Part shown: in pieces, positions 1 through 64,000 of the stretch
Layout: each line of letters opens with the position of its first letter
How positions within the stretch are numbered: position 1 is the stretch's first letter
IMG/VR virus record: IMGVR_UViG_3300028115_000009
Location: 1 to 64,000 of that record
Source of the DNA: a virus
DNA length: 64,000 nt
Direction: 5' to 3' (one strand)
Made by a program: the position numbers and the translations under genes
Notes under the pieces: generated by a model
Seen by the model: the letters and a program-made list of their open reading frames with translations, nothing else
What the model was told of the DNA's origin: nothing
Databases searched by the model: none

Positions 1-127
1 CATCAACGTCGGAGTCATTGCTATTATCGTCAGTGCTAAAACCAAGGGCGCGACAACCCTCTCGAAAAGCATCAAAGACAGGTTTGCTATTAAGTGCGCC
101 ATATTGTGTCCATAAACTAAATTTCAT
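1..127 (-). CDS. Partial CDS running off the left edge; probably another member of the glycosyltransferase-like cluster
   Basis: ATG at 127-125 with an open frame to the edge (MKFSLWTQYGALNSKPVFDAFREGCRALGF...). TAAATA lies upstream at 148-153. Function is inferred from context only. Confidence 0.55.
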   Translation of the reverse strand, partial: MKFSLWTQYGALNSKPVFDAFREGCRALGFSTDDNSNDSDVD

Positions 128-166
128 CTGTTAAATACCATATAGCATATTTACACGAGGAACACA

Positions 167-1009
167 ATGTCAGCAATAACTGTGGTAACAACATTTCACC
201 CAGCAGGGTTAACAACATATGGACAAAGATTTTTAGATAGTTTTGCAGCAAAGGTTGACAAACGTATTAAATTATTAGTGTATGCAGAAGATTGTAAACC
301 AATTAATCCCGATCCAAGTCGTATTGAAATACTTGATGCCCGAACAGCACTTCCAAAATTAAATGCTTTTAAAGAACGCTGGAAAGATGTACCCAAGGCA
401 AACGGTATTCCGCCGGATGATATTAAAGCAAGGCGTCCTAGAGATTGGAACAAAGAATTTAAATGGAACGCTGTACGCTTTGCTAATAAGACATATGCAG
501 TGTATGACGCTTGTGAACGTAGCAAAGGATGGTGTGTATGGATGGATGCAGATAGCTTTATCCACAGTCCTTGGAGTTACGAAGAGTTTAAAGATCTACT
601 TCCTAGCAATGCTTATATTACATATGTTGGTAGAGGTAAAGGATCTCAGACTTGGCCGGAGTGTGGGTTCTACGGTATGAATCTAAATCATCCTGTGTGT
701 CATAGTTTCTTAGAAGACTTTGAGCGTATGTACGAAGATGCTGAGAACGGTATCTTTACCTTAGAAGAATGGCACGACAGTTATGTGTTCGGTGAGCTAC
801 TAAAGAAGTATAGTGAATTTCCATCGCATGATTACAGTGCAGAAATGTATCTTAAAGAAGCAAAGACTGGTGGAGGCGGACATCCGTTAATTAATGGTCC
901 ACTAGGCAAGTGGATGGACCATATGAAGGGTGTTCGTAAAGAAGAAGGTCGTAGTCGGTCAAAAGACATCATGGTAAATAGAACTGAAGACTACTGGAGT
1001 AATAAGTGA
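167..1009 (+). CDS. Nucleotide-diphospho-sugar transferase-like protein (GT-A fold)
   Basis: VWMDADS DxD motif, RFANKTYA and EWHDSYVF segments, GAGGA RBS, and glycosyltransferase neighbourhood. Confidence 0.65.
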   Translation: MSAITVVTTFHPAGLTTYGQRFLDSFAAKVDKRIKLLVYAEDCKPINPDPSRIEILDARTALPKLNAFKERWKDVPKANGIPPDDIKARRPRDWNKEFKWNAVRFANKTYAVYDACERSKGWCVWMDADSFIHSPWSYEEFKDLLPSNAYITYVGRGKGSQTWPECGFYGMNLNHPVCHSFLEDFERMYEDAENGIFTLEEWHDSYVFGELLKKYSEFPSHDYSAEMYLKEAKTGGGGHPLINGPLGKWMDHMKGVRKEEGRSRSKDIMVNRTEDYWSNK

Positions 1010-1542
1010 AGCCAATTTTATTTAAAGTAATGGAAAGCATTATAGGCAATGCTAAGTGTGAATTCATTGGAGAGATCGGAACGCACAAGGGAGGTACTGC
1101 AAAACAATTTATTAATTTCTTTGCTCCTAGAGTTGAAAAACTAACGTACCATGGATATGATGTATTTGACTTTGGAATAGATAATGTTGAATTCCACAAA
1201 GGCGAACGCAATGGTAAAGCACCTGTAAAATTAACTACTGCAAATATTACTTTTGATAAAGTTAAACGAAAACATCAAAATATAGATATTAAATTGTTTA
1301 AAGGATTTACAACTGATACCTTAGAAACTACTATATTTGATTTTGTATATATTGACGGTGGTCATAGTTACGAAACTGTAAAGCACGATTATAGTAAAGT
1401 TAAAGACAGTAAAATTATTGTGTTTGACGATTGCAAGATTCCCGGAGTTCGGCAAGTAATTAATGAAATTAAAGAATCTGGAATAGACGTCGAAATGGTT
1501 ACTACTCCGTCAAAGCACATTTGGGCAGTTGTTAGGAATTAA
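1006..1542 (+). CDS. Class I SAM-dependent methyltransferase (Methyltransf_24-like)
   Basis: EIGTHKGGT motif I, FVYIDGGHSYETVKHD and IVFDD; GTG start overlaps the upstream stop. Confidence 0.8.
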   Translation: MKPILFKVMESIIGNAKCEFIGEIGTHKGGTAKQFINFFAPRVEKLTYHGYDVFDFGIDNVEFHKGERNGKAPVKLTTANITFDKVKRKHQNIDIKLFKGFTTDTLETTIFDFVYIDGGHSYETVKHDYSKVKDSKIIVFDDCKIPGVRQVINEIKESGIDVEMVTTPSKHIWAVVRN

Positions 1543-2461
1543 CGTACTGCCTCATATGACGCCAGGCACTGCCGTCTTCTAGTTCACTGAACTTCCAATG
1601 AAACATACTAATACGTTCTAGCCAATGCTGTCTGTCAAACTGTTGTGGTGATTCTAACTTCTCAAATCCAAGATGTGCTACTTCGGCACATTGACTTTTA
1701 GTAGCGTCTGTAATAAATGCGCTGTATCCCATAATAATAGGTCCAACAATGCTACTGCTATTATGATTAACAACAGCATGACAATTTTGTAAATCTTCTA
1801 CTATTGTTCGGTTAATAGGGCTTACGGTAACATGTTTAATTTGATTTAATAATCGCTGTATTTGAGGAGATCTTCTATTAGTTTGATTATCACTAGGATG
1901 CAATCTTACAATAATAGGTCTGTCAGAATGCACTCGTATTTTCTTACAAGTATCTAAAAGCCATGTATCTAAATTTACCTTACCCATGCTCCATCCGCCG
2001 TTGCGTTGAGCACAAATAAGAATATGCCTACCGCTAACTTTTGTATCTTCTATTTTGATGTTTAAGTCTTTAGATATTTGTTGCCAACGACTAGAGTCTA
2101 TACTATCATCAAAATAGTTTCCTGTATTAGGAAACACTCCATCAAAACTGTATCTTAAATAATGGTGGTTGTTTTGATTATTAGCGTAAAGAAATAAATT
2201 AGAATCAGCAGTACATACGTGTGTATTGTCAGTGCGATCAATTACACGCTGTCTTAATTGTAAGTGAGGTAAATTTTTTCCGTGCTCGTGCTGCCAACCT
2301 TGTATCATGCCTACATCACAATGCTGTAAATTAAATCCCCGATGTAATATTCCTGTATCGCCTGCTGCATTTACACCTTGTGTAAATTTTTTTAAGATAT
2401 TAAATTTTTCTTCGCTTTTGTTTTTAGCAGGAATTACATTGTAATAACTAACGACCTTCAT
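1532..2461 (-). CDS. Capsule-polysaccharide-synthesis-like (KpsS/KpsC-like GT-B) protein
   Basis: RPIIVRLHP and AVVNHNSSSIVGPIIMG, plus the C-terminal W..SELEDGSAW motif shared with two paralogs in this window. Confidence 0.55.
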   Translation of the reverse strand: MKVVSYYNVIPAKNKSEEKFNILKKFTQGVNAAGDTGILHRGFNLQHCDVGMIQGWQHEHGKNLPHLQLRQRVIDRTDNTHVCTADSNLFLYANNQNNHHYLRYSFDGVFPNTGNYFDDSIDSSRWQQISKDLNIKIEDTKVSGRHILICAQRNGGWSMGKVNLDTWLLDTCKKIRVHSDRPIIVRLHPSDNQTNRRSPQIQRLLNQIKHVTVSPINRTIVEDLQNCHAVVNHNSSSIVGPIIMGYSAFITDATKSQCAEVAHLGFEKLESPQQFDRQHWLERISMFHWKFSELEDGSAWRHMRQYVNS

Positions 2462-4148
2462 TGACTATGCTCCAAGCATACCCGTTCATCATCTCAGCTC
2501 GACTAAATTGACAATAGCTAAGATGTGCCATTAATGCAGTCATTTCATCTTTATCTGGAATATGCAATTTTTCAACATCAGCTAGACTAGTATTGCATAC
2601 CATAGACGCACAATTAGGTCCTAGTGTAATAGCAGGCTTTCCTACCATTAGTGCTTCTAGTGCTGCAATACTATTGTATGTAATTAAGCAATGAACATTT
2701 TGATCAAGAGCTGCTTCTAAAGAATTATTTGCAATTCGATCTGTACGCACCGGTTTAAGTCTAACTTCAATTGGTCGATCAGTATATTGTTTTAACTGTT
2801 CAGTTACAGATTGAATCCATTCTTCTGGACTAGGTTGATTAAATAATTTCATTACTTTGTCACTTGGCGGAACTAATAAAATTTTCTTGCCATCTCTAAA
2901 CTTCTTATATTTCCAACTAAGCAATCTATCGTGCGGGCGTTCAATAATAGGTCCTAGATTTTGTAAGTTATTCTTTGTAACTCTGTGCCAACCTTTTGAT
3001 TTGCTTTTACTGTTTCCAAAGTATCCAGTATCAATGGCATAAAAATCTCTACCAGTATTCCAGCAATGGACTACTGCTTCTCTGCTGCTTTTACCAACAC
3101 CTCTAATAATCAATGGTGACGATGTATTTTGTTCAGCCTCCCATGTACTTAATTTTCCGTTAACACCAATGCTTAACGCTTCTAAATATTCATCGTATAC
3201 ATAAGATTTATTATTGTAATTTAAATCATCGTTAAATATTGCAGCAACTTTATGTGTCTTACTTTCTTGAAATTTGTTTTGGATAATTGCCATTGCCTGT
3301 TCCTCTGTGTATCCGTAATATTGACCAGTGGGATCAATTGTTGAATATGCTAATGCTTTGATTGGTTCTTTTAAATGATCAGGCAACGTTAAATCCATAA
3401 CTGTTTTAGTACCTGTACGTTCATTTACTAATTTTACTGCTGTATTATGTTCTTCTTTTAATAGGTATTGTCTTTCGGCACGATAATATTCACTTGCATA
3501 TTCACAATCATAATATTCTTTAAACCAAGGACCACCTTCTGTGTAGTGTAAGAACTTTGGCTTGCCGTCTTTAGGTTCTTTATACCAGCCTACTAACCAA
3601 TTCCATTCGTGGCTTAAACTACCTATTTCGCTATCTTTTAACCAACTAAATCTATGCAAATACTTGCCATCTATCTTTGGATCATTAACAAATTCTTTAG
3701 TAAGTACACTATTGCTAGGATGTGAACAATTGATTAACATCATACTTGACCAATTTTTACGTGGATATACTGTTTGCTTTTGCCCATCCATTTTAACTCC
3801 TTCTTTAGGAGTGTAGTCGTGATGCGCACACATTACAGCAAACTTATCATTGCGTTGGGCAAATAATTTTTTAACGTCTTCTAATGCCACAAAGTCACAA
3901 TCAATAAACAATGCCCATCCATTAAATCCCATCATCTCAGGTACAAGGAATCGTGTAAATGTAAATTCCGTGCTAGCTAGTTTATCTTCGTCTCTCCAAT
4001 ATATACGATTTCTTTCACGTAACTCTTTTTGTTTTAACGGAATAACTTCAATAGGAACACTTGCAGTCTCAAGTAAACTGTACTTGCAGGTTTGGTATGC
4101 TATATCTTCTCTGCTGTCCCAGCCTACGAAAATCTTTAAAGGTTCCAT
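2448..4148 (-). CDS. Two-domain glycosyltransferase: N-terminal GT-A (GT8/CDI-like) fused to a C-terminal KpsS-like domain
   Basis: N-terminal half has FVGWDSRE, STEFTFTRFLVP, DCDF, YPRKNWSS and HYTEGGPWF. C-terminal half has RPIEVRLKP and ITYNSIAALEALMVGKP. Confidence 0.7.
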   Translation of the reverse strand: MEPLKIFVGWDSREDIAYQTCKYSLLETASVPIEVIPLKQKELRERNRIYWRDEDKLASTEFTFTRFLVPEMMGFNGWALFIDCDFVALEDVKKLFAQRNDKFAVMCAHHDYTPKEGVKMDGQKQTVYPRKNWSSMMLINCSHPSNSVLTKEFVNDPKIDGKYLHRFSWLKDSEIGSLSHEWNWLVGWYKEPKDGKPKFLHYTEGGPWFKEYYDCEYASEYYRAERQYLLKEEHNTAVKLVNERTGTKTVMDLTLPDHLKEPIKALAYSTIDPTGQYYGYTEEQAMAIIQNKFQESKTHKVAAIFNDDLNYNNKSYVYDEYLEALSIGVNGKLSTWEAEQNTSSPLIIRGVGKSSREAVVHCWNTGRDFYAIDTGYFGNSKSKSKGWHRVTKNNLQNLGPIIERPHDRLLSWKYKKFRDGKKILLVPPSDKVMKLFNQPSPEEWIQSVTEQLKQYTDRPIEVRLKPVRTDRIANNSLEAALDQNVHCLITYNSIAALEALMVGKPAITLGPNCASMVCNTSLADVEKLHIPDKDEMTALMAHLSYCQFSRAEMMNGYAWSIVNEGR

Positions 4149-4924
4149 TAATCTCTTCTCTCTATATCATCTTCTGTGAGTGTTACACCCATCCAAACTT
4201 CTACAACTCTAGCAGTTACATCGCCTATGTTAGTTGCCTTGTGCCATGTTCTATGAGGAATATCAATACTGCTTCCGGGATAGTATGTTTTAGATTTAGT
4301 ATCTCCATTTTGGTACTCTAAATCCATACGTATAATACCTTCAACAACATGCCAGTGCTCTGAGCGTTTAGAATGGCGTTGGTCGCTTAGTGCTTTGCCT
4401 GCGTCAAATTCAAGTTGTTTAACTTGCCAACCATCGCCTTTGTCTAGCACAGTGTATCTGCCCCATGCACGTTCTGTAGTAGGTTGGCCCCATTCTTTAA
4501 GAATCCAACTACTTGAATTTTTCTTATCCTGGCCGCCTACTCCGTAAGCAAAACTAACTTGGCCTTCGTCATAGTAATGGCGCTCTTCAGGAACATTACC
4601 TTGCTTGCGATCGCCACCGTTAGCAAATATAACTCGTAGATCAGGATCGTAGTCTCGGTCTCTTAACACTTGTTCAATTGCATTTGATGCTGTTCCGTCA
4701 CTATCGTCAAATGCAATTACTTCGTCTACCATTGACAAATTGCCAACAATGGCAGCACGTTCTTGCCAAGGCATAAAAGGACGACCCTTCTTTTGAGTAA
4801 GCCAATTATCGGAATTTAATCCAACTACTAAACGATCGCCTAGTGCTTTTGCTGCTTTGAAGTAGGCAAGGTGCCCGCTATGTAAAGGGTCAAACCCTCC
4901 TGTGACTAATACTACATTGTTCAT
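4148..4924 (-). CDS. Cytidylyltransferase-like (HIGH) domain fused to a mannose-6-phosphate-isomerase-type cupin
   Basis: TGGFDPLHSGH, GLNSD and FANGGDR; C-terminal ERAWGRY and LSDQRHSKRSEHWHVV cupin motifs. Confidence 0.8.
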   Translation of the reverse strand: MNNVVLVTGGFDPLHSGHLAYFKAAKALGDRLVVGLNSDNWLTQKKGRPFMPWQERAAIVGNLSMVDEVIAFDDSDGTASNAIEQVLRDRDYDPDLRVIFANGGDRKQGNVPEERHYYDEGQVSFAYGVGGQDKKNSSSWILKEWGQPTTERAWGRYTVLDKGDGWQVKQLEFDAGKALSDQRHSKRSEHWHVVEGIIRMDLEYQNGDTKSKTYYPGSSIDIPHRTWHKATNIGDVTARVVEVWMGVTLTEDDIERRD

Positions 4925-4986
4925 GTAGATATTTATATGCGTAGTTTATATAAATTATTTTTTATGAAAATTATTTTCTACAAGTT

Positions 4987-5523
4987 TCATTTTTTAAAAA
5001 CCAATCCGTATTTTTTAAAAAATTTACGTTTCATTGAACTCTTTTTTCTAAGTTCTTTTGTTAGTCTTTGATTAAAAGTAAATCCGTATTTTTCAAATAT
5101 TGCTATCCAGTATTCTTCCGTATTGCAGTTTACATGATGATGCCCTGGAGTATTAGGAGGAGCAAATGTCATGCAAACAGTTTTTCCTGAAGAAAAAGTT
5201 TGCATAAAATTATCTAGATATTTTTCTTCCACATGCTCAACAAACTCACAACTCCAAACTAAATCGAAACTTTTATCAAATGTCAAAGGGCCGTTTGTAT
5301 AATCGTGTATGCAAACTTTATTTGGATTTTTTCTTTCAACTTTAAAGTCTCCATCTACTCCTTGCACATCATATCCCAACGATAACGCTTCGTCAAGCAT
5401 GCCTCCTGGACCGCAACCAATATCTAAATAAGATGTAGCACCAGCTTTTTTAAAATACTCTAAAATGTTTTTATCGATGTGAGTTATGCCGCAATGGCCT
5501 CCTAAATGTGTTGGTAAATTCAT
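4987..5523 (-). CDS. SAM-dependent methyltransferase
   Basis: LDIGCGPG and FDLVWSCEFVEHV; likely start is MNLPTHLGGH at 5523, overlapping the upstream stop. Confidence 0.8.
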   Translation of the reverse strand: MNLPTHLGGHCGITHIDKNILEYFKKAGATSYLDIGCGPGGMLDEALSLGYDVQGVDGDFKVERKNPNKVCIHDYTNGPLTFDKSFDLVWSCEFVEHVEEKYLDNFMQTFSSGKTVCMTFAPPNTPGHHHVNCNTEEYWIAIFEKYGFTFNQRLTKELRKKSSMKRKFFKKYGLVFKK

Positions 5524-6428
5524 AATACTTCCTTTAAATGACTCCACATCAAGCCGTTTGTAATTTCTTCATTATTCCAAATTGTGTATGCAATTTTATT
5601 ACACCAAGTACTTATGTCAATATTATAATCCAGGGATTCAATTTTCGATAAATCCTTGTGTCCTATATCATATGCACTTGAGGTAGAACTTAATGTAAAA
5701 ATAGGGATTCCTTTTTCAACTGCTTCAACTGCACTATTACTGCTATAGGTAACAACACAATATGCATTATTTAGATCTTCTTCTAATCCTTTGCCGCCAT
5801 TTAATGTAGTCGTAGAATTATAATTTTTACTAACACTTATATTTTTATATGCATTGTTTAAATTCTCTTCTAACGCATAAAAAGTTTTTGCACCAACCGG
5901 ATGAGGTCTAACTACAATAGGTCTGTCAGTATACCGTCTAATAATTTTAATTTGCTCAATTATATAACTATCGAACGAATTGTATCCTGCATTATACATT
6001 TCTATTAATGCACTGTCTTTCTCTAATTGTCCCATTATAAGAATACTGTCTCCAGGACTATTCCAGTCAGCAAAAGATATGCCTGTATCTTTTTGTATTT
6101 TGTTCCAGCGATAATCATCTACATTGTTATTGTTAAAATTACCAATGCCGTTTTTATAACTGGTCCAGCCCCAACGTTTATAATTTGGCAGTTGTCTTAC
6201 CGCACCCTCTTCGCATACTAAAAAAGGTTTGTTAGAATCCAGTATAAATTTATAGATAGGGTTAAGTTTATTATTAAGATAAGGGTTATAAATGTTAAAC
6301 TGCACATATACATCTATATTAGCAGAAGTATATCTATTAGAGGTCATTAATGTATCCGGGCTAAATCCTTTTGCCCAACCTTCTAAAATTTTTCCTTTGT
6401 TTAATTTTTTAGTATTAAAAATTATCAT
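5520..6428 (-). CDS. Capsule-polysaccharide-synthesis-like (KpsS-like) protein
   Basis: RPIVVRPHP and VVTYSSNSAVEAVEKGIP; paralog of 1532..2461. Confidence 0.6.
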   Translation of the reverse strand: MIIFNTKKLNKGKILEGWAKGFSPDTLMTSNRYTSANIDVYVQFNIYNPYLNNKLNPIYKFILDSNKPFLVCEEGAVRQLPNYKRWGWTSYKNGIGNFNNNNVDDYRWNKIQKDTGISFADWNSPGDSILIMGQLEKDSALIEMYNAGYNSFDSYIIEQIKIIRRYTDRPIVVRPHPVGAKTFYALEENLNNAYKNISVSKNYNSTTTLNGGKGLEEDLNNAYCVVTYSSNSAVEAVEKGIPIFTLSSTSSAYDIGHKDLSKIESLDYNIDISTWCNKIAYTIWNNEEITNGLMWSHLKEVL

Positions 6429-7074
6429 TTAACAAAGTTTTAATTAATTTATCACCGTGATTAGAAATCCAATCTTTGTATAACTTTCGATCAGTTTCCA
6501 TATTAGAATTAACTTGGTTATAAGTTTCATCTAAAGATGTTTTTCCTGTTGACCAGTGTACGTGTTCAACTACAATATCTTCACGTAATACAATACAATT
6601 TAATCCTTCGCCGATGTATTGCCAGCTGTCATCTAAGAAAAAATGTTTAGTAGCAGGATGCCCAAACCAACCAACTGCTCTTACTAAATCTCCGCCACAA
6701 ACAGGATGTGTGGGCAAATGTTTCTTTTTCTGTTTACCTAAGTCATCAGGATGGGCAATTTTACGTAAGCCTGCTTCTTCAACAAGCTGTTTGTCCCAGT
6801 AGTTAGTACGAGGAACAATATCATCTGCTCCTAATCCGTACCAATCTTCGTTAGGATACTTATGAAACATTTCTTCCATTGCTGCTTTAAGTCCTTCCCT
6901 AGGACCAACAACTACTTCAAATGTATTAGGATAATCTAACGCAAGATATTCTTCTAACTTAGGATCATCGTCGTCTAATCTAACGTAGACTTTGCTACTG
7001 CCTTTAGTTGCAATATATGCTTCTATAAATCTTTTTAAGTTGTGAGGACGACCTCTAGTTGGTAAACTCCACAT
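6415..7074 (-). CDS. GT-A (GT2-like) glycosyltransferase
   Basis: LPTRGRP N-terminus, GLGADDIVP DD motif, and VVEHVHW. Confidence 0.6.
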   Translation of the reverse strand: MWSLPTRGRPHNLKRFIEAYIATKGSSKVYVRLDDDDPKLEEYLALDYPNTFEVVVGPREGLKAAMEEMFHKYPNEDWYGLGADDIVPRTNYWDKQLVEEAGLRKIAHPDDLGKQKKKHLPTHPVCGGDLVRAVGWFGHPATKHFFLDDSWQYIGEGLNCIVLREDIVVEHVHWSTGKTSLDETYNQVNSNMETDRKLYKDWISNHGDKLIKTLLNDNF

Positions 7075-7760
7075 TATAATAACCCCGGGTTTGCTGTTAA
7101 ACTTGCAGTACTGATATTGTTACCTTCTGCATAAAATGGATGCAATCTTGCTATAGTCGGCACTGTAGTCTTAAGATTAACTATCCTTGAATTAATTTGT
7201 TGATCTGCAGGACGATGACCGTTTACATTAATAAAATTAATAAGTTTTTTAGCAGCGTGAGGCTTTATTATATAAGAGTATGCACCTTTAAAATAATCTC
7301 TTAATCCGTATTTTACTACCTTTATAGGATTATTAGTATAATCTTCTACAGTTACTTTTAGATCTTTTTCTAAATCTAAATCACTATTATAAGTTCTGCT
7401 ATACGGATCCAGTCTATCTAATTTTAGTACATCATCAAACTGATCTAATAATAGCGGATCAATCGGTCGTATTAAGTAACCGTCATGTTCTAGAATAACA
7501 ATAGGTTCATTTAACTCTATACACTTTTGCCAAAGATAGTAATGGCTAAAAAAACATCCAACTACACCTAGTCTATCTTTTTTAAATTTTCCGTGTTTTT
7601 TTATATTTGTGTTCTTGTAATGAAACTCTGCATCATTGCCGTTTATTGCTTTAAAATATTCAGGGCGAAGTCCATATTTTACAGCTTGAAGCAAACATTC
7701 TTCTGCCATTTGACAAGAATGTTTGTTTTCTTCTAAGCGAATAATAAAACTCTTGATCAC
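7074..7760 (-). CDS. Glycosyltransferase family 25 (LPS biosynthesis-like)
   Basis: GCFFSHYYLWQKCI..PIVILEHDG, GAYSYIIKPHAAKKL and PADQ. Confidence 0.8.
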   Translation of the reverse strand: MIKSFIIRLEENKHSCQMAEECLLQAVKYGLRPEYFKAINGNDAEFHYKNTNIKKHGKFKKDRLGVVGCFFSHYYLWQKCIELNEPIVILEHDGYLIRPIDPLLLDQFDDVLKLDRLDPYSRTYNSDLDLEKDLKVTVEDYTNNPIKVVKYGLRDYFKGAYSYIIKPHAAKKLINFINVNGHRPADQQINSRIVNLKTTVPTIARLHPFYAEGNNISTASLTANPGLL

Positions 7761-8212
7761 AGACTTGCGTCTTCCATTCCTGCTACACGTAGTTTAACTA
7801 CGTTTGTAATCTGCCATTGCTTTTGATCAAGTGCTTTAAGAACGCCTAACCACTTGTTGCGCATTAGTGCAAATTCGTTAATAATCTTTTCATAGTCAAC
7901 AACATCTGCTTCGCCATCGACATAACGTTCTACGTCACGACTTGACAAAGCACGTTGATAGTTTTCAAGATATTTTTTAAAATACGAGCTACGCAACCTA
8001 CGTAGCTCGATATTTAAATAGTTGAGGATAGCTTCAATCTCTTGAAGTTGATTAAAGCGTTGTTCAACAATGCCTGGCATTTCAGCCGCCGCACGTTCTA
8101 CATTACCTTTGAGTTTTACCTCTTGTTTTGCAGATAACAATTCGTTTTCATAATGCGCTACTGCATCAGGAATTTTAGAAATGTCACGCGATACGTCTGA
8201 ATACCAGCCCAT
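7757..8212 (-). CDS. uvsY: Recombination mediator UvsY-like protein
   Basis: Helical 151-aa protein with YLENYQRALSSRDVERYVDGE and KALDQKQWQITNVVKLRVAG; lies downstream of uvsX and gp32. Confidence 0.75.
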   Translation of the reverse strand: MGWYSDVSRDISKIPDAVAHYENELLSAKQEVKLKGNVERAAAEMPGIVEQRFNQLQEIEAILNYLNIELRRLRSSYFKKYLENYQRALSSRDVERYVDGEADVVDYEKIINEFALMRNKWLGVLKALDQKQWQITNVVKLRVAGMEDASL

Positions 8213-8214
8213 TA

Positions 8215-8451
8215 TTAGTCCTCATCTTCCCATGGATCATCTTGTTCGTAATTTTCTTCATCAATGTCTAAGAAGTAATTAATTGCACCGTCTAGTACTG
8301 CATCTGAACCTAGCGTACTAGTTAGTGTATCATCTGCTACACCGTAGTCAGCTAACAAATCAACGAACCGCTCGGCTGCAAGTTCTTGATTCTTTTTATC
8401 AATGTACTCTTTAAATAAAGTCCACACTTCTACAATTTGACTTTCATCCAT
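8215..8451 (-). CDS. Small acidic hypothetical protein
   Basis: 78-aa ORF tightly packed between uvsX and uvsY, with a GAGGA RBS. Confidence 0.7.
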   Translation of the reverse strand: MDESQIVEVWTLFKEYIDKKNQELAAERFVDLLADYGVADDTLTSTLGSDAVLDGAINYFLDIDEENYEQDDPWEDED

Positions 8452-8454
8452 GGA

Positions 8455-9540
8455 TTATTCCTCGTAAGTTTCTTCGATTAAATCAGTTGTATCATTTTCT
8501 ACAACATCGTCGGTATTTACCACTGCTGCTGTTTTTTCATTGTACTCTGACATAATCATGTCCAATTTAGGACCGATCCATTGCTTACGATAATCAAGAT
8601 GTTCAACGCCTGCTAAGTCAACGTACTTGAGTCGATTGCCTTGCTTTTCTAACAAGCCTTTCTTCTCAAACAATTCAACTAGACCTGAATAAGGATTCAT
8701 ACCAGTTTCATAAGGAATCTTAACCTGCACACCTTCGAACGGTTTTGCATAGCGTGTCTTCATTACTTTACAACCAGCACGGATGCCCATTACTTCTGAG
8801 ATCTTATTGCCGTCTTCATCTTCTTTCAACTTCATCTTCTTCATTGCAACAACAATACTTGATGCATAGATAAAGCCTGAGCCGCCGCTGATCTTATCGT
8901 CTGGATCAAACATATCTTGTGAAGCATATGTGTGGTTAGTACAAACTAAGCCTACATTGTAGCTACCAATCATGTTTACAGTATTGCGGACTAATGAAGT
9001 TAGTGCTTTAGGCTTACGGCCCATATCACCCTTCATATCACCCTTTTGGAACTGATCAACGTCAGTAGGCGTTAACAGCATACCAAGTGAGTCAATTACA
9101 AACAATACTTTAGGACGATCTTCTTCAGCCATTGCTTTGTAATCTGTCATGAAAGTTGAGATAGTTTTCGCTACATCATCAATCATTGCCATATTAAGTT
9201 TAAGCAATTTATCTTCGCCTGTTTGCACACCTAGTGCATGCAACCAAGTTTCATCAAGTGCATTCTCTGAGTCAATTAGAACTACAAAGATACCTTGATC
9301 TTGTGCGTGTTTGATAATGTTTCCTGAACAGAAATAACTCTTACCTGCTCCTGATTCACCTGCAAACACAGTTACCTTACCTAGCGGAACACCTTTGTGA
9401 AAGTCGCCACTGATAAGAAAGTTTAATGCGTATGATCCTGTTGAAATCCAATCAGTAGGATCGTTAAATCCAGCACTCACGCCTGAGATACTTTTAGTCA
9501 AGTCCTTACGAAACTTGCTAACGTCAAATGATTTAGCCAT
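8455..9540 (-). CDS. uvsX: RecA-like recombinase UvsX
   Basis: Walker A GESGAGKS, IDSENALD, VIDSLG, TNHTY and SGGSGFIYASS; start at 9540 after an AGGAG RBS. Confidence 0.93.
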   Translation of the reverse strand: MAKSFDVSKFRKDLTKSISGVSAGFNDPTDWISTGSYALNFLISGDFHKGVPLGKVTVFAGESGAGKSYFCSGNIIKHAQDQGIFVVLIDSENALDETWLHALGVQTGEDKLLKLNMAMIDDVAKTISTFMTDYKAMAEEDRPKVLFVIDSLGMLLTPTDVDQFQKGDMKGDMGRKPKALTSLVRNTVNMIGSYNVGLVCTNHTYASQDMFDPDDKISGGSGFIYASSIVVAMKKMKLKEDEDGNKISEVMGIRAGCKVMKTRYAKPFEGVQVKIPYETGMNPYSGLVELFEKKGLLEKQGNRLKYVDLAGVEHLDYRKQWIGPKLDMIMSEYNEKTAAVVNTDDVVENDTTDLIEETYEE

Positions 9541-9569
9541 GTTTTCTCCTAATATAAAAAGCGGCAAAG

Positions 9570-9605
9570 GCTGTAGACTTGTTTTTAAAAATACAAGCCT
9601 ACAGC
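9570..9605 (-). other. Long imperfect hairpin between gp32 and uvsX (attenuator or processing site)
   Basis: GCTGTAGGCTTGT-ATTTTTAAAA-ACAAGTCTACAGC on the minus strand, followed by CTTTGCCGCTTTTT. Confidence 0.5.
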
Positions 9606-9612
9606 GTTGTTT

Positions 9613-10620
9613 TTACTGACCTTGACGTGCGCGGATCATTGCTAGAATGTCTTGTGCGCCGCCGGCTGCTGGTGCTGCTGCTGGAGCAGATTCTGCCGCT
9701 ACTTCTTCGTTAGACTTAAAAGGAACGTCATCTTCTACTGCTGGAGCAGGTGCTGCTTGTGCTACTGGAGCACTTTGACTCACAGCAGTTGCGCCTGCGC
9801 TTGCTGCTACTTGCGGATCACCAGTACGAGCTGCCATACCGCTTGGACGGAAGTATTGACTCCAGCGATCTGCATCATATGCTTCACCGTCTACTGACGC
9901 TTCAAACATTTCTTTGATCACTTTAAGTGCAACTTCATCTGGCTTCTTAGGAAGGAAGTCATTCATGTTGTACAAGCCATGTGTGTTAATTGCTTGCATT
10001 TCTGCATCACTCAGTGGACGCTCACGACGTGCCCAATTGCTTGTGCCGTAGTCTGCGTAGCCACCTTTAGATGTCTTGTTAAGACGGAAGTCAACACCAG
10101 CAGTGTAATCTGTTGGCAATTCTTCCATATCTGGATCCATCAAAGCTGCTTTGATGATCTGGAATACTTGAGGACCAATAATGAATCGACGAATTGGATT
10201 CTCTGGCTTTTCTTCTTGTAACGGATTGTCAGTTACAAAACCTTGGAAAATGTATGAACGCTTTTTCCAGTACTTACGACCCATATCTTCCAATGAAGGA
10301 TCTTTAAACCAACCACGTACTTCTGAAAGGATTGGGCAAGACTCTCCGTACATTTCCATACATGGAACTTGTACTTGTACAGGGCGTGAATCAGTTTCAC
10401 CTTTAATACCTGCAAATGGAAGTTTGATAATCAAACGCTCTTTCCAGAAGAAAGTGTTTTCAGTATCGCCATCTGGAAGGAAACGCATCGTTGCTGATTC
10501 GCCTTCTTTAATATTCCAAAATGGGTAAATTGCGTTGTCGCCGCCGGACGATTGTCCGTTGCCGCCTGTGCGGGCTTCTTGTTCTTTGAGCTTTGCTCGG
10601 ATTTCTGCTAATGATGCCAT
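9613..10620 (-). CDS. gp32: T4 gp32-like single-stranded DNA-binding protein
   Basis: MRFLPDGD, CPILSE..W, YWKKRSY, DFRLNKTSKGGYADY and an Ala/acidic tail; upstream of uvsX. Confidence 0.88.
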   Translation of the reverse strand: MASLAEIRAKLKEQEARTGGNGQSSGGDNAIYPFWNIKEGESATMRFLPDGDTENTFFWKERLIIKLPFAGIKGETDSRPVQVQVPCMEMYGESCPILSEVRGWFKDPSLEDMGRKYWKKRSYIFQGFVTDNPLQEEKPENPIRRFIIGPQVFQIIKAALMDPDMEELPTDYTAGVDFRLNKTSKGGYADYGTSNWARRERPLSDAEMQAINTHGLYNMNDFLPKKPDEVALKVIKEMFEASVDGEAYDADRWSQYFRPSGMAARTGDPQVAASAGATAVSQSAPVAQAAPAPAVEDDVPFKSNEEVAAESAPAAAPAAGGAQDILAMIRARQGQ

Positions 10621-10701
10621 AGTATATGCCTCCTAAAATGTTATGCCTATGTGCAGTAGCGTTATTGCTACTAGTGCCTTTAAGTGTATAGCACAGTATT
10701 A

Positions 10702-10730
10702 AGTATACTGCAAACTATACAAAGTGTCAA
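10702..10730 (-). promoter_or_regulatory. Sigma70-type early promoter for gp32-uvsX-uvsY
   Basis: TTGACA (10730-10725), 17-nt spacer, TATACT (10707-10702). Confidence 0.8.
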
Positions 10731-10796
10731 GTCTTTTCTTGAAAAAACTTAGAAAATCAACTAGGTATTTCAACCTAGTAAATTATTTATGCCTTT

Positions 10797-13106
10797 TTAT
10801 AGTCCAGCTAATTTTTTAATACTTGTTAAGTCTTCCGATTCTCTTCTTAGAGCTCTTAGTGGTGCATCATCATACGTACTACCTGTATTGCCTTGGCGTC
10901 TAGTTTGACGTGGCAAGCTAAATCCTTTCCCGTCATCTTTCTCTGCGCCTGCTTTCTTGCCCTTCATCAACTCGGATGGTGTAGGTGATCCTGCTGCTTT
11001 CCATGCATTGATATTTGGTGTACCATCTGGATTAAAAAACTGAGGAGCAAGTTTCATCATTTCTGCTCTATGCTCTTTTTCTGCTCGAGCATTTCTAGCG
11101 TCTTGATCTTTCCAACGTTTTTGATTTCTTGTTGCTAAGTCTGCATTAAACTCTTTACGTTTTGCTGCTAAATCTGACGGGCGTCTAATACCATATTTTT
11201 TAGCTAACAAATTTCTACGCATCTCTTGTTCACTACTAAACGAAGTCATGCCCATAAGTGCTTCTAATTCGTCAAACTCGTTTTTATAATCATCATTGTA
11301 TGTACCGTTATTTGAATAACTAGGACGTCTATAACTAGCATCACGCTCCGGGTCACGACCAGGTCGATAATTAACACGCACATCATCGATACCGCCCTCG
11401 TCTATTTCCTCGTCTTGTTCAACTGTTGGTTCCATTACGGTTCCTGTCTCTTCAAATCCAAAATCGTCAACTATCGGATTGCTTTGAACATTTAATTCTT
11501 CATACTTTGCATTGATTGCTTCGATGAATGCCTTCGCTGGAGTAATATACTGTTCGCCATAGTCTTTTTCTACTGCTGTTAATATTGCTGTTTCACCTTT
11601 TGGAAACTGTCCAGTTTCACGATCAAACATACTAAGAACAAATTCAGTAACTGGAGTCTTTTGTTCTTCCACAGCCTTTTCTTCTTCAACTTCGCTATCC
11701 TTAGATTCAGCAAACTGACCCATTAGCTCATCAAAACTATCTTCTAGTTGTGATTCATAGCTTTTAAAACCACCTGGAGGTAAGCCACGTGTTCCGCCAC
11801 TTTGCATATCGCCCATGAAGTAACCAATTTCTAGTTTCTGACCCGGCTTTAATGATCTTGGATCAGTGATGCCGTTTAATTCTAAAATATCTTTTGCACC
11901 CGCTTTAGTATCACCGTCATAGTTGCTATCAGCAAATCTATCAGCGATTGACCAAATTGTGTCACCTGGCTTAACTACATATGAATCAGCAGGTTGTGTG
12001 TTACCTAAATCTGACGGACGAGCTTTTGGACGAGGACTTGTTGCAGGTGCGCTTGCGCCATCAACATCTTGTGGAATTTCCATACCGTCTTGATAAATGC
12101 CGCCGTCTTCTTCACCTAGTAAATCAGCAGCAGTTAGCTCTTTAGCTTTAGTTGCTTCACTTACTAATTTGTAAATGTATGGGAACACATCTGATAATTC
12201 TTCATTAAACTGTTTAATAGTTAACTGGTCGATCCAATTTTCTTTTACATCTGCAGGAACATCTTCCATTACTGCTGCTTCAAATGAACCAATTGCTTCT
12301 GCATAATAGCTAGGCTTCTGAAGGCTTTCAATTGTCTTTTTAACTGATTTAATACGGTCATTTACAACGTCAGTGTATCCAGCTAAACTTTCTGCCATTA
12401 CAGCACTGCGGCCCATGTAATTCTTGAACTTGCGGAGTTTGTTCATTTCTTCACTTAGACTAACAATATGTGTACCAAACTCATCAAATGGTTTGCCACC
12501 TTCTGCAACGTGACGTGCCATTGCTCTTGCACCACTTAGGTGTTTGAATGGATACATGAATCGTTCGCCGTCTGCGCTCTCAATGTATATCTTTCCAATG
12601 CTGCGTGTGCGTCCGCCTGCAATTTCTGTGTTAACGCTTTCAGTGTGCTTAACAACTAGCCTTGCGCCATCTACCTTTTGATAGCTTACACGGTTCGTTC
12701 CGTACATCTTTGATTCACTCATTGTTTCTTCTCCGCGATTTTGTGCTAAAAATTTATAATCTCTTTTGTCAAGATTAGACTTGTTGATGTTACGTGTATC
12801 AAATGTCATTAATCGTTTCTTGCTAAACTGTCTCATTTCCTTTAAGAAATTGTACCAATTCTCTTTTGTAACGTCATCTTGTTCTGATACAAAACTATCA
12901 CTGTACATAATTTCGACGCTGTTTTCGCCTAAACTTACACTTACTTTTCCTAAGTTTATATCACCTTCTTTGTAATCAAAATCAAAGAATCGTGCATCTG
13001 TAGGAACGTTGGTAACTTTGCCTTCAGCATCACCTAAGGTAACACTTGGAAAACGTCCACGTATCTTATTAAAAAGTTCTTCTGCTATTAGATCTAAATT
13101 TTTCAT
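10797..13106 (-). CDS. Putative virion/head-associated protein with an internal LysM domain
   Basis: LysM YVVKPGDTIWSIADRF...ILELNGITDPRSLKPGQKLEI at about 11827-11982; acidic; ends in IKKLAGL; late-type motif upstream; follows the terminase. Confidence 0.65.
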   Translation of the reverse strand: MKNLDLIAEELFNKIRGRFPSVTLGDAEGKVTNVPTDARFFDFDYKEGDINLGKVSVSLGENSVEIMYSDSFVSEQDDVTKENWYNFLKEMRQFSKKRLMTFDTRNINKSNLDKRDYKFLAQNRGEETMSESKMYGTNRVSYQKVDGARLVVKHTESVNTEIAGGRTRSIGKIYIESADGERFMYPFKHLSGARAMARHVAEGGKPFDEFGTHIVSLSEEMNKLRKFKNYMGRSAVMAESLAGYTDVVNDRIKSVKKTIESLQKPSYYAEAIGSFEAAVMEDVPADVKENWIDQLTIKQFNEELSDVFPYIYKLVSEATKAKELTAADLLGEEDGGIYQDGMEIPQDVDGASAPATSPRPKARPSDLGNTQPADSYVVKPGDTIWSIADRFADSNYDGDTKAGAKDILELNGITDPRSLKPGQKLEIGYFMGDMQSGGTRGLPPGGFKSYESQLEDSFDELMGQFAESKDSEVEEEKAVEEQKTPVTEFVLSMFDRETGQFPKGETAILTAVEKDYGEQYITPAKAFIEAINAKYEELNVQSNPIVDDFGFEETGTVMEPTVEQDEEIDEGGIDDVRVNYRPGRDPERDASYRRPSYSNNGTYNDDYKNEFDELEALMGMTSFSSEQEMRRNLLAKKYGIRRPSDLAAKRKEFNADLATRNQKRWKDQDARNARAEKEHRAEMMKLAPQFFNPDGTPNINAWKAAGSPTPSELMKGKKAGAEKDDGKGFSLPRQTRRQGNTGSTYDDAPLRALRRESEDLTSIKKLAGL

Positions 13107-13119
13107 TATAATATATTTA

Positions 13120-14700
13120 TCAATAGTTTGTGCTAATGAAGATCGGCATTGGTGCTTCGTAATCTTCTATATTTTCGGCTTGCGTAAATGTATTGTAGAT
13201 TCTTGGATCCCAATCTTTTAATACTGCCATCATTCTTAATGCAAGTAATGTAGCACTTATTAAATCATCTGACTGGCCTAGTTTTGCTTGGTAACTAGAT
13301 CCTGTTGCTACATAGTTTTTAAGCTCTGATATAAATGGCTTACTGTGTATAATCATTTTATCATTTTCAAGCATAGTTTTAAGTCTACTACAGGCAGTAA
13401 TTTTGCTGCCGTGCGTAGTATTGAAACCTTTACGGAATTTCCTGACGTGTCCTTTTCTAATTGGTTCGCTCACAAATAGACCTGGAATATTCTCTTCACC
13501 GAAATCGTTTATAACGAGAAGTGCTGCTTCGCCGATACCGTTGTTTTCAACACTCCAGTAAATTCCGTTCTGGTTTCCTGTTTCCTGCGCAAGATACTTA
13601 CAGATATCTGCAAGCACTCTTATCTGCCCGGGAATAGCAGTCTGATTATGTTGCCACTCTGCAACTTGTTCGTAACTTGGTAATTCAAATACTTGTATAG
13701 CAGCATTATCGCCGCCTGTTCCCATACTAGGATCAAGTGCTACTGCATATGTGTATTCCGAAGTTGGCTTTTTATACCAACGTGTTTGGCCCATATTAAC
13801 TAATGGTGTGTCACCTGCCATAACAGCAAGTTTAATACTGCTAATTAGCGTTTCGTCAAATACTAGGAATTCACAATCATATTCACGACGGAAACGTTCT
13901 TCACCAATGCGGCCAAGTTCTTCTTGTTTCCATTGTTCGTCGCGATCTGGATGTTCTGTCCAATAACTACGGAAACTATGGAAACCATTAATTCCTACTT
14001 CTTGTTCGTTACCGTGTTCATCAAACTTATCTTCTGCTTGTTTCCAAATAGTAGCAAATGTGTCTTCGTCACTGTTTGGTGTGCTTGTAAGAATTGCACG
14101 ACCACCAGTTGCTAGTGTAGGAGATATTGAAGTCCAAAAGTCTGTAGCTACGTTAGGCTGTACAAACGCAAACTCGTCACAGTATAGTAGTGATATAGAC
14201 ATACCACGTCCTGTATTACCAGTTGTAGTAGCACTAACAATACGACTTCCATTTTCAAATTCAATTGAGCCTTTGTTGTAGTTTGTAACACCTGCTCTAA
14301 TATGATCTGGACACAATTCGTAAATATAACGAATACGTTGCATAATCTCTTGCGCACCTGTATACTTGTGTGCAGCAATAAGAATAGTTTGATCCGGATT
14401 AAACATTGCGTACCATGCTAGATAAACAGCAGCACAAGTAGTCTTGCCTGTTTGTCTAGGCAACATGTTGATGTTAAAGCGGAAATTGTGATAACTTTTT
14501 AGCAAGCGTTCTTGATATTCAAATGGATCAAATAACAACTTACCTTTTACTGGATGTTGTATGTAAGCAAACTTTCGTGCAAAGTACATATACCCATCAA
14601 GAGGATCCATACACTTCATGAGGTCAGCAATCTGCGCCTCGGTAAATGTTTCCTTCTTATTTGCTTTCTTAATTAATACGCCGTCTAATGCTTTTGCCAT
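13120..14700 (-). CDS. gp17: Terminase large subunit (T4 gp17-like)
   Basis: PRQTGKTT Walker A, LLYCDEFAFV Walker B, TSTPN, ALDPSMG nuclease, VENN and DDLISA. Confidence 0.95.
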   Translation of the reverse strand: MAKALDGVLIKKANKKETFTEAQIADLMKCMDPLDGYMYFARKFAYIQHPVKGKLLFDPFEYQERLLKSYHNFRFNINMLPRQTGKTTCAAVYLAWYAMFNPDQTILIAAHKYTGAQEIMQRIRYIYELCPDHIRAGVTNYNKGSIEFENGSRIVSATTTGNTGRGMSISLLYCDEFAFVQPNVATDFWTSISPTLATGGRAILTSTPNSDEDTFATIWKQAEDKFDEHGNEQEVGINGFHSFRSYWTEHPDRDEQWKQEELGRIGEERFRREYDCEFLVFDETLISSIKLAVMAGDTPLVNMGQTRWYKKPTSEYTYAVALDPSMGTGGDNAAIQVFELPSYEQVAEWQHNQTAIPGQIRVLADICKYLAQETGNQNGIYWSVENNGIGEAALLVINDFGEENIPGLFVSEPIRKGHVRKFRKGFNTTHGSKITACSRLKTMLENDKMIIHSKPFISELKNYVATGSSYQAKLGQSDDLISATLLALRMMAVLKDWDPRIYNTFTQAENIEDYEAPMPIFISTNY

Positions 14701-14714
14701 ACTACTATTTACTC

Positions 14715-14741
14715 AAAAAAATAGCGTCCGAAGACGCTATT
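14715..14741 (-). terminator. Rho-independent terminator with cUUCGg tetraloop
   Basis: AATAGCGTC-TTCG-GACGCTATT followed by a T-run on the minus strand. Confidence 0.85.
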
Positions 14742-14762
14742 GAGTTAGCCTCTTTACGGGCT

Positions 14763-16892
14763 TTAGTTTTTCTTAGCAAGCGCTTCTTCAAGTGCTTTGC
14801 GTAAGTCTGATTTAATAGCTTCAACTGCCATTGCATTGTCACCGTCTTGTGCTTTAGCATATGCTTTCTTAGAACGATTAATACCACCTGACAAGTCTTG
14901 TGTCATATAGTTGTGATCTTTATATTCTTCTTCTGGAGTATTATCCCATTCAGCAACAACTTCGTCATACTCTGAAGTGTCTTCAACTGCTTCTTCGCTT
15001 GCTAATTGCATCATGTGAATCATATCGTCGTGATCGTTTGATGGACCTACGTGCATATCTGCAACTGGAGCAGCTTGCTTTGCACCTGCCAATTGCATCA
15101 TGCGAAGCAATTCTTGTACATGTTGCTCGCCACTTGCATTAAGTGTTACATTCATTGATACCGGAGTACCTTGTTGTTGAGGCATAGAAGGCATAGGACC
15201 ACACTCATCTAAGTTTGTATTCTCTGTTAAATTGTTTTTCATACTAAAGTCCTTGCTTGCGTTTTGTTTCGTCTTATTGCCACCGAATAAATTCCTAATT
15301 GAATTCCAGTTTTTATCACCTTGTGCCTTACGTGCATCAATAGCCTTTTGTGCTTGAGCGTCACCTGGAAACGGTTTTCCTTGCATGTTCTGATCCCACC
15401 ATATTTGGTTATCGGAACGTGCTCTTACTGGAGTACCGTCACCTGATTTTATAACATTACCACTGCCGTCTCGCCATACCTTTTGCTCTGGTTCAGGCTT
15501 TGGCTGTGCTGGTACTTTGATGTCTCTCATTGCTGTAGGGTCTTGACTTCCACCAAAAGCACCAAGTGCTTTTGCATCTGCATCGGCTTGTACTTTTTTG
15601 TTTAGTGCTTCTTGATCTCTTGCTTGCTTTGCAAAGTCTGGCTGTGCCGGCTTGCCTGCATCTGCATTTGCAGGAGTTGGATTTCCAGATCCTGTAGTCG
15701 GCGCTGCTGATACTGGTTCAACTTTATTATTAGGTGTCTTAGCTTGATCTAACGGCTTCGGCGAAGTTGACGGTGTCGGAGCTCCTGAACCAGTTTGTGG
15801 TCCTGAGGCTGCAACTGCTGCTTCTGCTCTTGACAATAATTCTTTATTAAAATTAGGATTGCCTTTGTGTTTAGTAATTAATGATTTTAATTCTTCTACT
15901 TCTGCTGGTTCTAACTTTGCTTCTAATAATTTACCTTCAGTAATAGCAATTAAATGTCTAAAATCAATACTTGCATTTTGTTGTTCAGGTGCAGCTAATT
16001 TATCAAGTAACTGAGTAATTCGTGCTTCGTCAGTTGCAGTTGCTTGTTGTACTGCTGCTTGCGCTGCTGCTTCATCGCCTGCACCAGATTGTGCTGCTGG
16101 CTGCTGTGCTGCTGGAACTTCGGCTCCTACTCCAGGATCTGCTGCCGGTGCTGCTGCGCCGCCTAATTTTTCTATCATCTTCTTGATAGTATTTGGACCA
16201 ACTTGTCCGTCAACGGTTAGGCCGTTTGCCTTTTGAAATTCTTGTACTGCTTTAAATGTTCCAGGACCATATTTTCCATCTAATCCGTTTGGATCATGAC
16301 CTAAACGTGATAGTGCAGTTTGAACATCTTTAACTTGTGCCATAGGCTTCTTGCCACCGGTATTATAATCTTTCATCAAGTTAGCTGATTTAATTTGTCC
16401 TAATTTAGCAGGCAATCCGCTAGTTTGCTGACCTGGCTGCGCAGGTGCTGCTGGACGTCCACCTTGTGCTGACATAGGAGTTGGACTACCTGATGTATTT
16501 GTGTCTGGTTCTGCTGTAGTTGCAGGTGCTTCATCTGGATTATTTCCTGCTGGTTGTGTAGGTGCTGCTGTTGTTGCATCTGCTTCATCTGGATTATTTC
16601 CTGCTGGTTGTTCTGGCGCAGTATCAGCTGCTGGTGCTACTGGCTTTGCAGGTGTGGCTGTAGTTGCAGGTGCTTCGTCTGGATTATTTCCTGCTGGTTG
16701 TGCAGGTGCAGTATCAGTAGTCGGTGCTACTGGTTTTGCTGGTGCATTAGAATCTACTTCTGGTGCTACTTCTGCTGCTGCATCTACTGCTGCCTTAGCT
16801 TGGTCGTCGTTCCATCCAAACGTGTCTCTTAACTTTTTCGCATCAGCTTCTGCATCTTCGACTAGATTAATTAATTTTCTAAAATCATTCAC
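14763..16892 (-). CDS. Low-complexity Pro/Ala-rich putative head/internal protein with a peptidoglycan-binding domain
   Basis: PG_binding_1-like VKDVQTALSRLG..DGKYGPGTFKAVQEFQKANGLTVDGQVGPNT at about 16176-16334; QPAGNNPDEA repeats. Confidence 0.7.
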   Translation of the reverse strand: MNDFRKLINLVEDAEADAKKLRDTFGWNDDQAKAAVDAAAEVAPEVDSNAPAKPVAPTTDTAPAQPAGNNPDEAPATTATPAKPVAPAADTAPEQPAGNNPDEADATTAAPTQPAGNNPDEAPATTAEPDTNTSGSPTPMSAQGGRPAAPAQPGQQTSGLPAKLGQIKSANLMKDYNTGGKKPMAQVKDVQTALSRLGHDPNGLDGKYGPGTFKAVQEFQKANGLTVDGQVGPNTIKKMIEKLGGAAAPAADPGVGAEVPAAQQPAAQSGAGDEAAAQAAVQQATATDEARITQLLDKLAAPEQQNASIDFRHLIAITEGKLLEAKLEPAEVEELKSLITKHKGNPNFNKELLSRAEAAVAASGPQTGSGAPTPSTSPKPLDQAKTPNNKVEPVSAAPTTGSGNPTPANADAGKPAQPDFAKQARDQEALNKKVQADADAKALGAFGGSQDPTAMRDIKVPAQPKPEPEQKVWRDGSGNVIKSGDGTPVRARSDNQIWWDQNMQGKPFPGDAQAQKAIDARKAQGDKNWNSIRNLFGGNKTKQNASKDFSMKNNLTENTNLDECGPMPSMPQQQGTPVSMNVTLNASGEQHVQELLRMMQLAGAKQAAPVADMHVGPSNDHDDMIHMMQLASEEAVEDTSEYDEVVAEWDNTPEEEYKDHNYMTQDLSGGINRSKKAYAKAQDGDNAMAVEAIKSDLRKALEEALAKKN
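16525..16745 (-). repeat. Intragenic tandem repeats (QPAGNNPDEA x3; PAKPVAPxxDTAP x2)
   Basis: GCTTC(A/G)TCTGGATTATTTCCTGCTGGTTG recurs near 16528, 16582 and 16672. Confidence 0.85.
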
Positions 16893-17410
16893 GCTACTTC
16901 TCCTTTAGGTGCTCCTGCCATAGGATCAATTTCGCGCTCTTTACGGGCTACTTCAAGTTCCTTTAACAAACTCATAATACGATCTGAACCAACTGCTTCC
17001 TGTGCGCTTTCGCCGCCCATGTCTTCGGTTGCTAAAAGTGCTTCATATGGCTTTTCATCTTTATTTGCTTCGTCTTGCTGAACTTCAATTGGTTCGCCTT
17101 CTGCACGTACAATAAGTTGATCATGTGTAATACTGCAATTGTCAACTAGGTATTGTGCAAGTACTTGACTGGTTGCAGGATACTTTAATTCTACATCGTA
17201 GTGCGTAACTTCCATATTTTGTAATTTTGGAAAGTCTAATGGTCTTTCGCTGATAGGTGTAGTTTTACCTGCGCTAAGTTTTACTACTTCGTACTTAGAT
17301 AAGTTAGACTTCATACGTTCTGCAAAACCTTCCGGTAATTCGCCTGCTACGCGGACTTTAAATTTGTAAGTCTTTGCAGATTCTGTTAAAAATTCTTTAA
17401 ATGATTTCAT
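16889..17410 (-). CDS. Hypothetical protein with a T4 internal-protein-like N-terminus
   Basis: Starts MKSFKEFLTES (compare the T4 capsid targeting sequence MKTYQEFIAE); late motif at 17433-17438. Confidence 0.6.
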   Translation of the reverse strand: MKSFKEFLTESAKTYKFKVRVAGELPEGFAERMKSNLSKYEVVKLSAGKTTPISERPLDFPKLQNMEVTHYDVELKYPATSQVLAQYLVDNCSITHDQLIVRAEGEPIEVQQDEANKDEKPYEALLATEDMGGESAQEAVGSDRIMSLLKELEVARKEREIDPMAGAPKGEVA

Positions 17411-17431
17411 GACATGGGTTCCCTGTTGTTA

Positions 17432-17935
17432 TTATTTATCCATGTTTTTAAGTTTTTCAAGTAAACTGTTACGGTCTGATACTACATATCCGTCGCCGTT
17501 TACTATGTCGCCATCTGGATTTGAATTGGCTTTCTGATCGATTGCTTGCTTTTTAAGTTGCAATTCAACCATTTTTAATTTTTTATCTAGTTTAGCAACC
17601 TTGGCATCTAAACTGGTTTTAAGCATGCCGCCTGCAACTTCAAACACTCTACTAGCATAACGACTTTCTACATTCATACCTAAGTCCATTAAGTCTTCGT
17701 ATGAAGCTAATGCTTTCTCGGCAATGTCGTTGAGTTCATCGTCAGCCATGTCACCTAAGCCTTTTACTTTAGGTAATGCTGCTGTAATTTTGTCAAACTC
17801 TGCAATGTCGCGAAAAGTATCATGTTGTTCTACTACAGCAACTTTTGCTCTGCTCTTTTTTTCTTCTACCTTTGCATCATCTACAATTGTCTTAGATTCA
17901 GGCAAATTTAAAAGTTCTTCAAGTTTTTTCGTCAT
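17432..17935 (-). CDS. Probable terminase small subunit
   Basis: 167-aa helical protein with ASRVFEVAGGMLKTSLDAK, a coiled coil and a DRNSLLEKL end; located in the packaging block. Confidence 0.5.
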   Translation of the reverse strand: MTKKLEELLNLPESKTIVDDAKVEEKKSRAKVAVVEQHDTFRDIAEFDKITAALPKVKGLGDMADDELNDIAEKALASYEDLMDLGMNVESRYASRVFEVAGGMLKTSLDAKVAKLDKKLKMVELQLKKQAIDQKANSNPDGDIVNGDGYVVSDRNSLLEKLKNMDK

Positions 17936-17974
17936 GCAGGTATTGTTCCTTTATATACACACTTATTTAGCGTG

Positions 17975-18409
17975 TTAACGTCTACCGTTGTGAAAAATGT
18001 CGTGTTCAGTTACGATGCGGAATTTGATTTTGTTTTGCTTGCAATATGCATTTGCTGCTTCCCATTTAGCAGCATTAACTACACTGTGTAATTGATTGTG
18101 TCTACTACGTCCTGCTTCTTTCAAACTAGTTTGATTTGCAGGCTTAACTTCAATTAATTCTACGTGCTGTTTTCCAGTTGCATCAACATATGCCATAAAA
18201 AAGTCTGGCACATAAATTGTCATTTTGCCGGTTAATGGATTACGATAAGGAATGCGTATTGCTTCACTAGCCCATTGTGTAACACTTGGATGCTCATCGC
18301 AAAACTTCATAAATGCAAATTCCCACCCCGAACGATATGTTGGAACTTTACCACCTATATATTTTGCTGGGTTTTTAGGATTAAACTTACCTTGAGCAAA
18401 CCTAGCCAT
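17975..18409 (-). CDS. gp4: Head completion nuclease (T4 gp4-like, TnsA-like)
   Basis: GKFNPKNPAKY, YRSGWE, WASE, YVPDF, IEVKP, AKWEAA and FRIVTE. Confidence 0.9.
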   Translation of the reverse strand: MARFAQGKFNPKNPAKYIGGKVPTYRSGWEFAFMKFCDEHPSVTQWASEAIRIPYRNPLTGKMTIYVPDFFMAYVDATGKQHVELIEVKPANQTSLKEAGRSRHNQLHSVVNAAKWEAANAYCKQNKIKFRIVTEHDIFHNGRR

Positions 18410-18410
18410 A

Positions 18411-18779
18411 TTACACCGCTATGTTTCGTTTTTCCAAGGTAACTGTACTTGTAGTATTTTTAAATCCGAGAACACTAGTATTCAATCTATTGTAGTTTAG
18501 TACTTCAGCTACTACAGTACTTAATTTAGCTTCATCGAATCCTTTAAGAGTATCTAATAACACAAATACTTTAATACCATCTAGTTTAGCTTGTTGCAAT
18601 AAAATAGATCCAGTACTAATAGCTGCTGTTCTTTCAAACCCTCTTTTTTCAAAGAATGCAATTACTGCATCAACTTCGTTAGACGCAAATTCTAATTTTG
18701 CTGTAAAATACTTGTCAAAGAATGCAGTTACACGCTTATCATTTGTTTGTGCAGGAGTTGGTAAACTACTGTTAATCAT
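18411..18779 (-). CDS. Hypothetical protein (structural block)
   Basis: 122-aa ORF abutting both neighbours. Confidence 0.65.
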   Translation of the reverse strand: MINSSLPTPAQTNDKRVTAFFDKYFTAKLEFASNEVDAVIAFFEKRGFERTAAISTGSILLQQAKLDGIKVFVLLDTLKGFDEAKLSTVVAEVLNYNRLNTSVLGFKNTTSTVTLEKRNIAV

Positions 18780-20063
18780 TTATAATCCTAATTGTTTGTC
18801 TAATGCAGCCATAGCACTTGGATTAGATCTAGTTGCTTCATACGCTGCTCTTCCTTCTGCTGCGGATCCGCCGCCTGCTGCTTGGAAATTTTTAATTGAT
18901 TGGCGTTGTCTTGCGCTATCTAGTGCTGCTGGATTATTTTTAAGGAAGCTAGGAGAGTTAGCTACAGCTGAAACAATTCCCACGCCAGCTGCTGCTATTA
19001 ATAAATCTTTTGCGCCTCCGCTTCCGCCACTTTTAGGAAAAAATGTTTGTGCTACGCCACTAACATTGATGCCGGTTGCTTTTCCAATAGCTCCTGTAAG
19101 GATATTAATACCTTCTTGACGTATGCCTTCTTTAGATAGGTTTCTAACATTACCGATTAGTTGCGCACCCTGTAAAATAGTAAGTAATGGGTTATTATAT
19201 GCTTCGCCGCTTGCAATAAACTCATACAAATCTACAGCACTCGAAATAGTACCGCCGAGTCCTAGTCTGCCGCCACCTTCAAGTGATATAGGACTCGGAG
19301 TAGTGTCATAATGGTCTTGTCCAAAGCCAATAGGTTCGCCTTGCGGGCCAGTAGTAATACTATTTTGATTATAGAACACAGCTTCGTATGCTACTTGTAT
19401 ACTATTACTCATAGTGCCTTGGCCATCACTATTATCAACGTTGTCGTGGCTCCAACTCATTAATATAGGATTAACAAGTGTATAAGTTGTATATTCGCCT
19501 CTTGTTAGAGTGCTTATTTTAATACTTTTAAAGAATGGCACACCTGGGTTATTTACATCCATACCAAACTTGTAATTGTTTCGTGATTCTCCTTCATATG
19601 TACTATGAGGATTAACAGCATATGCTCTACCTGAATCCTTTTGCTGATTACCATCAGCAAAATAATATCTATAATATGCTTGTAATAGTGCAGTAGTTAT
19701 ACCTTCATTATCATCATGCAATTCTATATTAACAGGCTCGTAAGTAATTGCCGTTTGAATATTTTTTACTCTGTTATATTTTTTCTTTGTTTCTATTTGA
19801 GCACTAAACTTAGGCAAGTCTGCACGTTTTACTAACATGCCTATTTCATTTAGTGTTGATCCAGAAAATAGTTTTGGAGCAATACCTTTTGCTACATCTG
19901 AAACTTCAAACTGTACATGATATAAAAACTTAGTCTTAGGCGCAAGGGCCATATCTCTATCAGTGTAAAGTCGTGCGGCATGCTGCCAATCAGCAAGATT
20001 GCCTTTTGGACTTAATATGCCATTTGCTACTGAATCTAATAAACCGTTAAACTTATTTGCCAT
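18780..20063 (-). CDS. Tail tube-like baseplate/tube initiator protein (gp48/gp54-like)
   Basis: Tube-fold segment LVKRADLPKF..YEPVNIELHDD..YTLVNP..IQVAYE; directly downstream of the tail tube gene. Confidence 0.6.
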   Translation of the reverse strand: MANKFNGLLDSVANGILSPKGNLADWQHAARLYTDRDMALAPKTKFLYHVQFEVSDVAKGIAPKLFSGSTLNEIGMLVKRADLPKFSAQIETKKKYNRVKNIQTAITYEPVNIELHDDNEGITTALLQAYYRYYFADGNQQKDSGRAYAVNPHSTYEGESRNNYKFGMDVNNPGVPFFKSIKISTLTRGEYTTYTLVNPILMSWSHDNVDNSDGQGTMSNSIQVAYEAVFYNQNSITTGPQGEPIGFGQDHYDTTPSPISLEGGGRLGLGGTISSAVDLYEFIASGEAYNNPLLTILQGAQLIGNVRNLSKEGIRQEGINILTGAIGKATGINVSGVAQTFFPKSGGSGGAKDLLIAAAGVGIVSAVANSPSFLKNNPAALDSARQRQSIKNFQAAGGGSAAEGRAAYEATRSNPSAMAALDKQLGL

Positions 20064-20104
20064 ACAAATATTTATCCTTTACAATTAAGTGCTAACATAA
20101 AGGT

Positions 20105-20126
20105 AAAGGGAGCCGAAGCTCCCTTT
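20105..20126 (-). terminator. Hairpin terminator after the tail tube gene
   Basis: AAAGGGAGC-TTCG-GCTCCCTTT. Confidence 0.75.
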
Positions 20127-20152
20127 TGTAGTTAGACTAAATGTAGATAGTA

Positions 20153-20782
20153 TTAAACGCCGCCGCCAGTAACTGAAGTATTAACTGTACGTCCAATTGC
20201 TGTACCAATACCTGTGCCTTGTGGGCTCTGGATAGCATTGTCATAACGGATGTTTAGTGTAACACTAACTGGATCAGTTGAGTTAGAATATGCTAAACTG
20301 TTGTAGTTTGCACTTTCTACATAGCAACCATATAGTTCAAATGTTTCTAGTACATTAGGTGTGTTAGCGCCGTTGCCGCCGTCTAAGATTTCAATACGTG
20401 TAACGAATTTATAATCTTGTCCACTTGCTGCACTTGACTGTTCATAAAAGTCGAACTGCTTCTGTAGCTGTTCGCCAACAAGTTTCTGCACATTGTTGTT
20501 AACGTCTTCACGCAAGTTAAGCGTAATTGGTTCCCAGCTGTGTTTGCCTGCTAGATATACTCTTGAGTTATATACGTCAATAGTCATTTGTTCAAAACTT
20601 ACATTAGGACGAGTTACGTCAATAACTTGTTTTGTAAGTTCTGTAGTTGGTGTACTAACACCAAAGTTTTCCAGCGACACTCTAAAGCGATACTGGAGTT
20701 TTGGCATTAAAAGTCCTTGGCTGCTAGCGGAATCTCCGCTAGCAAGTGGAACTGTAATCTTTGATAATGTTGAAATAGCCAT
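20153..20782 (-). CDS. gp19: Tail tube protein (gp19-like)
   Basis: PKLQYRFRV, YLAGKHSWEPITL, ETFELYGC and LNIRYDNA; follows the sheath gene. Confidence 0.85.
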   Translation of the reverse strand: MAISTLSKITVPLASGDSASSQGLLMPKLQYRFRVSLENFGVSTPTTELTKQVIDVTRPNVSFEQMTIDVYNSRVYLAGKHSWEPITLNLREDVNNNVQKLVGEQLQKQFDFYEQSSAASGQDYKFVTRIEILDGGNGANTPNVLETFELYGCYVESANYNSLAYSNSTDPVSVTLNIRYDNAIQSPQGTGIGTAIGRTVNTSVTGGGV

Positions 20783-20816
20783 TTAGTCTGCTCCTGTTTC
20801 TATATGTATTTAGCGT

Positions 20817-23800
20817 TTAAAGACCTGCAATCTCACCGGTGTTTTTCAAGCGTAGTGGGATGTAGATAAATTCAACTGCTTTAACAGGTTCAATAGCAAT
20901 ATCTAAATATAGTTCATTTCTATCAATTCTGCTTGGTGTGTTATTTGATTCGTCACATACAACTAGATAGTCATAAAGACCGCGTTGTCCAACTAATTCA
21001 AGTAACAAACTTTCTGCTGCTTGTTTAATCTCGTTACGAGTGATTGTATCATTCGGTTCAAAGATGTAAGGCTTAGCAAGTGTGTTTAGCTGACTACGTA
21101 AGTAGATAACCAAACGTGCTACGTTAATACGATCTAATGCACTTGCACCTCTTGCACGAGTTTTCTGACCAAAGTTAACAAGACCAGCACCACTAATAAA
21201 CGTAATTGGGTTTATGTTGTTGCTGTACAATGTGTCACGTTGACCTTCGTTAAGTGATACACTTACAAATTCGCCTTCGCTGCTAATGTAACCAGTTGAA
21301 CTTGCGTTAGTAATGCCGCCACGTCTTGTACCTGCTGGTGCAAACCATGGGTAGCTAACTTGATCGCTTAGTGCAATAGTACGTAGCATCATGTGTGACG
21401 CCGGAACTACTACGTTGTTACCAAAGTTGTCACTAGTGTAACCACATGGGTAGAATATACCCAAGTATTCATCGCGGCTAACAAGACCGTCGTCGTTATC
21501 CTCAACTGCTTGATTAACGTTAGTTGCCCATTCATTTAATGAAGTTGCATCTGGTGTTAAGCGGAACGGACTATCGCCTAAGATAAATGCTGTTAAACCT
21601 CTATCATAGTTTAAGCTAATCATTTCGCCGATTAGTTCTGGATATCCTGGGCACGCCATTAAGTTAAACAAGCGTGATTCGTCATCACGGATTGCATCGT
21701 TGTTGTTAACAACTGCTTGTAGCGCCTGGACAACAACCTTACGCTGTGCTTTACGTCCGAAGCTACCTGCACCATTTTCTTGGTTTCCTGATTCAGTAAC
21801 CCAACGATGTGGATAATAACCAGACATTGGTGCATCGCCTGCATCACCCATGCGTAGGTTATCTGCGCTTGTATCAATGTAGTTACGCTCAAAACGCTTA
21901 ACGTTAAAGCCGCTTCTACGTAGGTTCCATAGTAACATACCTTTTGGATATAGTGCTGGATCTGGAGCATCTGGATCCAGATAGTTACTGACACGCAATT
22001 CTGCAATTGTAGCATCAGTCATAACATCTGTTGTTCCGCCACTTACGCTCCAACGTGCATCTGCAAATAGAACGCCTTCTTCAGTTGTTTGGTCTGCTGT
22101 GTCTAATGGTGAGCCCCATTTCTGTGCAGTAGTGCCTGCAATGTTATTGTTGTAACGATAAATTGTTGGATAGTTTTCTAAGTCTGCTGTGCTAATCCAC
22201 AAATCACCAGTTACTAGTGAACTACCATTAGATTGTGCAACTGGCATACTTGCTGAAACAATTGGACCTTCTGCGTCAGCATCCGGGAACGCTGTTGCAT
22301 CATTATAACCTACCCAAGTTGTACCATTATGGTACATCATGTCAACTTCGTCTACAATTGAATTGTACCATAGTTGTCCAGCATCAGCTAATGAGCTAGG
22401 TGTTGTACCACTAGCAGTATATGTTAGAACACGCCAGTTAGTAGCAACAAATTGCTTTGGAGATGTTGCACTAGTAGTACCGTCAGCATATGCTAAGTTA
22501 GGAGTACTGCTTGATACACTTGCAACAAAAGGAGTAAATCCAATGTTGTTTAATAAGTTATCAGTGTCAACAAAATTAATTTCGCCGCCCGTTGCATGTG
22601 AAATTACAACTTTATTTTGTGCATCAACTGTTGCGCTTACGTTAGCAACACCAGCTGCTGTTATAGCACTTGCAATTGCAATTGCATCACCGCTTGCACT
22701 TCCGCTTGTAGTAACACTTACTGTTGCTGGAGTACTCATTGCTGCACTGCCGGCAACACTTGCTGACATAGTAAATGTCCATGATGCTGAGCCAACTGCA
22801 TCTGTAATTACTGCGCTTCGAACAACAGTAGCACCGCTTGCTTGTCTACGATAGATAGTAAATGTGCCTAATGGCTGTATGTCATTTGCAACATTTGTTT
22901 TGACAAATAATTCACCAATTGCTAAGTTTGCGCCGCCGCCTGTGCTATCTAAGCCGTATAATGCTGCTGCATTATTGCTGTACATAAGAGCCGGTTTTGT
23001 ATCCCATAATAGTGTTTCTGCATTCCATTGCTTAACACTAAGATTTCCGCCGCCGTTTGGAGCAGTAGTTTTAATCCAGACACTGCCAGTTGGACGACTA
23101 ATAGTATCTGCAATTTTAAATTCAGGAACACTAGTGTGTGCTGATACTTGTACTGCTGGAGGATAATATGTCCCAGCAGTAAGACCTAATTCTGCTAATT
23201 TATCAGTATCTCCGCCAATTGCAATTGGGCCGCCGCTTGTACTGTCTTCTGCACCTGAGCTAGTACCATCACTGTAAATTTCTAAAAATCCATCAACGTT
23301 TGCTGCTGAAATTCCTACAGTTGCTAAGAAACTAGTAATAGAACTTGCAACATCAGTAACTGTATTTGCACCAACTGAAATAGCAGTACCGTTGATTGTA
23401 ATATCAGCAGCTGGGCTAGTTAGTGTAGGATTTGCTACTGTACTTTTAACTGTTGGCCAGCTGCGTGTCCATTCGTCACTTCCTACTTCAACCCAGTCAC
23501 CTAATGAATTCTTATACCAAGTATGATTTAATGTAGTTACTGCAACAATTGCATAATCACCAATAGCACCTGTACTTGCAAGTGGAGTATAATCGCCGCC
23601 GTCAAAATCTACAACACCGTCAGTAGTAGTAATTACAATAGGAGTCTTAGTTGTAAATGTTTGGCCGCCAGTTGTAGTAACTGGTGCTCCGTTCCATTGT
23701 TGAATACCGTAACGTGAACTTGTGGTATCAAACCAATAAGTTCCTGCTAATGGGTCTGCACTAGGAGCAGTAGCAGTTGGTTCCAATTCGCCTAAGTCAA

Positions 23801-24140
23801 TGTCTGCACGTACTACCCACGCTCTGTTGCTAACACCTAACAAACTGTATGCTGCCTGCAAGCCGTATTCATTAAGTTCGCCACCGTGAATTGGATTGTT
23901 GTTTGCATCAATTTGGAACAGTGGATCACCAAATGTGTCCGCTAAATCTCGTTGTGATGTGAGCAAGTAAGGTTTACCTGCGTTAGCTGCTAGTGTACCT
24001 TGTGCGGTTCCTGTTCCAGCTGCATTAGTTTTATTACTTGCAGTTGCAACAAATACCATTGGTACTGTACCTGGTTCAGCCGGAGTGTAGAAACTCTCGT
24101 CAATTACGCTAACCTGTACGCCTGGTGATGTCAATGCCAT
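20817..24140 (-). CDS. gp18: Contractile tail sheath protein (gp18-like, enlarged)
   Basis: MALTSPGVQVSVIDES start (24140), WFAPAGTRRG, RINVARL, FEPND, VVCDESNNTP and IEPVKAVEFIYIPL. Confidence 0.95.
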   Translation of the reverse strand: MALTSPGVQVSVIDESFYTPAEPGTVPMVFVATASNKTNAAGTGTAQGTLAANAGKPYLLTSQRDLADTFGDPLFQIDANNNPIHGGELNEYGLQAAYSLLGVSNRAWVVRADIDLGELEPTATAPSADPLAGTYWFDTTSSRYGIQQWNGAPVTTTGGQTFTTKTPIVITTTDGVVDFDGGDYTPLASTGAIGDYAIVAVTTLNHTWYKNSLGDWVEVGSDEWTRSWPTVKSTVANPTLTSPAADITINGTAISVGANTVTDVASSITSFLATVGISAANVDGFLEIYSDGTSSGAEDSTSGGPIAIGGDTDKLAELGLTAGTYYPPAVQVSAHTSVPEFKIADTISRPTGSVWIKTTAPNGGGNLSVKQWNAETLLWDTKPALMYSNNAAALYGLDSTGGGANLAIGELFVKTNVANDIQPLGTFTIYRRQASGATVVRSAVITDAVGSASWTFTMSASVAGSAAMSTPATVSVTTSGSASGDAIAIASAITAAGVANVSATVDAQNKVVISHATGGEINFVDTDNLLNNIGFTPFVASVSSSTPNLAYADGTTSATSPKQFVATNWRVLTYTASGTTPSSLADAGQLWYNSIVDEVDMMYHNGTTWVGYNDATAFPDADAEGPIVSASMPVAQSNGSSLVTGDLWISTADLENYPTIYRYNNNIAGTTAQKWGSPLDTADQTTEEGVLFADARWSVSGGTTDVMTDATIAELRVSNYLDPDAPDPALYPKGMLLWNLRRSGFNVKRFERNYIDTSADNLRMGDAGDAPMSGYYPHRWVTESGNQENGAGSFGRKAQRKVVVQALQAVVNNNDAIRDDESRLFNLMACPGYPELIGEMISLNYDRGLTAFILGDSPFRLTPDATSLNEWATNVNQAVEDNDDGLVSRDEYLGIFYPCGYTSDNFGNNVVVPASHMMLRTIALSDQVSYPWFAPAGTRRGGITNASSTGYISSEGEFVSVSLNEGQRDTLYSNNINPITFISGAGLVNFGQKTRARGASALDRINVARLVIYLRSQLNTLAKPYIFEPNDTITRNEIKQAAESLLLELVGQRGLYDYLVVCDESNNTPSRIDRNELYLDIAIEPVKAVEFIYIPLRLKNTGEIAGL

Positions 24141-24247
24141 ATCGTTTTCTCCTATTGGATTGTTATTGTTAGTATTTAGCATACTACAATAAATTTATAC
24201 GAGTTATAGCGGTATAAAAGGGGCCGAAAAGGTGAGGTAAATACAAT

Positions 24248-24583
24248 ATGAGACCATTATGCAAGTGCGGCCAGCGTCCTGCGGCTATAAATTACAAGAA
24301 AGACGGTAAAATATATTATCGTAAATTATGCGAACGTTGCTTGCGCAATGGAGTTAGCCACGGCGTACCTAAATGGAAGCAGCGTGGCTATAAAAAGAAA
24401 GACTTTTGTGAAAAATGTGGATTCAAAAGTAAACACGCCGAACAATTCAACGTGTTTCACATAGACGGCGATCTAAATAATTGCAGTCCTACTAATCTTA
24501 AGACAATATGTGCGAACTGTCAACGTCTGTTGCAGAAGGAAGGTATCCGTTGGAAACAGGGAGACTTAGTCCCTGATTTTTAA
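24248..24583 (+). CDS. Small Zn-finger/HNH-like protein
   Basis: Three CxxC pairs plus an N-terminal CxC, and HIDGDLNNCSPTNLKTICANC; the final HNH His is replaced by Gln. Confidence 0.7.
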   Translation: MRPLCKCGQRPAAINYKKDGKIYYRKLCERCLRNGVSHGVPKWKQRGYKKKDFCEKCGFKSKHAEQFNVFHIDGDLNNCSPTNLKTICANCQRLLQKEGIRWKQGDLVPDF

Positions 24584-25076
24584 AGATAGTGCGTATTAAT
24601 ACTTCTACGTTGTTTTTAAGTCTTGCTAGATCGCCATTGTTGTCAATAGTGTAATCACACATCCATTGCTCAATACTCATTGAACTAGGATCTTCTTTTG
24701 GCAAATGATCACACCGATCGACCCAAATAGCATAATCAAAAATTTCTTCATTTTGCATTGCGAAGAATTCTCTACGATTACGTAAGCCACAATAAATTTG
24801 ATGATCTTTAAACAGGTTACGCCCCAGTCTTGCTAAATCGTCCTTGCAGTAATCATGAATCATATTGTACCATTCAGTACGATGATTATGTCGGTCTGCA
24901 TAACACTCTTCTTCGTTAGCATATCCGTATTTGTCTTTTAGTTCGTTAAAGATAAACAGCTCTGAACAGAACTTTGAACTTGATTCAAACTTATAACCGT
25001 AATCTTGTAAAATTTCACAAACGGTATCTTTGCCATGTCTGCCATGACCAACTATTAATAATTTAGGTAAACGCAT
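24498..25076 (-). CDS. Deoxynucleoside monophosphate kinase-like P-loop protein
   Basis: IVGHGRHGKDT P-loop, GLRN.RE and DYTIDNNG; sigma70 promoter upstream. Confidence 0.7.
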   Translation of the reverse strand: MRLPKLLIVGHGRHGKDTVCEILQDYGYKFESSSKFCSELFIFNELKDKYGYANEEECYADRHNHRTEWYNMIHDYCKDDLARLGRNLFKDHQIYCGLRNRREFFAMQNEEIFDYAIWVDRCDHLPKEDPSSMSIEQWMCDYTIDNNGDLARLKNNVEVLIRTIFKNQGLSLPVSNGYLPSATDVDSSHILS

Positions 25077-25104
25077 TATTATTTAGAACTCCATTGTTCT
25101 AAAC

Positions 25105-25133
25105 AGTATATACTAAATTATTATAAATGTCAA
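25105..25133 (-). promoter_or_regulatory. Sigma70-type promoter for the dNMP kinase-like gene
   Basis: TTGACA (25133-25128), 17-nt spacer, TATACT (25110-25105). Confidence 0.75.
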
Positions 25134-25140
25134 CTATTTT

Positions 25141-25890
25141 TTATCCGATTAAGAATCCGTATCCATTGCCGCCGGCCATTGCCATTGAAATTTCAGTTTC
25201 GAGCTTTTCCATTTCAGCCTGTGCTTCTGATTTTAAACTTGACCCGTTTAAACTTGTTCCGCCTTGTGGTCCTGCAATAGTAGCAAACTTTTCTCTTGCT
25301 TCGCCTAGCATATATTTGCAAGTTGCAAGAGTATAATCTTTAATCCATTGTACTGCCATGTAGTCTGATAACAGTTGCTCATCTGGACGATAATTGTACA
25401 CATATAACATTAGTGTTTCTTCTGTTCTAGGACGCTGAAGAATTGTTAACTTTTTAGTAGTGCTATTCCAACTAAATTCAATAAAACTACCGAACATACG
25501 TCCTACAAGTTCTTGATATTGTGAAAACATATCGTATGTAGCAAGGCCGCCCATGTTACTAGAACTCAACAAGTATGTATTTGTGTACGCCATGTTAAAC
25601 GGCTCGAATACTGTACCGCCGTCTCCGCCGCCAGTTCGCGATCCAATGCTTCTACGGAAAATTTGACGAACTTCAACAACTTCTCGGGGTAATGTATATT
25701 CGTTTTGATCTACTACTGTAGGCATAAACAAATAGCTCTCTTCTACTGAATTTTCAGTACGTTGTCTATAGCGTGTCAGTGCTTTCTTTAATGCAGTTTC
25801 GTAGTGGATCGGATCGAGTTCAACATCGACCATTCCACCGCCTAGTAGCGTGTGTACGTAATCATATACTTCTTGTTTTGTAGTTGCCAT
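25141..25890 (-). CDS. gp13: Neck protein gp13-like (head-tail adaptor)
   Basis: LGGGMVDVEL, WIKDYTLATCKYMLGEAREKF and GGTSLNG. Confidence 0.85.
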   Translation of the reverse strand: MATTKQEVYDYVHTLLGGGMVDVELDPIHYETALKKALTRYRQRTENSVEESYLFMPTVVDQNEYTLPREVVEVRQIFRRSIGSRTGGGDGGTVFEPFNMAYTNTYLLSSSNMGGLATYDMFSQYQELVGRMFGSFIEFSWNSTTKKLTILQRPRTEETLMLYVYNYRPDEQLLSDYMAVQWIKDYTLATCKYMLGEAREKFATIAGPQGGTSLNGSSLKSEAQAEMEKLETEISMAMAGGNGYGFLIG

Positions 25891-25909
25891 GTTTTAATGT
25901 CTCCATTAG

Positions 25910-25941
25910 TATTTATCGTAACTGCTGCAAGACGCTAAATA
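25910..25941. promoter_or_regulatory. Back-to-back late-type promoters for divergent gp13 and gp14
   Basis: GATAAATA on the minus strand (core 25910-25915) and GCTAAATA on the plus strand (core 25936-25941). Confidence 0.6.
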
Positions 25942-25946
25942 TGTAT

Positions 25947-27080
25947 ATGCCACGATTAAGTTTATATAAACCGCAAAAAGGTAACGACTACCACTTTATA
26001 GACAAGCAAGTGCTTGAGATGTTTACTGTTGGCGGTACTGACCTTCATGTACACAAATACTTGGGTACAGAGAATCCTACTGATGCAGATGCAACAGCAG
26101 ATAAACCCCAATATGATAGTGTAAAACCTACTAACATACAAGATCTACTATTCCTTGAAAATAGAGATAGAAAATATGATCCTGACGTATACACGTTGCG
26201 TGGAATTTATAATGTACAAGACATTGACTTTAATATGAGTCAATTTGGTTTATTCTTAAGCAACGATACATTGATGCTTACTGTGCATATAAACAGTAGT
26301 GTAAAAACTATAGGCAGAAAGATTATTGCAGGCGATGTAATTGAATTGCCGCACTTAAAAGACGAATACGCATTAAATGACTATAGCGTAGCACTTAAAA
26401 GATTTTATGTTGTAGAAGATGTAAATCGTGCAAGTGAAGGATTTAGCCAGACTTGGTATCCGCATTTGTATCGTTTAAAATTAAAACAAATAGTAGACAG
26501 CCAAGAGTTTAAAGAAATTCTTGACTTACCTGCAGAAGAAGAAAATCCAGGTGGAAATACATTGCGTGATTTGCTTTCAACATATGATAAAGAAATGCAA
26601 ATTAATCAGGCAATTATTAATCAAGCAGAAGCTGATGCAGCGAAATCAGGATATGACACAAATCATTACTTTAGTTTGCAATTAGATGCAAACGGCAATA
26701 CTGAATTAGTTGATACTGATGCTGATGGTGTTCCTGACACTATGCAAACAGTTGACCGTCCAGGATATAACGGTTATCTGTTAGGCGACGGTATCCCTAC
26801 AAACGGTGAAGCATTTGGGTTTGGTATTACATTTGCAGCAGATCCACAAACTGGAGATTTCTTTCTACGTACAGATTTTTCACCAAACAGATTATTTAGA
26901 TACGACGGCACACGCTGGGTTAAACAAGAAGATAATGTACGTATGACATTGAGTAATACTGACACTCGTAGCACTCAGAAAGGTACGTTTGTTAATAATA
27001 CTAATACTAGTACAATTGCCGGTGATACTATTATTGAGCGCCAGAGCTTGTCAAACGCATTGAGACCTAAGGCAGATTAA
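25947..27080 (+). CDS. gp14: Neck/head-closure protein gp14-like
   Basis: DLLFLENRDRKYD, SQFGLFL, GDVIELPHL and WYPHLYRLK; likely start MPRLSLY at 25947. Confidence 0.75.
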   Translation: MPRLSLYKPQKGNDYHFIDKQVLEMFTVGGTDLHVHKYLGTENPTDADATADKPQYDSVKPTNIQDLLFLENRDRKYDPDVYTLRGIYNVQDIDFNMSQFGLFLSNDTLMLTVHINSSVKTIGRKIIAGDVIELPHLKDEYALNDYSVALKRFYVVEDVNRASEGFSQTWYPHLYRLKLKQIVDSQEFKEILDLPAEEENPGGNTLRDLLSTYDKEMQINQAIINQAEADAAKSGYDTNHYFSLQLDANGNTELVDTDADGVPDTMQTVDRPGYNGYLLGDGIPTNGEAFGFGITFAADPQTGDFFLRTDFSPNRLFRYDGTRWVKQEDNVRMTLSNTDTRSTQKGTFVNNTNTSTIAGDTIIERQSLSNALRPKAD

Positions 27081-27082
27081 TT

Positions 27083-28048
27083 ATGAAATATAGAGATATA
27101 AAGTTATCCGAAGTTAACATTAACGAAGTGGCAGATAAACCAACAGAATTGTGCAGGGCATTACAACGTGCTGCCCGTGAACAAAGACCTGTTGCTTTAA
27201 GACTTGCACGTACTCAAATGGACAGATATTTGGCACGTTATCCTGAATGGCGCGACTATTTAGAAAATTGTCTCGGTAGTGTTGGAGGCAGTGACGGAAC
27301 AGGATTATCAGGTGACGGACCAGGTTCTGGAACAACAGGATCTGGTCAAGCAGCCGGCGGCAACGGAGATGGTGTTGCATCAGGAACAACAGGCGACGGA
27401 CCAGGAGGAGATACTGCTGGTACAGGTCGTAAAGGCGATGCTGGTGAAAGTCCGGGCGCAGGAAGTGGTTCTAAATCTAATAGCGGCGTTCCTGATGGTG
27501 ATGAAGCAGGAACAGGAACGGATCAACCAAGTACTTCAGATAAAGCTGCACAAGATGCTGCTAATCAAGCTGCCGCTGAAGCTGCCGAAAGAGAGGCTGC
27601 TGCCCGAAGGGCTGAAGAAGCTGCTGCTGAAGAAAAACGTGCAGCTGATGCTAGAGCTGAAGAAGCTGCTGCTGAGGCAAAACGTGCAGCTGATCGAGCT
27701 GCAAGAGAAGAAGCTGAACGTGCTGCACAAGAAGCTGAACGAGCTGCTGCTGCTGAACGTGCTGCACAAGAATCTGCAAGAGCAGCAGCAGCTGAAAAAG
27801 AAGCTGCTGAACGTGCAGCGGAAGCAAGAGCTGCTGAGATTGCTGCTGAAGAACGTAAAAGAATCGAAGCTGAAAAAGAAGCTGCTGCAAGAGAAGCAGA
27901 ACGAGTAGCAGCAGAAGAAGCTGCTGCTGAAGCTAAAGCAGAAGCAGACAAAGCTGCGCAAGAAGCGGCAAGAGCTAGTGAAACTCCAGCAACGCCTGAT
28001 GGATCTGCTACTCCAGGTGGCAGTATCAAGTGGGGAGACTTAGAATGA
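27083..28048 (+). CDS. Gly-rich plus Ala/Glu/Arg coiled-coil protein, putative internal head protein
   Basis: MKYRDIKLSE start, GxG-rich linker and a long EAAA/ERAA helix. Confidence 0.6.
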   Translation: MKYRDIKLSEVNINEVADKPTELCRALQRAAREQRPVALRLARTQMDRYLARYPEWRDYLENCLGSVGGSDGTGLSGDGPGSGTTGSGQAAGGNGDGVASGTTGDGPGGDTAGTGRKGDAGESPGAGSGSKSNSGVPDGDEAGTGTDQPSTSDKAAQDAANQAAAEAAEREAAARRAEEAAAEEKRAADARAEEAAAEAKRAADRAAREEAERAAQEAERAAAAERAAQESARAAAAEKEAAERAAEARAAEIAAEERKRIEAEKEAAAREAERVAAEEAAAEAKAEADKAAQEAARASETPATPDGSATPGGSIKWGDLE

Positions 28049-28698
28049 GATTTAACGAATTTAAATCAATAATTAAAGAAGCTGCTGATACACAGTCTAT
28101 AACTGTACATTTTGCAGATGGCACAACTAAAGCCATCACTGATATTCCAATAACAGTATTTAATTCTTCAAATTTTGAACAGTCTCTTAGAGATAAGATG
28201 AATAGGAATTTTCCTAATTCAGAATATAGTAGATTTACTGTCAAAGTAGATTTCGAACCAACTGCTGATGAAAAACAGCAAATGGAAAATGTTAATAATT
28301 TATATGATCTCATAAGAAGAGAGATTGCAAAACTATTTACTGCTGATGGTGCAAATACACCTTTTCCGGATAATATTTCTTTTTCTTACAGGGTAGGCGA
28401 TTCTAATAATTCAATACCCGACGTTAAAGAAGCATTTGATATTACAACATACAATAATACTAGAGATCCTAAGTCTGACAAATATGGAGCAATTCACGAA
28501 GAAGGTTGGCCAGTATCAGTCGGCGATTTTGATGATCTAAAACAAAAGATAATTGATAAACTTGAAGCAGGAGATGTGATTGCATTAGGTTCGGCTCCAA
28601 ACGAAGCACAACAGGATGGGTCATACAGGATTACTATTGCTCCTAATTCATTCCAATATAAACGAGAATTAGATATGTATAACGGAGGCAGTAAATGA
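28045..28698 (+). CDS. Hypothetical protein, putative internal head protein
   Basis: MRFNEFKSIIKEA start at 28045 (ATGA overlap); N-terminal domain paralogous to the next ORF. Confidence 0.6.
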   Translation: MRFNEFKSIIKEAADTQSITVHFADGTTKAITDIPITVFNSSNFEQSLRDKMNRNFPNSEYSRFTVKVDFEPTADEKQQMENVNNLYDLIRREIAKLFTADGANTPFPDNISFSYRVGDSNNSIPDVKEAFDITTYNNTRDPKSDKYGAIHEEGWPVSVGDFDDLKQKIIDKLEAGDVIALGSAPNEAQQDGSYRITIAPNSFQYKRELDMYNGGSK

Positions 28699-29603
28699 GA
28701 TATAAAGAATTTAGAGTATCGTTATCGGAACAAACAGCTCCAGGTACAGTAAGTGTCATGGTGTATTTTGAAGATAACACAACACAAGTCATTGATGATA
28801 TTCCTTTATCAGTTTTCAATAGTCCTGATTTTATGTCTCAACTTAGAGAAAGACTATTAAGAAAATACAATAAAATTGTTGTAAGGTATGCAAAAGTAGG
28901 TGATACTAATACACAAGGCAATCCAGATGGTAATACACCTGATACTGAAATTCCTACAACGTTAACTACTAAGCAAGATAAGGATATTGAAATTCAACAA
29001 CGTCCTGATGAGGTACAAGCGCCTGTAGATGATTCTGATAGAACAACCTGGTCCGGAGTTACTATATTATCTCAGTCTGAGGTTGCTGCGATGTACAATG
29101 CGCGAGCAGATAGACTTGACGCTGATAGAGATAACAAAGATGATGAAACTGGTGAAGAAGTTCTAAGACAAGATAACCAAGGTAACTGGGTAGACGCCCA
29201 AGGAAATCCAGCAGGACCTACTATTTCAGTTCCAAAACTAGGCGGCGGCAGCGCAGGTGCAGAAGGCGAAGGAGGCGAAGAAGGCCAAGAAGGTGGACCA
29301 GGAAGCATAATAGGCGATTTATACGATGCTATAACTGGACCCGGTACTAATGAAACTAAATTAATCGATGCTCTAAAAAGAATTAAGTCTCCCGCACAGT
29401 TAACTCAAGTGGTTAGATCTTATAAAGAAGCACATAACAGTAGTTTACCTGACGATATAATAAATGAGTTTTTTTACGATCTCGGAAATAATACACCATC
29501 AGTTGTTGAAGAAGTTAATAATGTAATGGTTCCGTTAGGTTGGAGAATAGTAGGTAATAGATACTCAACCCTTAGATGGGAAAAAGTAACAGGTAATTCA
29601 TAA
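28695..29603 (+). CDS. Putative internal head protein with a C-terminal annexin-like repeat
   Basis: MRYKEFRVSLSE start; LYDAITGPGTNETKLIDAL...QLTQVVRSYKEAHNSSLPDDIINE. Confidence 0.6.
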   Translation: MRYKEFRVSLSEQTAPGTVSVMVYFEDNTTQVIDDIPLSVFNSPDFMSQLRERLLRKYNKIVVRYAKVGDTNTQGNPDGNTPDTEIPTTLTTKQDKDIEIQQRPDEVQAPVDDSDRTTWSGVTILSQSEVAAMYNARADRLDADRDNKDDETGEEVLRQDNQGNWVDAQGNPAGPTISVPKLGGGSAGAEGEGGEEGQEGGPGSIIGDLYDAITGPGTNETKLIDALKRIKSPAQLTQVVRSYKEAHNSSLPDDIINEFFYDLGNNTPSVVEEVNNVMVPLGWRIVGNRYSTLRWEKVTGNS

Positions 29604-31078
29604 TGCAACATTTTTACGACGGTCAAATCCGCAGATATATTACACAAATAGTTCGCTTGATGAGTAACTTTAGTTACAAAGATGGCAAAGGCAACTTGAC
29701 ACAGATTCCAGTAATGTATGGAGATTTGACCCGTCAAGTTGCTAACATTATTAGAGAAAACAGCGAAAACAAAATTCCAAGTGCGCCTCGCATGGCGGTG
29801 TATATCACTGGTCTGGAACTTGATACTAATCGCCTAAGCGATAGTAGTTATGTTAATAAAATGAACATTAGAGAACGTGCATACGATGCTAATGGTCAAG
29901 AGTATTTAAATACCGAAGGTAAGAATTATACAGTAGAACGTCTAATGCCTACTCCGTATACACTAACAGTAAATGTAGATATATGGAGTTCAAATACAGA
30001 TCAAAAGCTACAAATATTAGAACAAATATTAATGTTGTTTAATCCAAGTTTAGAAATTCAAACAACTGATAACTATGTCGACTGGACAAGTTTAAGTGTA
30101 GTAAATTTAACTGGGACAGTTTTTAGTAGTAGATCGATACCTACAGGAACTGAGAGCGACATTGATATTGCTACATTAACTTTTACAACTCCAATCTATA
30201 TTAGTCCACCTGTTAAAGTTAAACGTCTCGGAGTTGTTACGCAAGTCATTAATAGCATCTTTAACGATACCAGAGGTGAGATTGATCTTGATTTATCACG
30301 AGTAGCAGCAGCTGATATTAGAACTCAAGTAGTAGTTGCAAATACAGGCGAAATACAAGAAAAAATCGACAATGAAGGTACATTTATTAATGGAGTTGAC
30401 ATTGCAATTTCGTCCGGTCATGACAACTACGGATTGCTAGTAATGGGAACAACTGCTAAATTAGTCAGAAAAGGCATAGTAGGCGCAGAAACTTGGCCAG
30501 GGTATTTAACATCTATGCCATTTGTATTTGATGCAGGCGTTACTGAATTAAGACTTAATCGCAGAGATTTAGATAACGAAGTTGTGGGCACTGTTGTAGT
30601 TAATCCATTAGATCCATACGAATTATCAATTGTATGGGACGCTGACACGCTACCTGCAGATACAGTTATTAGTGGCCCGAATGGTGATCGTAACAAAATT
30701 GATTATATTATTAATCCGTATAAAACTAATCCTACAGATTTAAAATCAAGTAATCCTCGTATATTAATACTTCTTGATATTAATAATAGTGAAAACGTCG
30801 GGCAAGATGCAGGGTACGAAACCCCTGATAATTTTGCATACGACGGACCAGATGCTTGGAAAAATGCAGACGGTTCTGATTTTGTAGCAGGCGCTAACGA
30901 CATTATTGAATGGGATGGCACTAACTGGATTGTAGTATTTGATGCTAGCGCTCAAGACGACACAGTTATATATACTTCTAATCTTAATACTGGCAAACAA
31001 TATAAATTTGAAAACGGCGAATGGATATTAGCATACGACGGTGAATATCCAAACGGCACTTGGAGACTCGCATACTAA
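29603..31078 (+). CDS. gp15: Tail terminator/sheath stabiliser gp15-like with a C-terminal extension
   Basis: HFYDGQIRRYITQ, IPVMYG, PRMAV, MPTPY and QILEQILMLFNP. Confidence 0.85.
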   Translation: MQHFYDGQIRRYITQIVRLMSNFSYKDGKGNLTQIPVMYGDLTRQVANIIRENSENKIPSAPRMAVYITGLELDTNRLSDSSYVNKMNIRERAYDANGQEYLNTEGKNYTVERLMPTPYTLTVNVDIWSSNTDQKLQILEQILMLFNPSLEIQTTDNYVDWTSLSVVNLTGTVFSSRSIPTGTESDIDIATLTFTTPIYISPPVKVKRLGVVTQVINSIFNDTRGEIDLDLSRVAAADIRTQVVVANTGEIQEKIDNEGTFINGVDIAISSGHDNYGLLVMGTTAKLVRKGIVGAETWPGYLTSMPFVFDAGVTELRLNRRDLDNEVVGTVVVNPLDPYELSIVWDADTLPADTVISGPNGDRNKIDYIINPYKTNPTDLKSSNPRILILLDINNSENVGQDAGYETPDNFAYDGPDAWKNADGSDFVAGANDIIEWDGTNWIVVFDASAQDDTVIYTSNLNTGKQYKFENGEWILAYDGEYPNGTWRLAY

Positions 31079-31091
31079 GATAATTATTAGT

Positions 31092-31532
31092 ATGAAGACT
31101 GATAAGATTATTTGCAGTGGTGCAATCGTATATGCCCTTAATACTAAACGTTTTTTATTCTTACATAGGGTAAAAGGACGCTCTGGTAATTTGTGGGGGC
31201 TTGTCGGTGGCACTAATGAAGGATGCGAATCACCATGGGAAGGTCTTAAACGTGAGATCTTTGAAGAGATTGGTGAAATCTCTATTATAAAAACAATGCC
31301 GTTAGAAACGTTTATTAGTAATGATAGCCGATTCCATTTTCATACATACCTAAGTGTAGTCGATCAAGAGTTTATGCCTTTGCTCAACGAAGAGCATGAC
31401 GGGTATGCATGGGTTGAATTCGGTAAATGGCCAAAACCTTTACACCACGGACTAAAAAACACACTTCAAAATAAAGTTAATTTAAGCAAATTAGAAACAG
31501 TGTTTAAAGTAATTGATTTACTTGACAAATAA
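31092..31532 (+). CDS. NUDIX hydrolase
   Basis: Nudix box GGTNEGCESPWEGLKREIFEEIG and LNEEHDGYAW; start at 31092. Confidence 0.88.
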   Translation: MKTDKIICSGAIVYALNTKRFLFLHRVKGRSGNLWGLVGGTNEGCESPWEGLKREIFEEIGEISIIKTMPLETFISNDSRFHFHTYLSVVDQEFMPLLNEEHDGYAWVEFGKWPKPLHHGLKNTLQNKVNLSKLETVFKVIDLLDK

Positions 31533-31550
31533 CTTAAGAGATAGTATAAT
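31522..31550 (+). promoter_or_regulatory. Perfect-consensus sigma70 promoter for the heptose operon (probably leaderless)
   Basis: TTGACA (31522-31527), 17-nt spacer, TATAAT (31545-31550); ATG at 31557 with no SD. Confidence 0.85.
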
Positions 31551-31556
31551 TTAAAC

Positions 31557-32699
31557 ATGAAAGTTTTAGTTCTTGGTGATATAATCATCGACAAATACAT
31601 CTACGGAACCAGCACAAGATTAAGTCCAGAGGCTCCTGTCCCTGTAGTTAAGTATCTGCGTGAAGTTGAAACAATAGGCGGCGCAGGTCTAGTATATGAA
31701 AATCTTAAAAGTTTAGGTGTTGATGTTGAACTGTTTAAAACAGATAATGCTAGCAGTATCAAAACTAGAGTAATTTGCGACGGTCATTATATCACACGCA
31801 TTGATGATGACAAACACGCCAACGGCAATGTAGTGCTAGACACTATACGAGCAACTGATTTCTCGCAGTACAACTATGTTATTCTCAGTGACTATAACAA
31901 AGGTGTGTTAGATCGTTCTTTAGAAATTATAGAACATCTTAATAGTTTTGGCTGTAAAGTTATTGTAGATCCTAAACGTCATTCTAGTTATTATAAAGGC
32001 GCATGGTTAGTTAAACCTAATAACAAAGAATATCGTGAGTTAGGATTTGATACTTGGCTAGGTAACATTATTACAACTCACGCACATGACGCAGTACATG
32101 CTAAGATTGACAATGCTGATTATACCGCAATTGTAGATCAAGTCGAAGTATCAGATGTTACTGGAGCAGGTGATTGTTTCTTAGCAGCATTTGTATACGG
32201 TATTGACATTGGAAAAAATTACGCAACTTGTTTGCAAATGGCTGTTGACGCAGCAACTGAAAGTGTAAAACATGCAGGTACATATGTCTTAAGTAAAAAA
32301 GATTTTGAACAATCTATAGTGTTTACTAATGGCGTATTTGATATACTACACAAAGGACATTTTGAACTATTAAAACAAGCTCGCAGTTTAGGTACTAAAC
32401 TTGTAGTAGGTATTAACAGTGACGCAAGTGTTAAAAGGCTTAAAGGCGACAGTCGACCGATTAATGATGAACAAACTAGAATAGAGCAACTTGAAGCATT
32501 GCCTTGGGTAGATGAAGTGTTTGTGTTTAACGACGACACTCCGTATAACTTAATTAAAAGATTAAACCCTGCTCTTATTGTTAAGGGCGGAGATTATACT
32601 GTAGAAACTGTAGTAGGGCATGACTTAGCACCTGTGCATATTGTGCCTACAGTAGAAGGTTACAGTACAACAAGAATTATAGAGGCAAGCAATGCATAA
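31557..32699 (+). CDS. hldE: Bifunctional heptose-7-phosphate kinase / heptose-1-phosphate adenylyltransferase (HldE/RfaE)
   Basis: GDIIIDKY..RLSPEAPVPV, SDYNKG, DVTGAGD; then FTNGVFDILHKGH, NSDASVKRLKGDSRPIN, KGGDY and GYSTT. Confidence 0.92.
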   Translation: MKVLVLGDIIIDKYIYGTSTRLSPEAPVPVVKYLREVETIGGAGLVYENLKSLGVDVELFKTDNASSIKTRVICDGHYITRIDDDKHANGNVVLDTIRATDFSQYNYVILSDYNKGVLDRSLEIIEHLNSFGCKVIVDPKRHSSYYKGAWLVKPNNKEYRELGFDTWLGNIITTHAHDAVHAKIDNADYTAIVDQVEVSDVTGAGDCFLAAFVYGIDIGKNYATCLQMAVDAATESVKHAGTYVLSKKDFEQSIVFTNGVFDILHKGHFELLKQARSLGTKLVVGINSDASVKRLKGDSRPINDEQTRIEQLEALPWVDEVFVFNDDTPYNLIKRLNPALIVKGGDYTVETVVGHDLAPVHIVPTVEGYSTTRIIEASNA

Positions 32700-34128
32700 C
32701 ACAGTAAACAATATAACAATAGTAGGTGGCGGAACAAGTGGATGGCTAACTGCTGCTTATCTTTTAAAGAATACAGCCTGTAATATAACTGTTGTTGACA
32801 AAGAAGTTGGAACGCCTGTTGGAGTTGGAGAAGGCACGTTATTAGGTTTTAAACATTTCTTAGCAGAATGCGGATTTAAACAAGAAGAATGGTTTGATGC
32901 TATCGATGCAACATACAAAGCAGGCATTTTGTTCCCTCAATTTAATGGCGATAAAAACTTAGTATGGCATCCGTTTACATTAAATATGGATTATAGCAAA
33001 TACGATGCCAATGTCTACGAAGCGTTAACATATATTGAACAAGAAAAAATTAACGAATTAATGATGTTTTTTAATATAAGTTTAGAAAACAAAGTAGACA
33101 TTAATAATTTGAATTCTGCATATGCAATGCACATCGATTGCAGTAAGTTAGTTATTTGGTTACAAGAAAAAATATTATCACGTATTACTTTAATTAAATC
33201 TGAAGTAGTTGCTATTAATCGTACAGACAATATCATTAATCATCTTACTCTTAAAAACGGTGATACAATTAATTCTGACTTGTTTGTAGATTGTACAGGA
33301 TTTAATCAAGTACTACAACATAGTCCACAACGAACCGATCTTACTAATAGACTGTTTTGTGACACTGCTGTAGCCGGTCATGTTCCTTACATAGATGCAG
33401 AAGTCGAATGTATGCCTTATGTAGAATGTCCAGCAGTCGACCATGGATGGATTTGGAAAATTCCTGTCCGATCGCGAACAGGAACTGGTTTAGTGTTCAA
33501 TAGAAGTATAACAAGCATTGACGAGGCGAAACAATATCTATGCAAGCATTGGAATGATAGAATCACTCCAGATGATTTAAAAGTAATAGACTGGACCCCG
33601 TATTATAACAAAAATATGTGGGACGGTAATGTTGTTGCTATAGGCCTAAGTGGCGGATTTATTGAACCGTTAGAATCTACTGGTATAGGATCTATTACTA
33701 ATGCTATTGTATATTTGACGCATAGTATTAATACAGGATATTATAATGAATATGATATCGAAATATTTAATAGTACAATGAATGCGCTATATGAAGACAC
33801 TATTGATTTTGTTAATATGCATTACATTTATACAGATAAAAATACACCTTTTTGGAATCATGTTAAAGAAAATATCATTCCGTCAGAAACATATTTGTAT
33901 TACAAAAATATAATAGAAGCCGGAACACCTATTAACTATAACGGAAAGGGTTATTTGTTTGGCGGCGCAAATTGGATTTGTTGGCTGCTGCAATTTGAAA
34001 AGAATATAGGAAAAAATAAAAACATCGATGATGATATTGCAAATGAAATATTATCAAATTGGAGCGAGACTATTTCCGACGTTGATAATAGTCAATATAT
34101 TATTTCTCACTTACAGGCAATTAAATGA
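32692..34128 (+). CDS. Flavin-dependent (tryptophan) halogenase-like protein
   Basis: GGGTSG, GVGEGT, DATYK (catalytic Lys position), FVDCTGF, GWIWKIP and FIEPLESTG. Confidence 0.85.
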   Translation: MHNTVNNITIVGGGTSGWLTAAYLLKNTACNITVVDKEVGTPVGVGEGTLLGFKHFLAECGFKQEEWFDAIDATYKAGILFPQFNGDKNLVWHPFTLNMDYSKYDANVYEALTYIEQEKINELMMFFNISLENKVDINNLNSAYAMHIDCSKLVIWLQEKILSRITLIKSEVVAINRTDNIINHLTLKNGDTINSDLFVDCTGFNQVLQHSPQRTDLTNRLFCDTAVAGHVPYIDAEVECMPYVECPAVDHGWIWKIPVRSRTGTGLVFNRSITSIDEAKQYLCKHWNDRITPDDLKVIDWTPYYNKNMWDGNVVAIGLSGGFIEPLESTGIGSITNAIVYLTHSINTGYYNEYDIEIFNSTMNALYEDTIDFVNMHYIYTDKNTPFWNHVKENIIPSETYLYYKNIIEAGTPINYNGKGYLFGGANWICWLLQFEKNIGKNKNIDDDIANEILSNWSETISDVDNSQYIISHLQAIK

Positions 34129-34934
34129 AAATATTAATAACAGGTCACGAAGGATTTATTGGTAAAAATTTAGCGCCATTTCTTGACAAAGATAATGAGT
34201 TATTCGGATATGAATGGAATCCAGCCGCGTTGCCTGATGTATCTCAATATGATTGGGTTATACATTTAGGAGCAATTAGTGCAACTACTGAACGCGACAT
34301 AGATAAAGTAATGTTGCAAAATTATGAATTTTCAAAGTGGTTGTTTAATGAGTGTAACACCAACGGAGTAAATCTACAATACGCTTCGAGCGCAAGTGTA
34401 TACGGCTCTAACACTGATTTTAGAGAAGACGCACCAAAGCAGCCCCAGAGCTATTATGCAACAAGCAAGTACTTGTTTGACCGTTGGGTTATGCAACAAA
34501 AGCACGACATTATAGTACAAGGATTTCGTTACTTTAATGTATACGGACCGTATGAAGATCACAAAGGAAATCAAGCAAGCCCTATAACCAAGTTCTTTAA
34601 ACAAGCAAAAGAAGAAGGCGTTATTACACTGTTTGAAAATAGTGACAAGTATCTAAGAGACTTTATATATGTAGGTGATTGTTGTAACATACATCGTTAC
34701 ATGCTCACAACATCTGAGAAAGGTATATTTAATATCGGTACCGGAGTTGCAACAAGTTTTCAAACTATTGCAGAATTAGTTGCAAAACGATTTAAAGCTA
34801 AGATTGAATATATTCCAATGCCTGATAATCTTAAAGGACAATATCAAGAATACACATGTGCAAACATAGAACGTTTAAGTAATATAGTAAACATTAACTT
34901 CACAACACCAAAGGATTTTATAAATGGAAAATAA
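34125..34934 (+). CDS. hldD: ADP-L-glycero-D-manno-heptose 6-epimerase (HldD/RfaD)
   Basis: ITGHEGFIG, HLGAISATTE, YASSASVYG, YATSK, RYFNVYGPYEDHKG and YQEYTCA. Confidence 0.88.
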   Translation: MKILITGHEGFIGKNLAPFLDKDNELFGYEWNPAALPDVSQYDWVIHLGAISATTERDIDKVMLQNYEFSKWLFNECNTNGVNLQYASSASVYGSNTDFREDAPKQPQSYYATSKYLFDRWVMQQKHDIIVQGFRYFNVYGPYEDHKGNQASPITKFFKQAKEEGVITLFENSDKYLRDFIYVGDCCNIHRYMLTTSEKGIFNIGTGVATSFQTIAELVAKRFKAKIEYIPMPDNLKGQYQEYTCANIERLSNIVNINFTTPKDFINGK

Positions 34935-35316
34935 ACAGCCAACACGGTTAAGCGGCGCAGTACAAAAAGGCTGGGGCTACGAATTAATTTGGGCTACTAA
35001 CGACAAGTACTGTGGAAAGATTATGTTTTTTAATAAAGAAGGCATGAAGACCAGCATGCATTTTCACAAAGAAAAAGACGAAACATGGTTTATAAATAGC
35101 GGAAAATTTAAAGTACGTTATATTGATACTGCTGATTCGATGCTATATGAAAAAGAATTAAATGAAGGCGATGTTTGGCATAACCCGCCATTAATGCCGC
35201 ACCAATTAGTAGCAATGCAAGATGAATCGAGTCTAACCGAAGTGAGTACTCCAGATAGCGTAGAAGATAATTTTCGTATCGGCCCAGGAGACAGCCAGAC
35301 TGCGAGTAGCAAATGA
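34924..35316 (+). CDS. Cupin sugar-isomerase-like protein
   Basis: KGWGYELIW, SMHFHKEKDETW, PHQL and EVSTPD. Confidence 0.75.
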   Translation: MENKQPTRLSGAVQKGWGYELIWATNDKYCGKIMFFNKEGMKTSMHFHKEKDETWFINSGKFKVRYIDTADSMLYEKELNEGDVWHNPPLMPHQLVAMQDESSLTEVSTPDSVEDNFRIGPGDSQTASSK

Positions 35317-35960
35317 GTAATTATAACATAGTATGGAGCAACGAAGTTAAGAAACAAGAGTATGTTCCTGTATATGACAATATACATAACATTGCTCCTA
35401 AGTGTGTTGTAGGGTTAGATCGAGACGGTGTAATTAATGTCGACAGAGGTACTTACACGTATCGTCCTGAAGATTTCAAACCTATAGACGGTAGCTTAGA
35501 AGCAATTGCTAAACTAAGACGAATGGGTCACAAAATTGCCATTATTACAAATCAAGGCGGAATTGGTAAAGGGCTATACACAGAGTCAGATGTTGACAAA
35601 GTTCATGAGTATATGTTTCAATTGTTAGGCGAAGCAGGTTGTCCAAGTATTGATGCATTATACTATAGCACTACAAGTTTGCGAGAAGACAATTTTGCAA
35701 AACCCAATACTGGAATGTTCAAACGATGCCAGGACGAGTTCAAATACATTAAATTCAAACACGGATACTTTGTAGGCGATAAAATATCCGATCTTAAAGC
35801 TGCATTTAAAATGAGCGCAGTACCAGTCCTTGTACGCACAGGACACGGTGAAGAAACTATCAAAGAACTAAACAAATTCAGTAATCAAAAGATAAAGAAA
35901 AAGACCATCATTTTTGACGATCTTTCTCAGTTTGTTGATTGGTTGGAAAAGAAAAATTAA
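35313..35960 (+). CDS. gmhB: D-glycero-D-manno-heptose 1,7-bisphosphate phosphatase (GmhB, HAD family)
   Basis: LDRDGVIN, ITNQGGIG, KPNTGM, VGDKISDLKAA and LVRTGHG. Confidence 0.88.
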   Translation: MSNYNIVWSNEVKKQEYVPVYDNIHNIAPKCVVGLDRDGVINVDRGTYTYRPEDFKPIDGSLEAIAKLRRMGHKIAIITNQGGIGKGLYTESDVDKVHEYMFQLLGEAGCPSIDALYYSTTSLREDNFAKPNTGMFKRCQDEFKYIKFKHGYFVGDKISDLKAAFKMSAVPVLVRTGHGEETIKELNKFSNQKIKKKTIIFDDLSQFVDWLEKKN

Positions 35961-36532
35961 AAAGTTATTGCAAAGTTTGCACTAATTGTAACTCTTGTAG
36001 CTTGGGTTTGATTATACGTTACATAATGATCCAAGCTACTCGGAAACAATACAACACTTCCTTCTGTCATTTCTGGCACATACTTGTTACCATATATTTC
36101 TGTTTGTAAATTAACCTTTTGAAAAAAGTCATTGCTTGATTTATAGAAAACAAAATCACCACTATTTTCTGGTTTTTCTAACATATACGCACAACTAATA
36201 ACATTTGATCCATTAGAGTGGGCATGCACTTCTTGATGTTGTCCATAGTTGTATCTATTCATCCAAGCCTGGCATCCAATGGAATATTGTCCTATTCCGC
36301 CAATGTCGTTTACATATTTTTCAACTAACGGTAACACACTATTAAAAAACTTATCCCACGGCATTCCTGCAATCGGTTCGTTGCCAAATGTAGAATCTGC
36401 ATTGCAACTCCATCCTACAGGAGTTGCAAAATTAGCATCGTCTACCGAAAATGGAAGAAAGGCTTCTTTAAGCCTTTCGTGGTCTGGCATCTTGCATTCG
36501 TAAATTGGAGTTGAGAAGATCTCATTAATCAT
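35957..36532 (-). CDS. 2OG-Fe(II) oxygenase-like protein (TIGR02466-like)
   Basis: WMNRY..HQEVHAH, ISCAYML, EGSVVLFPSSLDHYV and RVTISANF. Confidence 0.8.
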   Translation of the reverse strand: MINEIFSTPIYECKMPDHERLKEAFLPFSVDDANFATPVGWSCNADSTFGNEPIAGMPWDKFFNSVLPLVEKYVNDIGGIGQYSIGCQAWMNRYNYGQHQEVHAHSNGSNVISCAYMLEKPENSGDFVFYKSSNDFFQKVNLQTEIYGNKYVPEMTEGSVVLFPSSLDHYVTYNQTQATRVTISANFAITF

Positions 36533-38345
36533 TTTTAATAGTTACCAGTTTGTTATACTCAGGTAGATACAAATATTCAATATCGCTACTTGCTAATGTT
36601 CTAAATGCATCATCTAATGTCTCAACTAATGGCTCGCCTCCTAAGTTAAAACTTGTATTAAATACAATCGGTACTCCTGTTTGCTTATAAAGTTCTTTAA
36701 TCAAATCGTAGTAATGCGGATTTTGTTCACGCTTGACTGTTTGGATACGACATGTACCGTCTACGTGAATAATGCTTGGAATTTTTTCTGCAATACCTTC
36801 TTGACAATTCATAGCATACATCATATGCGGAGATTCTTCTAGGCCGCGCATATCAAACCATTCATGTGCATGCTCATGCAAAATAGATCCTGCAAACGGA
36901 CGGAAGTACTCTCTACGTTTAACTTTATTAACAAAGTCTTTACCATTAGGATCAGTTGGGTCATACATGATACTTCTATTTCCTAATGCACGAGGACCAT
37001 TTTCTGATTTACCTTGGAACAAAGTAACAATATTTCTTTCACCGTTTGTTTTACCAGTCATAAGATTAATGACTTCTGTGTTAGTAATATCAGATAATTC
37101 TGCATTATATTTTTCTGCTAACGTATTAATTTCTTCGTCAGTATAGTTGTATTGCGGGCCTAAATATAAGCTGTCTGCAAATGCTCGCTGAGTGTCATCG
37201 TTAGTTAACATATGATAGCCAAATAATGCTGCGCCAATGCACGTACCTGCATCGCTACTTATTGGTTCAACATAAAAGTTTATGCCTTCGCCTTCTAATT
37301 CTTTTAAGTACCAGTAGTTAGCAACACAATTTAAGCCATAACCTCCGCTTAATACAATGTTTTTAATTCCTGTATCTGCAACTGCTTTTCGAATTAAACG
37401 CAGTACTTCTGATTGACTTTGTGTTTGTACTGCGTATGCCATATCACGACGATTCTGCAAATACGTTAATTCGTCTTTGTCTTGAATGTCAGTAGGTGTA
37501 AGTAGATATTCGTAACGACCTTCGTTAATAACAGCGCCGTTTGGATATGTAGGAATAACTAAATTCCTATCAGTTGTACGCCACATGCCGCCATTGCCGT
37601 CTGAGTAAATAGCAGGAACATTGTCGTTTTTCTCTCCGTACGGGAACAGTCCCATAGTCTTACCAGCCTCAATCGGCGACCAACCGCAGTATTGCGTAAC
37701 CGCTTCATATGCCTTTGTAATGCCTGCTGTGTCGTCTATTATTAACTCGTGAGTTTCGCCAGTTTCGCCAAAATTATCACTTGGCATATCTTCAATATGT
37801 GCAGCAGGCCAAGGGCCTCTTCCTCCTTGATGTTTATACACTGTTTTAAAATTAGCAGGGTATCTACAAGTAAAGATAGATTCTAATTCCCAGGTCATTT
37901 CAGTAGTTTCACCCATTTGCATAGGAATAAATGTTCCTGCACCATCTACAATAAGTGCCACTGCATTATCAAAACCTGATCTATAAAATGCACATGCTGC
38001 ATGAAGTTTATGATGCATGTGTGCTAAATCAATTACTTGTGGATGATTATATGGATCTTCTGTTCGAGAAATTAATCCCAACTTACGAGCTAATCCTGTA
38101 TAAACATCGTCACCTGTAAAATCAACAGTTCCTGCTGTTTCTTTTAAAGGCTGTGTATGTGCGATAAACAAGTAATCTAATTTATCAGTGTAATCTAATA
38201 TTTTAAGCATTGATGCGTAAGGGCCGCCGTCGTACTTATGTCTACTTAATCGTTCTTCTTCGATTGCAAAAACAATTTCGCCATCTTTTAATAAGCAAAC
38301 GCCTGAATTATGGCCCCTTGCTATTGCTGCTATCCACTGTGCCAT
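36525..38345 (-). CDS. O-carbamoyltransferase (NodU/CmcH/TobZ family)
   Basis: EEERLSR, HHKLHA, DGAG, GKTMGL, GGYGLNCVAN, GPRALGNRS, RPFA, HVDGTCRIQTV and NTSFN. Confidence 0.92.
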   Translation of the reverse strand: MAQWIAAIARGHNSGVCLLKDGEIVFAIEEERLSRHKYDGGPYASMLKILDYTDKLDYLFIAHTQPLKETAGTVDFTGDDVYTGLARKLGLISRTEDPYNHPQVIDLAHMHHKLHAACAFYRSGFDNAVALIVDGAGTFIPMQMGETTEMTWELESIFTCRYPANFKTVYKHQGGRGPWPAAHIEDMPSDNFGETGETHELIIDDTAGITKAYEAVTQYCGWSPIEAGKTMGLFPYGEKNDNVPAIYSDGNGGMWRTTDRNLVIPTYPNGAVINEGRYEYLLTPTDIQDKDELTYLQNRRDMAYAVQTQSQSEVLRLIRKAVADTGIKNIVLSGGYGLNCVANYWYLKELEGEGINFYVEPISSDAGTCIGAALFGYHMLTNDDTQRAFADSLYLGPQYNYTDEEINTLAEKYNAELSDITNTEVINLMTGKTNGERNIVTLFQGKSENGPRALGNRSIMYDPTDPNGKDFVNKVKRREYFRPFAGSILHEHAHEWFDMRGLEESPHMMYAMNCQEGIAEKIPSIIHVDGTCRIQTVKREQNPHYYDLIKELYKQTGVPIVFNTSFNLGGEPLVETLDDAFRTLASSDIEYLYLPEYNKLVTIKND

Positions 38346-38353
38346 ATTATCTC

Positions 38354-38884
38354 CTAATTATATTCAAAATCTATTACAAAAACTTTACGTTCGTTAATTG
38401 CAGGATAAGATCCGTGATGTATCCCGCCGTCCATTATTATTACATTGCCTGCTTTTGGTTCCCATTCTTTATATCCAATCGCATTCGACATAGAATATAA
38501 ATTTCCAGCATGTGGCCATTTTCTAATCCATTCATAATCTGATAAAAATAATATTGCACTAAATCTACGACTTTGTATATGTTGATGTGCCACAGAATAC
38601 GATCCTGGCGGATAATCAATCCACCAACTACTTGCATATGTTGCATCTTGTAATGTAGTACTTACACTATTTCTTAGAAAGGTAAGGTAATCTTTGGCAG
38701 GATCAACTTCAGTGGGGTATCCGTAATCCCATTTATAAAACATTGTTGATCCACCACGTTCTAAATGATGCTGACAAGACACATCTTTATTATATAAATT
38801 TAAAAATCTTTCATATTCTGGATAATATGTTTCAGTTATCCAATGAAAATTAGTTTGATCAAAAAAAGGTAAATCTATATTCAT
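38354..38884 (-). CDS. Putative 2OG-Fe(II) oxygenase
   Basis: WWIDYPPGSYSVAHQH, FSAILFL, HHGSYP and RKVFVIDF. Confidence 0.65.
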   Translation of the reverse strand: MNIDLPFFDQTNFHWITETYYPEYERFLNLYNKDVSCQHHLERGGSTMFYKWDYGYPTEVDPAKDYLTFLRNSVSTTLQDATYASSWWIDYPPGSYSVAHQHIQSRRFSAILFLSDYEWIRKWPHAGNLYSMSNAIGYKEWEPKAGNVIIMDGGIHHGSYPAINERKVFVIDFEYN

Positions 38885-39405
38885 ACTGCTAACCTATATG
38901 TAAAATCACACACAAACACTTTTCTCGGCTGTAATGTTGGATATGTTCCGTGCCACACAGTGCCATCAAATATATGAAGATTTCCAGCAACTGGACGATA
39001 CTCATTATAATCGCCATTATTTAAAGAATATAAAAATCCTTCATGCGGATTATAATCATCAACTTCTGATGTTGTTAGAAAAAGTACAGAAGTTAGTTGA
39101 GGTCCTGGATTGTGCGAATGAAATCCGTTATAAGAGTGTAGTGGATAATCTACCCACCACGCCTTAGAAAACTCTACATCTTGTAGGAAAGGATATACAG
39201 TTAATGACTGTTTTACAAAATTAATATAATTGTTATTAGTATCAATTTCGTAAGGGTATTTAAATTCGTCTTTATAATAAACTGTTGATCCGCCGCTGTC
39301 TCTATGACTATTTTCATTTAATGAAAAACAATCTAATATATGTCTGTAGTCATTGTAATGCAAATCTAATGCAAACGAACTGTATATTTCAGACAAATAA
39401 TTCAT
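38881..39405 (-). CDS. Putative 2OG-Fe(II) oxygenase, paralog of 38354..38884
   Basis: WWVDYPLHSYNGFHSH, TSVLFL, WHGTYP and RKVFVCDF; likely start MNYLSE at 39405. Confidence 0.65.
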   Translation of the reverse strand: MNYLSEIYSSFALDLHYNDYRHILDCFSLNENSHRDSGGSTVYYKDEFKYPYEIDTNNNYINFVKQSLTVYPFLQDVEFSKAWWVDYPLHSYNGFHSHNPGPQLTSVLFLTTSEVDDYNPHEGFLYSLNNGDYNEYRPVAGNLHIFDGTVWHGTYPTLQPRKVFVCDFTYRLAV

Positions 39406-39406
39406 A

Positions 39407-40402
39407 TTATACTGAGCAGCAACTATTGTCTTCTTCGTTAGGAGGAACATACTGTCCAGTAAATTTTGTAGATCTTCCTAAGCGTTTTCTTACACTATGC
39501 AATACTGCTTGTGTTTGTTCTTTATTCATATCCATTACAGCATCATTTGCTCTATTAACTTCATCTTCCATAGTAAGACGAATAGGATCATATACACGTT
39601 TTCCTTCACCAATGTCAATGATATCAAATGTATCCGAACCAGGGTAGCTAATATTGACAGGGAACGTAGATCCTGTAATCACCGTTGCTGTTTTTCCTAA
39701 GCTCTTTGCAATATGTTGACCGACACTGTCTACTCCTAAAAAGTGATCTGAACAATCTATAACACTCGACCATACACGTAGATCTGGAATCTGAGGCATT
39801 GCTACAGGAAACTTTCCAGTATCTTTTTCTTCAAATGCTACAGGAAATTCGCTCATTAAAATAATTGCATATTCTTTTTTAAGATCGTTTACTATATTAA
39901 TAACACTGTTTAAATGCATGCTTCGAGCAGTAGGATCAATTGTCATTTCTCCCATATTTTGAATTCCGCGACCAAACGGCTGTACTACTAATACTTTATC
40001 AAAACCAGTCTTTGCACGTACTTCTTGTACAATGTTAAAACCTGATACCATCTCTATTTGATTTAAAACAATTTTAGGGTCTTGTAATTCTCTTACACCT
40101 TTATTGTTAATAGCAATGTCAAATGCTTGAGCAAGATTACATTTTTGATTATAATACTCCCAAACACGATATGGTTCTGGGCTTACAATATCACGATGTT
40201 TTAAGTGTTCTTGAAACAGTCCTTTGTGCCAATTATCGTATGCACGATTATGCAGTGTAGGATGTCCTTTGTAAAAGTCCATGCCGCCTTCGCATACAAT
40301 AATAAAATCTTCATCAGTTTCTGCAAGTTTTTCAAATGCAGGAATTGAACTGATAACGCGGCCTGCACCTCCGTTTATAAAATACGCCTTTGGTCTTGAC
40401 AT
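39407..40402 (-). CDS. GT9-like (ADP-heptose heptosyltransferase-like) glycosyltransferase
   Basis: INGGAGRVISSIPA, VVQPFG and DHFLGVDSVGQHIAKSLGKTATVITGST, matching the GT9 DSGxxHxAxA box. Confidence 0.65.
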   Translation of the reverse strand: MSRPKAYFINGGAGRVISSIPAFEKLAETDEDFIIVCEGGMDFYKGHPTLHNRAYDNWHKGLFQEHLKHRDIVSPEPYRVWEYYNQKCNLAQAFDIAINNKGVRELQDPKIVLNQIEMVSGFNIVQEVRAKTGFDKVLVVQPFGRGIQNMGEMTIDPTARSMHLNSVINIVNDLKKEYAIILMSEFPVAFEEKDTGKFPVAMPQIPDLRVWSSVIDCSDHFLGVDSVGQHIAKSLGKTATVITGSTFPVNISYPGSDTFDIIDIGEGKRVYDPIRLTMEDEVNRANDAVMDMNKEQTQAVLHSVRKRLGRSTKFTGQYVPPNEEDNSCCSV

Positions 40403-40465
40403 TAGAACTCCTTAATTTTATTCATTATAACACTATTAGATGTATAGAGCAAGCATTTTCAAAAT

Positions 40466-40516
40466 TATTTATAAGGTATCGGGTTTACACTGTATAGATA
40501 TGGCTTCTTATAAATA
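40466..40516. promoter_or_regulatory. Divergent T4-type late promoters (TATAAATA on both strands)
   Basis: TATAAATA on the minus strand at 40473-40466 and on the plus strand at 40509-40516, the latter 5 nt before the ATG at 40522. Confidence 0.7.
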
Positions 40517-40521
40517 TCAGT

Positions 40522-42003
40522 ATGAATAAACATATAAACAGTATAACAGTACTCGGAGGCGGTACAGCTGGATTAGTATCTGCACTCATACTAAAGAAGT
40601 CATTTCCAGAAATTAATGTAACAGTTATACGATCATCTGATATCGGTATAATCGGTGTCGGTGAAGGATCAACAGAACACTGGTCTGAGTTTATGGAATT
40701 TATGAATATTAACGCACGTACTCTTATACAAGAAACAGATGCTACCTTTAAGTCAGGAATTATGTTTAAAAATTGGGGCGGCGAAGATTACTTACAAAGT
40801 ATCGGTGATGGATTTAATATTACTCACAATGGCTATCCTTATATGTACGGACATCAAATTAGTCAAAATAAAAGTCCAAAAGAGTTAGCAAGTCCGCTTG
40901 CTTGGCACAGTAGAGCAAATGTATGGTTCTTAGGACAAGAATCTACTCAAGTACAACAATATCATTTTAATACAAATAAACTTAATACATTCTTAGAAAA
41001 TTTAAGTAATGATTATAATATAAACATCATTGACGACGAAATTATTAATGTTAATTCAAACGAAAATGGAATTGTTAGTTTAGAAGGCAAACAACAATTA
41101 TACGAATCAGATTTTTTTATTGATTGTACTGGGTTTCGCCGAGTATTAATGAACGAGTTAGGGTGTGAATGGGAGTCATATTCTAAATACTTAAAAATGA
41201 AATCTGCAATAGTTTTTCCAATTGAATTTGAAAAAGATGAAGAAATACCTTTGTGGACACTTGCACAAGGAATGGATGCTGGGTGGATGTTTAGATTGCC
41301 AGTGTGGGGACGATACGGAAACGGTTATATATTTGATAGTGACTTTATCACAGCAGACGAAGCACATGCCGAAGTTAACAAATATTTTGGTCGAGAAATA
41401 GAAATTAGTAAACACATAAATTTTGATCCAGGAGCATTGAAAGATACATGGATTAAAAATTGTGTTGCAATCGGACTTAGTGCAAGTTTTGTAGAACCGT
41501 TAGAAGCAAGCTCTATCGGAACCTCAATACAACAAGCATTTTTGTTAACTGAACATCTTATAAATTACAACGATACCAGCATAAAAGATTATAATGCAGA
41601 TTGCAATGACATATTAACAAATATAAGAGATTTTGTTATTTTACATTATTTAGGAAATCGAACTGATACAGATTTTTGGAAAGCTGTATCAGAAACTGAA
41701 TTACCAGATTCACTGACTTCAAATCTTAGTAAATGGAAAAACACACTTCCTTCTGAAAAAGATTTTTCTAAAGTTACTGACAAAATATTGTTTAGTCATT
41801 TCCACTATATTTTAATAATGCACGGTTTAGGGTTATTCGACATTAATAATATTGCACATGAATATAAAATGCGAGTGCCGTATGACAAACAGTTAGAAGC
41901 AGAGCATACTATTACTGAAAACGCAAACGCACCGTATACTACTATACCGCATAAAACAATGTTAGAAGTATTACGGACTATGCGTACTTGGCCTAACTTT
42001 TAA
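40522..42003 (+). CDS. Second flavin-dependent halogenase-like protein
   Basis: GGGTAG, GVGEGSTE, DATFKSGI, FIDCTGF, GWMFRLP and FVEPLEAS. Confidence 0.85.
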   Translation: MNKHINSITVLGGGTAGLVSALILKKSFPEINVTVIRSSDIGIIGVGEGSTEHWSEFMEFMNINARTLIQETDATFKSGIMFKNWGGEDYLQSIGDGFNITHNGYPYMYGHQISQNKSPKELASPLAWHSRANVWFLGQESTQVQQYHFNTNKLNTFLENLSNDYNINIIDDEIINVNSNENGIVSLEGKQQLYESDFFIDCTGFRRVLMNELGCEWESYSKYLKMKSAIVFPIEFEKDEEIPLWTLAQGMDAGWMFRLPVWGRYGNGYIFDSDFITADEAHAEVNKYFGREIEISKHINFDPGALKDTWIKNCVAIGLSASFVEPLEASSIGTSIQQAFLLTEHLINYNDTSIKDYNADCNDILTNIRDFVILHYLGNRTDTDFWKAVSETELPDSLTSNLSKWKNTLPSEKDFSKVTDKILFSHFHYILIMHGLGLFDINNIAHEYKMRVPYDKQLEAEHTITENANAPYTTIPHKTMLEVLRTMRTWPNF

Positions 42004-42640
42004 AATACCAGTCTTCGTTTTCAGTATTAAAATCTGTAAAAAGGTTGTATCCGTTTTTAATCATTAAATCGTGAATCAATTGACGATTACTGGTAAATTC
42101 GTGTTCAATTGTAAAACATTTTACATTATATTTTTTAAAATCAAATGTTTTTAATATTTCGTATTCGCTGCCTTCGGTGTCAATACTAATATAGTTTATG
42201 TCTGTAGGGGCTTGATATAACGCTAATAAATCATTTAAAGTAATAGACAATACATTAATAGTCATAAAACTTTTATCAATATCTGTATCAATAGTGCCAA
42301 GATGCTTTTCTAATCCTGATCTAAAATTCCATCCGTAAAATTGGTTTTCATCTACACAAAACTTAAAAGGTAATATTTTACCAGTCTCGTTGTATACGCA
42401 CAATGTACTAACAAAGTTATCTCTACAGTTCATTAGGCTTTGCTGAAATGCAGGATTTGGATCTACACAAATACCTCTCCATTTGTAAAATTTTTCTAAG
42501 ATAAATGTATTACTTGCTGTAATACCATCTGATGCTCCGATATCTACAAAAAAACCATTTTCTGTATATGCACTACGATCAAGTGCAAAAAAATCTTGAC
42601 CATTTTCTGATATTTTTAAATTGCTGCCTTCTGGTCCCAT
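41993..42640 (-). CDS. FkbM-family methyltransferase
   Basis: FVDIGASDG..SNT, GICVDPN and ISIDTEGSEYEIL. Confidence 0.85.
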   Translation of the reverse strand: MGPEGSNLKISENGQDFFALDRSAYTENGFFVDIGASDGITASNTFILEKFYKWRGICVDPNPAFQQSLMNCRDNFVSTLCVYNETGKILPFKFCVDENQFYGWNFRSGLEKHLGTIDTDIDKSFMTINVLSITLNDLLALYQAPTDINYISIDTEGSEYEILKTFDFKKYNVKCFTIEHEFTSNRQLIHDLMIKNGYNLFTDFNTENEDWYFKS

Positions 42641-42641
42641 T

Positions 42642-43241
42642 TTATTCTCCTTGATGTTTATTGCTAAAATTCATTGCTATCATTATTCGTTCATTATCAG
42701 TTTTTTGTTGATCAACTTTATGCAAAAGATAACTTGGAAATATTAATAGCATTCCTGTTTCTGGTTGTACACTAACTTGATTAGAATTAAACTCAGTTTT
42801 AATAGATTTAACTCCCATGCCCCAACCTGTATCGATAATATTTTTATTTAAAAAACATATAGGTGCATCAGTATGTTCTGCTTGTAGATAATATACGGCA
42901 CTCCACAAACAATCAGGATGCGTATGTGCTTCGTGATATCCGTACTTTTCTATAATACTAAACCAAGAATTTAGATAGTTAATTGGTTCTAAAAATCCAG
43001 CAAAGTTATTGACAGAATTCACTTCAGTTAAAATAAAATCTTTTACATCTTTTAATAGAGGATCGTCTATTATATTGTTATCGTTATAAAAATCAGTATA
43101 ATTTCCTAATGGTGCATTTTCCATTAATGAAATATCTTTTTTGCTTTTTAATTTGTTAATTATAGCATCTCGAGTATTATTTTCGATAGTAAAAAAAGAC
43201 CTAAACAATAATGATGAAAATATTTGTGCTGGTTCTGCCAT
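42642..43241 (-). CDS. 2OG-Fe(II) oxygenase-like protein (TIGR02466-like)
   Basis: SWF..HEAHTHP, SAVYYL, GMLLIFPSYLLHKV and RIMIAMN. Confidence 0.8.
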   Translation of the reverse strand: MAEPAQIFSSLLFRSFFTIENNTRDAIINKLKSKKDISLMENAPLGNYTDFYNDNNIIDDPLLKDVKDFILTEVNSVNNFAGFLEPINYLNSWFSIIEKYGYHEAHTHPDCLWSAVYYLQAEHTDAPICFLNKNIIDTGWGMGVKSIKTEFNSNQVSVQPETGMLLIFPSYLLHKVDQQKTDNERIMIAMNFSNKHQGE

Positions 43242-43246
43242 GTAAA

Positions 43247-44152
43247 TTATCGTCCTCTTAATAAATTGTTAACACCGATTACATCATTTGCAGTTAGTAG
43301 ATTAAAAAAACATTGCATATCAGTTCCTGCTTCTTCTTTTAAATCTTCTACATATAATGCTATACTTTCATTATTGTTTATATACTTTTCATCTATATTA
43401 AATAATTCGTATATCCCGTTATTTTTTAAGTAATTATGATACTGTAATGATGTTAGATGCGGTTCAGTATACGTAGTGTCAGATGTTTTAAAATAATCTA
43501 ATGCAGACAAATCTTGTTTGTCTATGTCAAACTGCCAATTTAAATCAGGGCTGTTCCATTTTTCTGTTAAGATAGGAGGAAACCAATGTTCGTTGTTATC
43601 TTCCCAAATTCGTTCTTTATAAGGAGTTAATGTAGGATCCATATCCCATAGACTTATACTATTATCTGTATCAGAATTTTCGTCTAAATGCCCTACTTTT
43701 AATCGATAATCTTGTAAATCAGTTGATGCTGTCATAAACCAATAGCAACCGATACCTTTTAATAGTTCTTGTACTAAAATAACATTATTCAATGTATGTA
43801 TATAGTAGGCAGGTTCGTTCCAGAAGGTATTGATCCATTTTTTATCAAACACTTTTGAATTCCAGGAAGAAAATATGTTACCACGAGTTTTCCACATTGT
43901 ACAATCAGCTGACGGAATATCAGGCCGTGCATAATCGTGACGCACATAACTCGACCATTGTACAATAACAAGATCATCTTTAGTAAATTTATATAATGCA
44001 TGTGCTTCAGCTATTCTTTCAGCAATTGCACGATTGCCTATACCCGGATGTCCCCAATTATAATATTGATCCCATCCTATATTAATAAAGTCTGCCCAAG
44101 TAGGCCAATTGTACTTAGTGAAACTACATCCAAATGTGAATAATCGAGTCAT
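43247..44152 (-). CDS. Hypothetical protein, possible SGNH/GDSL-like fold
   Basis: FTFGCSFT..WPTWAD, GIGN, VIVQWS and a C-terminal EPH. Confidence 0.5.
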   Translation of the reverse strand: MTRLFTFGCSFTKYNWPTWADFINIGWDQYYNWGHPGIGNRAIAERIAEAHALYKFTKDDLVIVQWSSYVRHDYARPDIPSADCTMWKTRGNIFSSWNSKVFDKKWINTFWNEPAYYIHTLNNVILVQELLKGIGCYWFMTASTDLQDYRLKVGHLDENSDTDNSISLWDMDPTLTPYKERIWEDNNEHWFPPILTEKWNSPDLNWQFDIDKQDLSALDYFKTSDTTYTEPHLTSLQYHNYLKNNGIYELFNIDEKYINNNESIALYVEDLKEEAGTDMQCFFNLLTANDVIGVNNLLRGR

Positions 44153-44160
44153 ACACTGAC

Positions 44161-44859
44161 CTATATAAAAAACATTTGATTTAATCTATAAACATCGTCA
44201 TTATACATGTCATCAGTTATGTATGCTGCATGATAAATGTTTGCTTGATATATAACCATTCGATTATATTTCATTTCTGTCATGTGATGCATTTTCCAAT
44301 CACCCATATCACCATTTACATATATGTCGGTAGGTTTCCCGTTATCAGCTTTATATAAGCCAAATTCAGTTCCGCCTGTTTGCCCATCAAATGAATAAAA
44401 TCCTGTTCCACCTTTACATTCTTCCGGAGTATTTAAAAATACCATTGCTGCAAATGCTGTAGGATATGGGCAATCTATGTGCGGCGGGCGCGGCTCTAAA
44501 AATTTGGTATGCATAATATTAACAATAAATGTAGAATCACGAAACACATCGTTAATATGATTAGGAGGAAATTGAAAATGTTGTTCTGGATATACTGTTT
44601 GTAGTATATTGTCAAATATAGGTCCCATATGATCCATTAAGTAAAATGCATTTATCCTGGGACCAGGTAACCTTGTGCGAATTCTTTCATTTATAGACGG
44701 CGGAATTCTTAATGCTAAATCTCTAACTTGGTCTGGATTTTTATAAAAGTTATCTACAGTAACAACTTTAGTTTCATTTGGACCAAATGTTTCAACATTT
44801 ACTTTTAAATCTTCATTAACTGCAAACGTTTCTATTTCGTCTATAAAATATTTTTTCAT
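44161..44859 (-). CDS. 2OG-Fe(II) oxygenase-like protein (DUF6445-like)
   Basis: VDNFYKNPD, PHID, FLNTPEECKGGTGFY, KYNRMVIY..YHAA and RLNQMFF. Confidence 0.7.
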   Translation of the reverse strand: MKKYFIDEIETFAVNEDLKVNVETFGPNETKVVTVDNFYKNPDQVRDLALRIPPSINERIRTRLPGPRINAFYLMDHMGPIFDNILQTVYPEQHFQFPPNHINDVFRDSTFIVNIMHTKFLEPRPPHIDCPYPTAFAAMVFLNTPEECKGGTGFYSFDGQTGGTEFGLYKADNGKPTDIYVNGDMGDWKMHHMTEMKYNRMVIYQANIYHAAYITDDMYNDDVYRLNQMFFI

Positions 44860-44914
44860 GTACTATCCAACTCTACTTATTGAGTATTTATGGAATATAG
44901 GATGTACATTCGTT

Positions 44915-44940
44915 AAAAAAGGAGAGCGGAGCCCTCCTTT
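44915..44940 (-). terminator. Terminator after the tail-fibre operon
   Basis: AAAGGAGGGC-TCC-GCTCTCCTTTTTT on the minus strand. Confidence 0.7.
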
Positions 44941-44959
44941 TATTTATAGCAGTATAAGA

Positions 44960-45670
44960 TTATACTTCAGGATCATCCACAGGCATTGTAGGGAACATTT
45001 GTGCTGCAATATACGGAGGGAACTCTGCTAATGCAGTTGGCAAGTCTCTTAACAACTGTCTGTATGTTTTCCATCTATTTTTTAATTCTTCAGGCATATC
45101 GTCTGAAAACGCACCATCAGTATCTGCAAGTGCTTTGTTACGTACTTTTTTAATGTCGTCCCATGTCATATCTATTTTAATGTCTGTAGCCCAATCATGT
45201 ACTGGAACATGGAACTCTTTAGTATCAAAGTCGTATGTAATGTTAAATTCATCATATACGTCACGAGGTTCATATTCTGTTGGTTTTTCAATATTTAGAT
45301 ATCCTTCCGGGCTTGTGAAGTACGGAACCCAAGTACGGTTTGCTCTAAACTCAACTTGCGTCGAATCTCCCTGATCATTAGCTATTTCACATAGTAGACC
45401 GTTTTCTTCAAGTGAACAATCGATGCAAACTCTTTCAACATTAAGAGGAGTAGGCCTCTCGAGTTCTGCAGGATATACCAAACACCATCCGCTTTCTTTA
45501 CCTGTATCTTTGTCAATTTCAAATGTCAGGTAACGCGGGCCGCGATAAGTGAATGTATCAGTATAACCTTTTTCAAATGTGTTTTCTCTAAAATCGTCAG
45601 GGATTTTATAAGTGAAAGTTGTTTCACACATTTCAACTTCTGAGATTACTACTTCATTTTCTTCTGGCAT
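44960..45670 (-). CDS. Tail fibre assembly chaperone-like protein
   Basis: C-terminal WDDIKKVRNKALADTD...WKTYRQLLRDLP signature; last gene of the fibre block. Confidence 0.7.
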   Translation of the reverse strand: MPEENEVVISEVEMCETTFTYKIPDDFRENTFEKGYTDTFTYRGPRYLTFEIDKDTGKESGWCLVYPAELERPTPLNVERVCIDCSLEENGLLCEIANDQGDSTQVEFRANRTWVPYFTSPEGYLNIEKPTEYEPRDVYDEFNITYDFDTKEFHVPVHDWATDIKIDMTWDDIKKVRNKALADTDGAFSDDMPEELKNRWKTYRQLLRDLPTALAEFPPYIAAQMFPTMPVDDPEV

Positions 45671-45708
45671 TTTTTAACTCCTTAACATAGTTATATTTAT
45701 GTTTATCT

Positions 45709-46545
45709 TTAAGCATATGTAATTCTTACTATTCCTGAGCCGCCGCCCTGGCCGCCTGCACAACATTTTGCGTTATTACCACAATATGAGCTTAGGCCAC
45801 TCGTTCCACCTGTTCCTGGAGGTGCTGCGTAACAACCACAAGTACACCAAGATTCAGATGCGCCACTTGCTCCTGATAATCCAATAATCGGAGCTTGTCC
45901 TGTCCATTGCATAACCCTCCAACAGTGACACCCGCCGTGACCTGGTTTCATTCCGACAGTACCCATCATTCCAAAATCAGAGCCAAACATTCCGCAAATA
46001 TTACAGTTAGCACACCCCTGTGTATGATGTCTTGGTCCCCAAGCATCACCATTACACATCCATCCGCCACAACCACCAGTAACACAGAAGTTACTTAGAT
46101 TGTGTCCATTTACGTATGAACGACATCCCATACCTGCACTACAAGTATGCGATTTATTACAAGGCCAAGTTCCTCCAGCACACACGGTATATGTACATCC
46201 AGGGCTTGTTGATATCGTTCTAATGGCGTAGTTGCCTCCAGCGCCACCAATTGAGAACGAACAGCAGTTACAACAGGTGTGACCTGCTCCGCCGCCCCCA
46301 CCTGACCAAATTTCAAAAGTAACTCTACATACTTTTGATGGCACAGTAAATAAACAGCATGCGCCGCAATATTGACAACAACATCCTCCAGCGCTTGCAC
46401 ACTGGTGACATTGCATCATTCTACTATTATATATCCAAACAGTGTTATATCTAACACCTGCACCATTTGCTAATTGATTCGAATTAACAAAATTATCTGG
46501 TATTTGGTCTGTTTTTAGCTGTTTATAGCTGTCATACGTTGCCAT
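45709..46545 (-). CDS. Cys/Gly-rich putative fibre-tip/adhesin protein, paralog 1
   Basis: FTVP..V.FEIWSGGGGGAG...GGSGIVRITY glycine-rich domain frame; 32 Cys in 278 aa. Confidence 0.65.
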   Translation of the reverse strand: MATYDSYKQLKTDQIPDNFVNSNQLANGAGVRYNTVWIYNSRMMQCHQCASAGGCCCQYCGACCLFTVPSKVCRVTFEIWSGGGGGAGHTCCNCCSFSIGGAGGNYAIRTISTSPGCTYTVCAGGTWPCNKSHTCSAGMGCRSYVNGHNLSNFCVTGGCGGWMCNGDAWGPRHHTQGCANCNICGMFGSDFGMMGTVGMKPGHGGCHCWRVMQWTGQAPIIGLSGASGASESWCTCGCYAAPPGTGGTSGLSSYCGNNAKCCAGGQGGGSGIVRITYA

Positions 46546-48023
46546 TTATTTTTTCCTTGTTATGCATAAGTAATTTTTACTATTCCGCTTCCGCCTTGAC
46601 CTATGCCACCTGCACAACATTTTGCATTGTTATTACAGTACGAGCTTACGCCACTCATTCCGCCACCTGCTGGCCAGTTTACGTAACAACCACATGAACA
46701 CCATGCTTCTGTTGCTGCGGTGTGTTGCATTTTTCCAATAAGTGGTGCTGTTCCTGTAAAGCTACCGTCTGCTCCTCTACAGTGACAACCACCGTGACCT
46801 AATTTTCTTCCTGTTGTGCCCATTATTCCATAATCTGCACCAAATATTCCACAAATATTACAGTTAGCACATGAGTTCAACGTTCTTTCACCCCAAGCAT
46901 CACCATTACACATAATGCCTCCACAACCACCTGTAACACAGAAATTGCTTAGGTTACATCCTGTTACGTAAGAACGACATCCTTGTCCAGCAACACATGT
47001 ATGTGATTTTGAACAAGGCCACGAGCCCCCTGCACACACTGAGTAAGTCCAACCAGGACTCGTTGATATTGTTTTAATTGCGTAGTTGCCTCCGGCACCA
47101 CCAATTGAGAACGAACAGCAGTTACAACAGGTGTGACCTGCTCCGCCGCCCCCACCTGACCAAATTTCAAACGTAAGTTTTGTTACACCTGTAGGAACTG
47201 TAAATAAACAGCACCTGCCACATGCTTGGCATACACATCCGCCTGCATTAGAACATTCTTGACATGCAAATGCTCGTGAGCTATACACCCATAATATACC
47301 AGATTTATTTGCTGCGCCTGCTTGTAATTTTACCTGATCAATTGAATTATCCGGGATCATTGTCTGGCTAATTTTTCTATAACTTCCGTACGTTGCCATT
47401 ATCTATTTCTTCCCTTAATAATACGTTATTTTAACTAAGCCGCTGCCGCCTTGGCCGCTGCCGCCTGCGCAACATTTTGCGTAATTACCACAATAGCTGC
47501 TGCCGCCGCTTGCACCGCCGCCTGCTGGCCAATTCACATAACAACCACATGAACACCATGCTTCAGTATTTTGAGTACCGTCCCACTTACCAATGAATGG
47601 TGCAGTGCCGCTAAAACTTGTTACACCGGCACAACGACAAGAGGTTTGTCCCATTCTGCCACCGACAGAACCCATTATTCCCATATCTGCGCCAAATATT
47701 CCACAAATATTACAGTTAGCACAACCGCTTGTATGATGTCTTGGTCCCCAAGCATCACCATTACACATCCAACCACCACAACCGCCTGTTACACAGAAAT
47801 TGCTTAGATTATTGCCTGTTACGTAAGAACGACATCCCATAGCTGCACTACAAGTATGTGATTTTGAACAGGGCCAGCTTCCGCCGGCACATGCTGTGTA
47901 TGTCCAGCCTGGAGTTACAGCGATCGTTTTAATTGCGTAGTTACCACCTGCTCCGCCAATTGAGAACGAACAGCAGTTACAACAGGTGTGACCTGCTCCG
48001 CCGCCTCCACCTGACCAAATTTC
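46244..48023. repeat. Near-identical DNA block shared by the three Cys-rich genes
   Basis: 46244-46317 equals 47098-47171 (74 bp, perfect); 47956-48023 matches over 68 bp with 1 mismatch. Confidence 0.9.
46560..47399 (-). CDS. Cys/Gly-rich putative fibre-tip/adhesin protein, paralog 2
   Basis: Same frame; 30 Cys in 279 aa. Confidence 0.65.
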   Translation of the reverse strand: MATYGSYRKISQTMIPDNSIDQVKLQAGAANKSGILWVYSSRAFACQECSNAGGCVCQACGRCCLFTVPTGVTKLTFEIWSGGGGGAGHTCCNCCSFSIGGAGGNYAIKTISTSPGWTYSVCAGGSWPCSKSHTCVAGQGCRSYVTGCNLSNFCVTGGCGGIMCNGDAWGERTLNSCANCNICGIFGADYGIMGTTGRKLGHGGCHCRGADGSFTGTAPLIGKMQHTAATEAWCSCGCYVNWPAGGGMSGVSSYCNNNAKCCAGGIGQGGSGIVKITYA

Positions 48024-48254
48024 GAATGTAGCACGAGTTACATTTGCAGGCACTGTCCATAGACAGCATCTTCCACATGCTTGGCATACACAACCACCAG
48101 CGTTTGCACACTGGTGACATGCAAATGCTCGTGAGCTATACACCCAAGTAACTCCGTATTGTAAACCTGTACCTGGAGATAGCTTTGCTTCAGATACTAT
48201 GCCGTTATCGACTTGGTCTGATATAATTCGTTTATAACTTGAATATGATGCCAT
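47415..48254 (-). CDS. Cys/Gly-rich putative fibre-tip/adhesin protein, paralog 3
   Basis: Same frame; 29 Cys in 279 aa. Confidence 0.65.
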   Translation of the reverse strand: MASYSSYKRIISDQVDNGIVSEAKLSPGTGLQYGVTWVYSSRAFACHQCANAGGCVCQACGRCCLWTVPANVTRATFEIWSGGGGGAGHTCCNCCSFSIGGAGGNYAIKTIAVTPGWTYTACAGGSWPCSKSHTCSAAMGCRSYVTGNNLSNFCVTGGCGGWMCNGDAWGPRHHTSGCANCNICGIFGADMGIMGSVGGRMGQTSCRCAGVTSFSGTAPFIGKWDGTQNTEAWCSCGCYVNWPAGGGASGGSSYCGNYAKCCAGGSGQGGSGLVKITYY

Positions 48255-48272
48255 ATTATATTGTATCCTTCA

Positions 48273-50270
48273 TTAGACTGAGAAGATTCTCCATCCGTAA
48301 GTTGTACCGTGCCATATAAGATCAAATGCAGCACCCTCTGTATTTACTGTTAAGTTGGCCGCGTCGCCTTGAATCGGATTACCGTTTCGTGCAATAGTTA
48401 GTGCGTTTGAATCAAATGTTTTTCTTAAATCTAAGAATCTAATAGTATCACCTTTGATAAGTCCTGAAGAACCTGGTAGTGTAATAGTTCTTGCCGCTGC
48501 TGAAGTATCAACGAAGTAACAGTTCCAAATAGCTGCTGTTATGTTTGATGTTACATCACTGTAGTAGAAACCTTGTCCTGCTGCACGCCATGACGTTCCG
48601 TCACTAAATTCAATACAATCAATATCTGTGTTGTAACGTAAAGCACCGTCTACACCAGTTCCGCGTTGTGCTGTAGTACCACGGGCAATTTGAGTATACC
48701 CTGTAACGTTGTGATTAAATCCACTTGAAATTGTTAAACTACCGTTAACTGTATGACTATCAGATGTAGCATTACCTAAGGTTACGTTACCATTTGCACT
48801 TAATGTGCCGCTAACGCTTACGTTACTAGTAAATGTGCCTGATGTAAATCTACCAGTAGAAGCAGTTGTAGCACCAATGCTCATGTTGTTGATTGAGCCG
48901 CCACCTGCTGGTGATAGTGTTACAGTACCTGATCCTGTTGGACTTAGTGTAACGTTTGCACCCGGGCTTAGTGTAACTGTTGAACTTGCAGTTAGTGTTG
49001 TAAATGCACCAGTGTTTGCACTAACGTTACCTACAGCACCTTGGAAACCGCCACCAGCGTATATACGTTTAGCAACAGCAACACCACCGTCAATTTGAAC
49101 TGCACCAACTGTTGTGCTACTTGCTTCTGTTGTTGCGGTAAAGTCTACAGTTGAGTTTGATGCAAGTGTAGTAAATGCACCGCTATTACGTGAAGTATTA
49201 CCAATTGGAGTATTTTGAATACTACCTGCATAAATTGCGCCACTTACACCCAATCCACCTGTTACAACAAGTGTACCACTTGTAGTGTTAGTTGATGCAG
49301 TGTTAGCTGTAAAACCTACACTACTGTTTGCTTCTATGCTTGTAAAGAAACCTGCATTACGAGTATTTTGACCAACTGTTCCTGTAAAGTCTGATGCATT
49401 TATGCGGCCGCCTACACCTAATCCACCTGTTACAATTAATGCACCAGATGATGTACTTGTTGATGCACCAGAACTTGTAGCAGTAATAGTTGGAGCAGTA
49501 ACTGACGTAAATGCACCAGTACTAGGATTAGTACTACCGATACTCATGTTACTAATTGTGCCAAGTGTAGTAGAACTAATAGTTAATGTTCCGCCTGCAT
49601 CAATACTAGTATTGCCAGCTGGATCGATAGTTACGCTACTGCCTGCTCCTGTTGGACTTAATGTTACTGTTTGCGCATTTGATATTGCACTAATATTACC
49701 AAGCATAGTTGTAGTCTTACCTACATCACCTACACTAACTGTGCCGCTTGCTGAACTAATGCTAGCATTGCCAGTTGGTCTAATAGTAACTTGTGCACCA
49801 GGTTGGATCGATACTGAACTTTGTGGACTAATGTCAACTAAACCTGTCCCAGTTGGTTTGATTTCAACATTGTTATCTAACGGATTAAGTTCTACTTTGC
49901 CATCTGCGTTTAGTAAATCATTAAATGTTACTGGTAATTCAAACGTAGTAGGACCCGACAATGCACTTGTTAAAACATAGTTAGTGCCATCCGAAGTTAA
50001 AGTATAAGTAGAGTTAGTTGGAATCTCAATGCTAACGCCAATTGTAACACCGTTACCAATAATTTGTCCTGCTGCTGTTTCTAGTGTAATACTACCAGCA
50101 GTTGCATTGTAAAATGTTTGCTTACTACCGGGGAAGAATACTGGACTAACAAGCGTTACAGTATAGCCCGGGGTACCAGTTAAGGAAATTATTCCTCCGG
50201 TAAATGCGTAAGTAAATGTCTGCGCACCCGTAACTTCTAATGTTTGAGGTGCTGTATTATAACGTGCCAT
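48273..50270 (-). CDS. Ser/Thr/Gly-rich tail fibre protein
   Basis: Repeats of STSTSSGALIVTGGLGV and IG...GAFT; C-terminal YFVDTS..TITLP..GD..LTIARNG..GW domain. Confidence 0.75.
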   Translation of the reverse strand: MARYNTAPQTLEVTGAQTFTYAFTGGIISLTGTPGYTVTLVSPVFFPGSKQTFYNATAGSITLETAAGQIIGNGVTIGVSIEIPTNSTYTLTSDGTNYVLTSALSGPTTFELPVTFNDLLNADGKVELNPLDNNVEIKPTGTGLVDISPQSSVSIQPGAQVTIRPTGNASISSASGTVSVGDVGKTTTMLGNISAISNAQTVTLSPTGAGSSVTIDPAGNTSIDAGGTLTISSTTLGTISNMSIGSTNPSTGAFTSVTAPTITATSSGASTSTSSGALIVTGGLGVGGRINASDFTGTVGQNTRNAGFFTSIEANSSVGFTANTASTNTTSGTLVVTGGLGVSGAIYAGSIQNTPIGNTSRNSGAFTTLASNSTVDFTATTEASSTTVGAVQIDGGVAVAKRIYAGGGFQGAVGNVSANTGAFTTLTASSTVTLSPGANVTLSPTGSGTVTLSPAGGGSINNMSIGATTASTGRFTSGTFTSNVSVSGTLSANGNVTLGNATSDSHTVNGSLTISSGFNHNVTGYTQIARGTTAQRGTGVDGALRYNTDIDCIEFSDGTSWRAAGQGFYYSDVTSNITAAIWNCYFVDTSAAARTITLPGSSGLIKGDTIRFLDLRKTFDSNALTIARNGNPIQGDAANLTVNTEGAAFDLIWHGTTYGWRIFSV

Positions 50271-50284
50271 ATTCTTCTAATCCC

Positions 50285-50605
50285 TTATGTAGTTGATGTT
50301 TCAATGCCGTATACAGTACACCCAACGTTCGCTTGTGTTGAATACACAACTAAGTTTAATCCGCCCTGCATTACTAAACCTGTACGCTCAAATACACCAT
50401 TTGGAATTAATACAGTGTTGTACTCAATCCATTCTTGATCGGTGGGCGTAGCAGTTGTTGCCATTGCTACACGTATATTTACCGAAGTTGTATTCCTGTT
50501 TGTTAGTGAGATATTTGCCACAGCGTAGGTTCCTACTGGAACTGTATACGCTGTAGTATTTGTTGTTGCAGGTATATCTACGTTACCTAGTCTTCCTGTT
50601 GCCAT
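50285..50605 (-). CDS. Small fibre-associated structural protein
   Basis: 106-aa beta-rich ORF between the fibre genes, with a GGAG RBS. Confidence 0.6.
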   Translation of the reverse strand: MATGRLGNVDIPATTNTTAYTVPVGTYAVANISLTNRNTTSVNIRVAMATTATPTDQEWIEYNTVLIPNGVFERTGLVMQGGLNLVVYSTQANVGCTVYGIETSTT

Positions 50606-50620
50606 TTGTTTTCTCCGTTG

Positions 50621-53600
50621 TTATCTTGCTAAGAAGAATCCTAGTGCAACTGGAGCACCATCAATTCCACCTGTAAAGTTCATCTTCGCTTTAATATTTA
50701 GCTGTCCGCCGTTGGTAGTTGTTATTTCATCGTTTGCAATAAACACAACACCTGAAGTTAGTGTGTTAACGTTCAAACTAGACTGACCGCCACCAATCTG
50801 TGCAGTAATGTACGATTTAATCGCACGTTGCGTTGGAACAATGTTATCACTATTTGCAGTAAAGAATGGATCTGTACTGAACTGAGTAATAACAGCTGAA
50901 CCAATACCAAGTCCAATACCGTTAAGCTGCAACGATTGTAGACCTGCTAAGTTAAACGCATCTGCATCCAATGTCGCTGTACCAGTACTCTGTTGAACAC
51001 CGAACAATCCACCAACGTTAAAGTTACCGTCTTGGTCAGTACTTGTAAAGAACACTCGTCCGCCACCACTTGATAGCTGTTGCACATCTTGGTTAGCTGT
51101 AGTAATATCAACATACGGATAGTTAGTATCAGCTTGGTTACCAGTACCAATGTACAAGAAGTCATGTCCTGTTAGACGTACTTGCGAGTACTTATTAGTT
51201 GTAGTAACTAATGTACCGTCTAGAGGTGCATCAAGTATAGTTAATGCAGGACTAATTTGGAAAGTTGCATTATAGTTGCCTTGACTTCCAAGTATGCCGC
51301 TCACTGCTACTAGTTTGTACCAAGTACCAGTTTTGCTTGCAAACACAATGTTTGAACCAGGTATCGGTAAGTCAAACAATCCGCGTACAGCAATAAATGT
51401 ACTTGCCTGGAACAAGTCTGAATAGCCATCGCCTGCTACTTCAACTGTTGCTGTTTGATAACCTGAACCTCTGTTAGTGAAGCTTGGGTTAGCAAGTGCG
51501 CCATTGCCTTGTCTTGCATGAACCGGAGCATCAATAGTTGAGTTAGGATCAGTAATAGTTGCAATCGGCCCTGCTTTAAATGTTGCTCCAGTTAATGTAG
51601 TAGTTTCAATAGCAACCGGTGTGCCACTACCTGCAATTAGACTTACAGTAATAGTTGTTCCACTTGGTATAGTGTTAATATAGTATGGTGTTTCATTTAC
51701 TAATCCTGAATCAGTAACATTAGTAAATGTAATTGGTTGATTCTGTACTAAACGTGCTGTTGAATCTAAAGTGATTGTGTTCGCACTAGTAGTACTTACT
51801 ACTGTTCCGTTTGGATAACCTGAACCAGGTTCAACCATTCTAGTCGAAATAATAGAACCATCAGTTTCTACTAGTCTACCTAATGCTTTAGCACCAGTTT
51901 CAACATAGTTAACAACATTATTTGCTGCATTAGTAAATGCTGCCCAGATTGGCTTGCTATTTGGATTACCAAACACTAGCCCGTTCCACGCTGCGCTTGA
52001 ACCAAGTGCTTGTTCATTCCATGTAATACCGTCTGTACTTGTTGCACACACCGCAGTACCTTCGGCTACTGCTATGAACAAACCTTGTCCATATTTAACT
52101 TTAGACCAGTTGCCTGCTGTTGGTAATCCTGCTGGTGATGCAACCCAAGTTGCACCTTTGTCGTAACTAACTGCAACTTCTCTGCTACCTGTTGCAATAG
52201 CAACAAATCTACCATTTCCGTATGCAACACTAGCCCAAGTATTTGAGGATGGTAATGTACCACCTTCTGCCCAAGTAATGCCGTTAGCACTTTTTGCTAC
52301 TTTATTGCCACCTGTGTTGATTGCAACATAAGTAGCTGCGCCATATGCTACACCGCTAAATGTACCAGCACTTAATGTAATGTTAGTTCTTGAAACCCAA
52401 GCACTGCCATCTGTTGATGTTGCAGCACTTCCTGATCCGCCTGCGCCGCCTACTGCAACATACACTCCGTCACCATAAGTTACAGAAGTAAAGTTGCTGT
52501 TTGGCAATGCAGTTCCTGCACTCCATGTATTGTCTGACTTAGCATTAGCAAGTGTTATGTTAGCGTTACTTGTACTACCGTTTGCAATAGCTACAAACTT
52601 GGCGCTTGCATCAATAATTTCAATAGTAGGAACACTAGTGTATCCAGCGCCTACTGTATCAATAGTGATACTTGCTACGCCTTCGTTATCCATAACTGCT
52701 GTTGCTGTTGCAGATTCTGATGCGCCTCCGCCACTAATTGTAACAGTAGGTGTAGTTTTGTAACCATTACCAAACGAGTCAACAATGATTTCAGTAACTT
52801 TATCAGTTTCAGCAGTAATAGTTGGAACTGCGCCATAACCAGCACCTGTACTTGTCATGATTACTTCTTGAATCACTCCATTAAGAACTGTACATACTGC
52901 ACTTGCGCCACCGCCGCCTGATGTTGGAGTAATAGTTATCGTTGGAGCACTTGAGAAACCTTTACCGCCATTAATAACATTAATCTGTTTAATCTGCGTC
53001 GGTCCTGGTAAGCCAATGCTGTTTAATTCTCCTAGTTCGGCCTCAAGCACTGCGCCTGATCCGCCTAATCCACCAATAATAACACGAGCTGTTGCTCCTG
53101 TGCCGCCACCAAACGCAACATCTGCCCAGTTAGCACTTGTACTTAATGCACCACTTGATGTCCAAGTTTTGCCATCAGCAGATGCATAAGTAGCTGTTCC
53201 GCCATTCTGTAGAGCAACAAAGTGTCCATCAGCATATGATGCAGCTCTAATTGATTCTGTACCACTTGTAGTTGTTGCTGTAGCAACATAGCCTGGACCT
53301 GTAAACTTAATGCGAGGCTCAATTGTGTAGCCAGATGTTAGATCTAGACCAGCAGCAATTGGAGTTCCTGGAATAACATGATCCCATCCCGCAGCATATA
53401 GTGTTACACTACCTGTAGCAGTTGACAGCGTTACATCTGCTCCGCCTTCTTCGTCGCTAACTGTAAACTGTGTTCCACTTGTTATAGCAGTTACATAGTA
53501 ATCATTAGCAGCAGTTAATCCACCAATGTCATCGCTTAGATAAATTGGCATATCAACATACAATGATGCTGTGCTTGCAACTGTTAATACATTTGTAGTA

Positions 53601-56600
53601 ACTGTAGTGTTAGTAACTGTTAAGTTTTCAAAGCTGTCTTTATAAACTTTAGCAACTTTAAGACCGTTGTTATATGTTAAAATGTTACCATATTGTCCTA
53701 CGCCAGTACCTGCTGTAATCTGAATGCGCATACCGTTGTATGCCCCAAGCAATGCTGTATCAGTAGCAGCAATAGTAGCACTAATTAAGTCACCGCCCTG
53801 TGCAACGTTTTTAGCAGTTACATAATCTGCACCACCTGTCTCGTTACCGTCATCTAAGTCAATTAAGCGTGTTTCAAATATTGCACCGTCACGTGTTTCA
53901 TCAGCAATAGTTGTTGCGTTAAAGCCTGATCCACTAATTGCATATTGTGCGTTAGTGTAATCGCGACCAGCGTTATCAAATTCGAAGCGGAATACTTGTT
54001 GATCACCATCAGTAATAACTTCTGATATGTATGCTTCTTGTGACAAGTTATCAACTTCACAGTACAATGGAACTTCACCGGTATCTGTGCCTTCAGCAAT
54101 CGTACCATATGTACCATATGAACTGTTACCGTTTGTAGCACGAATACGTCCACCTAAGTCGGCTAAGTATCCTGAATAGTTGTAGTATGCGAACACAGAC
54201 ACAAGTTCTGTTAGTGAGTTATTACCGCTACACCATACACCGATACCATCTGATAGTACTTGTGTAAAGTCGTTGCTAACTGTTGATCTGTTGCCGCCAG
54301 CGTGTAATGCACCATCAATCTTGTTACCAACACAACCAACACCAAAGTTAGTTACGTTCTGAATGTATGGAGATTTATTAGTAATCCATGCTTCTGTATC
54401 CCATGGACCAAATCCTGGATCAAGCGATACATATGCACCTGCTGTTGGACGTCTTGTACCAAACTCATTAAGTTCAGTTAAGTTTCCTCTTAGACCGCTT
54501 AGTGTCATATTACGAACACCAGTTGAGTTACGTACATAGAACATGTCTGAGCGCTCTGAACCTTCTACTGCATTCAAGTACAATATTGCAGCTCTTAATG
54601 CATGGTGGTTTCCTGGATACTGTAGATCATGTGCTACAGCTTCAACATAACGAATCATGTCTCTACGGCATGCAACAGGATCAAACGAGTATGTAACTGT
54701 AGCTTCTGTTACTCCGCCTGTTACAATAGTTACTTCTGTGCCACCAATAGTTGTGCTTACAGTGAATTGCTCAGGTGCTAATATCGCCTTTACATAATAA
54801 GTAATGCCCGGAGTCAATTCATCAATTGTATCACTAAACACTACAGGATCATTAACTGCTAAATTATGTGCCGTTGATGTTTGAACTGCGTTATTACCAT
54901 TTGACACTGCTGTAACTGTATTACTAAATGTTTGTGTTACCCAAGCAGTTGCTTCATTTGCTAAGAAATTTTTGTTAGCTTTAAGAATTTCAACACCTTT
55001 TGCAACTTCAACGTTGTTGTAGTAGGCAATAGTGCCAGTAGTTTCCGGAGTTTCATTAACACCTTTGTCAAGCATATTAATGATAATATCCATTAAGCTA
55101 TTTGCTCGTTTTACTGCTGTTGGAGAAGCGGTAATATATGATGCTATTTTATTTTTAAGTTCTCTGTATGATTGTACAGTTGCAGTTTTCTGAGCACCTA
55201 GTACTAGATCTGCTTGCGCACCGCGATAATATGCACTTGCTGCTGCAATTGTGCGATAGTTACTATCGACCATCATATCGTAACCAATAGCATCAACAAT
55301 GTAGCCAACGTCTCTTGCACACTTATCTTCGTCGTACACTAGTGTTGGATAATTATCTGCAATATATTGAGTAATAGCAGTTTTAATAATTTCCTTAGAT
55401 CCTGATAAGTTGAGATTTTGTTGCTTAATGACAGCATTAACACTACTAATATCTGGATTACTTTTATTAACTATTAGTGTTTCTGTACTAGTACTATCTG
55501 ATAGTACATGTGTTGTACCATTAAATGTTTCTGATATTGTAAAAGTAGTAGTATTTGGAACACTCTTAATATAATAAATTTGACCGCCTGTGACTGTATC
55601 AAATCCGCTCACTGATGATACTTCATCGCCTATTTTAAAGTTATGTTCTGCATCTGACGTTAATACATTAGATGTTACGTCAACAATTGTAACTGTGTCA
55701 AATGCTGAAACACCGTCATTAATAAGTGCAATAGCATAATCCATTAGTGCTACGACTCTTAATGCTGAGTTAGCATCACCAATAATTTGTACATTTTCGT
55801 CTCTAAATACAGGTGTTACTTCAGTTTGAATTGCATAAGGACTTCCTACTTGGTTTATTGCTAAATCACTTGCTAAGAATTTAACCCATTCGTAGGCTGC
55901 GATTGTTGCAACTTTATCGTTTTCGTCAATTTGTAACGTTGTGCCTACGTAGTATGCCATTGCTGCTTCTTGAGTTGCAGAAGTTCCGCCGTATACTAAG
56001 TCGTAACGTAATGCATCGATTAATAGTCCTACGTCACGAATACATTTTTCTTGACTAAATTCTACTAATGGATATTCAGCTGCAATAAATGCAAGAACTT
56101 CTGCTTGTATAAACTCTTTGTTATCCCAAATAGTTATAGCAGCCGCAGCATCATTTTCGTCAACTGTTGATAACGCTTTAATTCTAAGTGTAGGTTTCTT
56201 ACCGCCGTCAATGTATGCTGTAATGTCATTAATAATAAGTTCTGCATGTGCAGACGCTGTTGTTGCTGCTATGTGTTTAACTTTTTGTTTCAAGAAGTTA
56301 ACAGCACCTACTGATGCATCTAACTGGTTGTTTGTAACAATTGCAGTTGATGCAAGTATTCTGTAGTATGCCATTCCTGCTTTAATTGAAGCAAAGTTTG
56401 AACCAGTTAACATGTCACGTATTACTGCATCAGTCATTAGACCGGTGTCTCTACGACAAGTTTCTTGATTGTATTGTAGTTTCTGCCAGTTCTTCTCTAC
56501 CCAGTAAACTGTATCTTCAATAATTTCATATCTACGTGAAACTAATGCATCATAAGATGTTTTAACTTCAAGGCCAGCCCAATCAGTTGCAATTTCAATA

Positions 56601-59600
56601 GTAGCATTTGGCTCACCGTTGTTAATCCAATCTAATACATCGTCAACACGATCTTCAGCAAATTCAATAGATGCTGCATTACCAGCAGTTCCACTAACAT
56701 CTTGTGTTAAAGTATTGCCAGGTGACTTAGTCCATGAACCTGTGTCTTCTGCAATAACCCAACCAATAACATCGCGCATTCTATCGTATGCACCTAGTGT
56801 TGCTGGAAGTTCGTTGGCACCAATTGTTAATACAAAGTTTGAGTAGTATGCACTACCTGCAATTAACGACTGTGTGTTACCACCGTATGTTAGATCGTAG
56901 CGGATAGCATCAATAATGTAACCAACATCGCGGATACACTTATCTTGTGCGTCTGCGCCTAGTGTAGCCCAGAATGTATCAAAACCGTTATTGCTATCTT
57001 CTAACCACTTGCGTACTTCTAATTGAATAAACGCACTGTTTACTGCTAATTGATCAGCTGCATTACCGTATGTAGTAGTAACACCAGTTGTGTTGCTAGT
57101 AGTTGCATATGCAGTATCTACTAGGTTAGCAGTGTTATAATTTGTCGGAGTCGGCAACACATAAGCCGGAACAGCAGTTAATCCACTTTGAACAACTGTT
57201 TTAATTGTTTCTGCTTTTGATGCTACTGCAAGTGCTGCTGTTGTTGTACCAACTTCACTTGTTGAGCCTTCCGTAAGCTGTGTAAGTGCTTCATCAATAA
57301 AGCTAATAGTACTTAATGTTGCTGCTAATTGATTGTCAATGACATATTCCGTTGATGTAATACCTCTACGGTATGCCATACCTGCTTTTGCACTACGGAA
57401 ATCACTACCAAATAGTACGTCATATGCAATTGCGTCAACAATGTAGCCAACGTCTCTTGCACACTTAGCTTCATCGTAAGTTAAGTCTGGATAGATAAAG
57501 TTAATGTAATCAATTGCACCCTGTTGTATAACAGAACGTCTAGCATCGATTACAGATTTTAGATCTACCAATGCACTATCAACCCATGTTAGCGACGGAC
57601 TAATTAATGCAGGTGTATCACCTGTATCAATTGTATTATAAATTTCGTTAATGCGATCTTGAGCAAATGCTGCTGCGCCTGCACTACCTGCTGTTCCAGT
57701 AATGTCTTGCGTTGCTGCGTTGCTTGATGACTTTGTCCAACCAGCAGTGTTACCGATAGCAATGTTATCAATGATGTCTGCTAAACGTGCTTGTACAGCT
57801 AGTGCAGCAGTCTTTTGATCGCTTGGTTCTTGGAATACTCCATCAACATAGTAAGCTCTAGCAGCAACAATAGTTTCTAAGTTACCACGATATGTTAAGT
57901 CATACTCAAGTGCATCTAGAATGTATTCCATGTCACGTAAGCATGATGCTTTCTGATCTGAATCTAAGCTAATCCATAATGCATTGTAGTTGTCAGTCAT
58001 GTATGCTTCAACTTCTGCAACTAGGAAATCTTTGTTTAATTTAATTAAACGTCTTGCATTAAAGAATCCAGTATCATATCCTGTTGGATCAGGAATTACA
58101 AAACTTGTCGGTATTGAACCAGATCCATTTTCTAAGATATCAGCGATAAGTGCAGTACTTTCAGCTACTTTAGTAGTACCTGTAGTAATAGCTTTGATTT
58201 GCTCTCTAACATAATCAATAGAACCGATAGTAGGTTCTAGCTGGCTGTCAAGAACTATTCCTGTAGAAGCAATGCCTCTACGATATGCCATACCTGCTTT
58301 GAGTGAACGGAAGTCACTACCGAACATAATGTCGTAACGTAGTGCGTCAATAATATATCCTAAATCACGTGAACACTTAGCTTCATCGTATGTTAAGTCT
58401 GGATAATTTTCATTAATCCAACTAATTGCGCCTGCTTGAATTGTTGCTTTTGCAGCTACGATTGCTGTATTAACTGTAGTCAATGTAGTAGGCACCCATG
58501 TAATGTCAGCAGCAACTTCAGAAGCAAGTGTACCGTCTGTATCAATGGTGTCATAAACTTCTTGTACTAATGCTTCTGCTTTCGATGCTGCGCCTGCGCT
58601 GCCTGCATCATTATCTTTATTTTGTAATTCGCCATTATCTGGACTTAATACAACATCAGTTTCAAGAATAACTTCGCCTACAATAGTTTTCAAACGTGCA
58701 TAAGCAGCAAGTGTTTCGTCTTTTTCGCCAGCGCCGTAAACAGGACTACCTTCTACAAAATAAGCTCTTGCAGCTACAGTAGTTTCTAAATTTCCGCCGT
58801 ATGTTAAATCGTAAATGATTGCATCAATAATGTAACCAGTATCTCTAGCACATGCTACTGCATCGTAAGTAAATGCCGATGTAAATGGTGCAGTTTCATT
58901 TAATACTTGATCTGCAATCCAAGCTGTAATTTCTGCTTGTAAAAATGCCTTGTTAGCTGTTAACTGTGTTACTGCATTTGCGTAGCCACTGTCACTGGCA
59001 TTACCAGTTCCGCTTGTCGGTGTAGGATTAGATACTTCGTAAGCATTTGCAACAGATATACCATTTTCAAGAATATCTGATATTAATTCAATGCCAGTGT
59101 TTAGTCTGTTAGTTGAAGTTGTTGTACCGCCATAACCGTTAATATACGCTTGAGAAGCAGTGTTTCCTGATGTTGGAGCAATTGCAATATTTTGCATTAG
59201 ATCAGGAATTAAATCTTTAATTCTGTTCAAAGCACTTGTAGTTTTAGATTTATCATTAACAAGTAACGGAACTGCCGGAGCAGGCTGTATTACAGAAGTA
59301 CGTAATTCGTCACCAACGATTGCAGTGTATTCTGGTACAATAATTGGAAGTATTTCATTGTAAGTACCAGTTTTAATAAACACTGTTGTATTTGGATTTG
59401 TTACAGTAGGTATAGCTGTTGCAGAACCTGCACTAATACCAGTTGTAATAATATCAATAAGATTAGCTGCTTTAGAAATTCCAGTTGCTTCAGCTTCTAA
59501 TGTAAAGTCGATGATTTGTACAGATCTATCTTCAAGTGCAACACCGTTTAAAGATTGGTAGCTAAGTGGTTGCTCATTTGACAGTACTGATGCTACTATA

Positions 59601-61789
59601 CTTTTTAGATATGTGTATGCTTGTACTGTTTGCAGTGCTTGAGATCCGAAAGTACCATTAATATATTCGTTACCTGCAGGAGTGAAATACGACTTAGCTG
59701 CTGTTACAGTTTTTAATGTGCCGCCTCTTGAAATATCATAAATTAAAGCGTCAACTATGTAACCTGTATCTCTCTCACATTTAACTGTGTCATATGCAAG
59801 ATTACCTTGCATAGTTCCAGTTCCGTTTGTTAACACACGAGGAATACCGCTGTTCTGAACGTCACTGATTCTAAACTCAGTGTCAGACACAGCAGATTCA
59901 ACATAATAGATTGTTCCTGCTGTAACGCCGCCCAAAGTGCCATTGAATACAATCGGCATTCCTGGATCTAAGTTAGCAGTTGATGTTGTTGTAAAGACCT
60001 GTGTTCCAGATGTAGCTGCGGTAATGTTAACTCTGTAATTGTAACTAATCCAGTTAGTTACTTCCTTCATTAAGAATTCTTTGTTATTTTGTAAAATATG
60101 CTTTGCTTGCGGATTTAAATATCCGTCACGTACTTGCTCTAGTGCATAACGTACACTTGCCCAAGGTTTGTCAACTGTTAAGCCTGAAGCTGGTGCAGGT
60201 TCATTAGCACCTAATGGTCCAACATAAACAACGTTGTCGATTAGACCGTAGTTTGCCCAAGCTGGGAAGCCATCAGTTGCACGTAGAATCTGTCCATCGA
60301 CACCAATTGGCAATCTTGTAGGACCGTTCTCACCGTAGTAAACTAAGTCGCCTTCTGTAGTTAATGATAGTGCTTCTGAACCTAATGTTAGTAGGTTCCA
60401 GTAGTCTGCTGTTAAATCATTGTCTGGACGATTTCCTGTTGCTGCTGTATGCTTTGTTACAGCAATAAAACTACTTGCTCCGTATATTACAACATCGCCT
60501 ACATGATAGTCAGTACCAGTTTTCCAAGTAGACGAATAACCTGTCCAAGAAACACTAGTAACTGTACCGCCGCTTACACCAGTAACAGTAACTTCTGCAT
60601 CGTTTGCTGGACTTGTGCCGCCAATTGACGAGCCAAGTAGTTTAATAACATCGTTTGTAGCATAGCCAGTTCCTGCAAATCCTGTTGACACCGTAATAGT
60701 GTAAACTGATTTTGATTTAACAACGTCAAACCTAGCACCAGAACCTGAACCTACAACGTTACTACCTTGTACTTGTAAGAATGTTTCTGTGCTATATGTC
60801 CAATTAATACCGCTGTTTAATCTGCTCCAGTATGTAGCATCTGGTGGCTCATTACCTGTATTGTCAGTAAGTGCAACATAAGTTGATCCGCCTAAGCGAA
60901 CTACGTCGCCTACTTTGTAACTAGATAAGACGGTCCAATCACCTTGGAAACTAAATCCAGTTGTAAATACATCCCAATCATCTGGATTAGAAGTAGGTTG
61001 ACTGTTTGTGTTATTTGTTTTAGCAACATAAACATAACCACCATAAGTAACAGTGTCACCTATTTGATAGTTAGATATATTGTTCCATGAATCTTCGAAC
61101 TGGAATCCTTCAACAAATGCTTCCCAATTTGATTCATCTGCTTCAAAGTTAGATGATGTATGTGCAGTAGTAGCAATCCAAATGTTACCACCGTACTTGA
61201 TAAGATCGTTAATGCGGTATCTAGTAGCAGTTACCCATTCACCTGTGTAAACAATACCGTCGCTAAATAATGTCCAGTTGGCTTGGTCATTTTCTAAACC
61301 TAAGATTGATGTTGCAGCTGATACGTGAGCAGTGTTACATACATAAACATAGCCGCCGTAACGAACTAAGTCGCTAAGTTTATATCTTGTTGAAGTTGCC
61401 CAATCACCTTTAAAGTCGAATGATGTAGCAAATTCTGTCCAGTCAGCTAAGTTTTCTTCTAGGCCTAAAAATGTAGGAGAATCAAAAGTTGCAGATACGT
61501 GTCCATTTTCACAAATATAAACGTTTGCACCGTACTTGACAACGTCACCTGGAGCATATTCTACTTCTGGCTCCCAATCACCTTGCCAGCTTGTTCCGTC
61601 GGAAACAATTTCCCATTTTGGAATTACATCAGTGAAATCTGTGTTGAATTCCGTAGAAGAAGTATGGTTTTTAACACATATATACGATTTACCGCCGAAA
61701 CTAATAACATCGTCTGCAACATATGTTGTACTAGCAACCCAGTCACCTTGCCATACAAATCTAATTCTACCTAGTTTAAATTCTGCCAT
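50621..61789 (-). CDS. Giant (3722 aa) multidomain virion fibre/structural protein
   Basis: N-terminal W.GDW...Y..GD.V.YGG..Y repeats, a split beta-helix, ten CxRD helical repeats, S.DG.TW Asp-box repeats, and a C-terminal HDFL.IG..STDQDGNF.VG domain. Confidence 0.8.
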   Translation of the reverse strand: MAEFKLGRIRFVWQGDWVASTTYVADDVISFGGKSYICVKNHTSSTEFNTDFTDVIPKWEIVSDGTSWQGDWEPEVEYAPGDVVKYGANVYICENGHVSATFDSPTFLGLEENLADWTEFATSFDFKGDWATSTRYKLSDLVRYGGYVYVCNTAHVSAATSILGLENDQANWTLFSDGIVYTGEWVTATRYRINDLIKYGGNIWIATTAHTSSNFEADESNWEAFVEGFQFEDSWNNISNYQIGDTVTYGGYVYVAKTNNTNSQPTSNPDDWDVFTTGFSFQGDWTVLSSYKVGDVVRLGGSTYVALTDNTGNEPPDATYWSRLNSGINWTYSTETFLQVQGSNVVGSGSGARFDVVKSKSVYTITVSTGFAGTGYATNDVIKLLGSSIGGTSPANDAEVTVTGVSGGTVTSVSWTGYSSTWKTGTDYHVGDVVIYGASSFIAVTKHTAATGNRPDNDLTADYWNLLTLGSEALSLTTEGDLVYYGENGPTRLPIGVDGQILRATDGFPAWANYGLIDNVVYVGPLGANEPAPASGLTVDKPWASVRYALEQVRDGYLNPQAKHILQNNKEFLMKEVTNWISYNYRVNITAATSGTQVFTTTSTANLDPGMPIVFNGTLGGVTAGTIYYVESAVSDTEFRISDVQNSGIPRVLTNGTGTMQGNLAYDTVKCERDTGYIVDALIYDISRGGTLKTVTAAKSYFTPAGNEYINGTFGSQALQTVQAYTYLKSIVASVLSNEQPLSYQSLNGVALEDRSVQIIDFTLEAEATGISKAANLIDIITTGISAGSATAIPTVTNPNTTVFIKTGTYNEILPIIVPEYTAIVGDELRTSVIQPAPAVPLLVNDKSKTTSALNRIKDLIPDLMQNIAIAPTSGNTASQAYINGYGGTTTSTNRLNTGIELISDILENGISVANAYEVSNPTPTSGTGNASDSGYANAVTQLTANKAFLQAEITAWIADQVLNETAPFTSAFTYDAVACARDTGYIIDAIIYDLTYGGNLETTVAARAYFVEGSPVYGAGEKDETLAAYARLKTIVGEVILETDVVLSPDNGELQNKDNDAGSAGAASKAEALVQEVYDTIDTDGTLASEVAADITWVPTTLTTVNTAIVAAKATIQAGAISWINENYPDLTYDEAKCSRDLGYIIDALRYDIMFGSDFRSLKAGMAYRRGIASTGIVLDSQLEPTIGSIDYVREQIKAITTGTTKVAESTALIADILENGSGSIPTSFVIPDPTGYDTGFFNARRLIKLNKDFLVAEVEAYMTDNYNALWISLDSDQKASCLRDMEYILDALEYDLTYRGNLETIVAARAYYVDGVFQEPSDQKTAALAVQARLADIIDNIAIGNTAGWTKSSSNAATQDITGTAGSAGAAAFAQDRINEIYNTIDTGDTPALISPSLTWVDSALVDLKSVIDARRSVIQQGAIDYINFIYPDLTYDEAKCARDVGYIVDAIAYDVLFGSDFRSAKAGMAYRRGITSTEYVIDNQLAATLSTISFIDEALTQLTEGSTSEVGTTTAALAVASKAETIKTVVQSGLTAVPAYVLPTPTNYNTANLVDTAYATTSNTTGVTTTYGNAADQLAVNSAFIQLEVRKWLEDSNNGFDTFWATLGADAQDKCIRDVGYIIDAIRYDLTYGGNTQSLIAGSAYYSNFVLTIGANELPATLGAYDRMRDVIGWVIAEDTGSWTKSPGNTLTQDVSGTAGNAASIEFAEDRVDDVLDWINNGEPNATIEIATDWAGLEVKTSYDALVSRRYEIIEDTVYWVEKNWQKLQYNQETCRRDTGLMTDAVIRDMLTGSNFASIKAGMAYYRILASTAIVTNNQLDASVGAVNFLKQKVKHIAATTASAHAELIINDITAYIDGGKKPTLRIKALSTVDENDAAAAITIWDNKEFIQAEVLAFIAAEYPLVEFSQEKCIRDVGLLIDALRYDLVYGGTSATQEAAMAYYVGTTLQIDENDKVATIAAYEWVKFLASDLAINQVGSPYAIQTEVTPVFRDENVQIIGDANSALRVVALMDYAIALINDGVSAFDTVTIVDVTSNVLTSDAEHNFKIGDEVSSVSGFDTVTGGQIYYIKSVPNTTTFTISETFNGTTHVLSDSTSTETLIVNKSNPDISSVNAVIKQQNLNLSGSKEIIKTAITQYIADNYPTLVYDEDKCARDVGYIVDAIGYDMMVDSNYRTIAAASAYYRGAQADLVLGAQKTATVQSYRELKNKIASYITASPTAVKRANSLMDIIINMLDKGVNETPETTGTIAYYNNVEVAKGVEILKANKNFLANEATAWVTQTFSNTVTAVSNGNNAVQTSTAHNLAVNDPVVFSDTIDELTPGITYYVKAILAPEQFTVSTTIGGTEVTIVTGGVTEATVTYSFDPVACRRDMIRYVEAVAHDLQYPGNHHALRAAILYLNAVEGSERSDMFYVRNSTGVRNMTLSGLRGNLTELNEFGTRRPTAGAYVSLDPGFGPWDTEAWITNKSPYIQNVTNFGVGCVGNKIDGALHAGGNRSTVSNDFTQVLSDGIGVWCSGNNSLTELVSVFAYYNYSGYLADLGGRIRATNGNSSYGTYGTIAEGTDTGEVPLYCEVDNLSQEAYISEVITDGDQQVFRFEFDNAGRDYTNAQYAISGSGFNATTIADETRDGAIFETRLIDLDDGNETGGADYVTAKNVAQGGDLISATIAATDTALLGAYNGMRIQITAGTGVGQYGNILTYNNGLKVAKVYKDSFENLTVTNTTVTTNVLTVASTASLYVDMPIYLSDDIGGLTAANDYYVTAITSGTQFTVSDEEGGADVTLSTATGSVTLYAAGWDHVIPGTPIAAGLDLTSGYTIEPRIKFTGPGYVATATTTSGTESIRAASYADGHFVALQNGGTATYASADGKTWTSSGALSTSANWADVAFGGGTGATARVIIGGLGGSGAVLEAELGELNSIGLPGPTQIKQINVINGGKGFSSAPTITITPTSGGGGASAVCTVLNGVIQEVIMTSTGAGYGAVPTITAETDKVTEIIVDSFGNGYKTTPTVTISGGGASESATATAVMDNEGVASITIDTVGAGYTSVPTIEIIDASAKFVAIANGSTSNANITLANAKSDNTWSAGTALPNSNFTSVTYGDGVYVAVGGAGGSGSAATSTDGSAWVSRTNITLSAGTFSGVAYGAATYVAINTGGNKVAKSANGITWAEGGTLPSSNTWASVAYGNGRFVAIATGSREVAVSYDKGATWVASPAGLPTAGNWSKVKYGQGLFIAVAEGTAVCATSTDGITWNEQALGSSAAWNGLVFGNPNSKPIWAAFTNAANNVVNYVETGAKALGRLVETDGSIISTRMVEPGSGYPNGTVVSTTSANTITLDSTARLVQNQPITFTNVTDSGLVNETPYYINTIPSGTTITVSLIAGSGTPVAIETTTLTGATFKAGPIATITDPNSTIDAPVHARQGNGALANPSFTNRGSGYQTATVEVAGDGYSDLFQASTFIAVRGLFDLPIPGSNIVFASKTGTWYKLVAVSGILGSQGNYNATFQISPALTILDAPLDGTLVTTTNKYSQVRLTGHDFLYIGTGNQADTNYPYVDITTANQDVQQLSSGGGRVFFTSTDQDGNFNVGGLFGVQQSTGTATLDADAFNLAGLQSLQLNGIGLGIGSAVITQFSTDPFFTANSDNIVPTQRAIKSYITAQIGGGQSSLNVNTLTSGVVFIANDEITTTNGGQLNIKAKMNFTGGIDGAPVALGFFLAR

Positions 61790-61837
61790 TTTAGCTCCAT
61801 CAATTCTTTACTATTGTTATTTATCCAATTACATATA

Positions 61838-64000
61838 TCAGCGTGTTGGATCGACAAATGTCTTCATAAAATACGCCATTGCAAGGCCATCGCCTGCCCA
61901 TGCCGCAGTTGGTCCAGAAACATTTGCCTTTGTCCCTATTTCAACTTGCCATCCTTCAGCACCTTCTGGAACTGTTGATGTAATTTCATCAGGTCCGCCA
62001 ACTTTAACTGTACCTGCTGTTAGCAAGCCAGTAAATGTATCTGAGCCACCTTGCGATAGTCGACTTGTTAAGTATGTTTTAATTGCCTTCTGTGTTGGTA
62101 CAAGGTTATTTGAGTTTGCAACAAACGTACCGTCTGTTGAGAACGCTGTAATAACTACCGGTGATCCACCAAGAGCAACACCACCAATTTCAAGTTGATC
62201 AAGACCTTGTAGACCAAATTCATCTGCACTCAAAGTAACAATACCAGTTGCCTGTTCAACCGCAAACAAGTCACCAACTCTAAAGTTACCATCTTGGTCT
62301 GTTGAACTGTAGAACACACGCCCGTTGTTAGTTTCTTGAACTTCGTCTTGTGGTTCTAAGTTAGTTGTAATCGGTAAGTTAGGATAATTAGATTGAATCT
62401 GGTTACCGAAACCAATGTTCAAGAAGTCATGATTGGTTAAACGTACTTGACTAAATCTTGAACGTATTGTTAACGGATCATCGTGTGCAGGTGATAAATC
62501 TTGTGTTAAGCCCGGTGAAAGTTGAATTTCACATTCTAAGAATGGCACTTCTGTTCCACGTAATATCGTTGCTTTTGCTACCCTGTATACTTCGCCGTTA
62601 CCTGTAAATTCTAAGTTATCTCCAGGTTGTGGCAATCTTGTTAAGTTTTTAACAACAATGCGTAGCCCAGTTTGGAATTCGTCAGCATAGCCTCCGCCAT
62701 TAATACTAATAGATGTTGAAGTTGTATTGTAACCTTGTCCATAATTTACAAACGTAGGCGAGCTTAATACTCCGTTACCTACACGAACCTGGAATGCAGC
62801 ATCTTGCGAATTGTTAGGATCAAATATATCTATAGTCGGAGAAGTAGTATATCCTGATCCTGCCTGGAACATGTTTACACTTGTAATAGTACTATCAGTA
62901 ATAGTTACCCTTGCTTGTGCTCTTGAACCAGTTGAGATTTTATGTGTAACTCCAAGATCAGATATTGCTAAGAACCATCCGTCTTTATTAATATTATCAA
63001 AAGTAAATCCTAATGCTCTATATGGAGATATTTCTCCATCAAGAATCTTCCAATTAAATCCATCTTCTGATTGGCAACAAATTCCGTCTTCGACATTTAT
63101 TAATACAAATACACCATTGCCGTATTCAAAAATCGTTCCTTTAACAGCTAAGTTTGACTGGTACCAAGTAATACCATCGAAGCTGTAAACTGACGGTTTT
63201 TCATCTGAAGACACTGCAACGAATCTTCCGTTACCAAATTTAATTTGTGTCCAGTTACCTGCTGTAGAATCTAAAGAAGTATCAAGTGTAGATTCTGCCC
63301 AAGTGGCACCATTATCTATGCTATATTTTACAGCATGACTATCTCCTGATATAGCAACAAACGTGTTTCGTCCATAATCAATATCAATCCATTTATCATC
63401 GTCAATTGATTGATCAACTTCTGTCCAAGTACTGCCGTTGTTAGCCGAATATGCAGAAATTGAACTATCTGAAACTGCAACAAATCTTCCGTTACCATAA
63501 GTAATTGCAGTGTAGTTTCCTGTGCTTAAAGTTGGAAGTGACGACGATAACCAAGTTACACCATCTGAAACAGAGTATAGGACATCGCCAGTTTTAGAAA
63601 TAAGTACCCAAGTATTATTGCCGTAACAAGCATCAACCCATCCGCCGTTATAATCTGGGTTAGGAATTAATGTTCCAAATCCGTCATCGATCTCTGGAGC
63701 ATCATCAGCGCCTTTTGGAAGTATAATATCGATATCCCAATTCTCATAATCTGATGTACTTACTGCGTTAAATCCGTTAATTGGAAATGCTATTGGATAA
63801 AATCCATTTGATGCAATTATACTGTATTCAGATATATTTATATGTGGAATATCGTTCATTGCTATTTGTGTAAAGGTCGGGGCACCATATTTAACTCTTG
63901 GCTCAATAGTGTATACTGAAGTAGAGTCAAACGTATTAACTAATAGTGTACCTGGGTTAATATGATCCCATCCTACAGCATTTAATTGCATTGAACCTGT
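61838..64000 (-). CDS. Partial paralog of the giant fibre protein (C-terminal part; the frame continues past the right edge)
   Basis: Frame is open to 64000; shares GWDH..PG, YGNGRFVAV, SQVRLT.HDFL.IG and GRVFYSSTDQDGNF with 50621..61789. Confidence 0.8.
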   Translation of the reverse strand, partial: TGSMQLNAVGWDHINPGTLLVNTFDSTSVYTIEPRVKYGAPTFTQIAMNDIPHINISEYSIIASNGFYPIAFPINGFNAVSTSDYENWDIDIILPKGADDAPEIDDGFGTLIPNPDYNGGWVDACYGNNTWVLISKTGDVLYSVSDGVTWLSSSLPTLSTGNYTAITYGNGRFVAVSDSSISAYSANNGSTWTEVDQSIDDDKWIDIDYGRNTFVAISGDSHAVKYSIDNGATWAESTLDTSLDSTAGNWTQIKFGNGRFVAVSSDEKPSVYSFDGITWYQSNLAVKGTIFEYGNGVFVLINVEDGICCQSEDGFNWKILDGEISPYRALGFTFDNINKDGWFLAISDLGVTHKISTGSRAQARVTITDSTITSVNMFQAGSGYTTSPTIDIFDPNNSQDAAFQVRVGNGVLSSPTFVNYGQGYNTTSTSISINGGGYADEFQTGLRIVVKNLTRLPQPGDNLEFTGNGEVYRVAKATILRGTEVPFLECEIQLSPGLTQDLSPAHDDPLTIRSRFSQVRLTNHDFLNIGFGNQIQSNYPNLPITTNLEPQDEVQETNNGRVFYSSTDQDGNFRVGDLFAVEQATGIVTLSADEFGLQGLDQLEIGGVALGGSPVVITAFSTDGTFVANSNNLVPTQKAIKTYLTSRLSQGGSDTFTGLLTAGTVKVGGPDEITSTVPEGAEGWQVEIGTKANVSGPTAAWAGDGLAMAYFMKTFVDPTR

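Follow-up and report, generated by a model that had tools for sequence, protein, structure and literature searches.

A T4-like cyanophage carries activated-heptose, heptosyltransferase-fold and carbamoyltransferase genes beside its tail-fibre genes

In the window (the whole stretch of 64,000 nucleotides analysed here), a T4-like cyanophage carries genes for an activated heptose, an enzyme with a heptosyltransferase fold and a carbamoyltransferase beside its tail-fibre genes. The best explanation for the region is that it forms one functional unit, which many T4-like phages of marine and fresh waters share. Our favoured reading, to which we give a probability of roughly 0.45, is glycosylation of the fibres with carbamoyl-heptose, with the virion's tail-fibre or fibre-tip proteins as the most likely acceptor. 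The gene set itself is already known: P-SSM2 and S-SSM7 have it as cyanomyovirus cluster T4-GC 302-308, which was published under the label 'LPS genes' with function unknown and within which T4-GCs 304, 305, 307 and 308, also of unknown function, co-occur (PMC3037559). What is new here is that T4-GC 302 (phrog_8954) is a GT9 clade restricted to phage contigs, that a carbamoyltransferase gene lies directly 3' of this glycosyltransferase (GT) gene and co-occurs with HldE-, HldD-, cupin- and GmhB-like genes, and that the GT gene follows tail-fibre genes both in clades of cyanophages and in an Aeromonas myovirus unrelated to them. All the genes that a preliminary description had placed in this region are present there as domain or profile matches, and the two promoter motifs that it reported, a sigma-70 site and the late motif TATAAATA, are both real.

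The GT gene (39407..40402, minus strand; phrog_8954, E 3e-144) encodes a protein of 331 aa that has no match in Pfam and was previously annotated only as hypothetical. The GT-B/GT9 fold proposed for it cannot be called from Pfam but is borne out by structure search. Top Foldseek matches of its AlphaFold (AF2) model (pLDDT 94.5) are 3tov, TibC, WaaF and WaaC (E 1e-9 to 1e-7), and VIA Z scores run from 23.2 to 18.4 against GT9 structures, compared with at most 12.1 against other GT-B families. Comparison with E. coli WaaC/WaaF/WaaU gives an hhalign probability of 91%, and 26 of the 58 members of the GT family match PF01075. The GT-B fold (VIA Z 18.6-20.0) and the C-terminal D-S/T-x-x-x-H motif are shared with WaaC and WaaF (CAZy GT9, PF01075). 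Indeed, the donor motif D225-S-x-x-x-H230 is kept, D225 aligning with WaaC D261 and H230 with H266, and residues D225, S226, H230, G244 and T246 are invariant in the family. As for WaaC and WaaF, the donor is likely to be ADP-heptose.

As an orthodox GT9, on the other hand, the protein does not qualify. A GGxGR loop stands where GT9 enzymes have their GD catalytic motif, Arg15 taking the place of the catalytic Asp13 of WaaC/WaaF, and Arg stands at the catalytic Asp position in 56/58 family members; chemistry or acceptor may therefore be unusual. This family-wide substitution would also suit a GT9-fold protein that is no longer a transferase and that helps to assemble the fibre, or is an accessory to it, by binding the nucleotide-heptose or a receptor that bears heptose. 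The best structural matches include chains of the plant NDH complex, which share the fold and show that it also occurs in a protein-complex subunit, and the gene occupies the position of a fibre chaperone. We nevertheless regard loss of transferase activity as very unlikely, since the donor-binding residues are invariant, since E76, E117 and D156 are conserved as candidates for an alternative base, and since tight co-occurrence with nucleotide-heptose supply and carbamoyltransferase genes is hard to explain without catalysis.

That co-occurrence extends across divergent phage lineages, as the preliminary description had proposed to check. The gene for the NodU/CmcH/TobZ-type O-carbamoyltransferase (T4-GC 303; 36525..38345, minus strand; Carbam_trans_C E 3e-58, Carbam_trans_N E 8e-26) is found directly downstream of the GT gene in 79/80 close and 44/54 distant loci. 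The distant branch, whose GT is ~36% identical, includes a compact GT-carbamoyltransferase-HAD-HldE-cupin-HldD module. HldE- and HldD-like genes occur in the same genome in four of five long related contigs, and among the matches listed every cyanophage isolate that bears the GT also has the kinase and the nucleotidyltransferase. P-SSM2 (PSSM2_307-313) and S-SSM7 (SSSM7_120-133) hold the same orthologues, with GTs 43-59% and carbamoyltransferases 46-67% identical to those of the window; kinase, nucleotidyltransferase, cupin and epimerase are shared, likewise beside fibre genes. Differences lie in the kinase and nucleotidyltransferase, which are fused here in the HldE order but are two genes in reverse order in P-SSM2/S-SSM7; in a GmhB-type HAD-IIIA phosphatase, which here stands for their small T4-GC 306 protein; and in the insertion here of two halogenase genes and an FkbM gene, with the heptose genes on the opposite strand.

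The putative heptose-supply genes lie in one operon on the plus strand, behind a sigma-70-type promoter motif, TTGACA-N17-TATAAT (31522..31550). It is the sole 12/12 match within 29-46 kb and ends 6 nt before the ATG of the hldE-like gene, a near-leaderless arrangement. That gene (31557..32699, 380 aa) encodes an HldE-like fusion of a PfkB kinase with a cytidylyltransferase-like domain (Pfam PfkB, CTP_transf_like), predicted to act as heptose-7-P kinase and heptose-1-P nucleotidyltransferase with a shortened kinase domain. Its best NCBIfam match is HldE (E 1e-79), whose score of 268 bits falls short of the 521-bit cut-off; the protein has GAGD and HxGH motifs, and the nearest solved structures are 5x9q, a putative cytidylyltransferase, and the heptose-7-P kinase 4e84. 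The HldD-like ADP-heptose 6-epimerase (SDR; 34125..34934, plus strand; TIGR02197 E 3e-73) has 269 aa and a shortened N-terminus, keeps GxxGxxG and YxxxK, and is 41% identical to E. coli RfaD (E 1e-53). It is followed by a metal-type cupin of 130 aa (T4-GC 307; 34924..35316, plus strand; Cupin_2), whose linkage to the heptose genes is constant and whose residues H46, H48, E53 and H93 are invariant. The AF2 model of the cupin (pLDDT 89.5) has as its top VIA match the C-terminal cupin of CapF (Z 16.1, against at most 14.6 for generic cupins); the protein probably isomerises or epimerises a sugar or nucleotide-sugar. The last gene encodes a GmhB-like HAD-IIIA heptose-1,7-bisphosphate phosphatase (35313..35960, plus strand; NF006506 E 8e-43), with counterparts in 56/80 close and 26/54 distant loci.

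Two points count against the earlier reading of these genes. The ADP-heptose pathway is incomplete, GmhA having been found in none of the phage contigs searched; the assignment of the pathway to heptose is therefore one of homology below curated cut-offs. The proposal that the donor is made early and the transferase late finds no support in relatives: the sigma-70 site is not conserved 5' of hldE orthologues in three related contigs, and in other lineages the heptose genes lie directly behind those for the GT and the carbamoyltransferase. The T4-type late-promoter motif TATAAATA (40466..40473, minus strand) lies 63 nt upstream of the GT start, and 27/76 related loci have it no more than 150 nt upstream of their GT, with ~1 expected by chance as estimated from shuffles. 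As a weak hint, contigs of RNA libraries from two runs stop at 40445/40446, near this motif.

The adjacency of the GT to fibre genes, already remarked upon for this DNA, persists across relatives. A gene for a tail-fibre assembly chaperone-like protein (44960..45670, minus strand; PF16778 E 4e-7, phrog_4912) lies directly upstream of the GT, at -1.0 kb, in 72/80 close loci. Beyond it, at 45709..50270 on the minus strand, are the candidate acceptors, three Gly/Cys-rich paralogues (phrog_4205) and a 665-aa fibre protein with 29% Ser+Thr; the fibre-tip paralogues are present in 63-64/80 and the 665-aa fibre in 53/80 close loci. The order from fibre to GT is identical in P-SSM2, in S-SSM7 and in 9/9 phage contigs binned into MAGs. 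Upstream of the GT, the distant branch has fibre, spike or virion structural proteins. The candidate acceptors belong to no one conserved family across lineages, a point against the favoured reading. In Aeromonas phage HJ05 the GT homologue is flanked by a fibre-like gene and the tail sheath gene; the HldE-like protein found no match in its record, and the 7 kb around the homologue are free of carbamoyltransferase genes. Published virion proteomes come from phages outside the GT-matching set.

If the fibres are indeed glycosylated, a host enzyme or an unrecognised isomerase would convert sedoheptulose-7-phosphate to heptose-7-phosphate, which the HldE-, GmhB- and HldD-like enzymes and the CapF-like cupin would turn into a nucleotide-activated (ADP-type) heptose. 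The divergent GT9-fold enzyme, acting late in infection and in the cytoplasm, would pass the heptose to its acceptor, and the adjoining NodU/TobZ-type enzyme would O-carbamoylate it. What the data show are folds, motifs, co-occurrence and synteny, whereas donor, acceptor and the place of carbamoylation in this order are ones that we infer. The likeliest acceptors would be the phage's own tail-fibre and fibre-tip proteins, encoded directly upstream. This gene logic would be shared with the AAH-AIDA-I and TibC-TibA heptosyltransferase-adhesin pairs, in which the transferase gene adjoins the adhesin gene (aah-aidA, tibC-tibA). The GT9-like fold is common to TibC/AAH and the GT (VIA Z 19.6, 265 residues aligned), but the TibC alignment begins at residue 92, showing that the N-terminal extension of TibC is absent from the GT. 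TibC gave no match to the GT in a profile search at E up to 1, and by sequence the GT is no nearer to TibC than to WaaC or WaaF. Phage-encoded glycosyltransferases that decorate virion proteins were reportedly described in mycobacteriophages by Freeman et al. in 2023 (cited in PMC12801897), which gives a precedent; enzyme families, sugars, hosts and target proteins differ from those considered here.

The case for virion glycosylation rests on synteny and on arguments against other acceptors, and fibre adjacency is also expected if the carbamoyl-heptose is put onto a host surface glycoconjugate during infection, which counts against a fibre acceptor. Such envelope remodelling would mask the receptor, blocking superinfection or keeping progeny off debris, and adjacency would suit a receptor-binding protein co-evolving with a receptor mask. 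T5 Llp masks likewise, and the llp gene adjoins that of the receptor-binding protein. To our knowledge, every GT9 enzyme characterised so far that does not modify protein works on an LPS core, and in sequence the GT comes nearest to WaaF and WaaC. Heptose and a NodU/CmcH-family carbamoyltransferase, encoded among heptosyltransferase genes, meet in the LPS inner core of Pseudomonas aeruginosa, which contains 7-O-carbamoyl-L-glycero-D-manno-heptose, but this is a cellular LPS pathway that builds on lipid A-Kdo. The literature reads the 'LPS genes' of cyanophages and pelagiphages as serving such envelope remodelling or masking (PMC3037559, PMC7029224, PMC12801897), and T4-like phages gather accessory genes in a fibre-containing 'host recognition cluster' (PMC7029224). 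However, marine Synechococcus LPS is described, in the part of PMC4515613 that cites Snyder 2009, as having neither heptose nor Kdo, so that the canonical Kdo-lipid A acceptor of WaaC/WaaF would be absent from the host. The GT also lacks the basic N-domain of E. coli LPS heptosyltransferases (net charge -2, family median -1, against +5 to +9 for WaaC, WaaF and WaaU) along with their catalytic Asp. Neither a flippase nor a ligase nor a membrane protein turned up in the cluster, and the HJ05 homologue lies inside a tail structural module. Because of the host LPS composition and the missing basic N-domain, we prefer fibre glycosylation, and consider masking possible but unlikely.

The position of the HJ05 homologue in the tail module also speaks against DNA hypermodification, in which heptose would be placed onto a modified base. 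There is a precedent in a phage cluster that yields mono- and di-heptosyl-5hmC through a HAD/kinase enzyme, a cytidylyltransferase and a GT-B enzyme (bioRxiv 10.1101/2023.12.21.572611). As here, such clusters hold a phage kinase, HAD phosphatase, nucleotidyltransferase and a GT-B enzyme that uses heptose, and 2OG oxygenases are present in our cluster too. Theirs, however, include C5-methyltransferase and TET-like neighbours and beta-GT-like enzymes. Here the GT is GT9-like with no beta-GT among the matches listed, the whole protein is acidic (net charge -8), the oxygenases are PF13759/PF13640 rather than TET/JBP, and the 87.5-kb contig, a fragment, holds no Tet/JBP, thymidylate-synthase-like or C5-methyltransferase gene. 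We judge DNA as the acceptor to be highly improbable.

The remaining genes give the region the look of a small biosynthetic gene cluster, whose product could be a soluble heptoside, carbamoylated and possibly halogenated, methylated or hydroxylated, that serves as signal, inhibitor or cofactor during infection. Septacidin and hygromycin B are antibiotics derived from ADP-heptose, and the nearest solved relatives of the carbamoyltransferase include the natural-product enzymes NovN, TobZ and GdmN (PDB matches, together with 7xb6, at E 1e-55 to 1e-40). Cluster-like content comprises two flavin halogenases, an FkbM methyltransferase and several 2OG oxygenases. Yet a scaffold-forming enzyme is absent, the conserved core consists only of GT, carbamoyltransferase and heptose-supply genes, and halogenases, methyltransferase and most oxygenases are lineage-variable, all of which makes a soluble product quite unlikely. 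If the fibres are the target, these enzymes would be accessories that vary between lineages.

Halogenase genes are present in 67/80 close loci; in the distant branch 2/80 loci have them. Flavin-dependent halogenase family protein 1 (Trp-halogenase family; 32692..34128, plus strand; PF04820 E 1e-79) belongs to the heptose operon, where it sits between the hldE- and hldD-like genes, which adjoin directly in relatives. Protein 2 (40522..42003, plus strand; PF04820 E 2e-89) has TATAAATA at 40509-40516, 5 nt upstream of its ATG. The FkbM-family methyltransferase (41993..42640, minus strand; PF05050 E 2e-16) is a variable accessory found in only 3/80 close loci. Clear 2OG-Fe(II) oxygenases are encoded on the minus strand at 35957..36532 (PF13759 E 4e-15), with a counterpart in 64/80 close loci, and at 42642..43241 (PF13759 E 4e-22). 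Two weaker 2OG-oxygenase-like genes lie in tandem on the same strand at 38354..38884 (PF13640 E 0.003) and 38881..39450 (PF13640 E 0.009; phrog_81 E 6e-8); both match one position 3' of the GT (+921/+928) in 53/80 close loci, where the pair is probably a single gene. The DUF6445 protein (44161..44859, minus strand; PF20043 E 4e-18, phrog_1644), labelled 'minor coat protein' in PHROGs and present in 69/80 close loci, is possibly related to the 2OG oxygenases, one S-SSM7 DUF6445 protein having a weak PF13640 match. Its neighbour, a virus-only protein of 301 aa (43247..44152, minus strand; 53/80 close loci), has no Pfam, NCBIfam or PHROG match, and its Atlas neighbours are viral throughout, none of them named. 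In four salt-marsh runs, the contigs of RNA libraries extend over the whole region; one RNA-library contig, a weak observation, joins 32690 to 34123 across halogenase 1.

The DNA analysed makes up the initial 64 kb of an IMG/VR viral contig of 87.5 kb, whose source is a T4-like cyanomyovirus, and it codes for gp15 (tail sheath stabiliser), the tail sheath protein, fibre proteins and a giant fibre-like protein of 3722 aa. Every gene named in the preliminary description was found in its place. The plus-strand operon consists, in order, of an HldE-like gene (31557-32699), a halogenase, an HldD-like gene (34125-34934), a cupin (34924-35316) and a GmhB-like HAD gene (35313-35960). The minus-strand operon begins with a glycosyltransferase-like gene (39407-40402, hereafter GT), followed by two weak 2OG-like genes, a carbamoyltransferase of the NodU/CmcH/TobZ type (36525-38345, hereafter CT) and a 2OG oxygenase. 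After this operon come halogenase 2, an FkbM methyltransferase, another oxygenase, an unnamed 301-aa protein, DUF6445, a fibre-chaperone-like gene and three Gly/Cys-rich paralogues. Searches of Pfam, NCBIfam, PHROG and atlas neighbours gave no named match for this 301-aa protein. At 38354-39450 the small 2OG-oxygenase-like gene is apparently a tandem pair; both copies match one position downstream of GT in 53/80 related loci, where there is probably a single gene. Among the matches listed, GT is closest to its homologues in the isolates S-SSM7 and Sf-FS3, with which it shares about 59% of its amino acids. Megablast against phage records yielded one short carbamoyltransferase match for the region and none for the fibre block, so that no close relative was found in the phage collection, and the window DNA is present in salt-marsh metagenomes and metatranscriptomes. 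As a set, these genes form a known cyanophage island of unassigned function, and what is new concerns GT and its partners.

In the window, GT has no Pfam match and reaches NCBIfam TIGR02201 only at E 0.004; it belongs to phrog_8954 (function not assigned, E 3e-144), a very abundant family that falls into 4201 clusters at 90% identity and is represented by 389 sequences at 50%. PF01075 matched 26 of 58 diverse family members (best E 1.2e-8), and WaaF and WaaC were the top matches of the family profile among PDB sequences, with marginal E-values. The AlphaFold model (pLDDT 94.5, pTM 0.92) gave VIA Z-scores of 23.2 for 3tov, 20.0 for WaaF and 18.6-18.9 for WaaC, the top matches spanning 23.2 to 18.4, whereas other GT-B families reach 12.1 at most. 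Foldseek comparison with GT9 structures gave E-values of 6.5e-10 to 9e-8, and the top structural matches are a Veillonella GT9, TibC, WaaF, WaaC and a plant NDH GT9-like subunit. The GT9 assignment made from sequence was hence correct: this is a GT-B fold closest to solved GT9 members.

We examined the C-terminal, ADP-heptose-binding donor motif of GT9 enzymes, D-(S/T)-G-x-x-H followed by G-x-(S/T). Family members show little or no variation at residues D225, S226, H230, G244 and T246, and the motif aligns to D261 and H266 of WaaC. The position of the WaaC catalytic Asp13 is instead held by Arg15 (56 R, 1 K and 1 C among the 58 sequences), part of an [N/D]-G-G-x-G-R loop that the family conserves and that is also found in the homologue of Aeromonas phage HJ05, whereas E. 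coli WaaC, WaaF and WaaU all have G12 and D13 of the G-D motif. With the fold and the donor site kept and the catalytic Asp lost, this is a GT9-fold family with an altered acceptor or catalytic site, which would interest glycosyltransferase enzymologists for its mechanism. T4-GC 302, the cluster to which GT belongs, is therefore a divergent GT9 clade, and one found only on phage contigs. The window protein ends (39407-39440) in ...NSCCSV and the HJ05 homologue (6995-7918 of its locus) in ...KSCCSK; such a Cys pair occurs in the variable C-terminal tail of about 11/58 family members.

Specific sequence kinship with TibC/AAH, a comparison proposed in the preliminary description, was not borne out, since a profile search of PDB sequences with E up to 1 recovered WaaF and WaaC but not TibC. 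The alignment of the GT model with TibC is confined to TibC residues 92-393. In genomic context, TibC/AAH genes adjoin their protein acceptor, an adhesin, while the GT gene adjoins fibre genes in several lineages, making the fibres candidate acceptors. The protein itself also bears on two other acceptors. If host LPS received the heptose, it would have to do so from an enzyme whose N-domain is acidic, as opposed to the strongly basic one of E. coli LPS heptosyltransferases; furthermore, PMC4515613 describes the LPS of marine Synechococcus as being without heptose and Kdo. Hypermodification of DNA with heptose has a real precedent in heptosylated 5hmC made by a phage cluster (bioRxiv 10.1101/2023.12.21.572611), but GT is not beta-GT-like and is acidic, and PF12851 (TET), PF00145 (C5-methyltransferase) and PF00303 (ThyS) were unmatched in the 87.5-kb contig, which is a fragment, the PF12851 control also matching nothing anywhere.

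The association of GT with the other genes was then assessed across related phages. CT lies immediately downstream of GT in 79 of the 80 closest IMG/VR loci and a GmhB-like gene is present in 56 of them, the HldE- and HldD-like genes being mostly beyond the 10-kb flank; in 4/5 long related contigs these two are found in the same genome, 19-25 kb from GT. A deeper branch, with a GT about 36% identical, had 54 loci with enough downstream sequence to be counted, of which 44 carry CT, 26 the HAD gene, 19 HldE, 24 the cupin and 25 HldD, often as a compact GT-CT-HAD-HldE-cupin-HldD block with shuffled orientations. Among the matches listed, every cyanophage isolate that carries GT also has the kinase and the nucleotidyltransferase, and several phages with heptose genes are without this GT. 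Co-occurrence, which had been put forward as a check, thus holds: GT, CT and the heptose genes travel together in close and deeper branches, with GT near-obligately paired with CT. This supports a functional link between heptose supply, GT and CT, and from the co-occurrence with HldE-, GmhB- and HldD-like genes we infer that ADP-heptose is the GT donor.

CT is a clear family member, with 91.7 bits for Carbam_trans_N and 196.6 bits for Carbam_trans_C against Pfam cut-offs of 24 and 27, and its PDB homologues are TobZ, NovN and GdmN. That these solved relatives are antibiotic enzymes would be in keeping with a soluble metabolite as the product of the island, but the accessories that resemble those of a biosynthetic gene cluster are not conserved. 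Halogenases and FkbM, like most of the oxygenases, are accessories that vary from lineage to lineage.

The heptose supply genes are divergent members of their families, since the HldE-, HldD- and GmhB-like proteins all score below the NCBI curated cut-offs. The HldE-like protein has a PfkB kinase domain followed by a nucleotidyltransferase domain, with GAGD, HKGH (HxGH) and STT motifs present; it scores 268 bits where the cut-off is 521, falls short by some 95 aa in length, and has as nearest solved relatives a heptose-7-P kinase and the putative cytidylyltransferase 5x9q. The HldD-like SDR protein shares 41% identity with E. coli RfaD across 242 aa and conserves YASSA, YxxSK and FRYFNVYGP.E.HKG (TIGR02197, 246.6 bits against 274.6), with some 31 N-terminal residues absent. 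The ADP-heptose pathway (GmhA-HldE-GmhB-HldD) is incomplete, since SIS_2, the domain of its sedoheptulose-7-P isomerase GmhA, had no match in the 87.5-kb contig or in five related ones, the longest of 262 kb. The cupin, which is always linked to heptose genes, has a 3-His/1-Glu metal site, and by VIA its best match is the CapF nucleotide-sugar epimerase domain (Z 16.1), by a small margin over phosphomannose isomerase (14.2) and lyxose isomerase (13.5). The cupin may supply the isomerase that is lacking or act as an additional epimerase; its profile and fold matches are generic and neither support nor exclude a role as GmhA substitute. T4-GC 306, annotated in GenBank as phosphoheptose isomerase (111-114 aa; PSSM2_311 of P-SSM2, 18024-18368 of its locus; SSSM7_130 of S-SSM7, 22708-23043), has neither a SIS nor any other Pfam match, and its N terminus starts with a DxDxT HAD motif, so that it is probably misannotated and more likely a small phosphatase than an isomerase. 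The contig of the window has no homologue of it.

GT is also linked to the fibre locus. A fibre-chaperone-like gene lies directly upstream of GT on the same strand in 72/80 close loci, preceded by three fibre-tip paralogues and a fibre gene; P-SSM2 and S-SSM7 have the same order, and in P-SSM2 fibre genes border the module on either side. Where the genes upstream of GT in the deeper branch can be recognised, they encode fibres, spikes or structural proteins of the virion. A scan of 185,579 species genomes returned nine GT loci, all on phage-like contigs binned into MAGs and thus none in a cellular context, and the family looks restricted to phages. Eight of the nine have fibre genes, GT and CT in that order; the ninth (L186) has CT upstream of GT and the fibre genes downstream. 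The arrangement most telling for the fibre link is that of Aeromonas phage HJ05, a 79-kb myovirus in which the GT homologue is flanked by a fibre-like gene on one side and the tail sheath gene on the other; CT was not found near this homologue, and the HldE-like protein was unmatched in the record. Aeromonas itself makes ADP-heptose. GT is thus linked to heptose genes and fibre genes across deep divergence. Receptor masking, the strongest rival and the published interpretation (PMC3037559, PMC12801897, PMC7029224), also predicts the linkage to fibre genes.

We propose glycosylation of the fibres with a carbamoyl-heptose as the best-supported mechanism, to which we give a probability of roughly 0.45. 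A fuller version, in which the phage-only GT9 clade with its Asp swapped for Arg heptosylates tail-fibre adhesins and the dedicated CT caps the sugar, is slightly more tentative. In this version, the phage would have to supply all of the sugar activation itself, as its picocyanobacterial host would make no heptose. It would, if true, be the first case of virion glycosylation with heptose, widespread in abundant T4-like phages of ocean and freshwater, with probable effects on adsorption, host range or resistance to the proteases and defences of the host. The 'LPS genes' of cyanophages have been unexplained since their first description, stuffer DNA being one suggestion; once their conserved core is seen to comprise heptose supply, a GT9-fold transferase linked to fibre genes and a carbamoyltransferase, this loose label gives way to a specific hypothesis, directly testable on cultured P-SSM2, S-SSM7, S-CAM1, S-CAM3, P-SSM5 and Sf-FS3. 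Were the fibres glycosylated, host-range prediction from fibre sequences, receptor studies and marine-phage virion proteomics would have to allow for it.

The proposal that the donor is made early and the transferase late did not survive comparison between phages. A TTGACA-N17-TATAAT site, the sole 12/12 match within 17 kb, lies 6 nt before the hldE ATG, but it is not conserved upstream of hldE orthologues, and in other lineages the heptose genes directly follow the GT operon, so that such timing is not general. The T4-type late-promoter motif TATAAATA is found 63 nt upstream of the GT gene, and at ≤150 nt upstream of GT in 27/76 relatives against about 1 estimated by chance from shuffles, many of these loci being related. 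Across the window it is not enriched (6 matches versus 9.2 expected), and its evidential weight is that of its position and conservation upstream of GT only. TATAAT lies 5-6 nt before the hldE ATG (31545-31559) and TATAAATA 5-6 nt before the ATG of halogenase 2 (40509-40524), a spacing which suggests that both mRNAs may be leaderless or near-leaderless.

Contigs from four metatranscriptome libraries, possibly including DNA and uninformative on timing, strand or level, fully cover 29.5-49 kb, with an uneven summed depth that peaks over the fibre-tip genes. Those of two RNA-library runs end at 40445/40446, just downstream of TATAAATA, and together these data are a weak hint that the region is transcribed. 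One RNA-library contig fuses hldE to hldD, omitting exactly the halogenase gene (32690-34123), although with just 28 nt on the shorter side of the joint this evidence is weak; hldE and hldD are adjacent in related contigs, and the halogenase between them appears to have been inserted recently and may be polymorphic.

Several further observations concern the structural genes and the binned contigs. The three tandem paralogues at 45709-48254 (278-279 aa, phrog_4205) contain about 19% Gly and 10-11% Cys, one of them matching PF21722 Gly_rich_2. RNA-library joints between them skip exactly 855 nt (46683 to 47539; 47259 to 48115) and are either recombinant variants or assembly chimeras. A collagen-like model of hydroxylation and glycosylation was rejected, the fibre proteins being without (G-x-y)n repeats. 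The giant fibre-like protein (50621-61789) matches S-SSM7 and P-SSM2 tail-fibre proteins in its N- and C-terminal parts. A 302-aa protein (28695-29603), whose gene lies with those of the neck and tail, has a sub-threshold Annexin repeat match (E 4e-5; 24.2 bits, the cut-off being 25) and a short acidic Gly-x-y-like stretch at residues 185-205. Finally, the nine MAG-filed contigs, labelled Polynucleobacter, Gammaproteobacteria, Woesearchaeota, Verrucomicrobiales, Flavobacterium, Chitinophagales and 'Methanobacteriota', all contain the GT-CT pair, with recognisable fibre genes in six, and are probably phage contigs put into the wrong genome bins.

Follow-up and report, generated by a model that had tools for sequence, protein, structure and literature searches.

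Bacterial heptose synthesis supplies the inner core of LPS as well as capsules and S-layer glycans; its product ADP-heptose is also a signal to innate immunity. The ADP- and GDP-heptose routes have just the isomerase and phosphatase steps in common. The isomerase GmhA (EC 5.3.1.28; PF13580, TIGR00441), an alpha/beta protein of SIS fold, takes the first step of both routes and, to our knowledge, is regarded as the universal entry to bacterial heptose synthesis. Among cupins, phosphomannose isomerases (PMIs; PF01050, the C-terminal domain of ManC; archaeal structures PDB 7zvy and 7zvm) catalyse the analogous ketose-to-manno-aldose isomerisation on a substrate one carbon shorter; like the cupin described below they are of the metal-binding type, with about 110-130 residues. 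Lyxose/mannose isomerase cupins (PDB 2y0o, 7nzo, 3kmh) consist of ~170-225 aa, use sugars without a phosphate group and show no linkage to heptose genes. In CapF, which combines a short-chain dehydrogenase/reductase (SDR) with a cupin, the cupin acts in L-FucNAc synthesis as the C3-epimerase of a UDP-4-keto sugar.

The locus analysed here lies in a window of 64,000 nucleotides (positions 1 to 64,000 of IMG/VR virus record IMGVR_UViG_3300028115_000009). The same five-function cassette is found in cyanophages as T4-GC 304-308 (PSSM2_309-313 of P-SSM2, annotated as LPS/heptose), whose cupin, T4-GC 307, shares 43% identity with that of the window. However, kinase and adenylyltransferase are separate genes in the cyanophage cassette and form a fused HldE in the window, and the cyanophage phosphatase is a ~110-aa mini-HAD whereas that of the window is a canonical GmhB. 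The features of the window locus are the following.

31557..32699, + strand: HldE-like bifunctional heptose-7-P kinase / heptose-1-P adenylyltransferase, 380 aa
32692..34128, + strand: Trp-halogenase-family flavoprotein (PF04820, 1.2e-79), between hldE and hldD
34125..34934, + strand: HldD-like ADP-glycero-manno-heptose 6-epimerase, a short SDR of 269 aa
34924..35316, + strand: cupin, 130 aa, single domain of the metal-binding type
35313..35960, + strand: GmhB-like HAD-IIIA heptose-1,7-bisphosphate 7-phosphatase, 215 aa
36525..38345, - strand: NodU/CmcH-type carbamoyltransferase (Carbam_trans_C 3e-58, Carbam_trans_N 8.2e-26)
39407..40402, - strand: GT9-like (heptosyltransferase-like) GT-B glycosyltransferase, identified by fold match; no Pfam match

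Kinase, adenylyltransferase, 6-epimerase and phosphatase functions are all encoded in adjacent genes, with E-values from 1e-43 to 1e-80 and scores that all fall below equivalog cut-offs. The HldE-like protein matched PfkB (9.8e-14) and CTP_transf_like (1.2e-21) in Pfam and, below their cut-offs, the curated models PRK11316 (1.2e-79), rfaE_dom_II (6.6e-48) and rfaE_dom_I (4.3e-47). The HldD-like protein matched TIGR02197 at 3.4e-73 (246.6 bits, against a cut-off of 274.6) and PF01370 at 2.9e-33, and the GmhB-like protein matched PRK08942 at 8.3e-43 and, below the equivalog cut-off, TIGR00213 at 3.3e-27. The Trp-halogenase-family gene is an insertion outside the conserved heptose core: among 80 related loci none had a halogenase match between hldE and hldD, and the one match obtained (L029) lies elsewhere in its locus.

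The cupin gene overlaps the end of the hldD-like ORF by 11 nt and the start of the gmhB-like ORF by 4 nt (ATGA), which bears out the initial annotation of a 130-aa cupin overlapping both neighbours. It is not a chance ORF, because it has 4,551 relatives at E<=1e-3, keeps 70-90% amino-acid identity across 80 viral loci and evolves with a median dN/dS of 0.11 (20 of 61 comparisons, those with unsaturated dS). The stretch SMHFHKEKDETW occupies residues 44-55. Motif 1, as read from the sequence, is G40-x5-H46-x-H48-x2-K51-x-E53-x6-G60 (G40...H46-F-H48-KEKD-E53-TWFINS-G60) and is completed by H93; the ORF carries the pattern of metal-binding cupins, G-x5-H-x-H-x3,4-E-x6-G with a motif 2 histidine on a double-stranded beta-helix. 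All these motif residues, H93 included, were unchanged in 13 of 13 canonical relatives, and H46, E53 and H93 were missing in one subgroup of the family. The AlphaFold model (pLDDT 93) is an all-beta barrel of 11 strands. The cupin is a genuine gene under purifying selection, with an intact metal site.

Nearly all of 80 related viral contigs show the same gene order, hldE-hldD-cupin-gmhB. The cupin was present at all 80 loci, hldE at 77, hldD at 79 and gmhB at 69, many of the remaining contigs stopping short of the gmhB position; the cupin is as well conserved as the neighbouring heptose genes. More distant homologues (37-45% identity) occurred in 35 cyanophage and marine-virus records, within a heptose cluster in every record whose context was read. 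Conversely, all HldE-positive cyanophage and marine records but one were also cupin-positive, the exception being a 4-kb fragment. A search of GenBank phages for closely similar DNA gave no match. Cellular matches to a single-protein query were limited to 5 loci, which appear to be wrongly binned phage contigs or to encode another kind of fusion protein.

Analysis of the distribution of GmhA gave the complementary picture. The heptose gene set of kinase/adenylyltransferase, epimerase and phosphatase had initially been annotated as devoid of gmhA in the window, and this holds throughout the 87,572-base contig that contains it (~24% of the genome according to CheckV), in which SIS_2, SIS and TIGR00441 had no match. 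SIS_2 was likewise without match in seven complete cupin-bearing genomes (S-SM2, S-CAM3, P-SSM2, Bellamy, S-SSM7, S-T4 and P-TIM68) and in 50 of 50 related viral contigs, the largest covering ~46% of its genome; the search retrieved its positive control, phage Cr30, at 1.1e-17. A tblastn search with E. coli GmhA matched only 13 phage records, none of which had the cupin, and no member of the cupin family was found in the two GmhA-bearing phages checked, Cr30 and LR756504. These results agree with the mutual exclusivity of cupin and gmhA for which a check had been proposed, and the observation named beforehand as refuting the replacement, gmhA regularly accompanying the cupin, was not made in these genomes. 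The huge phage LR756511 has HldE and neither GmhA nor the cupin, which indicates that phages can depend on their host for the isomerase step.

The company of the cupin extends to both types of heptose module, ADP-type with HldE and GDP-type with HddA/HddC. In phage Bellamy it lies between HddA (7.2e-83) and HddC (4.2e-17), enzymes of the GDP-heptose route. It is also found fused to other enzymes: a PfkB kinase-adenylyltransferase-cupin (P0304), cupin-adenylyltransferases (P0293, P0295 and others), an adenylyltransferase-cupin (P0226; rfaE_dom_II 3e-29) and HAD phosphatase-cupins (P0196, P0135) were identified, and no cupin-SDR fusion was seen among the matches examined. A fusion with a nucleotidyltransferase is also known for the cupin of ManC.

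The cupin is probably a metal-dependent sedoheptulose-7-phosphate isomerase, related to PMIs and lyxose isomerases, that replaces GmhA. The initial proposal of a non-orthologous replacement, itself an inference, is supported by synteny, by the fusions, by the occurrence in both module types and by the kinship with PMIs and lyxose isomerases. The cupin would then take the position of GmhA in the pathway and perform the same reaction with an unrelated fold: it is an all-beta protein with no SIS domain (PF13580, PF01380, TIGR00441) and no sequence similarity to GmhA. It would open a nucleotide-heptose pathway encoded by the phage, converting sedoheptulose-7-phosphate to D-glycero-D-manno-heptose-7-phosphate by aldose-ketose isomerisation. 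H46, H48, E53 and H93 may bind a divalent metal contacting O1 and O2 of the open-chain sugar, and E53, together with K51, may shuttle a proton between C1 and C2 via an ene-diolate; phosphomannose, phosphoglucose and lyxose isomerases of the cupin fold work in this way. The conserved basic residues K15, K32 and R118 could hold the 7-phosphate, and the product would probably be used by the nearby GT9-like transferase. The literature search retrieved no paper and no enzymatic or genetic test of this cupin.

We also lean, a little less firmly, towards a wider reading, in which the protein represents a second, cupin-fold class of sedoheptulose-7-phosphate isomerases that hardly occurs outside viruses, its carriers being T4-like cyanophages and marine jumbo phages. 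With such an enzyme phages could produce ADP- or GDP-heptose from an intermediate of the pentose-phosphate pathway even in heptose-less hosts such as marine Synechococcus, the sugar then being added by the phage GT9-like heptosyltransferase. Three cupin-bearing phages infect marine Synechococcus WH8102, whose LPS is without heptose (PMC4515613), so that supply of the intermediate by this host is doubtful.

Similarity to characterised cupins was analysed at the levels of sequence profiles and of fold. The window cupin matched the generic Pfam model Cupin_2 (1.8e-6, 28.0 bits; cut-off 27.2) and reached the curated cut-off of none of the specific family models: PF14667, the CapF C-terminus, gave 21.4 bits (cut-off 28.7), TIGR04366 (WbuC) 19.7 bits (cut-off 42) and PF07385 (Lyx_isomer) 15.8 bits (cut-off 20.8), while PF01050 had no match at E<=0.01. 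The PF07385 alignment, residues 26-58 against model positions 84-114 of ~220, spans the H-x-H-x2-K-x-E metal-motif segment. Over the family, 22 of 51 members matched Lyx_isomer, 19 MannoseP_isomer (PF01050; best E 3.1e-6) and, with the same frequency as this PMI domain, 19 Polysacc_synt_C (PF14667). The family profile matched lyxose isomerase chains in the PDB, with no CapF match at E<=0.01; one lyxose-isomerase-like relative, used as a query against PDB sequences, matched nothing. All neighbours returned by the fold search were generic cupins within a small range of Z, so that it is unable to decide function. The CapF C-terminal cupin was the best match (Z 16.1, rmsd 1.9 A over 110 residues, 14% identity), with many other cupins within ~1.5 Z; the 110-aa archaeal (Thermococcus) PMI gave Z 14.7 (17-18% identity to solved PMIs), the lyxose/mannose isomerases Z 13.6-13.9 and a putative cysteine dioxygenase of B. 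subtilis, one of many, Z 13.4. Fold and HMM similarity cannot tell a PMI/lyxose-isomerase-like role from a CapF/WbuC-like one.

A CapF/WbuC-like role would make the cupin a metal-dependent epimerase or tailoring enzyme that acts with the adjacent SDR on the finished nucleotide-heptose and gives a modified heptose, host GmhA supplying the heptose-7-phosphate. Besides the first rank of CapF among the fold matches, the PF14667 matches in the family and the weak WbuC matches, the 11-nt overlap with the 269-aa SDR resembles the SDR-plus-cupin layout of CapF. Moreover, an SDR is present in every cupin-bearing genome checked (in S-T4 one lies ~7 kb away), the Bellamy cupin has both a Gmd-like dehydratase and an RmlD-like reductase as neighbours, which is a usual setting for sugar epimerases, and LR756511 is an example of a phage without any isomerase. 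However, the SDR adjoining the window cupin is HldD-like: it matches HldD at 3.4e-73 and the CapF/WbcJ reductase far more weakly, at 2.5e-9. HldD retains its keto intermediate in the bound state, and ADP-type modules lack a dehydratase to yield a free keto-sugar and make none. The fusion partners of the cupin (kinase, adenylyltransferase, phosphatase) act on sugar phosphates, and the missing SDR fusion and the missing CapF match of the family profile, both within the scopes given above, point the same way. A late-acting epimerase would furthermore leave all cupin-bearing phages without an isomerase, including those on hosts with heptose-less LPS, and the absence of the cupin from GmhA-bearing phages would stay unexplained. 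We regard this role as the main rival, though an unlikely one.

Much lower probabilities are given to the two remaining explanations. A role as oxygenase or as non-catalytic binding protein, for instance as a cysteine dioxygenase or a tailoring partner of nearby 2OG-Fe(II) oxygenases or halogenase-like flavoproteins, is suggested by the name cysteine dioxygenase borne by phrog_7851, which the window cupin matches at 2.5e-38, by the high rank of quercetinase and oxalate decarboxylase in sequence and fold comparisons, and by the subgroup without H46, E53 and H93. Yet no cysteine-dioxygenase family was among the Pfam and NCBIfam matches at E<=0.01, the oxygenase matches span the generic cupin motif only, and oxygenase and halogenase neighbours differ from locus to locus whereas tight linkage and fusions concern heptose-phosphate enzymes; this explanation is very unlikely. 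The least probable one is an ordinary phosphomannose or other hexose/pentose (phosphate) isomerase feeding a parallel, mannose-type sugar-nucleotide route. Relatives are indeed labelled 'mannose-6-phosphate isomerase-like protein (cupin superfamily)', some match PF01050 or GMP_PMI, and the Thermococcus PMI has a similar fold. But the partners of the cupin belong to families specific to heptose (HldE, GmhB, HldD, HddA, HddC) and are not mannose enzymes; by chemistry, mannose offers no stereocentre to a 6-epimerase of HldD type, and the window has neither a phosphomannomutase nor a GDP-mannose pyrophosphorylase alongside the cupin.

If the assignment as a sedoheptulose-7-phosphate isomerase is true, an unrelated enzyme at the GmhA step would constitute a clear non-orthologous displacement, and many abundant ocean phages would carry a self-contained heptose pathway together with a transferase. 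This would raise the question of what these phages heptosylate, be it virion proteins, the host surface or another target. Pathway-reconstruction tools would no longer score a cupin-containing heptose pathway as incomplete. Two widespread cyanophage mislabels would also be corrected. The public label 'cysteine dioxygenase', carried by phrog_7851 and RefSeq cyanophage homologues, is unsupported for the cupin. The cyanophage gene adjoining it, labelled 'phosphoheptose isomerase', is the ~110-aa HAD phosphatase and not GmhA, a label repeated in published genome reports (PMC7378029).

An upstream Nudix gene was considered for membership of the module and rejected. PA5oct-like phages that the HldE search did not return have it too, directly after the gene for the tail-sheath stabiliser, and it is therefore attributed to the phage backbone. 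The GT9-like gene is co-located at 34 of 80 related loci. Its protein model has a pLDDT of 71, and nine of its ten best Foldseek matches were GT9 or ADP-heptose transferases (3tov, TibC, WaaF, WaaC), with E-values from 8e-8 to 2e-5 and TM-scores of only 0.42-0.52; a relative with 71% identity is labelled 'ADP-heptose:LPS heptosyltransferase' by one source. Judging from this model, the transferase likely consumes the ADP-heptose of the module, and its presence there suggests that ADP-heptose is really produced. The carbamoyltransferase, probably involved in sugar tailoring, is kept at 49 of 80 related loci and also adjoins the cassette in P-SSM2, S-CAM3 and Bellamy.

The initial annotation had described a heptose operon comprising a kinase/adenylyltransferase, an epimerase and a phosphatase, with a 130-residue cupin overlapping hldD and gmhB. 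Both descriptions were confirmed, the former by matches to PRK11316, TIGR02197 and PRK08942 (all below the curated equivalog cut-offs), the latter by an ORF that shares the last 11 nt of the upstream SDR gene and runs 4 nt (ATGA) into the downstream HAD gene. AGGA lies 8 nt 5' of the cupin ATG; together with the overlaps, this is how a translationally coupled operon is laid out.

Heptose module and surrounding genes
29603-31078, +, tail-sheath-stabiliser-like structural protein
31041-31532, +, Nudix gene
cupin neighbour, HldE-like kinase/adenylyltransferase (PRK11316, 1.2e-79)
32692-34128, +, Trp-halogenase-family flavoprotein, between hldE and hldD
directly upstream of cupin, HldD-like epimerase (SDR; TIGR02197, 3.4e-73)
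34924-35316, +, cupin (residues 44-55, SMHFHKEKDETW)
directly downstream of cupin, GmhB-like phosphatase (HAD; PRK08942, 8.3e-43)
35957-36532, 38354-38884 and 38881-39450, all -, three small 2OG-Fe(II)-oxygenase-like genes
36525-38345, NodU/CmcH carbamoyltransferase, flanked by the oxygenase-like genes
39407-40402, -, GT9-like protein of 331 aa (model and Foldseek)
40522-42003, +, second Trp-halogenase-family flavoprotein of the sugar island

The cupin matched 526 IMG/VR stretches, and the gene order nudix-hldE-hldD-cupin-gmhB was repeated across the best 80 loci, with hldE present in 77, hldD in 79, the cupin in all 80 and gmhB in 69; contig ends truncate many of the loci without one of the three partners. 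Cupin identity over these loci was 70-90%, with conservation at least equal to that of neighbour genes, and median dN/dS against the window copy was 0.11. Relatives at E<=1e-3 numbered 4,551 among proteins of similar length, 2,726 cluster representatives were also retrieved, and the viral share of the nearest ESM Atlas clusters was 86-100%. The cupin is a real gene and a core member of the heptose module. No halogenase match was found between hldE and hldD in any of the 80 related loci, and the window's gene at that position is a local addition. In S-SSM7, a Trp-halogenase-family gene likewise adjoins heptose genes.

The tail-sheath-stabiliser-like protein shared 34% identity with its counterparts in the jumbo phages PA5oct, Atu_ph07 and Phosso, where a Nudix gene also lies 3' of the tail-sheath-stabiliser gene. 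Because of this position, the Nudix gene was rejected as a sugar-module member and attributed to the phage backbone. By similarity and synteny, the window comes from an uncultured marine jumbo myovirus, a distant relative of these three phages, with a genome of roughly 350 kb according to CheckV completeness figures. A single ORF of 3,722 aa occupies 50621-61789 (-).

The reported lack of a SIS-fold gmhA could be extended to the whole 87,572-base contig (about 24% of the genome by CheckV), where the models SIS_2, SIS and TIGR00441 gave no match. SIS_2, which picked up the genuine GmhA of the positive control, Caulobacter phage Cr30, matched none of 50 IMG/VR contigs from the same lineage as the window (largest 169 kb) and none of seven complete genomes (S-SM2, S-CAM3, P-SSM2, Bellamy, S-SSM7, S-T4 and P-TIM68); gmhA did not accompany the cupin in these seven phages and 50 contigs, as the annotation's refutation would require, and the E. 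coli GmhA query found no match in the best 80 IMG/VR cupin loci. The mutual exclusivity suggested for cupin and gmhA was also observed from the other side: E. coli GmhA matched 13 of 50,697 phage records by tblastn, all cupin-free, and whole-genome searches of the GmhA-bearing Cr30 and of the huge phage LR756504, which also has GmhA, gave no cupin family member; in Cr30, heptose kinase, glycosyltransferase and epimerase genes adjoin that of GmhA. Another huge phage, LR756511, carries HldE with neither GmhA nor cupin, so reliance on the host is possible in principle. Neither WH8102 nor CC9311, both marine Synechococcus, has heptose in its LPS (PMC4515613); three cupin-bearing phages have WH8102 as their recorded host.

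Cupin homologues (37-45% identity, tblastn) were present in 35 GenBank phage records, all of them cyanomyoviruses or marine single-cell viral contigs, and every HldE-positive cyanophage or marine record was cupin-positive save one 4-kb fragment. In several of these records the cupin directly adjoins an annotated 'phosphoheptose isomerase', a label which, if correct, would refute the replacement of GmhA by the cupin. The proteins concerned (T4-GC 306, phrog_1238; 103-114 aa) were ruled out as GmhA: they matched the capsule biosynthesis phosphatase model TIGR01689 (~1e-8), HAD-IIIA and HAD_PNKP, contained the HAD motifs DIDGT, FTAR and GKP...DD, and gave no SIS match. The label is a widespread mis-annotation repeated in genome papers; in one published cyanophage genome report, the heptose genes listed for the phages include a 'phosphoheptose isomerase' (PMC7378029), the very label borne by the mini-HAD in the records examined.

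Cyanophage loci
L003:5652-5993, P-SSM2 PSSM2_311, mini-HAD mislabelled 'phosphoheptose isomerase'
L001:4065-4373, L001:5706-6032 and L002:5688-6005, mini-HADs with the same label
L099:4973-8771, Bellamy gp215-219: HddA kinase, cupin, HddC guanylyltransferase, RmlD-like reductase, Gmd-like dehydratase

Bellamy has the cupin between genes of HddA type (GHMP heptose-7-P kinase, 7.2e-83) and HddC type (guanylyltransferase, 4.2e-17), which is the GDP-heptose route; the Gmd-like dehydratase and RmlD-like reductase that come after give this cyanophage what looks like a full GDP-6-deoxy-heptose pathway. HldE has no homology to the kinase or the nucleotidyltransferase of the GDP route, and the isomerase and phosphatase are the only steps common to the ADP and GDP routes. 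Fusion proteins were also found among the cupin relatives, several of them at 58-66% identity; no cupin-SDR fusion occurred among those examined. The nucleotidyltransferase-isomerase combination has a parallel in the bifunctional GMP-PMI (ManC).

Cupin fusions
P0304, PfkB-adenylyltransferase-cupin (whole HldE), 501 aa
P0293, P0295 and P0226 (rfaE_dom_II, 3e-29), cupin and adenylyltransferase, in both orders
P0196 (TIGR01689, 1.5e-14) and P0135, cupin and HAD phosphatase
P0303, cupin and methyltransferase, one case

Pfam assigned the cupin to Cupin_2 (28.0 bits against a cut-off of 27.2) and Cupin_1. The window protein has a complete motif 1 (G40-x5-H46-x-H48-x4-E53-x6-G60) and the motif 2 histidine H93. 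Residues H46, H48, K51, E53 and H93, as well as the basic K15, K32 and R118, were invariant in 13 canonical members, which fits a putative metal site and a putative phosphate-binding site. One subgroup of the family alignment (P0125, P0134, P0144, P0156, P0159, P0176, P0180 and P0195) has partly or wholly lost the ligands H46, E53 and H93 and retains the N-terminal WG-E and Y-GK motifs; its members may be paralogues with no catalytic activity or with a different one.

What is established is the gene content, the motifs and their distribution, with substrate, residue roles and heptose acceptor inferred; a sedoheptulose-7-P isomerase replacing GmhA is the likeliest, though unproven, role of the cupin. 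The serious alternative, unlikely though well short of negligible, is a CapF/WbuC-like epimerase acting on a nucleotide-heptose. The confident AlphaFold model (pLDDT 93) had the C-terminal cupin of CapF, a UDP-ketosugar C3-epimerase, as top VIA-align match (Z 16.1), and an SDR gene adjoins the cupin; however, that SDR has HldD identity, the ADP-type modules are without dehydratase, the fusion partners speak against such a role, and no isomerase would then be left in any cupin-bearing phage. KdgF and two archaeal cupin phosphomannose isomerases came next (Z 14.6-14.7), then lyxose isomerases (Z 13.6-13.9), with quercetinase, oxalate decarboxylase and many further cupins in the same band. Metal-bound ene-diol(ate) or related chemistry is common to these proteins, and the modelled fold does not discriminate between aldose-ketose isomerases and keto-sugar epimerases. 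Among 51 family members, profile matches were to Lyx_isomer (22), MannoseP_isomer (19) and the CapF C-terminal domain (19); PDB matches of the family profile included lyxose isomerase chains and, at E<=0.01, no CapF.

Although such similarities would also suit a plain PMI, the partners of the cupin are heptose-specific, making that function very improbable. An oxygenase or non-catalytic role, whose sole basis is generic cupin similarity and a database label, is scarcely more credible.

As a GmhA replacement, the cupin would bind sedoheptulose-7-P, drawn from the pentose phosphate pathway, through O1/O2 to a metal coordinated by H46, H48, E53 and H93, and E53 and K51 would shuttle the C1/C2 proton via an ene-diolate, yielding the manno-configured aldose D-glycero-D-manno-heptose-7-P. 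C1 phosphorylation by HldE, 7-phosphate removal by GmhB, adenylylation by HldE and C6 inversion by HldD would follow, then heptose transfer by the GT9-like enzyme. The latter matched no Pfam family, and its model (pLDDT 71) had GT9/ADP-heptose transferases (3tov, TibC, WaaF, WaaC) as nine of the ten best Foldseek matches, at modest TM-scores (0.42-0.52); these fold matches make it a plausible consumer of ADP-heptose. Since TibC heptosylates a protein, the heptose could be transferred to a protein of the virion or of the host. The oxygenase-like genes, two of which (38354-38884 and 38881-39450) had weak Pfam matches, and the carbamoyltransferase suggest further tailoring of sugar or acceptor, in which the halogenase-like flavoproteins may also take part. 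The nucleotide-heptose pathway itself is textbook; full-text literature searches for a cupin sedoheptulose-7-P isomerase, or for cupin and heptose in cyanophages, returned nothing relevant. If the proposed reaction is true, a known pathway has a non-homologous first enzyme that is not in textbooks.

Three further homologue-bearing records deserve mention. In S-T4 (L101:6001-6330), the annotated CDS has 186 nt against some 110 residues aligned by tblastn, which probably reflects faulty annotation or a frameshift in the record. Just upstream of the heptose kinase, P-TIM68 gp190 (L102:2935-4077; 381 aa) combines pyruvate-dehydrogenase E1 alpha-like and beta-like (transketolase-family) halves. A 546-kb contig binned as Bacteriovoracaceae (L087, CALFYV010000090.1) hosts a cupin homologue amid RecA, DEAD helicase, dCMP deaminase and amidoligase genes, with an HldE-like ORF of 481 aa about 12 kb away, and may be a mis-binned huge phage.

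Follow-up and report, generated by a model that had tools for sequence, protein, structure and literature searches.

Tandem globin-fold units carrying a phycobiliprotein-like CxRD motif in a giant predicted tail-fibre protein of a phage

Phycobiliprotein-type domains are known as antenna subunits from cyanobacteria, from red algae and from cryptophytes and, since 2023, also as small bacterial bilin biosynthesis-associated globins (BBAGs). Bilin attachment to phycobiliproteins usually requires lyases, and ApcE attaches its own bilin without one. In the sections of Rockwell, Martin and Lagarias (2023; PMC10151467) on which we draw, BBAGs are described as phycobiliprotein paralogues outside light harvesting, and CXRD as the motif that binds the chromophore in phycobiliproteins and in the self-attaching BBAG-1 and BBAG-3; the same sections state that some BBAGs carry CXRD and bind bilins without lyases, that their genomes hold a heme oxygenase and an FDBR, and that photoglobins carry CXQD. 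Phage cassettes of hemO with pcyX or pcyA are also described, and in the part of that account used here (PMC11480375) no acceptor protein is named for them and the purpose of hemO/PcyX-type cassettes in phages whose hosts are non-phototrophs is described as open. In the literature searched, no description of fibre arrays of the kind reported here was found.

The locus considered here lies in a window of 64,000 nucleotides, positions 1 to 64,000 of the IMG/VR virus record IMGVR_UViG_3300028115_000009, which comes from an uncultured giant phage, and centres on the open reading frame P0001, as placed by the ORF list and its translation. The features are as follows.

50621..61789, minus strand: giant tail-fibre-type gene P0001, 3,722 aa (ORF list, PHROG matches, homologues)
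60464..61741, minus strand: N-terminal CBM5/12-like repeats, residues ~17-442 (Pfam CBM_5_12 and regex motif positions)
54425..60013, minus strand: array of ten CxRD units, residues 593-2455 (unit HMM envelopes)
59501..60013, minus strand: unit 1, A-like, Cys671, codon 59777-59779 (motif, alignment, unit HMM, regex)
58586..59089, minus strand: unit 2, class A, Cys980 (motif, unit HMM, class assignment)
58118..58603, minus strand: unit 3, class B, Cys1139 (motif, unit HMM, class assignment)
57668..58174, minus strand: unit 4, class A, Cys1283, first of the two units modelled together (AF2 model residues 1-154)
57209..57688, minus strand: unit 5, class B, Cys1443, second of the two units modelled together (AF2 model residues 165-300)
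56669..57226, minus strand: unit 6, class A, Cys1618 (motif, unit HMM, class assignment)
56252..56683, minus strand: unit 7, class B, Cys1778 (motif, unit HMM, class assignment)
55766..56266, minus strand: unit 8, class A, Cys1916 (motif, unit HMM, class assignment)
55037..55546, minus strand: unit 9, looser class B, Cys2157 (PF00502 match)
54425..54913, minus strand: unit 10, A-like motif, Cys2374 (AF2 model of residues 2290-2720, tentative)
55493..55693, minus strand: small inserted beta domain, with three look-alike copies in all (G..YY[VI]...F..S pattern)
59825-60022 and 54716-54913, minus strand: the other two look-alike beta inserts (same pattern)
50624..54424, minus strand: beta-rich C-terminal part (sequence; no confident fold)
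52019-53182, minus strand: four Asp-box-like S-x-D/N-G-x-x-W motifs in the C-terminal part (regex)
61838..64000, minus strand: 3' part of a second giant fibre gene, a 2,705-aa open frame that continues past the window

By its sequence P0001 is predicted to be a tail-fibre-type virion protein. It matches PHROG tail-fibre families (phrog_9851 at 7.5e-162; also phrog_4527, phrog_5342 and phrog_701), has 548 homologues of 2,047-6,514 aa, and is flanked by fibre, sheath and tube genes, which places it in the tail gene module; its homologues in isolates are annotated as short tail fiber, baseplate wedge or virion structural protein, and this annotation points to a location in the virion. The N-terminal repeats match Pfam CBM_5_12 in seven stretches (E 1.9e-27), and residues 2991-3073 resemble phrog_460. 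The CxRD array, which gave ten matches in a search of the phage's own record, makes up half of the protein, and the second giant fibre gene carries one more CxRD-type unit, beyond the window.

The ten C-x-R-D copies that an earlier note on this DNA had counted are all present, as the pattern C.RD occurs exactly ten times in P0001, each time at the codon named, the first bases of the Cys codons (59779, 58852, 58375, 57943, 57463, 56938, 56458, 56044, 55321 and 54670, encoding residues 671, 980, 1139, 1283, 1443, 1618, 1778, 1916, 2157 and 2374) being one base off that note's figures. Shuffling P0001 2,000 times gave 0.028 copies on average and never more than 1, and composition predicts 0.031. 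The longer, 19-residue form of the motif, C-x-R-D-x-G-Y-I-x-D-A-x-x-Y-D-x-x-x-G, is exact in copies 1, 2, 3, 5 and 6, and the remaining five deviate from it at 1-5 positions; the columns invariant in the ten-copy alignment are the C, R and D of the triad, an A, the D of 'YD', a further A and a Y. Similarly, a core spacing of 140-175 aa describes six of the nine Cys-to-Cys intervals (309, 159, 144, 160, 175, 160, 138, 241 and 217 aa) and not the other three, and the long intervals harbour small beta-domain inserts.

The Cys said to be invariant is indeed kept in all ten copies, and both HMMER and hhalign align it with Cys84 of CpcA, the bilin-attachment residue, such that C, R and D of the unit fall on K-C84-x-R86-D87. 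The phycocyanin helices with which the motif had been compared are correctly quoted, as the CpcA and CpcB translations of cyanobacterial loci show KCARDIGYYLRMVTY and AACLRDMEIILRYVTY. When a profile of the ten repeats was searched against PDB sequences, 46 of the 47 matched were phycobiliproteins, almost exclusively phycocyanins (best E 1.6e-4); a profile of 150 diverse units brought no gain, with phycobiliproteins accounting for 33 of 34 matches (best E 1.4e-4). Against CpcA hhalign gave a probability of 90-92% (P ~1e-6). The signal in Pfam is fainter: whole P0001 scores 21.2 bits against PF00502 (E 3e-4), under the gathering cut-off of 22.2 bits, and unit 9 alone matches at E 0.003, while none of the other nine repeats, searched singly, matched Pfam. 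PF00502 is, however, the only Pfam family matched by more than one unit (8 of 150 at E<=0.01), and it is precomputed on 15 among the 120 homologues listed. Scoring 8,000 candidates with the 150-unit profile for stand-alone single-unit relatives of 59-419 aa returned only three short fragments on contigs of 1-2 kb, with neither an independent form of the unit nor a bridge to small globins among them, and a blastn search of the region against 50,697 phage records gave nothing beyond a 51-base match.

The proposal that the repeats adopt a globin fold is borne out by structure prediction. An AF2 model of units 4 and 5, built from a 57-row alignment, is all-alpha (pLDDT 90.1, pTM 0.85), and in a VIA search of 48,161 chains the eight best rows consist entirely of phycobiliproteins and the bilin domain of ApcE, at Z 13.0-15.0, which has to be read with the tool's own caveat that helical models may reach Z ~14 through arrangement alone. 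These eight matches span both halves of the model and superpose at 2.1-3.0 A over 116-144 residues, except the top row, 8or7_A, at 6.0 A. Taken separately, unit 4 finds phycoerythrin 5aqd_M (Z 14.7) and unit 5 the ApcE domain 4xxi_A (Z 14.6), with lower scores for photocobilin (12.0), globin-coupled sensors (~11), RsbR (8.7) and haemoglobins (~6-8). Foldseek likewise returns dozens of phycobiliproteins for the pair at probability 1.00 and TMt 0.54-0.76, every E-value being >1e-3; an ESM Atlas look-up of unit 5 gave no usable match. The N-terminal X-Y hairpin of phycobiliproteins builds alpha-beta monomers. The matches of single units begin only at about residue 29-49 of the phycobiliprotein chains, and thus no counterpart of this hairpin is matched in the units.

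It could be argued that a helical repeat has come to share a short motif with phycocyanin through convergence or chance, a doubt the earlier note itself had raised. The modest E-values against phycobiliproteins (1e-4 to 1e-6) would fit such an explanation, as would the hhalign score, which in two of the three profiles is concentrated in the 26-29 columns of the motif helix. The likeness, however, extends past the motif in both sequence profiles and predicted structure: 107 columns of the class-B profile align to CpcA, PF00502 aligns unit 9 at profile positions 50-155 of 155, reversed hhalign controls stay at <=0.5%, and an independent structure prediction sets both units nearest phycobiliproteins across the full aligned length given above. 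As the nearest relatives in structure and in sequence are phycobiliproteins, with the unit Cys on Cys84, the likeness is not convergent, and we regard chance or convergence as very improbable.

Two subtypes alternate along the array, as had been noted for copies 2-9, the order from copy 1 to copy 10 being A A B A B A B A B A with copy 9 a looser B. Across relatives this alternation is a tendency and no rule (207 alternating versus 62 same-class neighbours). The further suggestion that the subtypes pair like alpha and beta subunits does not hold, since the class A and class B profiles match CpcA equally well (hhalign probability 90% each) and CpcB poorly (25% and 12%, respectively); equivalence of subtypes A and B with alpha and beta is thus ruled out. 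The units at either end of the array differ from the others. Unit 1 may be a partial globin, because the segment ahead of Cys671 is a beta insert. In the AF2 model of residues 2290-2720 the beta insert domain appears as strands; strands occupy model residues 1-78, followed by helices at 82-101 and 109-116 and then by further strands, and with a mean pLDDT of 59.6, too low for a fold search, this model is tentative. Judging from it, unit 10 is probably not a complete domain but a motif helix leading into the beta-rich domain. Taken together, residues ~590-2455 of P0001 very probably form a tandem chain of globin-fold domains from the lineage of bilin-binding globins (phycobiliproteins and the related BBAGs), made up of eight full units, alternating between two subtypes, and of an end unit with the motif on either side, and lying mid-fibre between the CBM5/12-like repeats and the beta-rich C-terminal part.

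Whether the units also use the Cys-x-Arg-Asp triad as phycobiliproteins do, that is, for covalent attachment of a bilin, is a more finely balanced matter. Among 380 distinct near-complete units, which have a mean per-column identity of 13%, the Cys is retained by 95%, the Arg by 89% and the Asp by 97%; loci L008-L080 were retrieved with a pattern containing R-D...D-A, so that one unit per locus bears the motif by construction. The search for ho1, pcyA, pebS and cpcT that had been proposed gave a divided answer. The phage's own record, which is 24% complete, holds neither FDBR nor heme oxygenase, but its large and complete relatives do: G052, G051 and G021, to which its TerL is 73%, 69% and 61% identical, each encode an FDBR above the Pfam cut-off together with a heme oxygenase, the two genes being adjacent in G021, the one relative inspected for adjacency. 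This FDBR is PcyX-like, as it is 49.6% identical to that of pelagiphage Mosig versus ~27% to cyanophage PcyA. No member of the CpeS, CpeT or HEAT_PBS lyase families was found in the complete relative G021, and psbA and psbD are absent from two near-complete relatives. In a set of 50 records selected on FDBR alone, units occur in six of the six records over 100 kb versus three of the 44 shorter ones; with G021 included, arrays are present in all seven FDBR-bearing records >100 kb. In G021 the units map to 53, 67 and 206 kb and the hemO-FDBR pair to 287 kb, a shared genome and not a cluster. It should be emphasized that the co-occurrence of array and bilin genes is confined to one phage clade and thus counts as one evolutionary event.

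The CxRD module fills giant fibre or baseplate proteins of the family to which this phage belongs, with genomes of ~360 kb, and was also found in 18 of the 19 cyanomyovirus isolates examined. Cultured cyanomyoviruses with units in their giant proteins include S-WAM2, ACG-2014e, S-RIM32 and P-TIM40, and S-PM2 on the basis of a fold match. FDBR and heme oxygenase are absent from all seven array-bearing cyanophage isolates checked for them, and Mosig, despite its FDBR and heme oxygenase genes, has no CxRD unit, which together rule out that arrays track phage bilin genes across lineages. The hosts of those seven isolates make bilins. In isolates the triad is looser: 39/54 and 20/44 units (59/98 together) retain CxRD, and the Arg is often replaced (C-x-D-D, C-K-T-D); it is kept most strictly in the lineage that encodes hemO and FDBR.

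This distribution lends weight to a credible rival explanation, structural co-option, whereby globin beads of phycobiliprotein/BBAG-type ancestry serve as rigid spacers of a fibre shaft with no chromophore, and Cys, Arg and Asp are kept for helix packing or contacts between beads. The module resides in fibre or baseplate proteins of isolates with or without bilin genes, Arg is often lost in them, lyase genes were not found, the X-Y hairpin is unmatched in the VIA alignments, and cofactor-free globin folds such as RsbR are known. Such co-option, however, has to account for a single Cys per extracellular domain that persists beside Arg and Asp at the bilin-binding positions of relatives, and packing alone is a hard explanation for a triad so conserved at that column identity; the strictest triad, moreover, is found where hemO and FDBR are encoded. 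We consider it a realistic possibility, at somewhat less than an even chance. Other chemistry of the Cys is unlikely. Disulfides between chains or units might lock the fibre, given that virion proteins are exposed to an oxidising medium and that only 18 Cys occur in P0001, 10 of them in the motif; or the globin cleft might hold a metal, a heme or another small ligand, heme being bound in the clefts of many relatives in the VIA list. There is, however, one motif Cys per unit, aligned to the helix that lines the phycobiliprotein cleft, no proximal-His pattern appears among the conserved columns of the 380-unit alignment, and the nearest relatives bind bilin, not heme.

Covalent bilin attachment is favoured by the fold, the sequence profiles, the constraint on the triad and the hemO and FDBR genes of relatives, and is opposed by the missing lyase families in G021, the own record devoid of FDBR and heme oxygenase, and the sub-cut-off Pfam score. 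Since the co-occurrence is limited to one clade, seven isolates lack bilin genes and Arg is often lost, attachment is plausible but unproven, and we place it close to, though not quite at, an even chance. Were it to occur, the Cys of each unit would bond through a thioether with ring A of a linear tetrapyrrole, and the triad's Arg and Asp would hold the propionates and the pyrrole nitrogens. Loading of the fibre would take place inside the infected cell, with a bilin from the phage's own heme oxygenase and PcyX-type reductase, or from a cyanobacterial host, attachment would proceed without a lyase, as in BBAG-1 and BBAG-3, and the pigment would stiffen each globin bead. We tentatively propose, at rather less than even confidence, that these phage particles are biliproteins, in which CxRD beads are the missing acceptor for hemO and pcyX bilins and, in cyanophages, for host bilins, and in which tens of covalent tetrapyrroles per virion lend the fibre stability and perhaps render adsorption or survival light-dependent. 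An optical role of the pigment, in light-dependent adsorption or photoprotection, is speculation.

This study extends the settings of phycobiliprotein-type domains to virus fibre shafts, which they appear to build as tandem arrays that can reach ten units or more; within the checks made, the domains are near-universal in cyanomyovirus isolates. If a bilin is bound, the units would provide a concrete acceptor for phage heme oxygenase and PcyX/PcyA genes and would add pigment to virion biology; even without pigment, a shaft of alpha-helical globin beads would be an unusual fibre architecture, and the phage units offer a new branch for tracing the origins of phycobiliproteins.

Among known systems, phycobiliproteins (PF00502) share with the units a globin-type fold and a C-x-R-D triad placed on the corresponding helix, where Cys aligns with Cys84 and G-Y and G-G-(N/T) come after it; the closest by sequence is C-phycocyanin alpha, and by structure phycoerythrin, allophycocyanin and the bilin domain of ApcE. 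In contrast to them, the phage units run head-to-tail, ten in one 3,722-aa predicted virion protein, lack a matched X-Y hairpin, form two subtypes that are not alpha and beta, score under the Pfam cut-off and lie outside the phycobilisome, with a chromophore that is putative. ApcE offers the only known parallel for a phycobiliprotein-type domain inside a large multidomain protein and ranks among the top matches by structure (4xxi_A Z 14.6; 7eyd, 9wg7 and 7sc7 Z 13.4-14.1), but it is cellular, sits in the phycobilisome core and has only one domain of this kind, with REP linker domains after it. BBAGs, compared here by their description in the sections of the literature cited above, are single small proteins encoded beside FDBR, whereas the phage units stand in tandem in fibre genes, at least 80 kb from hemO-FDBR in G021. 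The photoglobins and photocobilins, globin-coupled sensors and RsbR belong to the same fold class (VIA Z 12.0, ~11 and 8.7) but have lower scores, other motifs and other cofactors. Finally, the relatives' cassette is of the type described for phage hemO with pcyX or pcyA (the cited part of PMC11480375; Pelagibacter phage Mosig EXVC030M), with hemO adjacent; such cassettes constitute a pathway and are distinct from the unit array itself, and Mosig has the cassette and no unit.

Ten C-x-R-D motifs, at the codons named in the earlier note to within one base, lie in the array of the giant tail-fibre-type protein. The pattern occurs exactly ten times (Cys 671, 980, 1139, 1283, 1443, 1618, 1778, 1916, 2157 and 2374) in a protein with only 18 cysteines in all, and among 2,000 shuffled versions of that protein the mean was 0.028 occurrences and the maximum one. 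The two subtypes, termed classes A and B, alternate in copies 2-9 as described, the full order being A A B A B A B A B A, and the observation on the array is confirmed. The proposed 19-residue long motif is exact in five of the ten copies and inexact in the remainder. Likewise, the regular spacing holds for copies 2 to 8 (138-175 aa) but not for three larger gaps of 309, 241 and 217 aa, which arise because copies of a small beta domain sit inside them. A Pfam search of the whole protein placed seven CBM_5_12 repeats at its N-terminus, and the C-terminal part, with its Asp-box-like motifs, may hold a distal domain of beta-propeller type.

50621-61789, minus strand: giant tail-fibre-type ORF, 3,722 aa (ORF list and translation)
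59825-60022, 55493-55693 and 54716-54913, minus strand: three copies of the small beta domain (~65 aa, G..YY[VI]...F..S pattern), ahead of unit 1, ahead of unit 10 and between units 8 and 9
52019-53182, minus strand: four Asp-box-like S-x-D/N-G-x-x-W motifs, C-terminal part of the 3,722-aa protein

The surrounding region contains the following features. The second giant fibre gene carries one further CxRD-type unit beyond the window (record positions 67865-68260), and past that gene are two more large ORFs of 1,336 and 1,624 aa.

61838-64000, on to about 69934 of the record, minus strand: second giant fibre gene, with an open frame of 2,705 aa, immediately upstream of the 3,722-aa gene
45709-48254, minus strand: three tandem paralogues of ~279 aa, all phrog_4205, between the fibre genes and a tail-fibre-assembly-like gene
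31557-44152: gene island beside the fibre module, its contents including heptose-activation domains and a sugar epimerase
32692-34128 and 40522-42003: two tryptophan-halogenase-like genes in the island
36525-38345: Nol-type carbamoyltransferase in the island

Kinship with phycobiliproteins extends well beyond the motif. The Phycobilisome family PF00502 matched the whole protein at E 3e-4 (21.2 bits, below the cut-off of 22.2) across residues 2139-2240, corresponding to profile positions 50-155 of 155; with the repeats scanned one at a time, only copy 9 of the ten matched. When a ten-repeat profile was searched against 177,635 distinct PDB sequences, 46 of 47 matches at E<=10 were phycobiliproteins, headed by phycocyanin alpha (1.6e-4), and 33 of 34 matches at E<=1 to a profile of 150 diverse units were phycocyanins. 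Both profiles align the unit cysteine with Cys84, the bilin-attachment residue of phycocyanin alpha (CpcA), and the R, D, G-Y and G-G downstream also match. Among the 150 units scanned singly, eight hit PF00502 at E<=0.01, every other family being matched by at most one unit. Using CpcA and CpcB (phycocyanin beta) from 80 cyanobacterial loci, hhalign matched class A, class B and pooled profiles to CpcA with probabilities of 90, 90 and 92% (P about 1e-6; 107 columns for class B) and to CpcB with 25, 12 and 22%, reversed-alignment controls giving <=0.5%. The suggested correspondence of the two subtypes to alpha and beta subunits is therefore not supported, since both favour CpcA.

AlphaFold2, run on residues 1236-1560 (units 4 and 5) with 57 aligned unit pairs drawn from the window and from related viral contigs, returned a confident all-alpha model (pLDDT 90.1, pTM 0.85). 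No PDB entry matched this model in Foldseek at E<=1e-3. Fused di-alpha haemoglobins, artificial chains that each contain two globins, topped the list, and below them were dozens of phycobiliproteins (probability 1.00, TMt 0.54-0.76), the closest with an rmsd of about 2.6-3.5 Å over about 135-144 columns and some others up to 9.6 Å. In VIA-align, the top eight of 48,161 representative chains were phycobiliprotein or ApcE entries (Z 13.0-15.0), although helical models may score Z ~14 without kinship and a fold match alone is not proof. Unit 4 (model residues 1-153) aligned with phycoerythrin 5aqd_M (Z 14.7, 2.5 Å, 144 residues) and unit 5 (168-300) with the ApcE bilin domain 4xxi_A (Z 14.6, 2.3 Å, 117 residues); Z was lower for photocobilin (12.0), for globin-coupled sensors (about 11), for RsbR (8.7) and for haemoglobins (about 6-8). 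We regard homology as established on two grounds, namely that the same family leads for both halves and that the sequence evidence independently agrees; the relationship proposed in the earlier note is thus supported by the VIA-align ranking, the profile searches and hhalign to CpcA. Single-unit structural matches start at phycobiliprotein residues 29-49, and thus the N-terminal X-Y helical hairpin may lack a counterpart in the units. Residues 2290-2720 gave a poor model (pLDDT 59.6) in which the motif helix and a second, short helix have strands on either side, an indication that copy 10 is an incomplete globin.

In 80 related loci and the window we found 490 unit matches, 422 near-complete and 380 distinct. 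Conservation reached 95% for Cys, 89% for Arg, 97% for Asp, 99% for a later Asp and 98% for a Tyr, with a mean column identity of 13%, the loci having been fetched by a pattern including R-D...D-A that guarantees the motif in one unit per locus. With an HMM for each class, trained on the units of the window, 236 units fell into A and 186 into B; neighbours alternated in 207 cases versus 62 of the same class, and thus alternation is a strong tendency, not a rule.

The parent record (87,572 bp, rated 24% complete, hence a genome of ~360 kb) carries the T4-type genes UvsX, gp32, TerL, sheath and tube. Giant homologous proteins numbered 548, with precomputed PF00502 on 15 of the 120 listed. By tblastn, the unit pair matched 15 of 50,697 phage records, all Synechococcus myoviruses, in genes of 3,161-5,422 aa annotated as short tail fiber, baseplate wedge or virion structural protein. 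The 150-unit profile found 4-13 units apiece in the seven distinct isolates behind these matches and 1-9 each in 11 of 12 further cyanomyovirus isolates picked for pcyA, with none in the twelfth, P-SSM3, or in Pelagibacter phage Mosig. In BFVD, 22 predicted structures matched at E<=1e-3; they derive from uncultured Caudovirales and from Synechococcus phages, among them S-PM2, S-ShM2, Syn30 and S-SCSM1.

That the units bind bilin is a good hypothesis, which we regard as putative and a little short of probable. The bilin-gene search suggested earlier found nothing in the window's own quarter-genome record, where bilin reductase (FDBR), heme oxygenase, CpeT, CpeS, HEAT_PBS and Photo_RC had no match. 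Among 50 array-bearing records, FDBR (54 bits) occurred only in the sole complete genome, G021 (363,943 bp), adjoined by heme oxygenase (79.6 bits); the reductase is 49.6% identical to that of Mosig and about 27% to cyanophage PcyA. After the hemO-FDBR pair at this locus (G021:286338-289724) come genes for a ClpS-like adaptor and for Hsp20, and a DnaK-like fragment. Conversely, of the 50 longest among the best 80 records found with the G021 FDBR, nine contained units (6/6 over 100 kb versus 3/44 shorter); all five FDBR- and unit-bearing records tested had heme oxygenase and none had Photo_RC. TerL of the window is 73% identical to that of G052, 69% to G051, 61% to G021 (all large relatives) and 35% to Mosig, and the window's phage is thus a member of the hemO+FDBR family. 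This co-occurrence counts as one clade's worth of evidence. The main rival, that the units form a pigment-free structural module, is somewhat less likely than bilin binding. Neither FDBR nor heme oxygenase was present in the seven array-bearing cyanophage isolates, and Mosig has bilin genes without arrays. Of the units from isolates, 39 of 54 and 20 of 44 had CxRD, 17 of the 44 being C-x-x-D variants. psbA and psbD had no match in G021 or G051 (complete or 96% complete, ~360 kb). On one reading that fits the data, bilin-binding units in cyanophages would take their bilins from the host, and the giant family without psbA would supply its own pathway. Among isolates, the fibre module of the G021/G051 family was otherwise seen in cyanophages only.

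In the main text of open-access papers and preprints we found no report of phage fibres with a globin or phycobiliprotein-like domain. In PMC11480375 (Wegner et al. 2024), the purpose of hemO with pcyA/X in phages of non-phototrophs is called open, and phytochromes or bilin biosynthesis-associated globins (BBAGs) are mentioned as partners they might have; 'tail fiber' is a term absent from that paper. PMC10665884 describes giant fibre proteins detected in virions and an S-type lyase in cluster C cyanophages that lack psbA. Phage items in the consulted sections of PMC10151467 (Rockwell et al. 2023) comprise PcyX and cyanophage PcyA only; the same sections name CXRD as the motif for the chromophore in phycobiliproteins and in BBAG-1 and BBAG-3, the two BBAGs in which bilin attachment is lyase-free.
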